A DNA stretch of 64,000 nt from Perna viridis. Its lineage: Eukaryota. Position numbers and translations under genes: made by a program. The notes beneath the pieces are model-generated. The model did not search any database. It worked only from the letters and a program-made list of their open reading frames with translations, and was not told the DNA's origin. Each line of letters starts with the position of its first letter. Positions within the stretch are counted from its first letter, which is position 1. Where the stretch lies: assembly GCA_037379345.1 (NCBI GenBank), contig CM074521.1, positions 19,554,704 to 19,618,703 of the forward strand, in the 5' to 3' direction. Positions 1 through 64,000 of the stretch are shown one piece after another.

Positions 1-140
1 ATAGGCCATAAATTATGTACCATATTGTCAGATATGTGTGGGTTTTTTTTCGGTATGATTCATTGTTTTTCAATTTTGCCTGATTCTTATGGATTCCAGT
101 ACTTAAGATAATTTAAATTTCATTTTTCTATCTTTTATAG

Positions 141-177
141 AACAGTACAGATAGTGGAACACCACCAGGAAGTCCTC
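141..177 (+). CDS. PRKAG: PRKAG N-terminal-region exon ([12 protein letters not shown]), ends phase 1
   Basis: Acceptor tttttctatcttttatag and donor CTC|gtaagt. The Ser/Pro-rich peptide joins 18648 in frame. No domain homology supports it. Confidence 0.7.
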
Positions 178-3100
178 GTAAGTTTATATGTTAGGGTTTA
201 CTTTTATAACAGATATTCTCTTTCCTAATATTGAAAGTAGTAACTAACAGATACTGATCCATCCCTGGTATACTGACCATATGAGGTTTGCCCGTGGATC
301 TCTGTTGCACTCAAATTTTCAACTTGGTGTGTGGGCAAAATAATTTGAGGGTCTGATTTGTTGAAAAATTCTACTTTTAATGAAAAATAAAACATTTGGA
401 AAGTGGAATGAATTTACTAGTAATCTAAAGTAATGGAGGGTAATAGGGGCAGAGAGTTCTTTCAATATACACATTCTTCACCAATTAGTTTAATAATGAT
501 ATAGGAATGATACCTTCATAGAAAACTTGTGACTTTCATATTAGTAAAATCTGAATTATTACCGAAATAATGTATTTTCCTGATCAAGTGAGATTAGGAA
601 AAAAACAACTGTCAGCACGGTAAATAAGCTTGTGTAAACACTTCGTGAACTACTATTTGGAGGAAAACCCCTTGTTCTATAAATAGATCAAAGATGACAT
701 CAGTAAATAAAAGGAATTGTGGGTAAATAGCTGAGGCTGACCTTGCTAACTTGTTTTGCTGTGTTGCTTTGGAGGTTATATTTTATTAATCCTGGGGGCA
801 CTAAAATCAGTAAGGATGAGGAGACGGAGAAGTTCAGGAAAGAGTATGGATGGGGAATCCAGTAGCTCTGCAGGTTTGCACAAAACATGATTGAAATTCT
901 GAATATTTATTTCATCAAGATTTAAAATTTTCTCTTATCTTTAATCTTTAGGGAAGTAAATCTGTATAAAGTCACAAAAGAATATTTTTACCTATTATGC
1001 CATTTAATTATGTGCTTTTTCACACATATTCCACATAATGTGTCAATTTCATTATTGGAAATCAATATTTACAGGGCTGGTAAAATTAAACTCATCATTT
1101 TGCATCCATATACACATGGTTCATTGGAGGTTAATTGATATTACAGCAATTAAAGTTGTAATTTTCATGATAAGTCCATCTTTTTGGTTATGCTTTTACA
1201 TATCACAGTTTGGCTACTGATCAAGTTGACTTTTCCATATATACTATTTATTGCTCTGAATCAATAAAAGCTTTTAAAAGGAGTGACAATCCATAAAAAT
1301 TGCTGGAGGATATCGTTGGCTGTCGGAAATAGGATGATGTCCATTTTGTAAATGAGACAAGAAAATCCAAATTGGCTCAGTCTGCAATTTTGTTATTATA
1401 ATTAAGTTTTTCTCATGCTGGATAGAAACTAAGTAAAGAATTGGTTACATAATTGTACATGTATTAAATTGGCCTACATTTTCAATAGAAATTTTTCAGG
1501 TTCCAAGCTCCACTTAAAATGGAATAAATAGTGCAAATCTAGTATATTTATGCCAAGCTGTTTAAGGCAGGAAATTGATCATGTCCCTTTAAAGAATGAT
1601 TCAAGTATTTAAAAAGTAATATTGGACTCCTTTTTTCCATTTTAAGGTGATAAATTCCTAGGATTAAGCATTTTATGGACGTGTTATACATAAATATATC
1701 ATAAATTTTGTATTGGTTGGTTCATGTACAATGTTGTTTGTTAAGGGAAGAATTAGTCATGCAATTGATTCCAAAAGCATATTCAAACTTAATCTGCCAT
1801 CAAAGGGATTTAGGAACCTATTTTATACCACTGCGGATATAGGTACAAAATATCGGCTGTTTTGGAAGTTAAGACAGAAAATATGACAGTGAGCCTGATA
1901 GTGCGAGATTGGTAATCTGTTGAGATGTTCAAATCTGACATCATCTCTTTATCGGCAACATCAAGTCCATTTGATGTAATTGCCAATATTTTTTTAGTAT
2001 CATGTTAGTACTCTGAAAATATCAGGCTGTAAGAACAATTGAAAAAAATGATAATGTAGCTGATAAAAATGTATGCAGTACACTGGGAAATTTTTGTGAG
2101 TTTCTTAATTCCCTATATTTGTGAGGTTCAAGGAATTGTGAAATGAAAAAAGATTGCTGGGTTTAATGTCAGATTTTGGACAGTTTCTCCTGTAAACTGT
2201 ATCTTTAGATGAGACAAAAAGACTGCAGGAATTTAATACCCGTATTATAGAGCAAATCATGAAAAATGGCACCTGTGATAATTATCTGCTATATAGTAGG
2301 CTAAAAATTCACTTCTTCATTGTCTGATCAAAGTAGGAAAACACCCAATTTGCATGAAGGTATTTGAATTTTTAACCAGAGATTTGGCAGTAATTAATAG
2401 TCCTGATCCAATGTGAAAATTTAAAAAATTACTGGACCATTTAAAATTTTAGTTGACTTTAATTTACCTCGTTTTGACGGACCTCTGTTATCATTTGAAT
2501 ACTTTTTTATGTCCAGCCATCAATGAAAGGGACAATTTGTGTGTTCGTCTGTTCATTCCTCTTGAAACTTGTTACATATGAAACTCAGGAAACATTTTAA
2601 TTAGGACAGACCCAATATAGGTCACCGTTTCTAGTATGTGAGTTTAGTGAAGCAACAATAATGCTTTCTATTCAAATATGTCATTTTGAATATTTGACCA
2701 CCTGTTCTGTATGGAGTACAATCACATGTGCCATTATATAACCTGATGAATTTTGTGATACCATTCATTAGCTTCAGTCACAATTCATAAACAAATGACA
2801 GTTTGCAGATTGTAGAAATCAATAAAATTGTGTCTATTGTACTTCCTGCATTCTTGGGAAAAGACATTTCTAATATTTATCAATGAGGGACCATTCACAA
2901 TGTAATCCAGAATTTCACCTGTAGTGTTTTTCCTAGTCATTGATACTTGGTCATTGATGGTAGATTGCAGTGTTGTTTTAAGCATAAAAATTCACGAAGA
3001 CCAAGATAAGAGGGATGTGTAGGTTCTGTCAATCTATTGGTTCATCTGTCTTCTTTTTGTGTAGTCCCAACTTATTGTATAGAAATAGAACATAATAATC

Positions 3101-6100
3101 TTTGAATGATGAACATAGTTTTTTTTCGTCAGTAGAATCCAGGTTTGTTCAATATTGATCCTAGTGGTTGACACATGCTTAGGTTGATCAGAAATTCAAG
3201 TTTAATTGTTAAGAGTAATTACATAGAGGTGGTGATAGTTCTAGGCACATTGACAGAAATCTAATTTAATCAAATCTGGTTTGATGAGAATGATGACTCC
3301 TTTTTTTGTCAATGAGAATTTGCAGGGACGGAGCCGGAGATTTCCAAGCTATTTATTTGCTCTTTTTTTCCCATTGTTTGGACACAATATACAAAATTTT
3401 CCTTTTTCCTTAAAAGAGGGGTTCGAACCAACCCCTTTCCTAAATCTGTCACTGAAATTTGGGTATTGAGCTGATTTAGATGTTGTAACAGGTATTCTCA
3501 TCTGTGTTTTTTTTCTATCAATACTCATTTGGGCTTTGTAGTGTATTTGAAGCAAACCCAAATTCCAAAATTTTAGTGGAGTCCGAGTTGCTCATTTGCT
3601 TTTGTTACTTTGTATGTATGATTTTAGTTACTTTATGTTCTTTGTTGTGTATGTCTGTTTTCCATGTCTGGTCTTTGTCCCTGGATTACATTCTTTTGAT
3701 TACCGCCATAACCTTGGTTCCCTTGATTACTCTTCCAATGATGAAATCTTGGCATGTCCGTATAATAAAAAAATATTTTTTCTGGCTGAAAATATTGTTA
3801 ACAGTTGCTGAATAAATCAGTGTCAATGGAAAACATAGGTAGTATTAAACAGGTGCATGTATGACATTAATTATATTCATATGATTTATGTATTTCAGGC
3901 AACCCACATCTAAGAATTAATATCGGAGGTATAATAGTCAAAAATCTGTCTTTGCAAGAAAATGATAAGACTCTAACTTGTGTTATATTGAAAGTTGCAT
4001 AGCAGTCAAAGAACTTTTTTCTTACCATTTTGAATAAGTAGAATATACTTTGAACTTAGGCAAATCTGAAATTCTGCCTGCATTTCAATTTTATTAATGT
4101 TAGACAACTCTCTTTAGAAATTTCTTTCTTACCTCCCTTGATTCCTTCAACAAGTAAGAAGTCTTTGTGCATACTTGTTGGAAAGACAGATATATAGACA
4201 AGGAATGAACACATTAAATATCTTGCTGCACTTCTTTAATGTGTTGGCAAGTGTATGTCCAAAAATGCTTACCTTACAGTTAAACCTCATTAGGCTTTTA
4301 TACTATATTGATAACAGAGAATTACAGTGCGTGCAATGATGTGTACATAGGTTAAAGTCTGTCTGACCTTGATTCCATTACCATTACCCTATGAACTTCC
4401 TTAGGTAGTTAAATGGACAATTGAGCTGAAGACTTATTAAACTTGCTGTCATTCTTTGGGGGTATTTAGAAAGTGATTGTCAATTAATCAAGTGGTAACC
4501 CAATTGATCCCTTGAACATCATCATTGCATGTGCTATAAGATTGTTGATACCCCCAGGCCCAATTTTGCAGGATATTCATGTATAGTAATTAAACCTACT
4601 ATAATTGCTCTATGGTAACTGTGTAGGGTTGGTCAGTCTATATAAAGAGTTATGTGATATAACACAAAATATAAGTATAAAACACTTAGTTCTTTAGGAG
4701 ATATCATGGTCTTAGAAGAAAGAAGGGGTATACCAGTTACTGAAATTAAAATATGGACTTGTGTGGTCTTAATTTTTTAAAGCGTATGTGCTCCTGGTAT
4801 TTGTCGAATTCAAGAAATGATCTTGTCTTTTTATCCATACAATTCCAAGCCAAAGCAATAATTGATATTCTGCTAAATTGCCTCTTGATAGAAAATAAAT
4901 CAGTTTTTCAACATAAAATTGACATTTTTCCAGTTCTTCAATACTTGAAGGTTTTGTTTTTGAACAATAACCAGTTTTATTTACACTTATTTATAATTAC
5001 TGTTTTTATGAATGGAGCTTTCAACAATATCACTGATAACATCTAGTAGAAATCTATCATGAGGTTTAATTGTAGCCATTTACCTATTAGTTTCTATGGA
5101 TACAGGGCATTAAACCTAGTTCAATTGGTTCTTGGTTTTGTCATATGAAGTTATCTAATTTCAAGAACTAGAAATTTCAACATTAAGTTTAGGTGTAGGT
5201 CACATTTTCTTGTTCCTTATTCGGCTTTGGAATCAGGTTTTCTTATTTTATTTGATATATTGTCAATATGAAAAAAATTTCTACACATTTTGACATTGGT
5301 CAGAATTGATACTTTTATTGCTTCTGGTGGTAGGAAATGTTTGCATCGAGGTCTGTTTTTACAACTTTTAACTCCACTATTGTATTAAAGGAACAACATT
5401 AGAAATACTTTTTATCCATTTTCAAAAGACCTTTTTGCATTGCTATATAAACCATGTAGTTCACTTATAGTTTAGATTGTAGCTAGCTAGGCTGCCTTTA
5501 ATTTGCATGAACAGAAGCCTCATCAATTTTGTTTGTCAAATTACTAAATAAGGTAGATAACCGATGTTTATTTTTGATGTGAAAAGTTATTGGATTTATT
5601 TTGACTTACCTCCCTTTGTACACTTATACAATGATATGCAAGTTTTTTTTTTGTTTTTTGGGTTTTTTTTTGTGAATTGTAATTAATATGACAGCTACAG
5701 TTTTAAGCTTATTTTGAAATGAAACTAGTGAGTTAATTTTTTTTCAAATGTTTTAGTTATCATAATAATGCTTGAATAACCCTCATATTCTTCTTATGAA
5801 ATTGTCTTCATTGATAATTTGATTTCTTCAGTAGATTCAACAAAACCAAACTTTCAAACTGTATCTGTCAGTCACTATTAATCTGAATAGTCTTAATTTA
5901 AACAGCTGAGTGAATTTTTAGCCCTTTAGGTTTCCTAGTCATTGTTCTAACAGATCCTAATGAATGTTTTTTTTTTAATTTCTATCAAAGCACAATACTG
6001 TTATTGTTACTAACCTGTGTATTACAACAGGCTGTCTTATCAGGCCCAAAGTCTGTCATGGCAGACAATGTTGACATAGGAGTCCTTCAAAATATCCAGG

Positions 6101-9100
6101 GCTCTGAAGCATAAGACTTGTGCCTTTCCACCTTTTAAGCAATTTGTTCAATGGATTTAATAAAACAGATATTAGAGAGTAAAAATATGAACCACAAAAT
6201 ACAGAAGCTAATTCTGGAAATAAAGGCATCTCTGACTTTTGGCAACATTTGTTTCTTCTTCCCCTGCTTTTCTGATTGGTTGAAAATCTTTCTTTGAAAC
6301 GAACATAGTCAGTAACCCTGTTTATTTTCACAGGTTAATGAATTTAATGTTATTTAGTAACTTTTAGTCAAATGTTATCAAGCAGCACATTAAGAAATGT
6401 GCATGAATAACAGGCACATGCATAAAAACCTCATCAGGATATTACAATGGTTATTTTCCATTGTGAGCAATGTCTAACAAACCATGAATGTATGAAATGA
6501 GAAACATTTCTGCATGTGTCATACGTGCTAAGTGAATATACATGTAATACCTATTTGTTTGTAATACACCTGTATGTTATTGATCTCTGAAGGACTTGCG
6601 GTCAGCTGTATGGCATCATCTCAGGCAGGTAGGGATGATAAAAGGTTGAGTTGTTGTGGCTATCTGAGATTTGACTTCATACCATCCAAAATAAAGGGGT
6701 AATCACACAAAATCACTACCTTGTATTTTTTATTTTTTGTTTTTTTGTTTTTTTGTTAAGTAGCCATCTTTGTAAGAATCATGCAAAATCTGAGAAATGT
6801 GGTACACCCCCAAAGAGGCTACATATTTTCATTTTTGTAATTAAGTTGTTTTATGGGTCTATACTTTGAAATGTGTAATTATTCATTCGAATCTGCCTGC
6901 TCTTAGGAGATAATCAATATTGAAAATTTGATAGATTCTATTGTATTTGAGTGTCATTTACAGAATTATCTCCTTTAATTTTGAAATCTACAGTGCATTC
7001 TATATAATATTTATTTCCGAAGAACACGGGTTGTATGAAAAATTTATGCTAATTTTTGTTTACTATGGCAATTCAAACAAAATGTCAAAAATAAAAATAT
7101 GTAGGGTTTTTACCCATGAATCATATTTTGCATGATTCTTAGCTGGAGTGCTACTTAAAAAGACACTAAGTAATGGAGTTCTATATAAAAAAATTTGCTT
7201 TTATGTAAAAAATTCTCCCAAATGAGACTGTCAATGGGGTGGAATCTATAGAAAATTTCAATATTCATTTACTACACTTCTATTTATTCTTGGGGTGTGT
7301 TCAGAGATTTTCAAAATGCCCCCTCCAGTTAAATTTGAAAGAAAGTAAACCAAAATGGGGACCAACAAAGCTGTGGAAAACTGTGATTTCAGGGAATATA
7401 GCATGATTTTGAGATAGTTTTGCTCAGGTAAACAGCCTGTATTCATGGTAAATATAAGGTAACTACATGTAAATCATTGAGGTTGTGTGGGATTTTATTA
7501 TCTTGCAAATATTTTTTGTCTTATTATTTGCTAGTGGAGTTGTGGTCAGAAGATATCTTCACACAGCTATTTTTTGCCAGAACCCCTATTTGAGACTCTT
7601 TCCTTAATGCAAATGCATTTCTGAATGTAACCACTGAATTTTTTTCTACCCATTCGTAGTATATCGATATCCATTCATTAACTTGAAAAGCTCTAAACAT
7701 TAATTTATATACAAGTTAAGGGTAATCAGTGATTTTCAATGTCCATCTGTCTGTGATCCAACTATTAAAGGCTACTGAATTATTATTGATAACCAAACTA
7801 GCAAATCATTTCTGACTTAATAAAAACCAATGCTTAAATCATAAATAAAGATCAAGTTTGATTTTTGTGTGTATAACACGTACAGTTCAGGCGTTACATT
7901 TTTTTCACTTAGGAAATTAAAAATGCTGGGGTATTTGTGATCAACATATCAATTCTCTTCATTTCACATGTAACATATCTTGTTTCTTTGCCTTTTCCCC
8001 AAAAACTGCTCAATTTTTTTTTTAAAAAAAGGGGGTCTGGGGACCCCAAAAAGAATCTGCCTTTACCTATGTAAATGACAAAATATATTTTGCCAAGTAT
8101 TGTAAGCAGAATATCTTATGAATATAAACTTTAGTTATGCTACATTTATATGGGTTTTTGTTCTTTAGATATTTCCTCTCTCTCCTTATTCAGAAATTGA
8201 ATGTAAGTCCATTATTTATCATTGTTGCTATCTGATTTTTATCTCCCAGTTTAACACCTTTACTTTGTTCCTATCCAACGACAATCAGTAAAATTGTTGT
8301 TTTTATTTACCGGGACATAATTCTCTGGTTACCCCAGTCATGGAGAGGACGGAGAAAAAGTCATTGGGTCACCTTCATTTGTCAGCTATACTCTTACATA
8401 ATGAGAGATTCTTTACTATAATTTATGGTGAAAAAAACATTTGACAAGTTACAAGCCAGAAAAAATTAGTTGTTTTGCTGATAAACAATATAGGGCGTTT
8501 GGCACGATCTACAGTGAAATCTGTCTGTGCTTAATGAACAAATTTGCAGCTGTTTAATATATGACTTGATAATGCTAAACTATTTTCGAGGTTGAAGAGA
8601 GACCCTTCACATTACTACATGTACCAACATACCATTTATTCTCCCCTCTTATCAGAAAAAAGAGAAATATAATGCCATGAATGAACAAACTTTTTTTTAT
8701 TTTTTCCATTGATTTCTGTGAGAAATTGCAGTTTTCAAAGGAAAATATCCAGAACTAAATTGTTTACTTGGATTCCAACATCAGTGCCCTCTAAAATTTG
8801 CAAAGCATGGGTTGTCAGGGGTAAATTTAGGTGGTTTTAGGTTGAAACTTTAATTTCTCGCTAATTTTACCACAAAAGATATCTACATTGCACCCACTCC
8901 AGAAGAATATTCCAAAAATTTAACCTCGAAATTTTAACTGTACGCCCCCTTAATCTGAAATACTGGATCCGCCCCTGATGTAAATAAATTTTAATCTAAA
9001 CCAAACAAATAAAATTGAGATATTGATCTTTCTTTTGATAAAACTTCACAATAATTTTCAAACACAAACCCCTCCCCACCCCCCCACCCCCCCCCCCCAA

Positions 9101-12100
9101 GGAAAAAAGTAGGAAAAAAACAATAAAAGAATTAAAGAAAGTAATTGGGAAAATTATGAAATTGCTCTGTTTATGCTGTACATTTTATGTGTGATGGAAT
9201 TGTAGACATAAACATTTTCTATTCTAAAATTTTGATTTGATAAATGAGGCGGACAGATGTTGGTTTTGAGACTAACAAAAAAAAAATTATATCAGAACTT
9301 TCTTGTTCTCAGTATGGTAAAAAGTAAAAAAGGTTCATATTTCCAGTTATTATTCCAGGAACAATAGTCCTAGAGCTGTTAAAATATATTGGTATGAGTG
9401 CTGTATTACTGCATGTAGACCCTCATTCAACAAAATACTTTGTGCTATATTTAGAAACATCAAAATCAATCCTTTGAATAGCCACATATAATTACAACAA
9501 TTTGCTGATAATGAGGCTTGCAGTAAACTTATTCAATGTTGACAATCAAGGAAAAGTGACATTTGGCTTCTTAAATGATCACATGATCAGCTTACAAATC
9601 TGCTGACCGAGAAATTGCCTGCTTAGTTCAAGGCCATTTAAAAACGTATTGATAACAAACTGGAGCATGTGCTCAGATGAAAACAACAACATTGTCAATT
9701 CTTGCAGTGCACATTTGCTGTTTTAAGGTTTTAATTAATTGCCTATTTGCCTTTTGAGGACAATCAGCTTGTGGAGGAATTGTGTCAGTCTATATTTTAT
9801 TGAATATTGACATATTTTTACATCTCTGGGAAATAGATTAGGTGGCTGGTTGAATCTGGACTTGTTTACAGTTTTCTATTAGTGTGCAGTGGAGTTCAAG
9901 TTTTCAAAATTTCACTAAAAATGAGCAAAAAGAGGAAGCTGAGCTTGAGGTTAAGGATAAGTAAGTACAATTAATTCTCAATTTCTGCAATTTTGTATGC
10001 GTGACATTTGACCTTTTTCCAATGTTTTTTATTTGTTCCAAAGTAGGTCATGTATGACAGTTATAGAAATTGAACTTCTTTGCAAAATTATCCATTTAAA
10101 TCAAAAATAGACTTAAAAATACTTATAAGCAAACGTGAGGAAGGAAATGTATATAATTGAGATTGGCTAGAGATCTTTGCATTAGAGATTATATCCCTGT
10201 ATTTTTGCACCATTTTGTTGAAGAATATTTTTTGATTGTATCTTTCTTTCCACTTAACTTTATGTAGTTAGTTTAAGGATAAGGTTTTAACTGTCCACTT
10301 ATCTGTACAAAAAAATTCAAAAAATCTGTACTCACAACTCATAAAATTTTCTAGCAATGTTATATGTGACCCTCACTAATTGAAATCTGGATTTTACCGT
10401 TACGATTCTTTTTTTTTACTGTTTATTTATTTCCGATTTTACCGATTTTCTCAATGTTTGACGACCTTGTAAAATCATCAATGTTTTATAATCTTTGCAG
10501 TCTGATTTTAATTACTGTAGATTTTGTGTAAATGGTACATGTGTCTATAATTATAGAGTTATTTCCCGTGATTTTTTATCAGTTTGTTTAGCTGTACCTA
10601 TTCTGGTCTTCAGATTTAACATTGTTACATCCCATCTTAAATACAGTTTTCAGCATGATATAGGTTTTTTTATAAAACTTTGTATGCAGTCTTTGTCTAA
10701 TTGCTAAAAGTTCTGAAACCATTTTCAATTTTATCAGAATCTTATGTTGTGTCATAAATTTTATCACAATCTAGAGATGTATGGCATTTGAATGTTGTTA
10801 CTAAACTTGTCGTAGATGTCCCTCAATGGTCTTATCATTCTAGGCCCTGTGAAGCATTTTGATTATACATGTGACCAACTTGCAGCTATTAGTTACTGTA
10901 AGTAACTAACAACATAACATCTTATATTTCCCAGTCAGAGGCCACAAGGAGCAAGCAGAGTACAATATCGAGACAAAGAACATGAATAGAAATATATAGC
11001 ACAAAGTGTAAAGTCTGACAAAGATGATGAATAGTAACAGTTACTGGCCTAGACAGTAACTGTCTGTGTCATAATTGTAGATTGACACAATGAAGTTGTA
11101 CATTTCAGGTGCGACCAGATATTGGCCAGTGTATACCTTTATGGGGTATATTTTGACTTGGAATCCCTCTTTAAAAATTTATCATAGTTTTGAGCCCTGG
11201 TGTATACATGGTATCTCTTGGATTACCTCTTTGGAAGTCTGTCATAGTATTGGGCCCTGGCGTATACATTGACATTTTATCTCATGAATTCTTTCTATAG
11301 AAATCTATCATAGTATTAGGCCCTGGCATGTACATTGTATCTCATGGATGCCCTCTATAGATATCTATCATAGTATTGGGCCCTGGGATATACATTGTAT
11401 CTCATGGATTCCCTCTATAGAAATCTGTCATAGTATTGGGCCCTGGCATGTACATTGTATCTCATGGATTCCCTCTAGAGAAATCTGTCATAGTATTGGG
11501 TCCTGGCATATACATTGTATCTCATGGATTCCCTCTAGAGAAATCTGTCATAGTATTGGACCCTGATCTCAAGTTAAGTTATGAAGTAAACATGTTATCC
11601 AAAAAAACATATGGTGATATTATCCACTGTTCTACAGTTATGTCATGTCCAAAACCACATGTTAATTGAGCAAAACATCATTATTTTTCAACCAATTATG
11701 ACGAAGGAACTTTTTTTAGTTGTCAAGTGATTTGAATTTTTATGTTTTCGTGTGTTTCATGATTTATGAGGGTAATTTAACTCGGGCTAACAAGACACCT
11801 TGTTTAGGTTGTTGGCCTCATTATAATACAAGAAGTAAACAAAGTATGATCTCAAAAAACATTGCGTTTGAACAGAATTACATCAGAGAAGAATTACGGT
11901 GACAAGAAAGACCAGGGGTTTTAGGACATTTTTATTTGAAAACCCTTAAAGGAACCTTGAGATTTGAAGATTTCAAATGTACATGGGGTCTAGACAAAAC
12001 ACAGGGTACACCACGTGACCAGAGGAACAAATACAAATTATAAATTGTACTTACAAAAGAACTATTAAAGAGTGAACCATATACAGAATGAATCCCTGTA

Positions 12101-15100
12101 AAAAATTTGGTATAACCCAGTCTGTACATATACGCATGTCATCTTTCTATGCTGGTACTAAGTATAAATACCCAGGTACTTGCCTGTCACTAATTACATA
12201 TGGTTTTACCCATCAGGAAAATCAACCTTTCTGAGGATAAAACCCCACCATTCCCTGACTAAATGGATTACTATATGCATATAGAAAGATTAGGTTTACA
12301 TCAGTTATCATTTTTAATTCTGTTTTATGGGCAATTGTTGGCTAAAATATGGTGGAAAACCCTGGGTAAAGCAAGCAGCTTAGACACATAAAATATAGGA
12401 TGTCATAGATTTATTGAGAAGAAATATAGTGAAAGTAATGCAGTGCCTTAGTCTACTGAAAGGTTAAGTCATTAATCAAGGTTTTATAATACTCCTGGAG
12501 AAGAACTGATAAGGAAAATTTTAAATATTAACTATACTTTCAAAGCATTGCCGAAATTGGAACACATTGTCACTCCGTGATTTTATACTTTTGAAGTTAA
12601 TGGTCTGAAATTACATAAACAGCATTTTAAGATTCCACTTTTCTTTAAAATCTTTAAAGGTTTATAGATCGTTACCTAAGTCTGGCAGGGGGTGGTATGA
12701 CCAATGCTTAAGTCACTGTCTGTTTTCTTTACTGCACAAAGGGGGAGACTGCTGTTTTGGGTTGTGTGTGTGTGTGTGTGTGTGTGTGTTAATATTGAGT
12801 TTTCGTATTAAAAATGGTTGCAAACCAGTTCATGGAAATATAAGTCCTTTACATGTAAGCAGCAGTATCACCCAATGACAATGATATATTATTACATGGA
12901 TTGAACTTTTCATTCTTATATTGCCAAGGTTCACTAGAACTTTATATCTTAGGCTAGTAATGTTGACCTTTTGATGACCTCTGGGTATTTGATATAACAT
13001 TAGCCATGTCTTATGTTGTTCTGTAGTGCTAATGAGAATACAAGCCTAATTGCTGATCCATCATTTGTGGCTGTTTCAATCCAGTGCTATGTCCCCTATC
13101 AATTTAAATGATCTTTATTTTAAAGCCTTGCACCCAATCCAGTTTTATATCACCTTATCAATTTAACATTGTTTGAAAGTGTTCTCTATATTCAAGCACT
13201 GCATCCAAATTAAAATTGCCTTTAGGATAAGAAGGTGTGAATGCTTGTTTTTTCTCTCTCTAAATTAGGTCATGTAGCTATGGTAGAAAACTATAAAAGT
13301 GTTGATCATCAGGTTACAAATGAAGTATTGTCAATCTGACATGGAAACCTAATGTTAAAACCCAATATATCTTTCTGCACTTCATTAGGATGATTGTTGT
13401 CTGTCTTGTGGTAATGTAATCTGATTTGTTCTGGGAAAACAAGATGGAGGATGTATGTGGTTAAACCATTAACCAGTTTCTGTTGGTATTTAACAGAACA
13501 GCTGATTTTCAGTCCTAATGATTTTAACTTTTGTTTGGTCATGAACTTAGGTCAAATCAGCCAGTTAGGATAAAGGATTTGTGTGGTGTTGTATGACATC
13601 TGGAAGCACTTTTCCTCAGCAGTCTGGGGCCCTCAATTTTTTCTGACTTAAGACCTTTGATAGTTCATTTACATGGACACTGGACTCTCAACCTTTCTAC
13701 TCTTGGAAGTAAAATAAACCCCTGACTTTCGGAGATTAAGAGCCAATAACCTTTTTATAAATGCTAGTGTTTCATATATTTAAGTCATAAGGTGGTGTAG
13801 GGAGCAAATAACCCATCTGAGTTTCATGGTTGTCACTTTCTCAAATCTTAAATTCTGCTAACTACCATAGACAGGAAAATACTTCACAGAAATGCCTTGG
13901 GTTTGCCAGTCCACTTTTCAACTTTCATGTTTGATATTTGGAGATATATGAGATATGTATGGATCATATATCTACAGGAAGAGTGCTTAACATTGACAAT
14001 TCAAAGCAGTACACTGTACTTCAGAGAAGTTTTACATTATATTCTGTTGTGACCCGACCTTCATCCTGTAAACCATAATATGGATGACCTTGAAAAGGAT
14101 TTCTCTTTTAAAGGTACAAAGAGTCTTCTATTGGTTTTTAAAATAGTATTAATATGGCCGTTGGGGTATTTATTTAGAAGAATGAGTAGAACATATTGTT
14201 TTAATGTTTCAAAGTAAACAAAATAACTAGGGTACTCATTGTACATATAGACTGACAGTTGCCCGAGTATGACTATCCATGAAGCCTGTTTGTGGTAACA
14301 TGCCTTAAGAACAGCATAATGAGAGTTGTAAAGTTTTTTGCTAGAAATGTCTGATATGTTACAGCTAACATCTTGGACTAAAGCTTAACCCCCCCTTTTT
14401 TTTCCACCACAAGATGGGAGACTATCATTAATTGTAACTATGATTAATTGTCTATTGATATACTTTTGTTATATATCTTTTAAAGTTGTATTGTATGAAA
14501 AGTTATGAAGTTACTCTAGACAAAACAGTAGTTGTGAGCATCAAGGCTTTTAGGGTTGATGATTTTTTTTCAGTATGATAGAATTTGCTTTACTATGCCT
14601 ATAATTTATAAAAAGACCTTTGGTAGTTCTGTAAACTGAAAAGTAAACTGTGTGGGCTTCAGTTAGCTGATGTATAGAGAATGATATTGTAACTTTTTTT
14701 TTTCTAAAATGAATACTTATATTGTTTAACAGGAACTTCATCCCTGTTAATTTAGTGAGTACTGGACAGAGATAATGGTATGAATCACATGACAAATTAC
14801 TTAAGTACATTTGGTTTAAATTTAAACCTACTTTAAACATTTTGATTGTCAAGTACAAGTATATCTCAATAATGTACGTATTTTTAGATTTCCCTTCAAA
14901 ACATTAATAGTCTGAATTACATAAATGATCTAGATCATAAGTTAATTCGATGGCCTACTTTTTACTATGTCAATGTTTATAGTGTTGACCTGTTTTTGAC
15001 ATATTTAGATGTTGCTTTCTGTTTTTGAAACTTTTTAGTGTTCAAAATGCAATGTTTACAAATGAATTTCCTCTGTGAAAGAATATTGGCACCTGATTAT

Positions 15101-18100
15101 ATTAGCTTTGGGTTTTGTTTTTCCATTAGATTTTAATAGTGTATATGAATACAGTACTGTTGTAAATCCATTTTGACTTTTAGTATTGAAACTTTAACTG
15201 GAGCTGGAATACTATTTTGATATGTCATTTTAAGCCAAAAGTTAAAGATGTAAATAGGGAGCAACTTAGAAGTGAACAGCCTATGAGCCAGGTGGATCAT
15301 CTGTAGGCTGTATAAATTTAGAAGGGATCAGTCTATGAGCCAGGTGGTTCTCTATAGGCGGTGTAAACTTTGAAGTGAACAGCCTATGAGCTAGGTTGAT
15401 CTCTATAGGCTGTGTAAACTTGGAAGGGATCAGCTTATGAACTAGGTGGATCTTCTGTAGGCAGTGTAAAATTAGAAGGGATCAGCCTATGAGCCAGATG
15501 GATCTCAATAGGCCGTGTAAACTTAGAAGGGATCAGCCTATGAACCAGGTGGATCATCTAAGCCATGTAAACTTGAGTTGAACATAGTTTATAAAAGAAA
15601 CAAGTTCAATCTTAGGAACGAAAACTTTTATGTGTAAATATGATGATAAACACATTCATCATGACCCTAATAATTTCTGAATTATAATAAGTTTGGAAAT
15701 AAATCAGTCTATAGTGTTGATTGCTTTAAACAGTAAAAATTTTGATAAAAAATTTATCAACAACAAAATTTACAAGTCTTATACTGTATATCATAACTCT
15801 TGACCTAGAGTCCTATAAAAATAATACCTTGATACTATCTGTTTGTGTTAAAATCTTTTGCATTCTTGACTCTCTTTGTTTCTCCTGTCTTACACCAACT
15901 CTTTTAAGGAAAGGGACATGTACTGTTTTACCCTTGTCTCTGCATCTATGTTTCCATCCATAACAAATTTTTCCATCACAGATTTCTCATTGATTTTAAC
16001 ACATAGTGGAAACATTTCTTCATGTGTTAACAACTGGTATATTTTTTTTTTACTTTTCTATGTGCATATTACTAGAATATTCATTCCAACCTAATTTTCG
16101 TAAGTGCCTGGATCTAGAACTGCAACTTTTCATACAAGGAGGAATGAGTTAAATTTTAATGTCACCATTTCATAGTTATTATTTCATATAACTCTAATTG
16201 CTGAATGAGTTGAAGAGGTGCGTCTACCTTGAAAGAGAAATCTATCATCTAAGCAGAATAAATGGCAAGTTATGTTGTAATTGATCAAAAATGAATAGAT
16301 TTGTACTTGCAAATAGATTTCTAAATCCAGAAATAAAGCATAAATGGATTGCACAATTTTTATGAAACCGCTAACATCGGGAAGTGGGAACATGTGTCAT
16401 CATAATTTCTCATGTACATGTATATGTTTTAACGTGAGTTTATCACTGTTCAAGTAGTAGGGGTCTATATATCTGTTTATCTTACATAAAATCAACATAT
16501 AACAGGTGAAATTTGGATGTTTGCTGACTTTCAAAGTGCACACTACTTGACATTAGGCTTTTTTGCAATTGTGATTTTCATCAGAAATGCAATAAATTTA
16601 GGAAATAAACTCTTTCTGAACTTCAGTGTCTGCATTGTATTGCAAATTACATGTGCGTTTTATGAGAAATCAGTAATTAATTCCTCACTTATGAGTTACG
16701 TGACCTTTAAGTATTAATCAAAAGTAAAAACAACCATTCGAAAGGAGTTTAACAAGGTATGAAGTTGTGGAGAAATGTATTCTCACAGTTGTGGACTGAA
16801 CGCTCAAGTAAGATAGTATAAACTGAAGACTAAATGTATTATTGGGTTAATTCTATTTAGTAAATTTCTATTTTTAATACATCGATGCAGCCAGCATAGG
16901 TTTAGTTCATGTTTGGCTCATCTTTTTCAGTAACGTACATGTATCTAATGTATCTTGTTGAGTGACCAATTGATTTCCTTGCTGAAGTATAAAAATCAAT
17001 ACAAGTTATAACACACTGGTTTGAATGGATTTCAGTATAACTGCTATATACAATAGACCTGTCTACACCAAAACTTATCCCCCTTTCTTGATTCTTGGTT
17101 TACAGCCATTATTTTATTTGGCTGACCACTAAACCATGAAAAATTAGAAACCAATTCAAACAATTACTGGTATGTACTAGTGCCATATAATTTTCTATGC
17201 ATTTGGACCTGTGAGATCCTGTGTGGGTCTGTTATACAAACAGGAAAAGGTTCTTAGTTCGATCTTAACCCAAAATCATTCTGCACTGGTCTTCTGTTAA
17301 AAGGGATGGAGTGTCAACGATGTCTTACGTATGTAGATTCTCTATCAAAACATGAATGACTCAAAATCTTTCTGTCAGAAGTGACATAAGCAGTTAGTAT
17401 GTGATTGGTTGAACTTAAAATGCAGACGAACATTATGTGTTATAGGAAGCTTTGTATTTCCCGTTGGTCGAGACACTAGCGATGTAATTACACAAGGTGC
17501 TTTTTTTAATAAAATTGAATACGATTTGAGTACAAATAGCTCTGTCCCTAATAGGCAAAGTCTGAAATCATATTATGATGAAACTCTGGTTCTCTAGATT
17601 TATAGTATTATTATATGAGCAATTCGGCAGGCATTTCTAGAAAAGCAGAGGACACTTGCACATCCGGTGCACCTGGTCCATGCTCCCTGTTTTTAGTGGA
17701 GTCCGAGTTGCTCATTTACTTTTGTTACTTTGTATTTATTATTTTATTTATTTTGTGTTCTTTGTTGTGTTTGTCTTTTTCCATGTCTGGTCTTTGTCCC
17801 AGGATTACAGTCTTTTGATTTCCACTAAAATCTTGGTTCCCTTGATTACTCTTACACCCTCTCCCACCCAATTTGGGATATTAAGGTCCTAGTTTGTCAG
17901 TATGTAAAGTTGTCTCCAACTCGTCCTCCATTATTTTACAGTATATGCTTCTAATGACCATGCTTAGTATATATGTAATGAAAAGATAGAAATTGGGATT
18001 TCTTTTTGGTTAACTGTGTCTCCTGTTACCATTGCCCTGATTAACTAAGTGACCTTTTGTTTTAAATAGGAGGTCATGACCCTTGGTTGAATGTCACTGC

Positions 18101-21100
18101 TTTAAAGACCTAGAGTAATTTGTTAGTACTAACAAGGAACATGAATGACAATGTAATATTTTATCCCTACTGATTAGTGGGTGGTATATTGGAATTAACT
18201 TGTCTGTCAGTGGATCCATTCATCATTCTGTCTGTCAAAATTTTGTCACAATATCTCCATTCCCACTGGATGGGTCAATTTTCAATTTGGTAAGTGACTT
18301 AATAAAGATGGGGTATACTCTGTAAGCAATTTTAAGTTTGTGTCAAATGCCAATTTTCATTGCATATGTGGGTATACATTGCACATCAACAACTGCAGTC
18401 ACCAAAAAGATTTATGAAATTTTGGTATATTAGATTTTAGCAGCATCTACTGCTCTATTTTTGAAAGTAGTTAAATGAAAAGAAGTGTTAAAAGTAAAAC
18501 AACCCACAGAGGTTCTATTGGTACCCACAGGAGTATCATCTGAATTTATTGGCAGCAGTTTGTATTTACATTCATCAAACTGGACCTGGGGTTTCCACCT
18601 TCTATTGTAGCTGCAGGTTTCTTAAATAGTATTTTCTTCTTTTTCAGTATCACCGCTCAAGTCTTTAGGGAATAGTAATGAACCCAAGTCAGCACCACCG
18701 ATTCGGAACCATGAGCATACACATGCTATCATCTTCAAAAGAGATGATTCAGTGCGGGTTAGTGATGTACGTACTAAGCATGTGCCTGGTAACACTTTTA
18801 TTTTACTTACAACGCTCTAAAGTTATTCATGAACATTCACAGTTGATGACATTAGATTTTGTGTTGCATCAACAAGTAAATGGTATTATACTCCACATAA
18901 GTCTTTAGAAAATAATTTTGGGAACTTTGAAAAGTTCATGATTAACTTGGCTGCATTGTAGTTTTGGATTGTAGTTGCACTTTATGTTCTGGTTTATGTG
19001 CTTGTATTTCATATATTCAGAGTTAGTGACTTTGTTTAAGGCTGAATTTTTTTATACTCTTTCCCAGGGTTTGTAATTATTGTAAAAGTTTTTCACATAG
19101 CTTAATTAGAGACAACTTTTTAAAATCCAGGAGCCTTTTAAACAATTGCAAATGCGGCTGTATATTGGTACAGCGCCGTCATTGTCGTCTGTAGACACTT
19201 CATTTTTGTGTGGTAACTTGAGTATTGGTTTGTTGATCTTTATAAAATTTTATAACAAGGTTCCAAACCTTGAAATAAAGATTTGGTATTGATTTTTTTA
19301 GAATTAGGGGCCAAAAGGGGACCTAAAACATGCATTTCATTGAGTTTAACTATAAAACTCCAAGAAAAGCATTGTAATGTCTAGGATATTGTTCCACAAT
19401 GAACAGACTTGGATTGATTTTGGAACTTTCCAGAAATTAGGGGCCATGAAGGGGGACAGAAACATGCATTTTCCTGATGCAGGGATCAAGATAATAACTA
19501 ACAGTGAATGAATCTTTTTGAAATTGCATTACAAGGTGCCATACCACAAAAAGAAGACTAAGATTGATTTTTGGGGTTTTGACTTGAGCCAAGTCAGAAT
19601 AAGGGGTCATATTAGGAACCAGAAACATGTATTTTTTTTCTGATTTCTTGACAAAATCTTTTTGGTCTGATTTTGAAAATTTATAAGGTTCCTCTTGAAA
19701 ATCCTTACTGGTGTTTTTCAATCAGATTGGAGATATCTTTCATAGTTTTTGTATGTAATGGGGCCAAACGGGGCCACATCCCAAATAATAAGACTTTTAT
19801 TTTTGTGGCAATTTTTTAAAAATTTCTTTTTTCATTAGATTCCATATGATATTCCAAGTTTAGGTACAAGAGTTTTATAAGAAGTATGCTTACCAAATTA
19901 ACCCTATTATTGACTGTTTTTGAGATAATGAGGTACAAAGTGATCCATGAATGCATCCTGAAACAGACCTTTATACTTAGATTGAATTTCAAAGTATTGT
20001 GCAATATTGTGCCAAAGTGAGTTGTTGTGTCCGTATTGAACTGTAAGTCCCTATGTTTAGTGTGTTAAAAACTAATATTGTGCCTCCACGCTTGCCTTAA
20101 GTAAACAGAGTTCAACTGGCAGCAGTGATATCATGCTGCACTTTATGAAACTTTTAATTGGAGTAAGATGTACACAATTAAGACTAAATCCATGTCAAAG
20201 TTCAAGGCCTACAAAGATGGGTTCTTATAAATGGTTTCCATCTTTCATATCACAATGCATCATGTGGACATTTATTTTGTTTAATGTGCGAATTTAAAAT
20301 ATACCAACACAGGCCTAAAAACAAGTATGTGTTTCTGGTAACACCCTTTTCAAAATTAGGGTCGGTAGGTAGGTTTTTTTTTTCTCTCGATGCTACAAAC
20401 ATTTCAGTAGGATTTTAGCATCCAAGTGCTGACATTTCGCAGTTTTGATTGCAAATACTGAACTCGCTTTGGCGTTCGCCATAGCATTCTTACTGTGATA
20501 ATGGGTCTCCACACTGGGGAGCAATTTAAATACAATAAAATGCAAATCGGCGACAGAAAACACCAAAATTTAGGATTTTTTAATTTTTTTTTTGCCGACG
20601 CAATAAAAAAGTTAGGGTCGGTTGGGTTACTGGAAACACATTTTTTTTTAGGCCACATAGTATTATTTAAGTTTAATTAAAAACCAACTTATTGTGCATC
20701 CTACTTTTCTCCTAAGTAATAGTTACCCATTGGTTGTGATGATTTTTCATGAGCCTTTACTTAGTTCTACTTATCAGTAGTATTCCCAATCAGTGGTTCC
20801 CCATTGCAAAAATTATGTTTCAGTAACCTTCAGTAAGCTCTCCCATTCAAAGAACTATAGATTAAGATGAGGTTTCAGGAGCCTCCACCATGTTCGCCCA
20901 ATTATTGGTTTTCTAAGGGCAAAACTGGTGCTTCACTCTCCTGCACTAAGCTTTCCCAACAAACCCCAGAACCGAGGATTAAGATGATGTTTCATGACCC
21001 TTTACCATGTTCTCTCAACCTGAATAGTTCCCCATTGACAAAACTGATGTTTCCATAACCTTCACGAAGTTCTTCATTTCAAACCAAACCCCAGAATCAT

Positions 21101-24100
21101 GGATTAAGATGATGTTTCATAACCCTTTACCATGTTCTCTCAACCTGAATAGTTTCCCCTGGACAAAAATGATGCTTCAGTTACCTTCACAAACTTCTCC
21201 ATTTCAAACCAAACCTCAGAACCATGGATTAAGAGGATTTTCTGAAGCCTCCATCATGTTCTCCCAACCACTGGTTCTCCTTAGGTTAAGATGATCTTAA
21301 GAAGCTTCTAATATTTTTCCTCAACTAATGGTTTTCCCTGTATAAAGATAATTTTAAAAAACTTCCACCATCTCCTCCCAAACAGTTGTTTCCATAGGCA
21401 AAGATGATACAGCCAATTATATGCTGCCATTATGTCCTGAAACTAGTACTGCTGAAGGTGACAGAAAATAGTAGTTGTTGCATAACATATTCACATTCAT
21501 CAAATTTGACCTAAATGTATAATTATCTATCAAGTCCTTATTTAAATGCAAAGCTAAAAGGTGTATATAGTGCAGTAATGTGAAATGTCCTTTTTGTATG
21601 GTCTGTTCAATATGTCATGGCTTTTAATTAAGTTAAACCACAGCTGTTGTTGGTTGGTGGTATGACTTGAGCAAGGCATACACAGCTGTTATTGGTCGGT
21701 GGTATGACTTGAACAAGGCATCCACAGCTGTTGTTGGTCGGTGGTATGACTTGAGCAAGGCATCAAGAAGTCAATTTTGACAGCAGTTTCTTTCGTGTTT
21801 TGGCAAAAATTAACTTAAGCTTTAAATGAAACTGTACATGTCTGATGAGGATGACATAAGTTCTGTAATAAATTAGTGAATAGCTAAGTCTTGATTCTAA
21901 CCAGGAATATGGAAAGGCACATTACTCCTAACCTGTCAAGTTAACGTTAAGGTAGTGATTTTCCCGGTGCACTAATTTTCGTTATTTTCATGGGAAGTGA
22001 TTAGGTTTGAAAAATAGTTGTGGCTAAATCACTTATCAAAGTAAAAATCTTAACCTTCCAAAATCTTTTAAAAATGATATATGTCAGTATGCTCATTTCA
22101 CAGGAAAAGGAGGGAACATTATATCATGAAACTAACACATTAACTGTATCTAAAACCCACTGTCAATTACGTTTACCCTCATTTTAGATGCAATACGGTT
22201 CAATTCATGAGGAGGTAAGAAACTTATACTCTGATAGAAGATTGATTCCTTGTGATCCAAATGCTTCTGTCTGTGTCATATATTGTGTGTATTGCTTATA
22301 TACTGAACCATGCACTGCGGTAGTTATTATTATTAATCCTTAAAACAAAAAATAGGAAAAGGGAGACAAGTCTCTATAATTTTTCTAAATATGTGCAAGG
22401 TTTCTTCAGCAATGTATCTAACCATTCTTTGCTGCACACAAATGCACCAGAATCAGTATTTTGTGCATTAGGTCTACTAGAATTTCTATGCTCAATTAAC
22501 TTCAGAGAAAAACAATAATTTGGGAATCTGATCGGTCATCTGGTTTCCTTAGTTACTGCTTTTGGATGAGGCTTAAAATGCTAGTTAATTTGGTGTCCCA
22601 TTAACTTTTCTACATGGGCAAAGGGAAAATCTGCTTTTATGAAAACACTCTGTAGCTTTTAAAATTTAATGAAATATTTCTAGGCTGTACTGGACTTAAC
22701 TATTTTACTTCCTACAAATATTCTTAATTGCAGTAGTTGCTTGTATAAAGGGCATTACCATGATAAATTGACTGCTTAAAGGACGGTGATATGGCCTAAA
22801 ATGTTGATAATGCCTCATGCTGCAGGTTAAAGGCAATATCACTTCCGTAGGGATCATGCCCACTACATAAGAAACTATTGTGTTTTTTGTTCTTTGAAGA
22901 ATCTAAAATGGAGTAACTGATCATTGGAATGATCATTTTGTTAGTGATCATGGGTCAGGCCTGATATACAGTATTGCTGATCCTAAGTCCGGTCCAATTT
23001 TGAAGTTATCATAGGTATAGCCCATTTTATTACCAATTGTGGGTTTCATTGGTTAGGTCCATTTCTTGTCATATTAATGTCAGCTGACCAAACTTGGGTG
23101 AAATAAAACTTGATTTTTTTACTTTTTCCATTTGAGGATCATTTTGACGGAAATCCTTTAATTTTGATGTTTTGAACATATGGCTCGTTCAAGTTGTCAG
23201 TAATTGTTGATTTTAGGAAAACATGCAAGGAAAGAAGGTTTTTAATTTTTACATTTTACCTGTCAAAACTCCCCACAGAAAATGAGATGCAATTAGAATA
23301 GTGACATTTCGTGATGTGACTTAATTTCGTTTGTTTACTTGTACAGCTAAAAATATCAATCTAAAATATGTTGGCTAGCGTAGCATTGTCTGCCTTAATG
23401 GATTGTTAGTGTACCTGAAGAGTAAAGGAAGTTCATGTCAACAATACAAGACATGATGTGGCGTCACACTTGAAAAGGGTCCTATGTAGATTTTACCTAT
23501 TGCTTATCACATTGCTTTTGATATAAAAGAAATTTTTTAAAGATTAGGAATCTTTAAAGTGGTTCAAGTATATACATTCAACACTCAACCTGGTTATCTG
23601 TTCAAAATCTGTGCTAAATGTATTGTGTGACGGATATTATCAAAGTTGTAGCACTGATGTGCAAGGGAATGAAATAGGATCAAATGTGCTGACGGAATGG
23701 GGATATGCAGGGGAAAGGAATAGGATATAATACATTTGGGGAATGGTGATGTACTGGGGAAGGAAACATGATAAAATGAACTGAGGGCAGCACTTGAAAT
23801 AAAATATTGTATGTAATCAACTATTAGATTTTTCATTCACAAATTTATTAGATCTGTGCACACTTTGTTTATTTTCTTTCGTGATTATATAAGCCTTTTT
23901 TATATATTTTCAATGTATGAAATTTTACAAATATACTTGTAGCATTTTTCTTCACTAAGCTTGCTTTAAGCTATTATACATTATATACACTCAAACCTAA
24001 CACAGACATACAGTATGCTGAGTTAATTCCATATACATGAAAAAGTCCTTTTGTATATGGTTCTGTTAAAGTTAGGATAAAAAGATCAGAGCACTTGAGC

Positions 24101-27100
24101 AAACAAGGTCTTTTGCAGGACTTTTTATTCAAGAGTGTTTAAGTCTGCCAGTTTTGAAAGGATTATTGAATGATGAGCTAAAAACTCCAGAACATTTGAA
24201 TTCTCATTCTCATGCCTTTTTCTTGGGTGAAATGGAGTTGAAATATTTTTTCATTTCCACTGATTTATTTTGGGGTCAAATAGGAAATTACGATGATAAC
24301 TTGTACATGCACAAATGAGGCTAGGTATCCATTCCATATACCCATTTTATAGTTTACAAAATGCCCTTATTTTATTTGTTCAGGAATAACTACCCTGGAT
24401 TACTGTAAATGTTTTTACTTTTGTGATGGACAGATTACTGCGAAAAAGTAGTATGTGCAAAATTAATCTTTAACGCATATTGCTTTTCTCCTTTTTTTTA
24501 ACCACAAATATTAGCAATAACAAAAATTAATATGTTTACAGAGTTATTTTCTGGTCCATTTCTTTTCCAACATTGTTTAAATCATTCATAAATAATATAA
24601 TTGAATGTGTCTACAACCTGTTACTTCCTGTATCAGGGGTGTCAATGTATAAATCCTATTGACCATACAATCGTTTAAGATGCTTCAATTCTGTTTTCTG
24701 TCTTTTTCAGTTTTCGCTGGAATCTGATATAGACAAATTAGATATAGAAGATTTAGGTAAGTTTGATCAATGTACTAGTTGAAAGTCTTATCTTTTAAGG
24801 GTTTACTCTTGTGGTGTCACATAGAAATTTGTGTTCTTGACCTTTCCGACAACCCTTAACATGACTGTAGCCATGTAAAAATGTGAATTGAAAACAAATA
24901 CTCGACTGTTTAAAATCTGCTTAGAGGTTTTACAGTGGACTTAAAAGTTTCTTGCCCTACTTAATGTATTAGGTCATGTCTGTAACCTTGTTTGAACTTA
25001 AAACTTCATTCCTTCTTAGCAAGTTCTAGGGGTTTTTCTTATTATACACTCCTTGAGACGTTCACGTTTCCTATTTTAGCGTTCATACATCATTTACCGT
25101 GCATTTACACATCGTTTTGCGTTCGTTTGATTATATAAATTAATTATAGCAAAAAATGTAAAAATAAGAAAAATCCCTAGAACTTGCTAAGGAGGAATTG
25201 ATTATTTCCTTGATTTAGCTGTTATTTTTATATTTTTTGCTATAATTAATTTATATAATTTCACTAATTTTATTTTCTATCATTTTCTGTCTTCATTATA
25301 TGTCAGTATTATTATTTTTCGTTGTTTGTCTATCGTGCGTTTAAACGCATGCTAGGAGGGTTCTTTCATCTTGCGTTTAAATGCACGTTGGAAGCATTCT
25401 TTATTGTGCATTTAAATGCATGATAAACGAACGCTCCTATCGTGCGTTTAAATGCACAATATAGAACGCTCCCAGCGTGCGTTGAAACCCACAAAAGATG
25501 AACGATGGGAAAATAATAATACTGACATAAGAATAGAAGCGTTCGTTTATCGTGCGTGCAGGAAACCTAAACATCTCACGGAATGTACCTGTTCACATTT
25601 GTATTTACTAGGGATTCTAAGTTGAATCAACATAAATGCATTAATGCATTTTTTTTTTTTTTTGATTGGCTGTAAGTAGTTTTGTGGTAAAATATAAACT
25701 TTTTCTATTCTGATGCAATGGAAGTACTTTTCTTCATGGGTTCAAGTAAAAATCTCCTAGATTCTAGTATACATTTAAACCTAAAAGTCCTTTAAAAATT
25801 ATCCTACGAGAATGGTCATGTTTTGGAGATAATTGAAAACATGTGACAATTTCAAGGTGAAAGAAAAGAAAGGACAATCGTGTTACAGGATGACATTGAA
25901 TAGGTGACACAGTTATATAATTCATATAGAGAAATGACAAGGTACAGACACTGAATATTACATGCCACAATCTGTATCTTATGCCATATCAACCATAGAC
26001 TGCTTTATCTCCCCATGGGTCACTGACTGAGAGGGGGATATGGGTCAATCAAGGGTTTGTATGAGTTACGAGTTACTGTAAAGTTTGTTAAGTCCAGGCT
26101 GCAGTACTACAAAATTTGAAAAAAATTACTTGAGTCTAAGAAAATTCATAACATCATTAATTTCAAAGATAAGAGTTACCATGGAAGTTAAGAACATTCT
26201 TAGAATGAAGAATTTTTTCGAGTTTTGTGGGGCTCGGAGCCAGGACTTAGGTAGATGAAATTTCAATGTTCATGCATCTGAGACCTCGGACCAACTCTAA
26301 TTTAAATCCCTGTAACAGTCCTTATTTTAGAAAATCTTCAAAATATGAGGATTTACCTACCTTATCTGTTAGGAACAGAAATTAGCACGAAAACAATTAT
26401 TTTTCGAATACTTTGTTTAAACTTCTTGTTTCTTTATCATTTTCAATAGGCTTGATAAAGTATTACTAAAAGAGTTGTTGGTCACAGAAAGTTTTGCATT
26501 CTTTGAACTTTGTTCTTTACATATAGATAAAAACTAAACTTCTGTATTCATTCAAAGGACTAGACATTTTTAAAATAAAAATTAGAGCTTATTAGCTTTT
26601 GGTAAAGACACCGGTAATTGTTTCATACAACATAATACATAAATGTTTTCGATCATGTTTCAAAGTCTTCCAGTTCTTTGATATGCTGCATCTGCATATA
26701 ACTGCATTGAAATTCTCATCTGTTCATGTCTACCTTATGAATTATCTGAGAACATGGACTTGTCTAACAACTGTCTAGAATAAAATGTTATTGAACTTGG
26801 TGACCACTTATAGATTCTTACTATCAAGAAACTTAAATATTTTTTGTTGACAATAGATCTGTGTCATATCTCAGTGGTCATAGGTTGACAATAGATATCT
26901 CATATCTCAGTGGTCATTGGTTAACAATTGATCTCTCATATCCCAGTGGTCATTTGTTGACAATAGATCTCTCATATCTCAGTGGTCATTGGTTGACAAT
27001 TGATCTCTCATATCTCAGTGGTCATTGGTTGACAGTAGATACCTCATATTCCAGTTCTCATTGGTTGACAATAGATCTCTCATATCTCAGTGGTCATTGG

Positions 27101-30100
27101 TTGACAGTAGATACCTCATATTCCAGTTGTCATAGGTTGACAATAGATCTCTCATATCTCAGTGGTCATTGGTTGACAATAGATCTCTCATATCCCAGTG
27201 GTCATTGGTTGACAATTGATCTCTCATATCTCAGTTGTCATTGGTTGACAATAGATCTCTCATATCTCAGTGGTCATTGGTTGACAATAGATCTCTCATA
27301 TCTCAATTGTCATTGGTTGACAAAAGATCTCTCATATCTCAGTGGTCATTGGTTGACAATTGATCTCTCATATTCCTGTGGTCATTGGTTGACAGTAGAT
27401 ATCTCATATCTCAGTGATCATTGGTTGACAATAGATCTGTCATATTATTGTTTGTTGGTTGACAGTAGATCTCTCATATTGCAGAAGTCTTTTGTTGACA
27501 ATAGATCTGTCATATTCCTGTGGTCAGAGGTAGAAAACAAAAAATTTGGGTAACCCAATGAACGTGATCTGTTCAGTGTTGTAGGATTTTTTTAGGTCAA
27601 CTTTCCAACGGAAAGTCATTACTCGAAATCTACTTTCCCAGTCAGTATAGTAACTTTCCCTGATATTTTTAAGGTTATTGCTTTTGTTTGTGTTTTGAAT
27701 ACAAATTAGTCATGTCCTTTTATCATGAGGTGAAGAAAACCATAGTTTAGATACATAATGGTATCTTTTTATTGCCCCTGGAAATGCCAGGCGTCCGTTC
27801 CGTCCACATTTTCCACACTTTTTTTATGCTTTTACCAAATAAGTTTGTATTTGGTATGTTGCCTTATTATGAAGAGTTACAGATTAAGTTTGACTTTGGT
27901 TATGGTTGAATGATTTTTGGCCCTTGGACTTTGAAAATTTCAGTGAATTAACAGTTTTCTGCATTTTTTTGTAATGCTTTTACCAATTGATTTTATATTT
28001 TGTATGTAGTCTTACTATGAGAAGTTACAGATTAAATTTGACTTTCGTTATGATTGAATGATTTTACAGAAGTTATGGCCCTTGGACTTAGAAAATTTCA
28101 GTGAATTTCAAAGTTTTCCTCATTTTTTTTTCTTTCGCGGGGGACATTGGACCGCTGTTCTTTTATTTTATTTAACATATGAACAAATTGAATTAACACT
28201 CAAAATTAACTTTTCTTCCGATTCATTTCAAATCATTTGAATTTTCCCACGAAATATACTTTAATAATAAAATACAAGTCATTTCCGGTACCGGCACCTT
28301 CATACCTGTCACTGATTTCAGAGTCTTAAAAATTTCTCATTAAGACCATTAATGCAACCTTTTTGATCATGAAATATATGTGAATCCAGGTTGTATTCCA
28401 TTTACAATTTCATATTATAATGATGGCTATTGTTAGACACTTTATTGCAAGCGCTAAAATAATGTAGACGAAAAAAGTCATGTTGTCGAATCGTGAGTAA
28501 AAACACACAAATTTGTTAGTGAACCTTTCTTAAAAAGGAATTTGGGATCTATTTGTGATAAATCAGAGTGATTTTATTCTAAAAAAATAAACTACAGGCA
28601 GATTTTACTTGCCCACAGACAGCTAACATCTACTTTTAAACTTTCCCAACCCTATGAAGCACTTTCCACAGGAAATGGTAATCCTAGAACACTGCTGTTT
28701 GATTTTGACTTACCCATTGTGACATTTGCTAGCTGCATGCCAGCAGGAGAGTGCTTTATAGAACTTCTAGTGGTAATAATTCTTGAGCTTTACATTGCTA
28801 TCTGTCTACCTTATAGAGTTTGTTACTTGGCCTTCATATACTCACTGTAGTCAGGGTCAAAGTTCATGTTGACATTGTATGTTGTAGATATAGGTCATGT
28901 ATCTTATCTTGGTCATAGTACAGGCATATACAACATTGTTCAATCGGGGTTACATGAAAGTTACTCAGGCCAAGTTAATCCAAATAATTCATGAGACTTG
29001 GTCCAGTTGTTGAAGTTGTGCAACTAGAATAACTTATCCATTGTGCAGTAGGGAAGAATTGAACATCAGGGACCTAAAAGACTTAGTCTGATATTTTAAT
29101 TGAATGCTAAGCAAAATGTCCATAACTTGATCTTTGGTTCAGTAACATCTCAAGCCACCTTTATTTGGCTGCATGAACTTCAGTGTCAATTTTGTGTCAG
29201 TAATAATATCTAAGGGCTGTAACTCTCGTGCTGTTTTGTAAAGGAGTTTTGATTTATGGTGCAATAGCTATTAAATAAACCAGTTTACATCACCTAAGGA
29301 CTATAACTCTACTTGAAGTCAATCATTTCTAGGGGTTCTTTTTTTGTGCCTGTATTCCCATGTCTACAGGAGAACTCAGGTCATTAGTTCAGTTTACAGT
29401 TTTATATACGATGGTCTCTTTGTCTATTATTACATTAGCCTTGGTTCTTAAAGTTGTATTTCAGGCATACCTTTAAATATTCATGTTTTTTACACCTGAC
29501 ACCAGTTTCGGTATTTTTTATGCAAAAAATAGAACTCGACATTTTCAATTTTTTTCACAAGTTTTATCTATAAAATCAAATGTATAAGTTTTGTAAATCA
29601 AATGTATATTTTGTATGGTAATGTTGCTAGAGCACACCTGACAAACTGGATTGATATGATCTATAGCAGTTTTATTATTGTCAGTTATATGAAAAATGTA
29701 CAGATCTTGATTTCCAGTGTATATTCATAGATTTAAGCTGATTTAAGATTCAACTTTCACCTTCCGAATACTGCTTTGAAATTTTTTTTGCATCTGCTTG
29801 AGATGTAAATTATATTGGCTTACTGATTTGAGCTTATGAATACTATTTATTTTGTAAGCCCAAAGGAGGAAAGCTTTTGTCCATCTGTAGTGACCCTAGT
29901 CTATAGATTCTACCTGTGATATTGTATCATTATGGAGGTGGAGAACTTTATTTTTTTGGTTCTATTTCACATTATTTCAGGAAACTTCAATCAGTATGTA
30001 ACTAGTAAAATCTTGCCGATTTTCTGTAATACAATTAAGCCTTTCAAAATGCAATTACTGGGTAATATGCCTTTGGCTTGATATTGTTCAGTCATTCAAT

Positions 30101-33100
30101 GTAAAGATATTTCATCTAATTTCAAGTCAATTTCATCAGAAATGCAGAAATTATGTCATAAGCAGTAAAAAATGTAATGCTATTATCATATAGTATTACA
30201 ATGTTTCCTAGTTTTGACAAGAATAGTACAGAGATTTGTCTTTTAAAAGTACATGTGACTGTATATGTTGTTTTAATTATTTTTGGGTTTTTTTTCAGAT
30301 GAAAACACAGAGCAGGCATTTGCAAAGTTTATGCGAGCTCACAAGTGCTATGATTTGATACCCACGAGTGCCAAACTTGTTATTTTTGACACATTATTAA
30401 ATGTAAGTACTTACAGATTTGAAAAGCATGTGTTAGAATAATATAATCAACAAGAAAACTCACAGCTGATATATAGATGTAGTTTCACAAGAAAATGGTA
30501 GACATTGATCATTGGTTTGAGATGGTGGTGCCATGGAGAAAGAAAGTATTGCATGGTCGAATAATCAGTGTTCTATGATTTTCAAAATTCTAGGTTTTCA
30601 CAGGCAAACTCTAAATATAGATTAACTTTCCTATACTTGAAGTTTGCTTGCCAAACTTATCAAATCATTTGAAAAATCCGAGCTTATTACTTGCCAAAGG
30701 GAAAGTTGGGCATAATATACAGCTCTCTTACACCAAAATTGCACTTTTTCTGAGTGATGGGAAAGTGAATTCCTAGAACACTGCATAAGTTGTAATTAAA
30801 GGCAAAATCTGAATTAGTGATGCCCAGTGAATGAAGTGTCTGTAAGTCAGTGTGTGTCATCTGATTGTCTAGGGTTCTGGGCTGCACTGAGAGTCCCAAA
30901 ACATTCATTTGTCTTTCTGTCTATGTGTCTGTCTTACAGCAGGTTTGCCAGAATTGAAGATTTTGTCCCATAAAGAATTAGGTCACATTAGCTGAAAGTA
31001 TTTGCTAGTTTTGACCAGATATGGAAACCCATTAATTTTTTTATGGTTGCTGATTTTCACAGGTTCTGTGAAGTGAACATGTATGCAGGCATCAATTTTC
31101 CCTATTTAAACTTAGCAAGTGCTACCTATTCGCCACAAAATGTGGAGCAGAGCAATATGTTGGCATTGACATATTTTCTTGTTTCATTTCAAGGTTTTGA
31201 TCTTAACTACTTATCAATGAAATTCAATAGCCCCTATCATGGTATGCTGTCATTTAACAAGTGTTATCTAAAGGGTAATATGTGCATTAGTATGCATTTA
31301 AATAATACTTGTGCACTGGCAGGCAAAAAATCTTCATTGAAAGAAATAATTAACCGATATTGTACCATTTAGATAGAGTTTATTGACAAATGTGGGTTAA
31401 AAGAGTCATAATTGTTGTAATAAAGTTAAAATCAATACACTTTATTGGTAAACTAATATTCTTGGATATTCATTTCTAAATGCTAATTAGGTGTTCTCAC
31501 AAAACTTTTTATTCTTTGTAAACTAAAAGTCTTCAGGAATTGTAGAATAGGTAATAGCAGTGTATTGTCTTTTTCCAGAAACCAATAGCTGAAGTGTTCT
31601 CAAAATATAACAAGAATAGTTATGGTGTATTTGTCAAAGAGACAACAAACCCACTGAGATAAGAATGTCAGCTCAAGTCTCTAAAGTTTGCTTGAAGAGG
31701 GGAGTTGTTTAATCACCCTTGTGACCTAAAGAAATGATCTACTCAATATTTACTTAAGTTAATTTGCTTATAAAATGTACAAGGTTCTACATGTTGAAAT
31801 TCTTAGTACTCCTGTTCTTAGCTGGAATCATGCATACCTGTTAACCCTCCCTATTTAGGAGGGAGACTCCCTCTTTTTGGGTCAATCTGCCCTCTTTTAA
31901 AAAGTCTCACATGTTGGACTCACAAGTCTCCCTCTTTCACAAATTTCTCCCCCAGATCTCTTTCTTAGTAGAAATATTGCACAAATTATGTTCTAAATGA
32001 TAGAAATGACGTAGGCTCATTGATGCCTCTTGATGATATCATATTTGTCCCAATGTTTCATATGATTTAAGCATACATGCTCAGGGATAAAAAGGTACCC
32101 ATCAAATATGTTTATAGATTTTCTAAATGTTGATGAGTTCCAAAAAAAAACCAAAAATAAAAAACACCATTTTTTTGCTGCTAACCTATCTCCAAATCCT
32201 GAACACGGACCTGTAAATTGTCTCTTTCTACTAGTGGTTTCTTGTAACAACATATCAGTTAATTAATGACTTCCATACTTCACCATGACTTGTTTTCCGA
32301 CAACTTTTAGCTCAAGTATCTTATTGTTTTGTTATCTTAAGTTAGATATCTCCTCAATATTGTTATGGGTGGTTGTGGTTTTGTAAATACTTCAGTCACT
32401 TGTTAACTCTCCTAAATGTCAAGGTTATTATCATTAATCTAAATACACTTTTTTCCCAGCAACTTACTACAAAATGTTGTATGGTATTTTGGAATGGCAC
32501 ATCTTCATAATATATGATATAAACAATGCTTTTAGGTATAAAATGCAATTAAAAGTGATACTATGGGATATGTGAACTTCAATCAAATTTTGAAACAGAA
32601 TTATCTATAGAGTGAAAATGAAGTAGTTCACATCATTCATTCCATTACAATATTTCAATCCACATTTTACTGTATGTTTTTCTTGCTGTATGGCACTGCT
32701 CCAAAATGCTGAAAAGGATAGAAATGCATAGATTAATTGTTCTTTCAATTGATACTTTTGTTTTTGGCAGCAGATTATGGCTTGGTTTACACGTTGAAAT
32801 CTCATCATGGTCTTGGCACTATTGTAAATATCTGTTACATTGAATGATTTATCAATCTTTAGGTCTCATGGTTTTCTTGTTTATTTTATGTAGTCAGAAA
32901 CATACAACAATGAAGTTGCTTGATATCTGATGAAGTCGGTTTGAAATGAGGAAAACACTATCCTGAGAATTTGAAAATGTTGTAGGTAACTTCAATGGAG
33001 AGTGAAAAAGACAGGTGGTCATTCTGTACTTGTGAATTTTTACATAGAATACACTACATAGGGATATTTTAATAACTTAGTCTTATTAAGAAAGGTTACG

Positions 33101-36100
33101 GTAGCTAAGACAGGTTTGATTCTACATTAACATAGTTTCATTTCATTATCATTATTGTGAATGAGACTGTAATAGACTTGGTTTAATTGGTTTAAATATG
33201 CCAGTACATAATATGGTAAATACAGATGTCAACTGATAATTACCCTGTACATAAGTACAGTACATAAGTACCAGTCCATACAGACACTGCCTATGGTGCA
33301 GAAAATCACATGGATCAGATGACCATGTGTTTTTGGTGTACATATGATATATTTTTATGTGACAATAGTCCTTTCTGTATTTAGATCTGTGGTTTTGAGA
33401 AAACTACACTTTAACCTCCCACTCAAATCAACCAAATCAAACCTTATCAAGAACAATAACTCTTGCGAAGTGCTAATTTCATGTACAGTTTATTTAAATT
33501 TTATCGCAAAGCACAACCCTCAAATGCAAAACCAATACTGAATATGCAATCTATAACAGTTTCTGAACAAGAAATAAAACTGAATCACCTGCTGCCTGAT
33601 TTTTAGAAAGACTGCTACTTAAAACCATATGGTTTGACCTCACTGTGTTAACTCAGAATGGTTAGGGATTTCAACGCAGGACTTATGGTTTTTCTTCACA
33701 ATAAACACTTGAGACTGTTAGGCTGGAGTTAACCAATAAGGTCTTAAAATGCACACTATTTCTTCAATAATACGTGTGACATTTTGATCACAACATTAAA
33801 AGAATTCTTGGCTGAAAAGATCCCATTTCGTTAAAACATATCCTGTATTTGTAACTTCTTTTCATGATGTTGTGTTTAAGACTTGTTTTGTTACGTAATG
33901 TAAGGCATCACTCATTACTGAATATTATTACCCTGGATTTATTCAGAGTAGAAAACTTAGAAACGATATTTTTGTCTCAATTTTTCAAATCTGAAGTGTA
34001 ATTTAATACAATTTGTTAAAGTCTGTATTGGTAACAGACACATGCAGACAAATGTTATGTTATAATTAGATCTTCGTGTATACAGGTCCATATTAATTCT
34101 GTCATACTGTCAAAACCACCTAGGTTTTCTTCCATTTATATTTTGAGTCTGCATGTTTACAGTAAAAAATGGTCAAATTAAAATTTTTAGGTCAATTTAT
34201 ATATGATCAATTAAGATATGAGTACTTTAGACTTTTGTTACTCATTATTCAATATACAGGACAACGATCTGATAGCAATTTAATTTTGTTGAGATCAATC
34301 TTGTTCCTTTTGAAGCTTTTCTCCAATAATTAATAGATACATAAAAGGAAACATTGATATGACCTTTGGGTTTTACCAGGAGTTTTTCCCTTCCTGAATT
34401 GGATTATTAGAATTGTTTTTAATGTAACTTGTGTTAAGATTGAATACTCCCAGATGTCTGAGATAATATGTGGTTTTGACCTTGTAATCCTTTTAAGGTT
34501 AATACAGTTTGTCATGTGTTATCAATCTGTTGGTTCTTCAAAGCTTATAGGTGAAGTTAATTCTAAAGTATCAATCTTTTTAAATATAAGAGAAGAGGTT
34601 ACATATAATGTCCAAAATCAACCAAAGTCTGCTTTCATTACTAAATGAAACAGTTACAGATCACATGACCAGTCTTAATTTGTCGTTCAGTTGTTGCACT
34701 TTTTAGACGATGTAGATTGTAAGATTTATATTGTTCTTTATTTGGTTGATTCAAGAAGGCCATTGGTTTTCTTGTAAATACACCCTATATACAGAAAAGA
34801 CTTCAGATACTTAAGTAGCAGAAACTCTGACACTGCCAATGGTAAAGTGATTGATGGTGTAGAAAAACCCTTCAAACAAACTACTATTTTAGTCTACATG
34901 TGTTTTACTTTCACAAAACAATAATCATTTCTGTATTCAGATCTTCACTTTTTAGAAAATTATACATTTATCTCCCACTAAAATCAACCAAGTGGGAGAT
35001 GAATGCATGGTTTTCTCAAAAATAAGATCAGAATACAGAAAGGACTACTGTGAAAGTACTAATGTTCATGGGGTACCAATTTTTGTGGTTTTTGTGGGTG
35101 AGACAGACCACGAAATTTAGTTCCCAAGGAAGAGCAGATTCCCATTGATATGCATACTGAAAACCTCAAAATCATGAATTCAAGAATCCATGTACTTGTG
35201 TATTTTCCCTAAGCCTCAAAATTAGTATCCACAAATTAAAGAACTTTTACGGTCTTGTAACCTTTAAATTGTAACATACGTATAGAACAAAAAATTATTG
35301 TTCGTTCAGTGGGTTTTTTCTACACCATGAATTACCTGTGTCTGAATTTTATATGGACTGGTACTTAAACTATTTGTATGTAAATCTGTCAAAGCATCAT
35401 TTGCTTGGTGGATTTCTCTGTAACATCTTATTATTGGCAGTGTCTTAACCTTATATGGATTGGTACTTAAGCACTATCAGATTCCAAATGTCTTTCAAAC
35501 AGTCGAACAGTTTTTCAATTTCCTTGTACTTGTGTAAATTTATATTCAGTGAACTATTTCAGTTAGATTAGCATGTACATGCTGAGCTATTTAGCTAACA
35601 GATATTAAGCTGAGTATATTTTACTTCCTGTTTATGTTAATTATTTGCGTACAAGGTGCCATGACAACAGTATTTTTCTCAGCAGTCTACAAAATCAGGG
35701 TTGCATCATGAGCTGGAAGTCCATAACAATCTAGCTAAATTAGATGGAATTATTCCATTACGTGGTCCAAAATTTCCTTGTTCTTTTCTGGTTAATATTA
35801 TATTTAATGCATACAGCTGTGGATATATCCACTGACTTTAAAGTACTTACTTACATAGTGCTTTAGCCCTTTGTTATCTTAAACTGCTTGAGGAGATCTT
35901 TTACTAAAATATAATACATGAATGAAATATTAAGGAACATTAGTCTCTTGAATCTAGATAAGTTTCCTAAAGGGACAGATTTGCCATTTTTGCACAGAGT
36001 TTTACCTAGCTGTACTGCTGTGCCTACTCAACTGATGTTGAAATATCTTGGCGACTTTTACCATATATAAGTTTATGTCTGGGAGGAATATTTTTACAGT

Positions 36101-39100
36101 AAGTTTCATAGAGAAAAGCTTGTACAGTACTTTAAAGTTTACTTGCCCTTATTAATGAGTGCTTCGGTTGCAGAGTACCTGCATAAATGACAATGAAATG
36201 TTCAATATTTGAATTATAAAAAAAAACTGACTTTGGAATCTTCAACATATCGTATGTGTAGTCCATGAACTGATCCATGCAACCATTTGACAGATTGATT
36301 GCTGACAGATCAATAACCGATGATAGTGACCAATCTGATCACAGTTTTCTTATGTAAAATGGCGGAAGATCTGTTAAAAATAAAGGATATGTAAAATGAA
36401 AGTATTAATTGATGTTTAAATCTACTGCATCATGTTAATATGTGTAAAACTGACAAATAAAATAATGGAATCTGTAAAATATATTGACAGCTCTGTGGTC
36501 ATGTGATGCGATCACCGGTTTTTATAGATTGGTTTGACGGATCAATGACTGATCTGAAATTGATCGATGACTGAACGGCTGACTGATTGCAAGTTTTGTT
36601 GTACGGACAAGTTCAGTTACTTTATTTTGTACTTTGTTAGATATTCTCAATGTTTATTAAATGTAAATGTATAATCAGATTTAAATGTAGTGAAAATAAG
36701 AAAAAAAAGGATCATCTTGTGAATCTGATATATAGATGCAGGAAATGCAATTCTTTTGGTTCAAAAATGAAAATTGTGTCATATTATGCTAAGACCAGCA
36801 TCATTAGTTCTTTGTGAAAGACATATCACCATCTTGTGCATTAAAAGCCCTAAAAAAATGAGACACCTTTGAAAATTGTTTTTTGGCTTGAATAAAAACT
36901 TACAGGTTGTTGTAGGTTTGTAATCACTGAAAAGTGGGCTACTGTTATAATGCATACAATGAGGATGATCAGGGAATAGACAATCACCTTTTGACCTTCC
37001 TTTGGAAGTTAACTGGATGATCCAGAAAATTTAAATATCTTTCTCACTTGTCAAGTTACAAATACCTGGTAGTGCACTACCTTAAGAAGATAATTATAGG
37101 TGATTGTTATTAAATCAGTGGAAGACTAAATCTACAGTATCTCATGTACATCATCATTTTATGCACTGTAACCAAACAAAAAGTCCTTCAGCTGTCAACA
37201 TGCTGTCTACATATTATTTATTTGGTCTCATTAATTCTAATGATGACATTGTGAATCAGTTACTGTGTCTTGATGAAACTTCACATGGTCTTAAAAATAG
37301 ACATTTTCTTTGTACTGATAAAGTATTGTACTTTTACTAGAAATCTTATATATGCTGCATTCTGATGACTTCATGATTGCTGTTCAACAGCTATGTCTTT
37401 ATTTAGAATGTCGTTTACACATCAAAGGCCTGTTAGTAGTTTGTATTGGTTGTGAAATCTTCTGTGAAAGTTAAATAGCATTGCATTGATATTTAACATT
37501 GAATTAATTCAGTATTTACTGAAATTGGCCTTGGAGTTTAAAGTATTTGTTTCATGGGTAGAAACCAGAGCTCATTGATTGTAATTCAGGGTTTGGGTTA
37601 AGCTGTACTAATTGGAATTAATTGTGTTCATGATTTTTGTATGGTAAACTGGCTGTTTCAGTTATTCCAAGGTTTGAGATTTTTTTTCGTCCTGTATTGC
37701 CAAGCATTGATTTAAAAGGGTGCTCTAAAGGTGTCATGACATAGGCCACGTGCTGGAGGGAACACAAACTCTTCATTGTATTGAAAATAATGATGAGTTT
37801 TCTCCATTTACAGTAAATAATGAACTTTGACCTTGAAGTTGTGAATGGTTCTTTGTAACATCAACCTATTGTTGTCTTGTAATTTACTTTGGTGCTTAAA
37901 TTTATCATAATTGGAATATTATTTATTAAAAAAACACATTTAGGATTAATTTTTAAATGTTCTTTTGACAAAAAGATTGATGTCTTTTTGGTCTTCTTAG
38001 CATTTATCTAGAAGTAAACCTGTCTTTAGTGACCCTTCAAGTGAAAGCGAAATTATGGCAAGATAAAACAAGTGGTCTTAATATACAGGTTGATTTTACA
38101 TAGAATAGCTGAAGAAGGGATATTTTAACCATGGTTTTTTAAGCAGACGTGGATTCAGGAGGGGGATGCACCTCCTCCCATCCCACCCCCAAAAAAAATC
38201 ATTAAAAAAATTGGCATGAAATCTTAATTTATCAGTATTTAAGCATCCAAACAATTTTCTTGCCTTGCATTGTTCAACATTTAATTCTATTAATGCATCC
38301 ACTAACTGAAATCCTGGATCTGCCTCTGTTTCAAGACATCTACAGGTTATTGCTGAATACAGGTTGTTACTAAGACAATTTATTGCTGAATACAGGTGGT
38401 CGCTAAGGCAGGTTATTGCTGAATACAGATGGTCACTAAGCCAGGTTATGACTGAATACTGGTGGTCACTAAGCCAGGTTATAGCTGTATACAGGTGTTC
38501 ACTAAGACAGGTTATAGCTGAATACAGGTGTTCACTAAGACAGGCGATAGGTACCAGTATCGTATTGCATATCCCTGAGCGGGTGAACATCAAAACATGG
38601 ATGCTATTAAAATATAGTGCATTTTCTTTTTGCCTCTCTACAAACTAATGTTTTGTCTAAAGATATGAACAATGACTTATAAAATAGAGCAAACATCACT
38701 GTAAGATAAAGAACTTTTTTAAAAGAAAATCTAACATAATAACACAAAAATGCTCCACTGAAAAGGTTGGTTTGATGAGTGCAAAACGAAAGTGAAAGTA
38801 GGGAAAATGGCCGTTTATAGTTCAAGACTACTTTTCTGTCCGATCTTCTTGGACTCACCCTATTTTCTTTGCGGGAAATTATTTTTTCACATGTCCTTAG
38901 AAATGCTACATAAGTGAAAGTTTTATTGAATCAATTTACATATTTTTTTAAAAAATCCTAAAAATATACACTTCACTATAGAAGTCTATGGGAAAATTAA
39001 TACAATACTGAGACCTATAGCTGAGTAAAGGTGGTCACTAAAACAGGTTAGCTGAATACAGGTGGTTGCTAAGACAGGTTTGACTGTAGAAGAACTGTGC

Positions 39101-42100
39101 TTAAACAATCATATTATGCTACATGAGGGAATGAACAGCACCTGGTATTCCCTTTATTGATGTAGAATGGTTAATCAGATATTTGTTTGATGAAACTGTC
39201 CTCCAGGCTTTTCAGATCTAATGGAGAGTGAAATTTCCTTGTTTATCTGTTTACTAGAATCATCCTTGAATGGAACCAGACAATAACTAGGGGTCATATT
39301 AATTGGTACTGCTGACATAAAATCATTTTTACTTTTCAAGGAAGACATTACTTTTATATGAAATATCCTGACCAATATATCATGGCTGACATTTGCTTAT
39401 GATTCTTTTTGATAATTGAACTGCTGATGGAATTCCATTGTTACTTTGTCATATGAGAAGGACAAATATTTTGCTTTAATTAAATAGGCATTCTCTTTAC
39501 TGTATTTGATCATAACTTTAATATGCTTAAAAGAGAGAAATACAGTGGGGCAAAATGGTTCTATCAAAGAGTCATGACATCTACTGCCTAGAATTGACTG
39601 TTCCAGGGGTACATTCTCACTTTATCAACAAGTTAATTTGTCAGTGATTGCTAGGGCATTACAAGAAAGAAAATTCTTTTTACAGCTCAAGTCCTGGACA
39701 CAAAACCGTTCATGAGTTTAAGTCTCTTTCATGAGTAGAGCATAGCCAAACAAGTTCAGATGCTCAACACTTTTGACCTTGTCTTACACGGGTCATATCA
39801 ACTTGCATGAAGGAAGGACAAACTGTTGTTCAACTTGGCATTTCTCTCTCTGTACCATTCTTCTGATGAAACTGATTGTTAGGATATATAATTTAGCAGG
39901 ATGGAACAATTGCAGATTCAGTGGGTTTCAAGAATTGGATCCACCCTTTTCTTTGAAAATTCTTTTTTTTTCAATTCTGTGCAATATTGTGTATGAGCAA
40001 ATAATATCCTGGTACTCCCCTTATATAATTTTTGAAATCTGCCCTTGGAAAATGGATGTGCCCATTGTTACACAAAGGGAAGTTTGTAGTCAAAAGCAGA
40101 ATTCATATCCAGTGGATTGTTACTACTACTAAGACATGCAAGTCCTTTAAGATGTAAATCATGGTTATGTTCTCAGTGGTAACAGCAGTGTCACCATCAG
40201 GTCATTAAACTACTTCATACAGTACAACTGCTTGACAGATTTCCTATTTGAACATCTACCGCTTAATCATTATCCTATTATCATATAGTGTAACCTTAAG
40301 TGAACATACTTTGAACTATTGGCCATGATGGTGATTAAAATGATTAGTAAATTTGGCATTGTAAAAGTTCTGTTTCAGTTCTTGGGTTTGTAGTTGGTTT
40401 TTGTTCCTTTTGGTTCAAATAAACTTTCAAGAGTGAAGTTTTGGATGCTATTGAATCTTTAATGAAAGGCCCACAAGAAGAAAGTGGAAGGTCCTCAATA
40501 AAAAGTATGGTAGGTCCAGGATCTACGTAGATGAAATTTCAGTGGTCCAGTATCAAATAAAGGGGCCTGGACCTGGGAATAGCACTTATTTAATCTGCAT
40601 AGTTTCATAAGACTTCCATATAAACTCAGAGATGAAAGTCTTGCCATTCTTTAGTGAATTTAGTGTAAAGGTTCATATTTATCCATATAACTGATATATA
40701 TTTTTTTTGAAAACATTAAATGAATTTTTAGTCAAAATTCTTGATGAAATATAAATGTTTTATTATGATAGGTAAGGTTATAGGTTATATGGTGGCTGAT
40801 GTAACTCAGAGGTCACTAATATATCTATATGGTGGCTGATGTAACTCAGAGGTCACTAATTTACACCTTGAGTAATTGATCCTTTTGTTAGTGTTTAACT
40901 GTAAATAAAGTGTTCAATTTAGATCATGTGTAGAATGAATGATTCATCACATAATACATCTGTCACATTAACAATACTGGGGACTGATTTAAAAAATGTG
41001 TCGGAAATGTGGTTCAGAAATTGTCCTAAGCTGTGGTCTGTTTCATATAAATCATCAAACCATAAAAAGGAAGATGGTCCCATGTTGATATTTGTCAAAG
41101 AATTATTTAGGATATTAAATATAATTCATGTAAATTAGATGTTTTTGGAATATTTATTTTACTCAGTTCTTAGATGTGCGTTTGAATGTATCATACATTT
41201 GTAGCTAGGTTTTCCTGTAGGAAAAAAACTTTTATCATAATAGATAATTTTAGAAAAGACAGAGTAGTTGTCTAGAATTATTTTGGAATATAACACTTTT
41301 CTGCCTGTTTTCTTAGTTAAATGATAGTTGTAAATGCATTTAACATTTCCCTACAGTGATTCTAAAAGCCTTGCAAGTCAACAAATTTGAAAATAGACAT
41401 AACTTTCCATATCTTTTTTACAGGTGAAGAAAGCATTTTTTGCCCTTGTATATAATGGTGTACGGGCAGCACCCCTCTGGGATAATTCTAAACAAGACTA
41501 TGTAGGTAAGTACATGTCCTATACTGAAAATTAACAAAATTACCTATCCATTATCAAGTCAAGTCCAAAATAAATCTGACAAAATAGATATGACACCACC
41601 AGAACAGCTGGTACCTCAATGATTCTGACTCTTCCATTGCGGTGTGAATATACTGGTGGTGATTTAATAGTTTTTGGATGCTATAGTGTGAAGAGGTACA
41701 ATTCTTACCTCCTGAACTCTTGATGTTTTCTTGATGTTTATACCCAGGCAACCAATTGATTTCTTCTTTGTTTAGGTAAGATTATATCTGTATTTGTGAC
41801 ATGTCTATTAGTTATCTTTTTATCATTCCAACTCCTCTCAAACTACTAGATAGAATTTCAAGACATTTGTTGGTCATGTAAAGAAATAAAATGTTTTTGT
41901 GCTTATTACTAAGACTTTTTTTATCCCTGAAATTTTGTGGGAGTTAAGGCCCTTTGAACTTACTTTTTTTAATGCACTACTTAAACATCTTTTCAATGAA
42001 ACCCTTCTAATGATAAAGTCAAAGGTGTTCAAATTGTGAAATTTGCACATTCAATTTATGAAAATGTCTACCTTTAAACTTGATAGCTCCTCCAATGTGG

Positions 42101-45100
42101 AGGGACATAGGTATGTGAGCATCCTCCCTAAGTTCTTTTACTTCTTAAGTGTTTTGTCTCAAATTAAAACTTAGGGCGAATAGAGTCTGTCTGTTTGTCT
42201 ACACATTAATTTTCTGTTGGGTGGAACCCTGTTGTGTGGTGATCACACCACTGTAGATTCTCTGTGTACATGTGCAGTTAATGCTGTCTCCATAATGATT
42301 ATGTTAGTATAAATAACAATTTAAACTTGTAACGTGTGGGAATGCACCATTACCAAATTTCAAGGACATTTGTAACTCTGGAAGGACAAGAAAAGCGCTG
42401 TTTTCTTGGAGAGAAAAAAATAAAAACTCTGATTGCACAATGTTCTACGTCAGTGCAGGAAAAAAAATACACTGTTTTCTTGAGAAAAAACATTCTAAAA
42501 AATTAGCAACATTTGAACATCATTGGTGGAAACAAATTCTACTTTGTCATTGGAGCAGTTAGGTTAATCGATTTATAAAACAAAACATGTAGCAGTTACA
42601 AGTATAACACCACATTTTATGGACCTCCTCTTTTTAAGTGGTACTCCAGCTAAGAATCATGCAAAATGTGATTCATGGGTAAAAAACCTACATATTTTTA
42701 TTTTTGATATTTTTTTTGAAATGTCATAGTAAACAGAAATAAATGTGGTTTTTCATACAACCCATGCTCTTAGGAGATAAAAATTACATACAATGCACTG
42801 TATAGTTCAAAATTAAGGGAGATAACTCTGTAAATGACGCTCAAATATTATAGAATCTTCTGTATTTTCAATGTCGACTATCTCCTAAGAGCAGGCAGAT
42901 TTGAATGAATAATTACACATTTCATAGTAAAGACCCAAAAAACAACTTAATTACAAAAATAAAAATATGCAGCCTTTTTGGGGGTGTATCATATTTTTCA
43001 GATTTTGCATGATTCTTACAAAGACAGCTACTTAAATTCAAGGAAACATGTTATATCAGTGTTTGTGAAATGTAAAAATTGAGTTTATGCAGAGGTTTCA
43101 ATTTTTAAATTGCATTATGTTAAAGAAGTTATATAATTTGACCTTTGAACTTTTGATGTAGATAGAACATTGTTGGCAATATAACCATGGTTAGATATGT
43201 CAGGCTAGCTAGTGCTTATTTTATGATAATGTAATTGTCATTTTGGAAGAGTAAGATATTGATAAGTTCGTAATTTTGCCGTTGTATAATGTTTAAAATT
43301 GTCTGACATGTTACATAGCTTTTGACAAAATCTAAAAACAAGTTATTAAAAGGGTTTTGGGATGAGGACAAGAGGAAGTGAGTTATATTACTTAAGACCA
43401 GGTATAAGCTGATGAGTAAGGTTACTTCAGTGATTCAAAAGCAGCCTTAGGTAGTACACCAAAGATTTATGGTGCTGGGAGGAGTTGAAACAATATTACC
43501 CAATAATAAGACTAGTCTTCAATTTTAGACTTTGGGAGTCTCACAGATGCTATGGAAGTTATCATTACAAATAAGTACATTGCCTTTAAACCAGTAGATA
43601 CAGTAGGATACTGAAAACAGACCATAGATCTTATAGCAGGGATTCAAATTAGCCAAGGTCCAGGGCCATCAATTTTGACTTAAGACCTTTCAAGCATATT
43701 TGTTGTTGACACTTTATTGAGGACTTTTATTCCTTTTTGATGATCATTGACTGGATACTTGAATCACTCTTCATTGTAAATTTGGACCTCAGATTGAGTT
43801 GGTCCTTTGATTGTAGTAACTTCAGAACAATTGTTTATCATCTAAAAGAAGTCTGCTGTTAATAGATAGTATCAGTTTATAATCATGTTTCTGATTCCAA
43901 CTGAAATGTTTCTAGATCAGATGATAAATTGATAATATGTCATATTTTCCTTGTTATTGGGGCAGAGTCATGTAGCCACAAATAAATAATGCAGCAAATA
44001 TATAGATTGTCTTCCTGGGTTCATCATAAGGTCTTTGATGGTTTCCTACTTCATAATGCTTCACATTTAAAGTACTGCTTAAAATGTTTTCTCAATAAAA
44101 AGAACATTTTACATGTACTTGTAAAAATATTTATCAAGCACCTAACATCAGTATTTTATAATGGGTTTTTGTAATTTGATTAGCATGAGCTGAAATATAG
44201 AGAGGCTTACCTGAAGTCATGAAAGAAAATTTAATTATTAATTTTGTACCCTAACAAGCTGAATTAATTTAGGAAATGCAATACACCGTGTCTAGAAAAT
44301 TAGTACTGACAAAGTAAATATCTTTCTGTTACAACTCAACACTGATACTGGTTTTCTGTTGTTTGTTTTGTGTAAATCTGTTGTTTCTTTCCTCAACAAT
44401 TTACAGCGGAGACAGTGGTGATGTTCAGGGAAACTGTTGGTCTATATAATTGTTTAAATGACACTCACCTGATGAACTTTGTTAGGTATTAGTTAATTAT
44501 ACAATAGAGGAAAGTTATTCTATAGATATTTGAATCAAAATACATGAGAAAAAGTTTAATTCCCCTGTTCAGTTGTGCACCTAAATTTATCAAGTCATTT
44601 AATTGAGGGAAGACCAACTGTGAAGTTACCTATTCTACTTGCTAAAAATTAAATTAATTACTTATTTTAATAAAGTGTCATGCATGCAAAAAAAAATATC
44701 TTTTTATAGATCTGGTTATCCATCTACTTTCTGTTTTCAAACTTCTAACATTGCTTACAGATAGTAGGGATATCTTCTATATATTTTAAACATGACTGAT
44801 TTTATTTGTTGGTAAGGCGATATTTTTGTCAATTTTCATTGGAGATAAACCTACACCTTTCTAAAAGCTGCAAAATATAATCACTCATGCCAAGAATACC
44901 GGAAGATTTGACACAGCATTGATAAAATTCTGCAAACTCATTAAATCTTAACATTCTTTACTACATGTTATCATAAGTTGTGTTAATTTTGACAAGATTG
45001 TCTAGTAAAGTATGGAGTCGCTGTTAGCCAGTCATTTATAACACTTCTTCTTGTAGTCCTTCAGGTTTGCTTGGCCAGTACTGAAATTATGAATGTCATT

Positions 45101-48100
45101 AAAAATTTATTGTACACCAAAATCTGATGTTATCTTGCTGTCAATCTAAGGTTTTGTGCAAAATTTTCTTTAAAACCTGAAAGATCAGATAAGCAAGAAA
45201 AATAACAGTGCACTTACATTTCACAAAAATTTATGAGGTCAGAGATTGCATAATCGTGAAGAAATTGCACTTTGTTGATAGCCTGGAGCCAAGGACATGA
45301 TACAAGATCTTTCCATGCTTCATTTTGTGCTCTGTACACCTGGGTTAGGTGAAAATTTCATTAAATTCTTGTCCTCATTAACAGGTTTTACACCTGCATT
45401 CAATTACAGTGGAAGAAATTAATTTGTTTACTTTCCCGTAGCCTCTCTTTGGCAACTCTTTTCCTGTACTGTAAGCTGCGATCAAGGTTACTTATGACAC
45501 AATTCAGCTTCAAATTAAAAAGAGGTCATTGACAAAGTTATATTTAGTTCAGATCAGTGAATATTACATTGAAAGACCACAATATAAGGATCTATTGTTG
45601 TAAAATTGGATATTTTAACCAGCAGTCTTAACAATTATTGTCAAGCTTTAGGCTTATAACAGATTGTATGGATTGCAAGTCTATGCACTTAAATATTCTG
45701 TTCTTGTGCTGTCTGAGTTGTCTAGTGGCTGCCTCTTCCATGTGGGACATCCTGCATGGGTTTTGTTCTTGACAAAGTCATCCCAAAGAAATGGGTAGTC
45801 ATTAATTCTCCTTCAAGCATATGCAAATAGTAGATAGAGTAATTAAGAAATAAATCACGGGAACTCCATTTTATCATTGTTTTACCATGGGTTGGCCATT
45901 TAGGTAGATTGTTTACCCCGAGCAATAGCTTGGGGTTAAATAGTGACATATATGGCTAGCCTGTGGTAGAACAATGATAAAATGGAGTTTCTGTGATTCA
46001 TTTCAATTCTAATGTTACAGGTTTCTTCATACTAGTATTATTTAGTAGACACAGCCTATGCAGTCCTTTCCTTCGAAAGTCTCAGTGACTAGCCCGAATA
46101 ATAGAGGACTGTGTAGGATTCAACTAGCCCGAAACTAGAAATGTACACATCATTCCACAAGCCCTAATCAATTTTTAATAGCCCCGGGCTTCGGGCTAGT
46201 GGCTAAAGGCGAGCACTGCCTATGTGTTGCACGAAATGTTTGTCATGTGTTTATCACTCTTTTACCATAACTGCTTAGCTTGTCTGAATGGGGATGACAT
46301 GCTTACTGTAGACTTGCTTTCGTGAGCTAGCTCATTCAAAATCAGCCTGGTTAAATGCAGTATCTGTGCAGTTGAATAGAATTTCTTTTCCTAAAATGCA
46401 TGAACACAGTGTAAAACTACAGTCATTTAAACGATATTCAGTATGTACTTTTTTTTTATTTTATTCATTCCAGTAGAAGGAAAAGAATTGGCTATGTTTA
46501 AAATACCAAAACTACAGCTGGAGTTGTATATTTAGTATGACTAAAAATAGTTTTCAAATTGGCATCTACATTTGAAAAGCTTTTTAACATATCTATGGTT
46601 TCTATTATACTAAATTCAAGATACTGCTCCGTGTACATTTAATATGTTACTTATTTAATTTTGTTCCTTACATATTTACATGAATAAATATCACCTATCG
46701 ATTTTTTTTCTATTTGCAGGAATGCTGACGATCACAGACTTCATATTGATTTTACATAAATACTATAAATCTCCTTTGGTAAGCATGTCAAGCTAGCCTT
46801 TAAAAGATCTGACCAAATTGGTCTGAATGGGAAAAAGCGGGGTTGTTTGCTCCTGCGATTGATTTCCTGTTTTTCTATATAATCAACCTAATTTTTGGCG
46901 CATAGGTCTCATTGCATCTTCCTATTGAAATAGTGAAGTGGGACCTGATTAAAAGGGGGTTATAAAGTCAATGAGAGATAGAGAGCTTAGGTCTAGTTCC
47001 ATGATAATCCTTTGGACAATTGGATGTATGTGAGGTCAAGATCTAAAACTGGTGTATATTGTCTTGTGGTCATTGGGAATATATTAAGAGGCCTTGCCTG
47101 AATACACTGCTCTCTGGCATGCTAACATTTGAGATGATTTGACATGTTAAATGTTAAGTCAGTGTGGATAGGAGTGTTTAAAGGAGGGGCAAGTTCCTTG
47201 GTCATAGGTTAAAGTTGAAATAGTAGAAAGCAATATGAAAGTAAAGGCAATCCCAAATTGGGGGAAGAGAGGGGCCAATGGTGAATGTTTGGGACAAAAG
47301 TAATTCCAAATTAGGAGAAGAGAGGGGCCAATGGTGAATGTTTGAGACCAAAAGTAATCCCAAATTGGGAGAAGAGTGTGGCCAATGGTGGATGTTTGGG
47401 ACTAAGGTACTGTAATCCAAGATTGGGAGAGGAGAGGGGCCATTAGTGAATGTTTTAGACAAATGCAATTCTAGAGAAGAGAGGGGCAATTATTGAATGT
47501 ATTGGGAGAACTTACTTTGAGTACAATTTAGATGTGTAGCCTTAATGATATATCTGCTTGATAACTCCTCTTAAATAGTGAAAGTTATGTCATTTTAGGT
47601 AAATGGAAATAAGTTTAATTCCAAAAATGATTACCTGCATTTGCATTGACTACTTTTGACTAAAATTACATTATTTGATAGGATTTATACACGCACAACG
47701 TAAGTAAGGTAACTTAAGTGTACTAGATTACTTGAACGACCCGCTGATTATTTGATTTTAAATTTCTTACTTGGACGAAAATGTAATGGCATATGGCCTT
47801 GTTAAGATAGAATATTTTAACACACATATAAAGATGTTATCAAATCTCAAGCGTAGAAAATTGCATAATTTCCCATTTAACTCTGTTTACTGCATCAGTG
47901 ACGTGAAAAATTGTGCAGTTTATTTAGAGTATAATGAGGTTTTTGTAGTTTTTGCTGAAGTTTTATCAGTTTTTAGGGTTATTTTTACGGATTAGGTAAA
48001 TGTTGACATATCATGACAGATTATGACTACAAAAATATATTGTAATTTGATGTTATCTATTTTTGTCATTTTGCTACTTAGCTACAGATTAGGTTTAGTA

Positions 48101-51100
48101 TCATAGGGAAGTAATAAATAAATGCAGTTCCCTATCATATTTATCTTTCACAAGTGTATAAAAGTTGACTTGTATTTTTGGTGTGGCTATAAACATGATT
48201 GAAGTCATGATAGATCCTGGATGGGGAGCATACTAAAAGTTAGTACCTAGCACAGCATAGTATTTTATCAGATATTATTATCTTGGTTGCTATTGAGCTG
48301 TGACAGATTATAGTGAAACTTTGTCAGACCTCTGGAAGAGCTTTGATGACCTTGTATTAGTAGACACTTCAAGTTTTGTTCTACATTATAATGTAGATTA
48401 CGTTTTTTGTTTCATATGTAGCCAGTTGCTATTGGAGCTCATCCATACAGCTTAATACTGATGTCCCACACAGTTTTAAAGGCTGGATATTATTTTTTTC
48501 AATTACCCATCCAGTATGGATAACAAATGTTAGTTACCGCCTTCTAAACAAAAATGTTTCTGGGATATTGTAACCATTTTGCCTGTATATCTGTCGGTCT
48601 GTCATTCCATAACATCCTTCTAAATACTCCAATGGACTTGATACGTACTTACTCCATAGGAAATTTAACACAATTTTGAGTCATTTTAGCATTTGGGAGT
48701 CACTCATAATTTTGCCTTCATTTCAATTAGAAATAGTTTGGTGTCTCACATAATTTGTTATTTTATAATTCCAGGTTAAAATGGATGAATTAGAGGAGCA
48801 CAAGATTGCTACATGGCGAGGTAAGTTTATCATAACAGAATATATGTGCAGTACAGGGTCAGGATTTCAGTATCAAAGAATGGAAGGTCAAGGTCCTGAA
48901 GAGATTTAAACCCAAAGGGCATACAAAGGTGTGGAAACTCTTTTTAGGAATCTTTAAAATGGACAGTTTTTTATTAATAATCACTCATTTCAATGCATCT
49001 AAATACAGAAGGATTCAAATCATTTGTAGTCTCAATGTTAAAGATGAGAAAGATCATGGTCCTCAAACTATTTCTGGTGTGAATGGACTATTTGTCATTG
49101 TGCTATTTCATTGGCAACATCATCATTTTCCCTTTGTTTATACTGCTGATATTTTCTATCCCTGGCTACTGCTTTGGTAGCAATATCGTATGAGTTGTTA
49201 CCACCTTGTTGGTCATGGGGTCCTGTGCTAGCCTGATGTGGGGGAGGTGGTTGGTTTCAATCCCCAGCCATGTCACAGGAATCACTTCAAAATTGGTAGT
49301 CAGTCTTGACAACTGATTGGCTTGGAGAAATGATAATGTATCTGAAAGTAGGGTGGCATGCCTACCTGTTGGCTGTTGCTTATGTGAGGAAGCACAATAA
49401 ATGTCCCTCTCAATGTTTTGGAATAGTACAAACAGGGTCTGATCAATTGTTCTGGTCCTGAAATGCATGAAATATCTGCCATTTGACATCATAGTAAGTA
49501 ATAAATAATCAATCATATGAATTGGCTGTGACATCACAATGTAAATTTTAAATGAGTCCTTGCCCTGTTATTTCTGAATTTTTTTTCAGTCTTGACTTTA
49601 AAACTGCCGTAATTCTATATTTTTCTGTCAGTCAGCAACGTTTGTGCTCCCAGGAGAATTGAACTGATTTTGATCAAACTTGGTATGTTGTATACAATGT
49701 TTAACCATCAAGTAAAAATCTCAAATTTGGAAAATGGTCAAGTTATCTTATTTCTTTGTGATGAAAGAAAAAAAGTTTTTGTTTTTTTTTTTTGGTTTTT
49801 GTTTTTTTTTAAATATCCAATAACTACTAAGGAAACAACTTAAATACAAAATCTGATCACATTACCAATTTTTTTAAGCCGTGAAGTTTTCAGTGCTGTT
49901 CAGGCATTTTCAGTGTAATAAAGCTCAGACTCTGTGACCCAGTTCAAGTTGTCACGATTCTCTGTTTATTTTAGATTCAATTTCTAATAATATTCTTAGT
50001 TTGTACATATCATGCTTCGCCTGTTGTGTTATTGAATTCCCCAATCAATGAAGGATCAGATGGCTTTTGTCCATGACATGGAAAATATATTTGAGAAAAC
50101 AGTCTCAAGATGTATTTAATCTAGTTTTGTTGGGATAAAACCAACTATTTTTGACATCTGCAGGTTTCATTTCCTGTCTAAGGGTCATACTTAAGGATAA
50201 AAAACATGTATCTGAACAAAGTTAATTTAAATTCATATATCAGGTGTACCCTATAGCTAGCTTCACCATTGTTATTATGAAACATTACAGAGCTTTTTTC
50301 CTGTAAGGTTAATAACTCCTGGGTTTAATGTTTTAAAATTTAGATTGCAGATTTATTCTGCTGTCTGCATTCCCTCCATTGTTATGGTTCAAGTCACAAA
50401 TTTTTTAAAAAGTATATTATTAAATAAAAAACGTAATACCCATCATTTTCCTGTAAACAACATTTTTTTGTAAAGAAATTATTTGTGGATAAGAAGGACC
50501 AAAAACTACTATTAATACCTGCAAAAATTATTCCTGATGCAATGAAACATTACATTCTTTCCATAACCACAAATGTATTTAACAGAATTCATTTTTACAG
50601 TAATAATTTAATTTGATTTGTAATAAGCCTTTTGATTGGTTGATTCTTTTGGGGCAAAATTTGTTATTTTGTATTAAGTTATATGGCGCTATGACATCAT
50701 TAACATTGATTGGTCCGCAGTCTGTGATTCAAATGATCCTGAACTAAATAATGTTATGACTGTATTTGGTTGTAAATTAGATTTTAAGTAGTAGTCTTTG
50801 TAAGAATCATGCAAAATCTGTAAAATGTGATATACCTAAAAAAAAAAGGCTACATATTTTTATTTTTGATATTAAGTTGATTTATGGGTCTATATTCTGA
50901 AATGTGTAATTATTCATTCCAATCTGTCTGCTCTTAGGAGATAATTCACATTGAAAATCTAATAGATTCTTTTGTATTTAAGTGCCATTTACAGAGTTAT
51001 CTCCCTTAATTTTTAAATCTACAATGCATTTTATATAATTTTTATCCCCTAAGAGCATGGGGTATTTGAAAAACCAACTGGTAATTTCTGTTTACTATGG

Positions 51101-54100
51101 CATTTCAAACAAAATATGAAAAATAAAAATATGTAGGTTTTTCACCCATGAATCACCTTTTGCATGATTCGTAGCCGAAGTACTACTTAAGTATTGTTTT
51201 TTAATTATTTGACCCTGTTTTGCTTCTAAAACCAACTTTGGGACAATTTACAATTGTTCATAAACTGTTTTGCAGTTTATACATAAAGTATTAATTGCCT
51301 CAAAGTTGGTTCTATTGAATAACTTGGTAAAACATTTAAAAAAAAATTCTTAAATAAACAATAATCTCATTTTGAATTTTTGTTTCTAATGTAAAAAATG
51401 GTACTTTCTTGTTTTTCAGAGGCACTATCAGAGAAAATCAAACCATTTGTGTTTATAGAACCCGATGCTAGTTTATATGACGCTTTAAAGACATTGATTA
51501 ATAATCACGTTCATAGACTTCCTGTGATAGACCGTGTGACTGGCAACGCCCTCTACATTCTTACCCATAAACGCATACTTAGGTTTTTATATTTATGTGT
51601 AAGTATCCATAGTATATAATCCATGACTGCATTCCATTTTTAAGAAAAGTAGTTTTTGCCAAATTCAGCTTTCATTTAAAACTTCATAAGGATAGTTAGG
51701 TGAAAAAGAAGTTGCTTCTTAGAAGGCAAAAAGTCATTGAGTTTTGAGTCAATTTAGATGAGATACCTGTCAGTTTTTTCAAATCAATTTTGTGGGAAAA
51801 ACTTCTTAGTTTCAAAGGTTACTCAGTTTCAAGGTAATATGGATGTGAAAACCTATTATTGTCAAGCCAATATGATGGAGATATTTAACTTAGTGGCTAC
51901 CACTCTCTCAAAAAGTGTATTCTGCTGTAAGGAGACTAAATGGCAGCAATTTATTTCCATGCTTTTTCTTGCTCCTTAAAGTATAAAAAAGTTGGTTTGA
52001 AATGTATCTCAGTCTGTTCACATTGCTTATTATGTGTATTTTTATTTTTTTTTTCAGATTAATGAATTACCTAAACCAGGTTTTATGAGTCAGACCTTAG
52101 AAGAGCTTAACGTAGGAACATTTGATAATGTGATAACGGTTCGTTATAGTTTTATGTTGCATAATTTGCAAATGTACTTTAATTCATGAGTGTCCATTAT
52201 AATAGTGCAATCTTTTTACGAAATTTTGGTTAACTTGTTAGGTACAACTTTGTGAATGTCATTTGGAATTGGATTTTGTGTGGGAAATACATGTCGCCAA
52301 CATTTTCATTTCTACTTGTAGCGACTCATGGTAACTGCAAAAATGTTTACTCTAGTTCACAATAGTACATTGTATTAGGGTATGCTTGTTTAAAAAATGA
52401 AAAAGTGACAGGTGCATTAAGTAATTTTCAGTTTCTGTAAAATTAAATACTACATAAAATAAAGAAAACGTGGTAGCATTGTTAAAAGACCATCAAATGA
52501 GGATTGAGTTGTGCTATGTTATATATCCATTTGTGTACTTTAATGGTTTGAATTACAGATGAAGATTTCAGTTAACCATGACTGGAGACATGTTGTAGAA
52601 CTATTGTTTTATCACACATGCCTAAAAACACAAAAAAACCCATTTCTTTGCTATTTCTGTTTCAGGCCAAAACCTCCACGCCTGTGATAGAAGCATTAAA
52701 CATGTTTGTAAACCATAGAATATCAGCAGTTCCAGTGGTAGATGACCAGGGAAAAGTTGTTAACATTTATGCAAAGTTTGATGTTATTGTAAGTGGATAT
52801 TAGTTTTTAGTACCATACATGTACAATATTCAATCTCTTCAACAGATTCGGCATCAATTTCACAGAAAGTCGTAAGTTTAGAGTTTGTCATAAGTTATGA
52901 CATCACAATACTTTTATCTGCTATAACGTCATAACTTAGGACTAATTTTACAACTGCGATTTTTTGTGAAAGGAACCCCAGGTATCACTACACTAAATGT
53001 GATAATTTTCCAATAGAATTCACTGGACTAATTTTAGATCTTCTGGTGTACCATACTTTTTGACACAAAGAGATGGAGTTGTATGATGGATATAGCAGGG
53101 GTTTACAAGTTTGGAAATAGTGAATACATAGTTTCATTTGTGAATTTGAAGTTATTCAGCTTTCTTTTTTCTTTATATTGAACACATGCTAATACCAAAA
53201 ATACAACATTGATATAAAAATGGTAAATTCGACACGTGATGCTCCAAATCACTCAAAATCAGGACAATTTAAATAAAGTCCACTTATTTTTAAGAGACAC
53301 TTGGTGATGAATTTAAATTTAATACCAGCAGGTGGTATATGTAGTAAGTAAATAGTAATCAAGGGAACCTGGTTTTTAATGGAAAATCAAAAGCTTGTTA
53401 TCCAGGGACAAAGACCAGACATGGAAAACAGACAAACAGAACAAACAGAACAAAGAATATTAAATATACAAAGTGACAAAAGTAAACAAGTAACTGACCC
53501 CACCAAAAACTGGGAGCATGGAACAGATGCACCGGTAGGTTTAGCGCCCTCTGCTTTTCTAGAAACAACAAATGACCAGTTTGCTATATTGTACACTATT
53601 ATTAGCAGCAGTGTAACCTATCTAAACCAAACCCAGAATTTACTGGGAACTTGTCCAAACCAGACATCTGAGGGCTTACAATGTCACTTTCAATGCATTT
53701 TATACTTGTGTAACCGGAACGCCTGCCTTAAGTGATCAAATCTTTCGGTTCAAAAAAGGTTCAGATTAGACAGGTTTCACTGTATATTTGAAGTTAATAT
53801 TAAGATACTAAACCTCTGTGTTTTATTCTACAGAATCTAGCAGCTGAGAAAACCTACAACAATTTAGATATCACATTAGAACAGGCTCTTAGACACAGAC
53901 AAGAGGTAAGACTGACATCAACTATTCTGCTCAGGGTATAGTTGCCCCTCTTGATACATTTGTACAAATGTAGTTTCAAAATATCATCCATATGATACTT
54001 AATAGGGGCAGTGTACTACAGCACATTCACTGGGTGAACTTGACATTTCATGGGGTATGGGAAATGGGGCATGGGGTGCAGGGAATGGCAATCTGGAATC

Positions 54101-57100
54101 AAGTAAGCCCACATTTATAATTAACAAAGTTTCAATTAATGTACAATTGTTAATGCATTAATCCAAAAGAATGTGTATTCTGTGTATATAATGTTGGAGG
54201 GGGGGATTTTGAATTGATTGGGAAATAGGACATTTGGAATGGGGTATTAGTCTATTAGCCACAGACCTGATTTTCATCTGCTTAAATTACACTTTTTCAA
54301 AATTTGTATTTACCGTTCTGATTTTTTTGTATATTTCCACGTTTTACCAATTTCCACTTCATTTTGTTGACTTGTTCTGACAGTGAAATAACAAGGAAGA
54401 GTAGTTAATAATAGGATAATTAATTCGAAAGAGTGACTAACCAGAATATCATCTTGAGTGCCGAAGAACGCCTAGATTTAACGAGTATGCGGAACTTGTT
54501 CCATGCACAAATTAATTCTAGAGGGTTCTTTGCACGAGTGATCATATTTTAGTTATTCACGATAACCAATTGATTATCCTAATTATAATATAGATTTTCT
54601 TCATAATTTATCGATATTTTCAACACGTATTTTAAATTCTGTGATATGGCCCATTGATATCAAAGTGATGATGTTTTGGCAGGAGAAAGTTCGAGAGTGA
54701 AATTACCAGATTTATTTCACAGTGTGAATTATCAAAATTTAAAATGTAAAATTAATCGTAAGTTATGATGTCACAATCTATTTACAATTGTGACTCCAAA
54801 ACTTATGACTTTTTGTTAAATCAACCAATTCTTATCCAGACTTCTTTGCCCTTCTTAAGTGTCAGTCTTTGTAAGAATCAGGCAATGTGTGCAACATGGT
54901 ATGGAAAACCCATCATTTAGATAGTGTAGTTTAATTATTTGCATGATCAGAATAAGGGGGGAAAAACAAGATTTTCAAAATCATGATGGTGCATTGAGAT
55001 ATTATTTCATTGAAATGCACTGTAAATGAACATTTAAAGGGCACATAAATTGATGAGTAAATCCAGTGATGCAGAGATCAATTAGTGGTCTTTTCAAATA
55101 AAGGAAGCATCCTTGAGTGAAATTATATTATCAAATAGATGGGGTTTTGACATGCATGTTTCTGATTTTTCCCCCTTTTGCCTGATTCTTACAAACACTT
55201 ACACTTATTAATCATTTGTTTACCTGATAAAATATTGATAGAACTATTATTACATCATTTCATGAAAAATTGTGAATCCAACTATCATTAAACACCCACA
55301 TAATCTTCAAATTCTTCTTTGAGTGTTGCAGAAATGCTTCTATGGTAATAATTATGGCGAAAATTGATTTGGTCTTATTGGTGGCTATTTCCTGTTGTTA
55401 GCCTATTTATTGTAATGTAGACTGAACAACATTATTTTTGTTTCCTGGGAAACCTCATTAAAAGATGGAGTACATTAAAAAAAATTTTGTTTTACTGCTG
55501 TTAACATGAAATGTCAATCTATTTTTATTCTCCTGTATTACGATGGGTGCTAATATCTCCTGGTATTAATTGTTTTATTATTCTTTGCCAGCTGTTAGTA
55601 GCTTTGTCAGGAGTTTTTATGTGCCTATATTTGTTTACAACTGTTTGTCCATTTGTATGTCTGTCTGTTCATTCATTAAATGTTTACTCGAAATGCTTTT
55701 AATGGTTTTTTTTTTTAGGGTAGATTGTCTTCTGTTTGTAATGGTTTACAAATTCTAATGAATCTTTTTGAGGCTGTACATAAATTGTATATATGTAGGC
55801 AAGTATTTTTTACATAAAATCCATGTGACTTTTGTGTAAAATTCAATCCTTATGTGAAAACTTCACCAGTAATTCATATGAAGGTTCAGTTCACACAAAA
55901 ATCATTTGAAGTTCATGTGAAAATAGTTTGCCTGTGTGCAATTCTCATGGTTTTATATCCACTGCCAATATAAAATAAATCTTCCATGGTCATTGAAGTT
56001 ATTGATTACTTCAATCTTTTTAAATAGAAACTGAGATTACAAAGGGTTAGCAATTAGCTCTGACTCATCCAAGTATAGAAACCATGTCCTTCGCAGTAAG
56101 GTGTTATATATCATGTCAACTATTTCCAGACATTTTCACCATCTGTTCAATGCTTAACAGTAGTGATGTATAGGATTTCTACAAAATGCTGTACCACATT
56201 ACCATAAAAATAGCAATAAGCCGATGAAAATCTAATGGATCAATGTAATCTCTTCTAAAAACTCAAGTATTGCATAATGCTTGCTCTTGTTGCACTTGCA
56301 AATTGATATCAGAGATACAGTGGAACTGATTAATGTTCAATATTTAAAGGTCTCTCAGAGGTCAATTCAAATTATATATATTTTGCTGTTATTAGTCTTT
56401 GTCAATCAGTTGTCTTTATTATTTGGAAGTTATATGTCAAGGTTTGATATATCACTATGTCCCTGGTGATTTTACAATGGCTTATTGCTCATATTGCACT
56501 AATATGATAATGAGTTCTTGTATATACTTCTGTTTATTGGATTTTAAATTCCATAGCAGAAATCCACTTCATTTTAAGCTCACTTGCCATCCGTCTTTGT
56601 CATTAACAATTTTTCAAAAGTCTTCCCCTCTGACACTACTTGACCAATTAGAACCAAACTTGGTATGAATGTTGTTTCGGGTATCATGCATATAATTTGT
56701 GAGGGGAGTTTTGATCCTTCAAAAACATGGCTGTCATTACTAAAAATAGAACATAGGGGTCAGACAGCAGTTGTTCGTATATATCTCCAAAACTGTAAGG
56801 TTGAGCAAAATTCTGTTGTGAACAGAAATGTTCAGCATGATGAGATCTATCTGTGATCAAATTCCTACTAAGAAGAGGAGATTGAGTGGCAACAGAAAAA
56901 AAAATCTCTAGATGAATATTCATAAAATAAAGCTTCATATTGTGCACTTGAGGTGTTCTGTTGCAGTATTGATTGTATAATAGAAGATCAGAACTTGGAT
57001 CAGTTCTTATCACTGGTGGTACAGACTGGTTCACTGATTTGGTACATTACATTCTTTTAAAGGATTGTTAATTCCTGAAATGTTACATTTTCTTTCTTGA

Positions 57101-60100
57101 AAAACAGGAAAGTAGGAGGCAATATTTACTACTGACATACATGTACATGTAGGAAAGGGTTAAAGGGTCAAAGATTGAGAAGTTTTTACACTCTTATTTG
57201 TACTTCTAATTATGCTACTTGATCATTTTCTCATATAAGAACTCATAATTTCTCACGATTTCAAAGTGAAAGAGGAAACCACTAAACCATTCATCGATAC
57301 TTAAATGTTCTAGGAAGGAAACAAGATTATTTGATGATAGAGTAAAAGGTACTCACCGACTTAAACAATCATACTAGATATTCAGCCTGTATGGTTTGAC
57401 ACAGTACAGGGTCATCTGAAGTGTTAACAGGGATGTGGGGGATGGTCTGGAAGGTGGAAAGATGCATTTAAAAAATTTAAATAATCGATCAATTTTGGGC
57501 ATTTTTGGACGTGTGCTGACTTGATACTCTACAAATTTCACTTTCCAGAACAAATGAGACATTTTCTCAATTAATATTGGAGAGTATTAATTATCAGGAA
57601 GTTGATATACTTGTTTATATAGATCTTCTGCACTGTGGATTTTTAACTGTTTATGATAAACACATTTTGGCACTTGAAATTTTGATCTGTTATGTATTGA
57701 TTATATAATGGTAACCCAAAGTGCCTAACTAAGATCAAGTTTCTAATCCAGTTCATTGGTGGTATGGATTGGTTCGATAACTTGGTACATATTTTAGTTT
57801 CCAAGTGCTAGTAAGGCATTTTACCACTTGAAAGAATATTGAAGACAAAGTAAGAAACTACTGGCTTGTTCTCTCTATATGCATATACTTTTATGTGAAA
57901 TAAAAAAGGGAGGATTTGCAGGGTTTTAACATAAAATTTTGGCTTGGTTGCCCACAAGTAAATTTTGCTAGCCAATATGTATAGTTCTTTATAATGACAG
58001 AAATTTGAGTAGCCCACACCAAAATTCAGGGCTATTGACGAGTTGGTCCCTGCTAATTTCAAACCCTGATTTGAACCTTGATTTTCACAGCCCGATTTTA
58101 TATCTATAGCAAATAAATATATGGTTTATACATGAACTGCCTTTGTCTGTCTGTCTGTCCAAATACTTTGAAACCACACTTATGCTTAATAATTCAAGGA
58201 ATGATGATCATGGCTTTGAATGCAGCAAAGTTATCACAAAATGTTGGCAAAGGGAGATAATCCAACTTTGCAGTTTTACATGATGCAAGCAATTCATTTA
58301 CACTTAGTGTTCAGTTGAGATTTTTTAAGTGCCCATGATTGCCACATTTCAGTAATTGAACTAGAAAACTTGATTTGCCAAACTGAGATAATACTTCTAA
58401 TTCAATTTCTATCATAAGCACAATTTCACTCAACAATTCCAAGGCAAATCTCCCGCTTTGGAAAAAAAATGTGAGTGGTAGATATCCCATTTTGTAATAT
58501 TCAAAGGTTAACACCTGAATAAGTTTTAAAATCAACTGAGTATTTGAAATATGCATCGCATAATTGAGATGATTTTTTTATTTTTTCATTGTCAGAAAAG
58601 ATGATACAGTCATTCAGTAATGATTGTGTCCTGCTAAAACATTAATCTGTGACATTAGTTGTTATGGCAAAGTTTCATCAATTTATCTTTATTTTTAGGA
58701 GAGTTGGTTTGAGGGTGTGGTTCATTGTCTCATCACAGACAAGCTAGAAGATGTAATAGTAAAATTGGTGCAAGCCGAGGTTTGTATATACTGTATTAAA
58801 TGAGTAACTAAAAAATTCAGAACCTGCCAATGATAGAGATGATACAAGGTGCAAAAAAACCATCAAACAAAGAATGCAGTCAACATCTTTACATAAACTA
58901 TAGTTCTTTCTGTATATAGTTGTGAATTTTTTAGAAGACCTTACATTCCTAAGCAAAACAAGAACAATATCTCTTGTAACATGCCAATTTTTGTCTCAAA
59001 AGTACAATAATTGAATGACATTAAAAGTAGTTATGTGATCTGTGTTTCTGGATAAGAAATATTGAAAATATAGAATATAGTTCTTGACTCGAATCATCTC
59101 CTTACCAACTGCTCCAAATTAACATATGGAGAATATCACAAATACATGTATTGTTACTCCTGACATAAGCATACACTTTTAACCATGTTCTGTGAACTCA
59201 AATGGTGTATGGGCTTTTTGGGTTCTCTACTTTTAAATCATCCCACAGATAATCACAAGCCGTAGAGCCATAGAAAGCTATTGACTTACTGGTGAACAGC
59301 TTGTATTCATGCTTTGTGGTTAATTAATCTATAATGGTTGTAATAATGATATGTGCAACAAAACTGTAAAAAAAATACTCAGGTCCTAGAATATTCTAAA
59401 CTTGCTACGTGACTCCAATCAAAGCCTTGGAATTTCATGACAATATCTAAGTTATTTTTTCAAGTTTTATTATGCTGGGTTTACTTGAATAATGATATAA
59501 TCCTAGTTATCAGCATATTGCAAAACCTCTTTGCAGTCTCATGGGTAGCATTCTCGCCTTGAGTGGGTAAGGCATTGGGTACAGGGTTTGGGAGCAGAGC
59601 TAATTTTATTTTTGAAACACTCGTTGACATCTGTATATGTAAGGAAGTAATGTTTTCCTCTTTTTCCTTCAGGTCCATCGACTTGTTGTCACAGATGAGA
59701 ATGACCATGTGAAGGGCATTGTATCTCTGTCTGATGTTCTGACATTCTTAGTTCTTAAACCAATGGGTATGTACTGAAGTTAATCTTAGTTCTCAAACCA
59801 GTGGATATGTACTGAAGTTATTCTTAGTTCTCAAACCAGTGGATATGTACTCAAAGTCATTCCTAGTTCATAAACCTATGGGCAGGTACTAATGTCATTC
59901 TTAGCTCTCAAAGCTCATTTGTACATGTATTCAAGTTAATTGAATTCTCTTAACATTTGAAAGGTACTCAAGTATTTCTTAGTTCTCTGACTAGTGGGTT
60001 TTCTAATAATTTAAACAGTTTTCTATCTTGTATAAATTAAAAAAGATGTGGTATATTGTATAAAAGGGGAGATAAATCAATTTTTGTTGTTAATTACTAA

Positions 60101-60844
60101 GAAAAATATTCTGGATGCCTATTCATATGATACTGTTGAAGTATACCATTTTAAAATGTGCTTGTTTTATCCAGTTTTACCCACACAAACACTTACTTTC
60201 CCATCCACACAGCTCGTATTGTTTACTTTTTTATTGTTTAAAGTTCTTGTTTTACTAACTTAATTTTTAAATGCATGTTCCTATATTGACTGCAAAAAAT
60301 TAATATAGGAAATGAATCTCTTTGAAATTGCACCACAAGGTGTCACACCACCAAAGGAAGGCTTGGAATTATTTTGGGAGTTGTGACTAAACCCATATAT
60401 ATAATTAAGGGCTAAAATGGACCAGAAACAAGCATTTACCTGATTTCCATATGATAACTTGAGTAAAAGGAAATGGATCTTTGAAATTGTTCCACAAAGT
60501 GCCATACCGCAAAAGTAAGTTGGGGATTGATTTTGGTGGCAGTGACTAGGACCGTTTAGGAATTTAGGGCCAAAGAGGGGCCATTTCCATACCAGTCAAA
60601 AGTGTAATTCTGTTCCAATTGTCGAATCACAATCAAACATAAAAGCAGTATCGATCAAGCTTGAATTGTGTTTTCATGATGGCCCTAATTGGTGGGTCCG
60701 TGTGGTCATATCAATCTGCTTCCTGCAGAGCATTTCATTATTTAAGTTGCCATATCTTTTGCATCATCCCAAATTGTGTGTTTAAAGTATATTTATATTG
60801 TGAATGTTTATTTTTCAGGCTTTGAGCCAACCAAAAAATCTTGA
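141..60844 (+). CDS. PRKAG: 5'-AMP-activated protein kinase subunit gamma (4 CBS domains), spliced, 5'-partial: join(141..177,18648..18757,24711..24756,30299..30402,41424..41505,46720..46778,48775..48820,51420..51598,52058..52138,52666..52788,53834..53905,58699..58779,59673..59766,60819..60844)
   Basis: Manual splicing at GT-AG sites gives 1140 nt open to TGA. The product has the diagnostic AMPK-gamma motifs [107 protein letters not shown] and SLSDVL. It cannot be assigned to vertebrate paralogue 1, 2 or 3 from sequence alone. Confidence 0.97.
3571..3734 (+). mobile_element. dispersed retroposed-type repeat, family R copy 1 (5'-truncated)
   Basis: Aligns by eye with 17691-17853 and the reverse complement of 53351-53510. 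Shared 3' end ggttcccttgattactctt. Confidence 0.8.
3899..3928 (+). CDS. candidate 30-nt cassette exon ([10 protein letters not shown]), phase 1/1
   Basis: Acceptor atttatgtatttcag and donor GAG|gtataa (weak). 3n length, open in the gene frame. Confidence 0.35.
4118..4153 (+). CDS. candidate 36-nt cassette exon ([12 protein letters not shown]), phase 1/1
   Basis: Acceptor caactctctttag and donor CAA|gtaaga. 3n length, open in the gene frame. Confidence 0.35.
6760..7154 (+). mobile_element. ~395-bp non-autonomous TIR element (MITE family A), TTAA-flanked
   Basis: TIR gtagc...taagaatcatgcaaaat / attttgcatgattctta...gctac with TTAA on both sides. Two more full copies in the window. Confidence 0.9.
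8816..8977. mobile_element. short element of the CAGGGGCGGATCCAG-TIR type
   Basis: Right end ctggatccgcccctg, decayed left end. Relatives at ~3323-3454 and ~38144-38328. Confidence 0.55.
9921..9960 (+). CDS. candidate alternative first coding exon [13 protein letters not shown] (or 3' part of a 78-nt cassette exon 9883..9960)
   Basis: aaaaATGA start context, 13 codons +1 nt, donor TAA|gtaagt. Phase 1 matches the acceptor at 18648. Confidence 0.6.
11157..11565. repeat. 60-bp minisatellite, ~7 copies
   Basis: Unit tcatagtattgggccctggcatatacattgtatctcatggattccctcta(t/g)agaaatctg stacks vertically in the 60-column layout. Confidence 0.95.
12763..12789. repeat. (TG)13 microsatellite
   Basis: Read directly. 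Confidence 0.95.
15262..15575. repeat. ~52-bp minisatellite, ~6 copies
   Basis: Unit aacttagaagggatcagcctatgagccaggtggatc..tataggctgtgta. Confidence 0.9.
16076..16099 (+). CDS. candidate 24-nt microexon (xYSFQPNF), phase 1/1
   Basis: Long T-tract with a TGC before actag, donor TTC|gtaagt. 3n length, open in frame. Confidence 0.5.
16759..16807 (+). CDS. candidate alternative first coding exon [16 protein letters not shown]
   Basis: ATG with G at -3, 16 codons +1 nt, donor CAA|gtaaga. Phase 1 matches 18648. Confidence 0.4.
17615..17853 (+). mobile_element. dispersed retroposed-type repeat, family R copy 2 (longest, structured 5' core)
   Basis: Same family. 13-bp closing stem 17615-17627 / 17703-17715. 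Confidence 0.8.
18648..18757 (+). CDS. PRKAG: PRKAG exon ([37 protein letters not shown])
   Basis: Strong acceptor ttttcttctttttcag, open frame, CpG-retaining relative to the intron, donor CGG|gttagt (phase 0). Alternative in-frame donors exist after 18751 and 18766. Confidence 0.8.
19135..19810 (+). mobile_element. decayed Helentron-like element with internal tandem units
   Basis: Short (gtc) microsatellite then repeated ggggcca..gggg / ttgattttgg units. Related fragment at ~60280-60590. Confidence 0.45.
20312..20654. mobile_element. CpG-rich TIR element with GGCC ends, possible 3-bp TSD (ACA)
   Basis: ggcctaaaaa..tgtgtttctggtaac / gttactggaaacaca..tttttaggcc, internal ttagggtcggt repeats. 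Confidence 0.75.
20740..21410. repeat. degenerate ~125-bp tandem repeat with shorter subunits
   Basis: ggattaaga at 20976, 21101 and 21226, recurring aagatgatgtttc. Confidence 0.8.
21638..21764. repeat. 42-bp tandem repeat, 3 copies
   Basis: cacagctgttgttggtcggtggtatgacttgagcaaggcat. Confidence 0.95.
22188..22214 (+). CDS. candidate 27-nt microexon (MQYGSIHEE), phase 0/0
   Basis: Acceptor gtttaccctcattttag and strong donor GAG|gtaaga. Fits the phase-0 intron 18758-24710. Confidence 0.65.
24711..24756 (+). CDS. PRKAG: PRKAG exon ([15 protein letters not shown])
   Basis: Acceptor ctgttttctgtctttttcag and donor TAG|gtaagt. Acidic pre-CBS segment in phase with 30299. Confidence 0.9.
25047..25586. 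mobile_element. TA-flanked TIR/foldback element with internal inverted repeats
   Basis: (ta)cactccttgagacgttcacgtttcct / aggaaacctaaacatctcacggaatg(ta). CpG-rich tgcgtttaaa repeats inside. Confidence 0.7.
26846..27525. repeat. 39-bp minisatellite, ~17 copies
   Basis: Unit ggttgacaatagatctctcatatctcagtggtcatt... It generates the 230-aa repetitive ORF. Confidence 0.95.
27574..28694. mobile_element. CAGTGTTCTAGGA-ended TIR element containing a nested Helentron-like repeat
   Basis: cagtgttgtaggatt ... aatcctagaacactg. A shorter relative lies at 30566-30783. Confidence 0.65.
27766..28148 (+). mobile_element. Helentron-associated (HINE-like) non-autonomous element with two ~150-160-bp internal repeats
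   Basis: T-run start tttttattgcccc, short (gtcc) microsatellite, tandem units starting at 27827 and 27975, end gcgggggacat. Family assignment is from recalled mollusc HINE architecture. Confidence 0.6.
30299..30402 (+). CDS. PRKAG: PRKAG exon ([35 protein letters not shown])
   Basis: ttttcag acceptor, gtaagt donor, conserved CYDLIPTS motif. Confidence 0.97.
34928..35043. mobile_element. hairpin-type MITE
   Basis: tttctgtattc.gatctt...tctcccact / agtgggaga...aagatc.gaatacagaaa. Half copy at ~33365-33435. Confidence 0.65.
35046..35254. mobile_element. TACTGT...ACAGTA-type MITE
   Basis: Colinear with 62643-62850 (tactgtgaaagta...cacgaaattt.gttccca). Confidence 0.65.
38013..39086. mobile_element. 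decayed pogo-like TIR element with internal insertions and a 33-bp array
   Basis: agtaaacctgtctttagtgacc ... ggttgctaagacaggtttgactg(ta). Confidence 0.55.
38342..38547. repeat. 33-bp minisatellite, ~6 copies
   Basis: Unit caggttattgctgaatacaggtggtcactaaga. Confidence 0.93.
40786..40860. repeat. 40-bp tandem duplication
   Basis: tatatggtggctgatgtaactcagaggtcactaat twice, perfect over 35 nt. Confidence 0.95.
41424..41505 (+). CDS. PRKAG: PRKAG exon, CBS1 ([27 protein letters not shown])
   Basis: ttttacag acceptor, gtaagt donor, [10 protein letters not shown] motif. Confidence 0.98.
42638..43031 (-). mobile_element. MITE family A copy, inverted
   Basis: Reverse complement of 6760-7154, TTAA flanks. 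Confidence 0.9.
45847..46004. mobile_element. palindromic MITE with ~55-bp arms
   Basis: gaaataaatcacgggaactccattttatcattgtt / aacaatgataaaatggagtttctgtgattcatttc. Confidence 0.8.
46720..46778 (+). CDS. PRKAG: PRKAG exon, CBS1 ([20 protein letters not shown])
   Basis: tttgcag acceptor, gtaagc donor, MLTITDF motif. Confidence 0.98.
47248..47510. repeat. ~53-bp purine-rich minisatellite, ~5 copies
   Basis: aatcccaaattgggagaagagaggggccaatggtgaatgtttg. Confidence 0.9.
47682..47699 (+). CDS. candidate 18-nt microexon (DLYTHN), phase 0/0
   Basis: Branch-like tgactaa, acceptor ttatttgatag, donor AAC|gtaagt. In frame within the phase-0 intron 46779-48774. Confidence 0.5.
48775..48820 (+). CDS. PRKAG: PRKAG exon ([15 protein letters not shown])
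   Basis: ttccag acceptor, gtaagt donor, ELEEHKI.TWR motif. Confidence 0.98.
49200..49515 (+). mobile_element. degenerate tRNA-derived SINE
   Basis: B-box-like ggtttcaatccc, a central block (actgattggcttgga..gataatgtatctga..ggtggcatgcctac..ctgttg..gtgag..agcac) resembling the conserved central domain of bivalve SINEs as I recall it, and an (aatc) tail. Fragment at ~46280-46350. Confidence 0.6.
50788..51186 (+). mobile_element. MITE family A copy
   Basis: Colinear with 6760-7154, TTAA flanks. Confidence 0.9.
51420..51598 (+). CDS. PRKAG: PRKAG exon, CBS2 ([60 protein letters not shown])
   Basis: gtttttcag acceptor, gtaagt donor. Overlaps track ORF 51398..51619. Confidence 0.98.
52058..52138 (+). 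CDS. PRKAG: PRKAG exon ([27 protein letters not shown])
   Basis: T-tract plus cag acceptor, ACG|gttcgt donor, LPKP..M..TL.EL.VGT motif. Confidence 0.95.
52666..52788 (+). CDS. PRKAG: PRKAG exon, CBS3 ([41 protein letters not shown])
   Basis: gtttcag acceptor, gtaagt donor. Overlaps track ORF 52618..52803. Confidence 0.98.
53351..53566 (-). mobile_element. dispersed retroposed-type repeat, family R copy 3
   Basis: Reverse complement reads tttctagaaaagcagagg...ccggtgca...ccatgctccc...ggttcccttgattactatt. Confidence 0.8.
53609..53782. mobile_element. CAGT-ended Tc1/pogo-like MITE
   Basis: cagtgtaacctatctaa ... ttagacaggtttcactg(ta). Confidence 0.7.
53834..53905 (+). CDS. PRKAG: PRKAG exon ([24 protein letters not shown])
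   Basis: ttctacag acceptor, gtaaga donor, [12 protein letters not shown] motif. Confidence 0.98.
54859..55204. mobile_element. MITE sharing family A TIRs but with a different interior
   Basis: ttaagtgtcagtctttgtaagaatcaggca ... tgcctgattcttacaaacacttacactta. A more decayed relative lies at ~63439-63786. Confidence 0.75.
58699..58779 (+). CDS. PRKAG: PRKAG exon, CBS4 ([27 protein letters not shown])
   Basis: tttatttttag acceptor (tandem TAG-GAG), GAG|gtttgt donor, WFEGV..C motif. Confidence 0.93.
59673..59766 (+). CDS. PRKAG: PRKAG exon, CBS4 ([31 protein letters not shown])
   Basis: tttttccttcag acceptor, TGG|gtatgt donor, VHRL and SLSD motifs. Confidence 0.97.
59746..60000. repeat. 38-bp minisatellite, ~7 copies, first unit spans an exon/intron junction
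   Basis: tcttagttc(t)caaacca.tgg.tatgtact.aagt units at 59746, 59784, 59822, 59861, 59899 and 59977, plus a degenerate unit near 59940. Confidence 0.9.
60819..60844 (+). CDS. PRKAG: PRKAG last coding exon (GFEPTKKS*)
   Basis: tttatttttcag acceptor, phase 1, TGA at 60842-60844, followed by apparently non-repetitive UTR-like sequence. Confidence 0.8.
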
Positions 60845-61650
60845 TATCTGTGATAAATTGTTGGAACTGCTGGTATAACTCTAGTGATCTCAGATCATCA
60901 ACTTACTACCTTAGATATATCTAGGGCTGAATGTAAGCACTGCTGTGATTGGCTGACAGTGGACAGGAAAGCTACCCAGCAGCAAATGGATTCCATGACT
61001 GTGATCATTGACTTGTCTCGGTTGAGATGACTGATGTTAGAAGTCTTTCATGGTGCATGGCGTCATTGTGAATGAATTTGAAATGTCAGCCATGTAAACC
61101 TGATTTGCTAAAAAGTTCAATAATTTTGTACTAAAAATAGATCATTCCATTTTATTTAAATTAAACCAGAATTGGTACAAGTAGTATTATAACTCCATAG
61201 TAACAAGTCCACAAATTACACAGATAATGTCTCATTTTGAAGTCATTCTAAATAATATATTTTTCTTGAATTAAAAATGTTACAGAATTCCATGTATGTA
61301 CTCAGATGATATCATGATAGTAGTCCATCAACATTTGACAATCCTGGATCCCAGGACTGTATCATATACGTAAAGTTATTTCTCAACACCTCTTATACTG
61401 AATGATAAATTTTTAGTTCCTTAAAATTATTTATGGAGATCATTTTCATTTTCAATCCTTTTTTTCAATCATATCATTCATACATGTAAGATGTGTATGA
61501 ACCAACCTTGAGTCAAGGTCAAACAAGTGACAATGGTTGGGAAGCCGTGAGTCTAGTCGCTCATTATAATCAATTACATTAACTCATTTCTTACCAAAAT
61601 TTAGCTGATTCATAGTCTCTCACATAAAGTTTATTTTATGGAATTAAAAC
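60845..61650 (+). other. probable 3' UTR of PRKAG (3' end undetermined)
   Basis: Follows the stop codon. ATTAAA hexamers near 61160, 61270 and 61643; I saw no clear AATAAA. Confidence 0.5.
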
Positions 61651-62238
61651 AGTGAAACTTGTCTAAACCAAGCTCCTTTTGGACTGATAAACTTATTTGA
61701 TTTAGACAGGTGTTTTGAGAACACAAGTTCAAATATATTTAAGGAGGTAGACATAGAGTAAGGGACATAACTCTTGAAGTTAATTTGTTTGTATACAAAT
61801 TGTATCATATTCAATTTCACCGAAGCCTTTCAAGCTTTCCTTTGAAACAGAATGAAATCAGTCCAACTTACTTTGATGCTTTCATCAGATTGATGTAAAA
61901 TGGTGAATTCAAGCATTCCAATGATTTGTAAGAGTTATGTCCTTTACCCTAGGTTTACCTCCTTAAATTGATGTAAATGGGTGTTTAAACAGACGTGAAT
62001 TTGTTTCCGCTCTTTAGCAGAGTTTCACTATTTCAAGTCTGGAGTTTACCCTTATGATTCTTTTTTTTTTTTTACTGTATATTTACTTCCGATTTTGCCA
62101 ATTTCCACTTCGTTTGTTGACCTCATAAAATCCTCCCTGTTAAAAAGTGTCTGGTACTGGTAGGTTTATGGATTTTGCACAATTTGGTTTAGACAGATTT
62201 TGGGATTATGTAGGATTTGGTTTAGACAGGTTTCACTC
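61650..62238. mobile_element. CAGT-ended Tc1/pogo-like MITE hosting nested insertions
   Basis: cagtgaaacttgtctaaacc ... ggtttagacaggtttcact. Relative at 53609-53782. Confidence 0.7.
61743..61962. mobile_element. ~220-bp Kolobok-like MITE (TTAA TSD, GG...CC ends)
   Basis: TIR ggaggtagac.tag.gtaagggacataactctt / aagagttatgtcctttaccctaggtttacctcc with TTAA on both sides. Confidence 0.8.
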
Positions 62239-62991
62239 AGTTTGATGTTGAATTATAAAATTTTCAAGATTTCGCAAGACTTACTATGTTCTGGCATTGT
62301 ATGATTACATTTATCTTCATTTTAGTAATCAATATGCTTCTAACATAAGTCTTCATGCTGTCCATTTTGGCATACTTTTTTAAGTTGATCATTTCGCAGA
62401 ACCTTTAGTATGAAATTTAATTACAACAATAGGTTGCTAACTACATGCATTTTTATGATTCAAGGCTTTATTCATATAAAGTTTGTTAAATTTTATGTTA
62501 GGTCATGTAGAAGATTTTTTCTATGATCATCACGTCATCGTGAAAATTGGTACACATGTTCAACATTACACGACCTTTTGAAATGTGTCCTGTTTTACTG
62601 TTTTCTGCAGGGCATCAGTGTTATGTTAATGTTTTTCTTGTTTACTGTGAAAGTATTATTGTTCGTTGAATACTAATTTTCATGGTTTTTGTGTATTGGG
62701 TAAACACGAAATTTGGTTCCCAACAAAAAAGAAATTTCCCGCTAATTTGTATGGTAGAGATGTCAAATTCACTAATTCAACAGTCTGGGAATTGAAAATA
62801 TTTCTGTAAACCACAAAAATTGGTACCGACGAATGAAAGTTCCTTCACAGCATTGTAATAGGGCATTGAGTCAATCAAAATGAAAGTGCCGACTGTTAAT
62901 TTTATTTTCAATACTTAAGACTGAAAGAGTCATTTTATTCGAAATTTAACAAATCTTTAGGTTTCAGTTAGTATTTTTTATGTCTATTTAA

Positions 62992-63204
62992 GGAGGGAGA
63001 CCTAGGGTAAGGGACATAACTCTTGAAATCAGTGATATGTTTGTGTCATATTCAATGTCACCAAAGCATTTCAAGCTTTCATTTGAAACAGCATGCAATC
63101 AATCCAAGTTACAATGATGCTTACATGAGGTTGATATAAAGAGCTTGAATACAAATGTTCCAATGATTTGTAAGAGTTGTGTCCCTTACCTTAGGTCTTC
63201 CTCC
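62992..63204. mobile_element. second copy of the Kolobok-like MITE
   Basis: Colinear with 61743-61962, same TIRs. Confidence 0.8.
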
Positions 63205-64000
63205 TTATAGTATTTAGAAACTACAGGATTAAGATGTTCAGAATCTCAGTTAATTCTCAGTTACTGTATAGTGACAAATCTGTTGATAACTTATAATGTA
63301 TCAATTTTTTTCTTGCATTTTCTCTTTTATATGACATACCATCTGTTACTCAGTGATGTCATTGTTTTGCTGAGGAGATAATTTGACACCTTTTATGGAT
63401 GTCTATTTATGTTTTCAAAAATGCTTCATGAAGAACAAGTCTTTCTAAGAATCAGGCACTATTTGTAAGTTGAAAAATACAATTATAATTACATGTACCA
63501 TCAATCTGAAAAGATTTTTTTCTAATTAAATGTCCATTAGTTGATCTCTAAAACAATGAAGAAATTAGGGCAAGTGTCTGTTGCATATTAGAAAATTTGA
63601 ATGTTTAGAGTTATTTGGCCCTGAGTTTTCATTGACAGCACATTCAAATGAACTTATAACTCAATTTATGGACTACAACAGAAAGAATAGCAGAGAATTT
63701 TTCATGACTGTCCTGTCGAACAAAAAGTAAAATTACACAATATCTTAGAAGTGTTTTTTTTTCATGCCTGATTTTTAAAAAGACTAGTAATCAATGCATT
63801 TACAGTCCCTTACATCTGAAATGTCTCAGATCTATTATATATATAGGGGTAATTGTGCAGGTATTATACATATAGTATGTCAGAATCATATCCCCATAAT
63901 GATATATGTAGCCAATTTTTTATGTATCAATGTGATTTTTTATCAGTTCAATTTGTTTTACAAGACTGTGTTTGAATTTTAAAAAAATACAACTTTCTTC

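Follow-up and report, generated by a model that had tools for sequence, protein, structure and literature searches.

An alternative exon of the Perna viridis AMPK-gamma gene encodes a conserved 13-residue N-terminus that may combine a MAPK docking motif with a nuclear localization signal

An exon ending at position 9960 of the window (the whole stretch of 64,000 nucleotides analysed, G000:C11:19554704-19618703 in a 723-Mb genome of Perna viridis) is spliced onto the AMPK-gamma gene. This exon is real and probably serves as an alternative first exon; its leader measures at least 250-310 nt, and its short coding part gives the protein an N-terminal peptide of 13 residues. Comparison of homologous records indicates that this short motif is under strong purifying selection. 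The peptide could be a p38/ERK-type MAPK docking motif with an overlapping nuclear localization signal (NLS) and thus have a dual role, a reading held tentatively, at not quite an even chance, and drawn from sequence patterns alone. The initial annotation of this DNA had proposed an internal promoter and a first exon with an NLS-like N-terminus; that NLS is probably half of the story.

The window holds the 3' part of the AMPK-gamma gene on the + strand. The Pfam CBS domain PF00571 is found on the exon 51422-51598, and the nearest named proteins are Mytilus PRKAG isoforms, with 87-90% identity over the exon at 18648. Searched against the genome, one CBS exon matched once (matches are not copy numbers). 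A tblastn search of nine isoforms against 200 kb located three further first exons upstream, at about -149280, -82480 and -7610 relative to the window, as well as a large common exon at about -4263. As judged by homology, the gene extends over more than 200 kb and offers five or more candidate starts. Exons past 19500 were modelled by homology instead of reads. The features of the locus are as follows.

L016:717-806, L010:7516-7710 and L002:2387-2446 (upstream of the window): three alternative first exons, conserved with Mytilus
141..177, + strand: upstream exon of the long isoforms, with a donor competing for the acceptor at 18648 (joint 177>18648 in four of four runs; tblastn to Mytilus)
9610..9920, + strand: unspliced 5' leader of the likely first exon (contig ends; in-frame stop upstream of the ATG)
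9667..9726, + strand: uORF of 19 codons in the covered leader, its ATG included in three of the four contigs
9677..9757, + strand: uORF of 26 codons in the covered leader
9921..9960, + strand: coding part, the 13-residue peptide plus one base (phase 1)
9927..9959, + strand: predicted MAPK docking motif, in MKK6-type register from K3 and MEF2A-type register from R5
9927..9938, + strand: KKRK, a fit to the classical monopartite NLS consensus, invariant in nine of nine homolog records
9942..9944, + strand: Ser8, the S/T before the first hydrophobic anchor, a candidate phospho-switch
9961..9966, + strand: splice donor GTAAGT, used (joint 9960>18648 in four of four runs), in the top 1% of 3908 GT sites
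18648..18766, + strand: shared acceptor exon, beginning with a conserved SP-L-K/R site, with a possible internal donor at 18757
24711..60848, + strand: remaining AMPK-gamma exons with the four-CBS core (homology, tblastn, Pfam), namely 24711-24756, 30299-30402, 41424-41505, 46720-46778, 48775-48820, 51420-51598, 52058-52138, 52666-52788, 53834-53905, 58699-58779, 59673-59766 and a last exon from 60819

Splicing was followed in four studies, by aligning one run of each (four of the 24 runs listed) to positions 1-19500. These runs are classed as RNA by software guess only, none being on record as RNA, and the contigs made from them drop rare variants. A GT..AG joint 9960>18648, which skips 8687 nt, is present in all four runs, at depths of 9.2, 7.1, 10.7 and 5.5, and several unique intron bins are at zero depth. 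The joint 177>18648 of the long isoforms is its rival for the same acceptor in the same four runs. Use of the donor at 9960, on which the initial annotation had staked its proposal, is thus found in each study, and the local anatomy is as it had been described: an aaaaATG at 9921, 40 coding nucleotides, the 13-residue peptide and a GTAAGT at 9961-9966, in phase with the acceptor at 18648. The predicted length of 380 aa holds only with the internal donor at 18757, while with the donor at 18766, the end point of the listed contigs, the isoform has 383 aa. A joint into 16076, the other acceptor suggested, does not figure among the 15 of 31 joints listed. Runs X21-X24, under the same species label, contain next to none of the sequence words, which is no evidence of tissue specificity.

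The contigs over the exon run continuously to 9960 from 9610, 9632, 9660 and 9669, and cross unbroken both the acceptor at 9882 and the initiator (Inr) at 9785 that had been proposed. It is for this reason that the exon is likely an alternative first exon. That the contigs of four studies all stop at 9610-9669 is a weak hint of a 5' end, contigs being unable to prove a transcript start. The two uORFs of the leader overlap each other; they could lower the use of the ATG at 9921, which would amount to a possible translational control of the short isoform.

Among 252 proteins gathered by AMPK-gamma searches, 22 fit a pattern in which a short N-terminus precedes the shared acceptor exon, one of them, P0054, being matched falsely within a long isoform. 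The motif is carried by nine of the 22 records, from eight mollusc species, always on this acceptor exon. The 13 residues are identical in Azumapecten farreri, Patella vulgata (two records), P. caerulea and Elysia marginata (P0249, P0182, P0184, P0177 and P0247); 11 of 13 are kept in E. crispata, 9 of 13 in E. chlorotica and 8 of 13 in Dreissena polymorpha and Ruditapes philippinarum. Besides the identical form, four distinct variants were seen and no more. The columns K3, K4, R5, K6, L9 and L11 are invariant. In the two heterodont clams the basic and hydrophobic parts are set apart by one additional residue, with MKK6-type spacing kept, a variation that the greater-MEF2A docking class permits. 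Only 19-24 of the next 50 residues, in the adjoining linker, are identical. Bivalves and gastropods separated more than 500 million years ago. The purifying selection that this conservation indicates also supports translation from the ATG at 9921.

Databases already contain the isoform but attach no functional comment to it. Records with the same N-terminus and acceptor exon are XP_050418992.1 and XP_055959308.1 (Patella vulgata), KAK6166645.1 (P. caerulea), KAK3733761.1 (Elysia crispata), RUS91803.1 (E. chlorotica), P0247, P0248, P0249 and P0058, and their names mention only an AMPK gamma isoform or a hypothetical protein, with neither motif nor function. No such exon was observed in the listed members for Mytilus (15 of 72 in the cluster, all of at least 558 aa), oyster (15 of 16) or the Pecten group (15 of 23), nor in those for Gigantopelta, Pomacea, chiton, octopus, Lingula and Lineus. 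Since these clusters consist mostly of long isoforms, true absence from these taxa is not implied. A degenerate DNA pattern of the peptide had no match in metagenome contigs, and a protein-guided scan retained four loci from 78 candidates, three at 58% identity and one a single-exon match; residues 1-40 of P0249 gave no usable match in the ESM Atlas. Outside molluscs, the short gamma isoforms P0093 and P0107 of tubeworms begin with KRRMKLKL, which fits the greater-MEF2A and NFAT4-tight patterns.

The docking classes used here are those defined in PMC4670726 (Appendix Fig. S2), where the greater-MEF2A class reads [RK]-X(2-4)-[LIVMP]-X-[LIV]-X-[LIVMF] and comprises tight MEF2A and MKK6 spacings. 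The window peptide and all nine records fit both the MKK6-tight and the greater-MEF2A patterns, and the peptide and seven of the nine fit MEF2A-tight. The underlying arrangement, basic-x-x-L-x-L-x-I/F, is invariant throughout. Among the other first-exon peptides, from long isoforms (n=91), MEF2A-tight occurs in none, MKK6-tight in one, the greater class in seven and the NLS pattern in 11. Over 100,000 shuffles of the 13-mer, MEF2A-tight arises in 2.9%, the NLS pattern in 37.5% and both together in 1.3%. Zeke et al. caution that many of the hits from simple pattern matching are false, and they trace most docking motifs only to vertebrates (PMC4670726). The JNK-type NFAT4-tight pattern is also present in the window peptide and seven of nine records, so that the cognate kinase is not fixed. 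A complex prediction of a p38alpha-like stand-in (P0288, 118-467) with the scallop N-terminus (P0249, 1-32) scored 0.22 and 0.12 against a mark of 0.34; made without alignments and without folded controls, it was counted neither for nor against docking. The p38 exons in the genome (G000:C1) keep E160/D161/C162, D313 and D316, which we take to be the residues of the docking groove. The p38 locus also shows diverged second copies of three exons beside the main ones, resembling mutually exclusive exons (L025:343-423, L025:9373-9426 and L026:2164-2238).

The initial annotation had read KKRK as a classical NLS, and this fit stands: KKRK agrees with K-(K/R)-x-(K/R), the classical monopartite consensus (PMC8535671), in the window and in nine of nine records, with no exchange of K for R. 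Such exchanges do occur among the records at R10 and R12, and this difference suits a constraint from an NLS or from lysine modification better than one from docking. The peptide could therefore be an NLS only, giving a nucleus-directed gamma isoform in which the remaining residues are a flank or a phospho-switch for import; the N-terminal NLS of human gamma2 (bioRxiv 10.64898/2026.07.16.737177) is in keeping with this. However, the pattern is weakly specific, as the first-exon peptides and shuffles show, and L9, L11 and I/F13 would be left without a role. As a reading of the sequence, the NLS is incomplete: the equally conserved half S-L-[RK]-L-[RK]-[IF] stays unexplained, whereas the whole peptide fits a MAPK docking motif. 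An NLS acting by itself thus appears unlikely.

Conversely, the peptide may serve MAPK docking only, the basic run going to the acidic pocket of the kinase and having no function in import within the trimer. The docking consensus covers the whole peptide, in two registers, and AMPK alpha has an NLS and an NES of its own (PMC8535671). Nevertheless, docking patterns accept any R or K, and the strict KKRK exceeds this need, which leaves docking alone as a distinctly improbable reading.

Another partner is given the same low probability: a basophilic kinase for which the peptide would be a site or pseudosubstrate, a cyclin bound through RxL, or a membrane, nucleic acid or the AMPK trimer itself, contacted by a basic-hydrophobic patch. 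RKLS fits the common PKA-type pattern, RKLSL the cyclin RxL pattern, and the next exon begins with SPLK, a full CDK-type site. The PKA-type site noted at the outset is present in the window, and a Ser or Thr precedes the first Leu in nine of nine records, but the R/K-R/K-x-S/T context is kept in seven and absent from the two heterodont clams. Cyclin RxL ([RK]-x-L-x(0,1)-hydrophobic), found in the window and in only five of nine records, was rejected, as was PP1 RVxF, found in none. The docking pattern, in comparison, is present in all nine.

In the preferred reading, that of a docking motif with an overlapping NLS, an internal promoter would produce a short gamma subunit of about 383 aa. The KKRK of its N-terminal tail could bind importin-alpha; alternatively, the tail could lie in the groove of a MAPK, with the basic residues in the acidic pocket and L9, L11 and I13 in the hydrophobic pockets. 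As the same tail would bind one or the other, importin-alpha and the MAPK would compete. Once docked, a MAPK might phosphorylate S/T-P sites that lie further than 10 residues from the motif, either in gamma or on the alpha and beta subunits. Near the motif the isoform has one S/T-P site, S15, just two residues beyond it; its others, S148 and T257, belong to the CBS core. A distance of more than 10 residues is counted for target sites in PMC4670726, so S15 is too near, and distant targets are proposed for this reason. The motif occupies the very N-terminus, and some 70 residues separate it from the conserved core (YDLIP at 86). Phosphorylation of Ser8 might weaken binding. In the same way, PKA phosphorylation within the docking motif of PTP-SL blocks binding of ERK and p38 (PMC2168101). 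Promoter choice would then decide which pool of AMPK hears stress kinases and enters the nucleus.

The closest parallel is the long isoform of human gamma2 (PRKAG2/AAKG2), which likewise has an isoform-specific N-terminal peptide with a MEF2A-type motif and an S-L-R-x-x-I core. Residues 28-37 of human AAKG2 (KRRSLRVHIP) bind p38alpha and ERK2, and their loss lowers phosphorylation (PMC4670726). Human gamma2 also has a bipartite N-terminal NLS, controlled by acetylation, that binds importin alpha1 (bioRxiv 10.64898/2026.07.16.737177), and AMPK gamma isoforms from alternative promoters are known (PMC8535671). In human gamma2, however, the docking motif stands directly before DLSSFAMP and the NLS is a separate bipartite set of lysines, whereas the mollusc exon merges docking-type and NLS patterns within 11 residues. 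Furthermore, the mollusc counterpart of the DLSSFAMP segment is the exon at -4263, and the studied exon is joined some 190 residues beyond it. Of the 91 peptides preceding a DLSSFAMP-like segment in the retrieved proteins, none fits MEF2A-tight. This, together with the different exon position, makes independent origin likelier than shared descent, and the mollusc motif, as far as sequences tell, likely evolved independently of the vertebrate one. According to PMC4670726, the human motif is confined to bony vertebrates and may have been borrowed from MEF2. The segment DLS(S/A)FAMP itself is present in molluscs, Lingula and Lineus (L002:5737 onward; P0148, P0167, P0174, P0224, P0237), which conflicts with a note to a table in PMC4670726, according to which animals below jawed vertebrates lack the whole region.

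Two other systems offer points of comparison. The tight consensus of the greater MEF2A-class D-motifs (MEF2A and MKK6 types; Zeke et al. 2015) fits the mollusc peptide, which differs from known members in its unusually deep conservation, in having no usable S/T-P site nearby and in being known from sequence alone. In MK5/PRAK, a C-terminal NLS overlaps the p38 docking site (PMC3037495), and one basic stretch thus serves import and p38 docking, as is predicted for the mollusc peptide. MK5 is nevertheless a kinase with a C-terminal motif, while the mollusc motif would belong to an optional N-terminal exon on a regulatory subunit.

No literature was found on this mollusc isoform or motif, in a search that left most subscription journals outside, and an 11-residue string of the peptide was not found in a text search of the literature. 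In a paper on AMPK of Mytilus coruscus (PMC9777882), no passage concerns p38 or nuclear location. PMC4670726 presents the link between MAPKs and AMPK through gamma2 as a novelty of vertebrates centred on the heart, and considers docking motifs to evolve fast. A broader scenario, doubtful as it stands, is that molluscs and vertebrates independently wired stress MAPKs to AMPK through an optional N-terminal exon of gamma; the mollusc version would be an 11-residue switch, unchanged since the bivalve-gastropod split, at which importin and p38/ERK compete and where MAPK binding or Ser8 phosphorylation sets the location of AMPK. If this is true, a direct MAPK-AMPK link would be old in molluscs and would have arisen more than once, and 13 residues with one promoter would provide a short, testable handle on how intertidal animals might couple stress signalling with energy sensing. 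If the NLS half alone holds, molluscs would have a conserved nucleus-directed AMPK isoform.

While the exon is spliced and likely a first exon, the promoter elements named for it occur at chance level. The 12-mer at 9577..9588, GATCACATGATC, taken for a palindromic E-box, is palindromic at only 10 of its 12 positions; the window contains 109 12-mers of this kind, one per 587 nt, and the core TCACATGA was observed five times against 4.4 expected. This candidate was rejected on these counts. The Inr-like motif near 9785 was likewise rejected as more than chance, TCAGTC being present 16 times on the + strand and 14 times on the - strand of the window. Because all four contigs reach upstream of 9785, this Inr is not the only or main start.

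That the segment is mainly a 78-nt cassette exon inside long isoforms is very improbable: the stretch 9883-9960 is open and in frame, as had been noted, and Mytilus records carry other short inserts at the same position, but no joint into 9883 figures among the 15 of 31 listed, the contigs are unbroken across the site in four of four runs, all nine homolog records begin at the motif or just before it, and the acceptor is weak (a score of 0.4 against 10.4-18.1 for the gene's 14 acceptors, on a matrix trained on those same 14 and hence biased; 13% of the 3437 AGs in the window score as high).

The locus shows further exon variation. A second conserved internal exon lies in the same intron at 786-873, with an ATG at 816 and a phase-1 donor at 873. 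It has about 90% identity over 29 residues to an insert in Mytilus P0004/P0016 and would give a 389-aa isoform with another basic N-terminus; its cover is zero in the four runs, which is no proof of silence. Downstream, a 30-nt cassette exon at 22188-22217 matches Mytilus inserts; together with the two possible donors 18757/18766, 9 nt apart, it could tune the linker that precedes the CBS core. The last part of the large common exon recurs in tandem just downstream (L002:5737-6378, about -4263 to -3620 relative to the window), so that about 30 codons of a QRHTSGN...KSPRKML stretch are present twice. Finally, a very abundant repeat has two copies in the window, at 3570-3740 and 17650-17850, and dominates contig depth in all four runs, and tandem-repeat-like intron stretches at 11288-11669, 26837-27553 and 38096-38648 give rise to long spurious ORFs.

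Follow-up and report, generated by a model that had tools for sequence, protein, structure and literature searches.

The usual view of AMPK gamma holds the CBS core to be invariant and places isoform diversity in paralogues and N-termini. An intron interrupting this core in the mussel Perna viridis raises the question of whether splicing can vary the core itself. The intron holds an 18-nt stretch that resembles a cassette microexon, and the original prediction took it to insert six residues into the nucleotide-sensing core. All positions below refer to the window, the whole stretch of 64,000 nt that was analysed.

The AMPK gamma gene in the window

The window contains most of the gene, which lies on the + strand and is AMPK gamma (PRKAG), as had been predicted; the assignment rests on a four-CBS core, homology to gamma1, the exon-by-exon mapping of Mytilus PRKAG proteins over the window, and spliced contigs. 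The exon at 51422-51598 matches human gamma1 with an E value of 4.5e-21 and has its nearest relatives in Mytilus (95%). The CBS2 exon, placed at 51420..51598 by the human gamma1 match and contig joints, has one match in the genome; the AMPK-gamma gene is single-copy and the mussel's only one.

The other core exons, likewise on the + strand, were delimited in two ways. Contig joints together with Mytilus matches place the CBS1 exon at 41424..41505, the exons at 52058..52138 and 53834..53905, and the CBS3 exon at 52666..52788. Mytilus protein matches place the exon preceding CBS1 at 30299..30402, the start of CBS4 at 58699..58779 (its end read from the sequence), the CBS4 exon at 59673..59766, and the last coding exon, which ends in FEPTKKS and a stop, at 60819..60843. 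The exon at 52058-52138 has an unusual donor, GTTCGT (52139-52144), that is confirmed by spliced contigs, and at 59740-59912 the end of the CBS4 exon and its donor are repeated in tandem as four to five copies of 38 nt, with AT instead of GT in the next two copies.

The gene has a second microexon of 27 nt (22188..22214, + strand), encoding MQYGSIHEE, which is the counterpart of an optional 10-residue segment of Mytilus isoforms; it is preceded by a 73-nt AG-free zone and CTAAC, without TGC. Counterparts of the 'ETAK' insert of a second mytilid-like protein cluster and of the Mytilus segment 'NVLRLTIG' were sought in the window and neither was found. In two proteins of the second cluster (P0005 and P0137), DIEDL is followed, shortly ahead of the core, by an optional segment of four residues, for which no counterpart was found in 24757-30298.

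Anatomy of the candidate exon

The 18-mer lies at 47682..47699 on the + strand, between TAG and GTAAGT, in phase 0/0, and encodes DLYTHN, exactly as first described. Upstream of it is a 59-nt exon (46720..46778) that contains the end of CBS1 and closes with YYKSPL; downstream is a 46-nt exon (48775..48820) that begins VKMDELEEH and is orthologous to the start of human PRKAG2 exon 9 (V336). Both flanking exons are on the + strand and are supported by spliced contig joints and Mytilus protein matches. The 18-mer has the form of a cassette microexon: it falls within 3-27 nt, has AG/GT flanks, keeps the frame and is stop-free. One DNA search with the surrounding 241 nt returned a single copy in the genome, which rules out a repeat origin of the element.

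The signals on its two sides differ in quality. The donor (47700..47705, + strand) is strong, in line with the prediction; it is the sole GTAAGT of the 1996-nt intron and has the top score among its 126 GT sites, 8.7 bits under a matrix trained on 14 exons of the same gene, in which the donor of one row was misplaced by 3 nt. The acceptor TAG (47679-47681) has 10 pyrimidines in 20 positions, the lowest count among the 14 exons tabulated (13-18 in the others), and with a score of -2.8 it is not among the top 12 of the intron's 130 AGs. The acceptor of the homology-supported 27-nt microexon of the same gene scores -3.8, near the candidate's value.

The 3' splice-site region (47613..47681, + strand) combines an AG-free zone, two TGC motifs, a branch-like TGACTAA and a weak pyrimidine tract ahead of the TAG. 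The AG-free zone measures 66 nt and is exceeded by those of two constitutive exons in the same gene (97 and 112 nt). TGACTAA occupies 47657-47663, about -25 to -19, and branch-like sites overall span -36 to -20. The predicted TGC motifs are present, at 47636 and 47642 (-46 and -40), but they are located upstream of the branch-like site, outside the place usual for SRRM3/4. Local retention of CpG, also put forward in the prediction, is weak: the 7 CpG in 47650-47949 are matched by 3.2% of 300-nt windows, and this interval was picked afterwards. The signal was judged insufficient to count. By themselves, the splice signals would make the candidate a weak call.

Expectation by chance

How often such a configuration arises by chance was estimated with criteria set after the candidate had been seen: a stop-free, in-frame exon no longer than 51 nt that combines YAG, a GTAAGT donor and 20 nt free of AG. 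Five such strict candidates occur on the + strand of the window and two on the - strand, where GTAAGT as such is found 23 and 18 times, respectively. One hundred shuffles gave a mean of 1.23 per 64 kb (maximum 5), or 0.038 per 2 kb, a figure that falls to 0.008 per 2 kb when TGC and a branch-like site are added and rises to 0.275 per 2 kb when any GTRAG donor is admitted. One strict candidate somewhere in the window is thus expected by chance, and one in a given intron is not.

These figures bear directly on the reading that, in AT-rich DNA, a weak AG merely happens to be followed after 18 nt by a GTAAGT, that the pair is never spliced, and that the slot, as we call the insertion site at this junction, is empty in the mussel lineage. 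A coincidence of this kind is possible, though on the unlikely side. The motif is common, shuffled sequence yields about 1.2 strict candidates per 64 kb, the - strand has two, loose candidates turn up in unrelated introns, and the acceptor is weak; against this, an intron this long would be expected to hold only 0.008-0.04 strict candidates. Taken alone the candidate is modest, and its support is raised because its position is the very junction that holds inserts in other species.

Four further frame-preserving GTAAGT candidates are seen in the window (8194-8202, 16076-16099, 10886-10897 and 53329-53343). The first, of 9 nt, has a strong UCUC-rich tract, and the last is inside a high-copy repeat and likely due to chance; for these, protein support was sought in Mytilus isoforms only.

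Transcript evidence in the mussel

Contigs were taken from 4 of 24 listed sequencing runs, which have no RNA or tissue label on record; three of them behave as spliced RNA, since their contigs join exons at GT..AG. Six introns of the AMPK-gamma gene are joined in this way. The original prediction had named 46778>47682 and 47699>48775 as the junctions to look for. Among the joints listed, contigs of three of the four runs connect 46778 directly to 48775, skipping the exon, and the fourth run has no joint there; no joint to 47682 or from 47699 is among those listed, contigs being prone to lose rare forms. Unspliced, low-depth contig pieces (X1 and X2) cover the candidate and are uninformative on inclusion. 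Skipping as the only form among the joints listed is what a chance pairing would give.

Optional inserts at the same junction in other animals

The prediction also proposed a search of mollusc proteins for residues inserted between KSP and MDELEEH, and this search, extended over database isoforms, shows that in molluscs and other animals the junction does hold optional in-frame exons. An exact-junction in-frame insert is present in 7 of the first 120 homologues. In a set of 590 proteins, deliberately enriched for inserts, 446 skip, 114 have extra residues and 30 are unreadable; among the 114, two are 2-residue offsets in divergent sequences and two are doubtful vertebrate predictions. In 12 species, inclusion and skip forms are paired within one species at the exact junction, with inserts of 4-15 unrelated residues; the isoforms stem from automatic annotation, which is silent on level and tissue.

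Cluster listings provide pairs in the clams Mya (11 residues), Ruditapes (7) and Dreissena (5) and in the snails Littorina (11), Babylonia (11) and Pomacea (13). Gigantopelta has four forms with 0, 4, 9 and 13 residues, generated by two tandem mini-exons, DAKT and DLKVERAFL (proteins P0322, P0436, P0437 and P0440). An insert-profile search adds pairs in the ribbon worms Lineus (14) and Tubulanus (15), the brittle star Amphiura (9) and the sea anemones Nematostella (6) and Actinia (7). In Mercenaria the insert is present in all nine members listed, without a skip partner among them, and inserts without a listed skip partner also occur in three named annelids and further contigs.

Insert DNA in three transcript-like contigs neither begins with GT nor ends with AG in any case, which identifies these three inserts as cassette exons rather than shifted splice sites. 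A shifted donor or acceptor was also rejected as the source of most homologous inserts, only 2 of 26 of which start with V; these two (Exaiptasia and one contig) were left out of the test of composition. The insert peptides have no motif in common beyond a frequent D or E at the start (15/26). D comes first in 10 of 24 distinct inserts, compared with 2.2% of random post-AG peptides, and DLYTHN also starts with D. Tyr occurs in no known insert, and the composition of DLYTHN scores -1.3 bits, and 23% of 1155 random peptides score higher; with a favourable D and an unfavourable Tyr, it is neutral overall.

The intron is found at the same place and phase in seven genomic contigs of other animals and in human PRKAG2, and the sequences indicate that it is old. 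The seven contigs hold only loose candidates, which are uninformative; loose candidates appear in unrelated introns too. Many contigs that are insect- or crustacean-like, to judge by sequence likeness, read straight through the junction and have an intron right after the next exon, which suggests that the intron was lost in these lineages. The mussel candidate fits the slot, in which a short in-frame exon of phase 0 lies within the intron that separates ...KSPx from xxMDELEEH, and may be the mussel version of it, position being conserved while sequence and length are free. That at least 12 other species carry optional exons in this very intron speaks against a chance pairing, as does the initial D, while the neutral composition of the peptide sits well with one.

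Lineages without an insert

No insert was seen in the Mytilus cluster members listed (15 of the cluster's 72), including the longest M. californianus isoform, X1, nor in any of nine anchored members of the second mytilid-like cluster; among short proteins, no mytilid inclusion form appeared in the 120 of 169 matches listed. The listed isoforms of scallop, oyster, abalone, octopus, a cuttlefish-like sequence, the heterobranch snails Biomphalaria and Physella, a unionid, a chiton, Lingula, amphioxus and Ptychodera are without an insert as well. Because scallop, oyster and mytilid isoforms are listed without one, pteriomorph bivalves may have no exon in the slot, as a chance pairing would have it. 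DLYTHN itself occurs in none of the 590 proteins of the conservation check and resembles none of the known inserts. A metagenome scan (80 of 109 loci) returned no mytilid genomic contig. The statement that no such exon is known in vertebrate PRKAG genes is supported: 96 of 101 vertebrate-type sequences skip, three are unresolved or without an anchor, and two have doubtful predicted inserts (P0382, labelled 'low quality', and P0383) that are likely annotation artefacts.

Position in the protein

The site is the loop immediately after CBS1 in Bateman domain 1, where the prediction had put it; this follows from alignment and the Littorina models. With numbering from alignment to solved structures, the insert falls between L103 and V104 of human gamma1. 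Human PRKAG2 c.1006 is given as the base with which exon 9 begins, in codon V336 (PMC5445094), and the mussel junction corresponds to the border between human exons 8 and 9, M335|V336. PRKAG2 cardiomyopathy variants at S333P, M335, V336A/L/I and L341S flank the junction, in a region called a likely hot spot (PMC11395525).

AlphaFold models of a natural isoform pair from Littorina, whose fold matches AMPK gamma1 structures (TM 0.95 by target), have helices and strands in the same order in both forms. The insert (residues 99-109) lies in the loop that leads from the last helix of CBS1 to the linker helix, with intact helices on either side and a pLDDT below 50; this low value may stem from a shallow, divergent alignment as much as from true disorder. 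If the mussel exon behaves alike, inclusion would add six residues to a predicted flexible loop and leave the fold undisturbed.

The phrase 'within the nucleotide-sensing core' is correct as to the core position in Bateman domain 1 but overstated, as the site is a surface loop and CBS3, not CBS1, is the AMP sensor. CBS1 is reported to contact neither alpha nor beta, CBS1 mutations to have no or small effect, and nucleotides at sites 1, 3 and 4 to be coupled (PMC6274893). For these reasons, a role in fine-tuning or partner binding appears more likely than an on/off switch, and the insert may also have no role. A tuning of the AMP/ATP response is a plausible hypothesis, given the human disease variants to either side of the junction. 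At M335|V336 (human gamma2 numbering), the length of the loop could alter how the helix that ends CBS1 packs against the linker helix and, in turn, how Bateman domain 1 is coupled to the AMP-sensing network. The missing conservation of sequence and length is as compatible with a tolerant loop as with a switch.

A decaying or neutral remnant of an ancestral optional exon, with trace inclusion in a tolerant loop and no regulatory role, would explain part of this picture: inserts of 4 to 15 residues lack a common motif, many lineages have no insert, the model treats it as a disordered loop, and CBS1 is not the sensor site. We judge this distinctly unlikely. In cnidarians, echinoderms and several lophotrochozoan phyla an in-frame exon has persisted in the slot or has been regained, in Gigantopelta as two tandem exons, and the residues to either side of the junction are affected by disease variants in human gamma2.

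Interpretation and significance

Overall, the 18-mer is probably a real exon in some form. This estimate is a judgement: it starts from a prior of roughly one in five for the slot to be still filled in a pteriomorph, applies a tenfold likelihood ratio for the signals, and allows some discount for the contigs. For the fuller proposal that it is a regulated, mostly skipped cassette microexon of AMPK gamma, the balance tips only slightly in favour. Inclusion would then likely give a minor gamma isoform with modestly changed regulation or partner binding.

A broader reading ties these strands together, although as a whole it is unlikely and is offered tentatively. A splice-controlled switch of loop length at the end of CBS1 would have existed since before the cnidarian-bilaterian split, providing single-gene invertebrates with tissue-specific gamma isoforms of different nucleotide response, its position fixed and its sequence free. 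Vertebrates, with gamma1-3, would have dropped the exon and many arthropods the intron; the hot spot at M335/V336 would reflect the same sensitive hinge, and the mussel 18-mer would be an unannotated member.

A literature search on AMPK gamma splicing and microexons, with supplementary microexon tables and splicing databases beyond its scope, found no description of the slot, and a study of Mytilus AMPK (PMC9777882) makes no mention of splicing. Microexons as such are a known class, and automatic annotation already contains the inserts of other species. From the sequences compared, the slot appears to be undescribed, old, and conserved in position while labile in sequence, with the mussel 18-mer probably a further member. 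An optional exon at a core junction, from sea anemones to clams, offers natural insertion variants for testing the CBS1-CBS2 linker in AMP/ATP regulation, a question raised by the cardiomyopathy variants at 335/336. It is also a case of a microexon slot that is conserved in position, not in sequence, and present outside bilaterians. Should the mussel exon be a product of chance, the cross-species slot would still stand on database isoforms.

Comparison with known systems

The mussel genome encodes an eMIC-bearing Srrm234 gene (G000:C9:2026242-2086882; loci L084, L089 and L090). Its cwf21 domain is at G000:C9:2026419 (E 1.4e-7), and, on the same strand, positions 3-56 and 53-67 of SRRM_C, the eMIC domain, are matched by two frames some 57-61 kb further downstream, with E values of 5e-4 and 1e-4; each match scores under the whole-domain cut-off, the domain being split over two exons. 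Near this gene, L085:1008-1541 contains a reverse-transcriptase fragment, presumably LINE-like. Elsewhere, two identically scoring cwf21 matches stand 7.7 kb apart (G000:C2:47309370-47317134), perhaps a tandem or assembly duplicate. The candidate exon could be used in a tissue or stage outside the four runs, and neurons are one candidate because the genome encodes Srrm234 with an eMIC domain.

In flies, eMIC-dependent exons are described as having a weak acceptor, a long AG exclusion zone and a good branch point, and the origin of eMIC microexons is placed in bilaterian ancestors (10.1101/2021.02.24.432780). In humans, UGC is reported between branch point and AG in 74-79% of SRRM-dependent microexons, where it is not strictly needed (10.1101/2024.09.17.613571). 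Like the neural microexons of the SRRM3/4-eMIC system, the mussel candidate is short (18 nt) and frame-preserving, has a weak acceptor, a long AG-free zone, a branch-like site and a strong donor, inserts into a protein loop, and has Srrm234 in the same genome; the acceptor and AG-free zone are a weak argument, given the longer zones of the two constitutive exons. Unlike them, it has no TGC in the stretch from the likely branch point to the AG, and the equivalents of the slot reach 45 nt, are unconserved in sequence and are present in sea anemones. The sea-anemone inserts would on this comparison predate the bilaterian eMIC programme or have arisen apart from it. The mussel candidate, if real, may be an eMIC exon, with the odds leaning against, and is not filed as one here.

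Closer likeness is found in annotated AMPK-gamma pairs such as XP_052804303.1 and XP_052804294.1 of Mya, XP_032241438.1 and XP_032241440.1 of Nematostella, and XP_072029494.1 and XP_072029495.1 of Amphiura. These share with the mussel 18-mer the identical junction, after YYK/T..P.x and before.MDELEEH, whereas their inserts have other peptides and lengths and the 18-mer is without annotation or transcript support. Finally, variants of the CBS1-CBS2 linker in human PRKAG2 (S333P, V336A/L/I, L341S and H344P) affect the same junction and its neighbouring residues; these are point substitutions that cause cardiomyopathy, whereas the mussel candidate would be a splice option.
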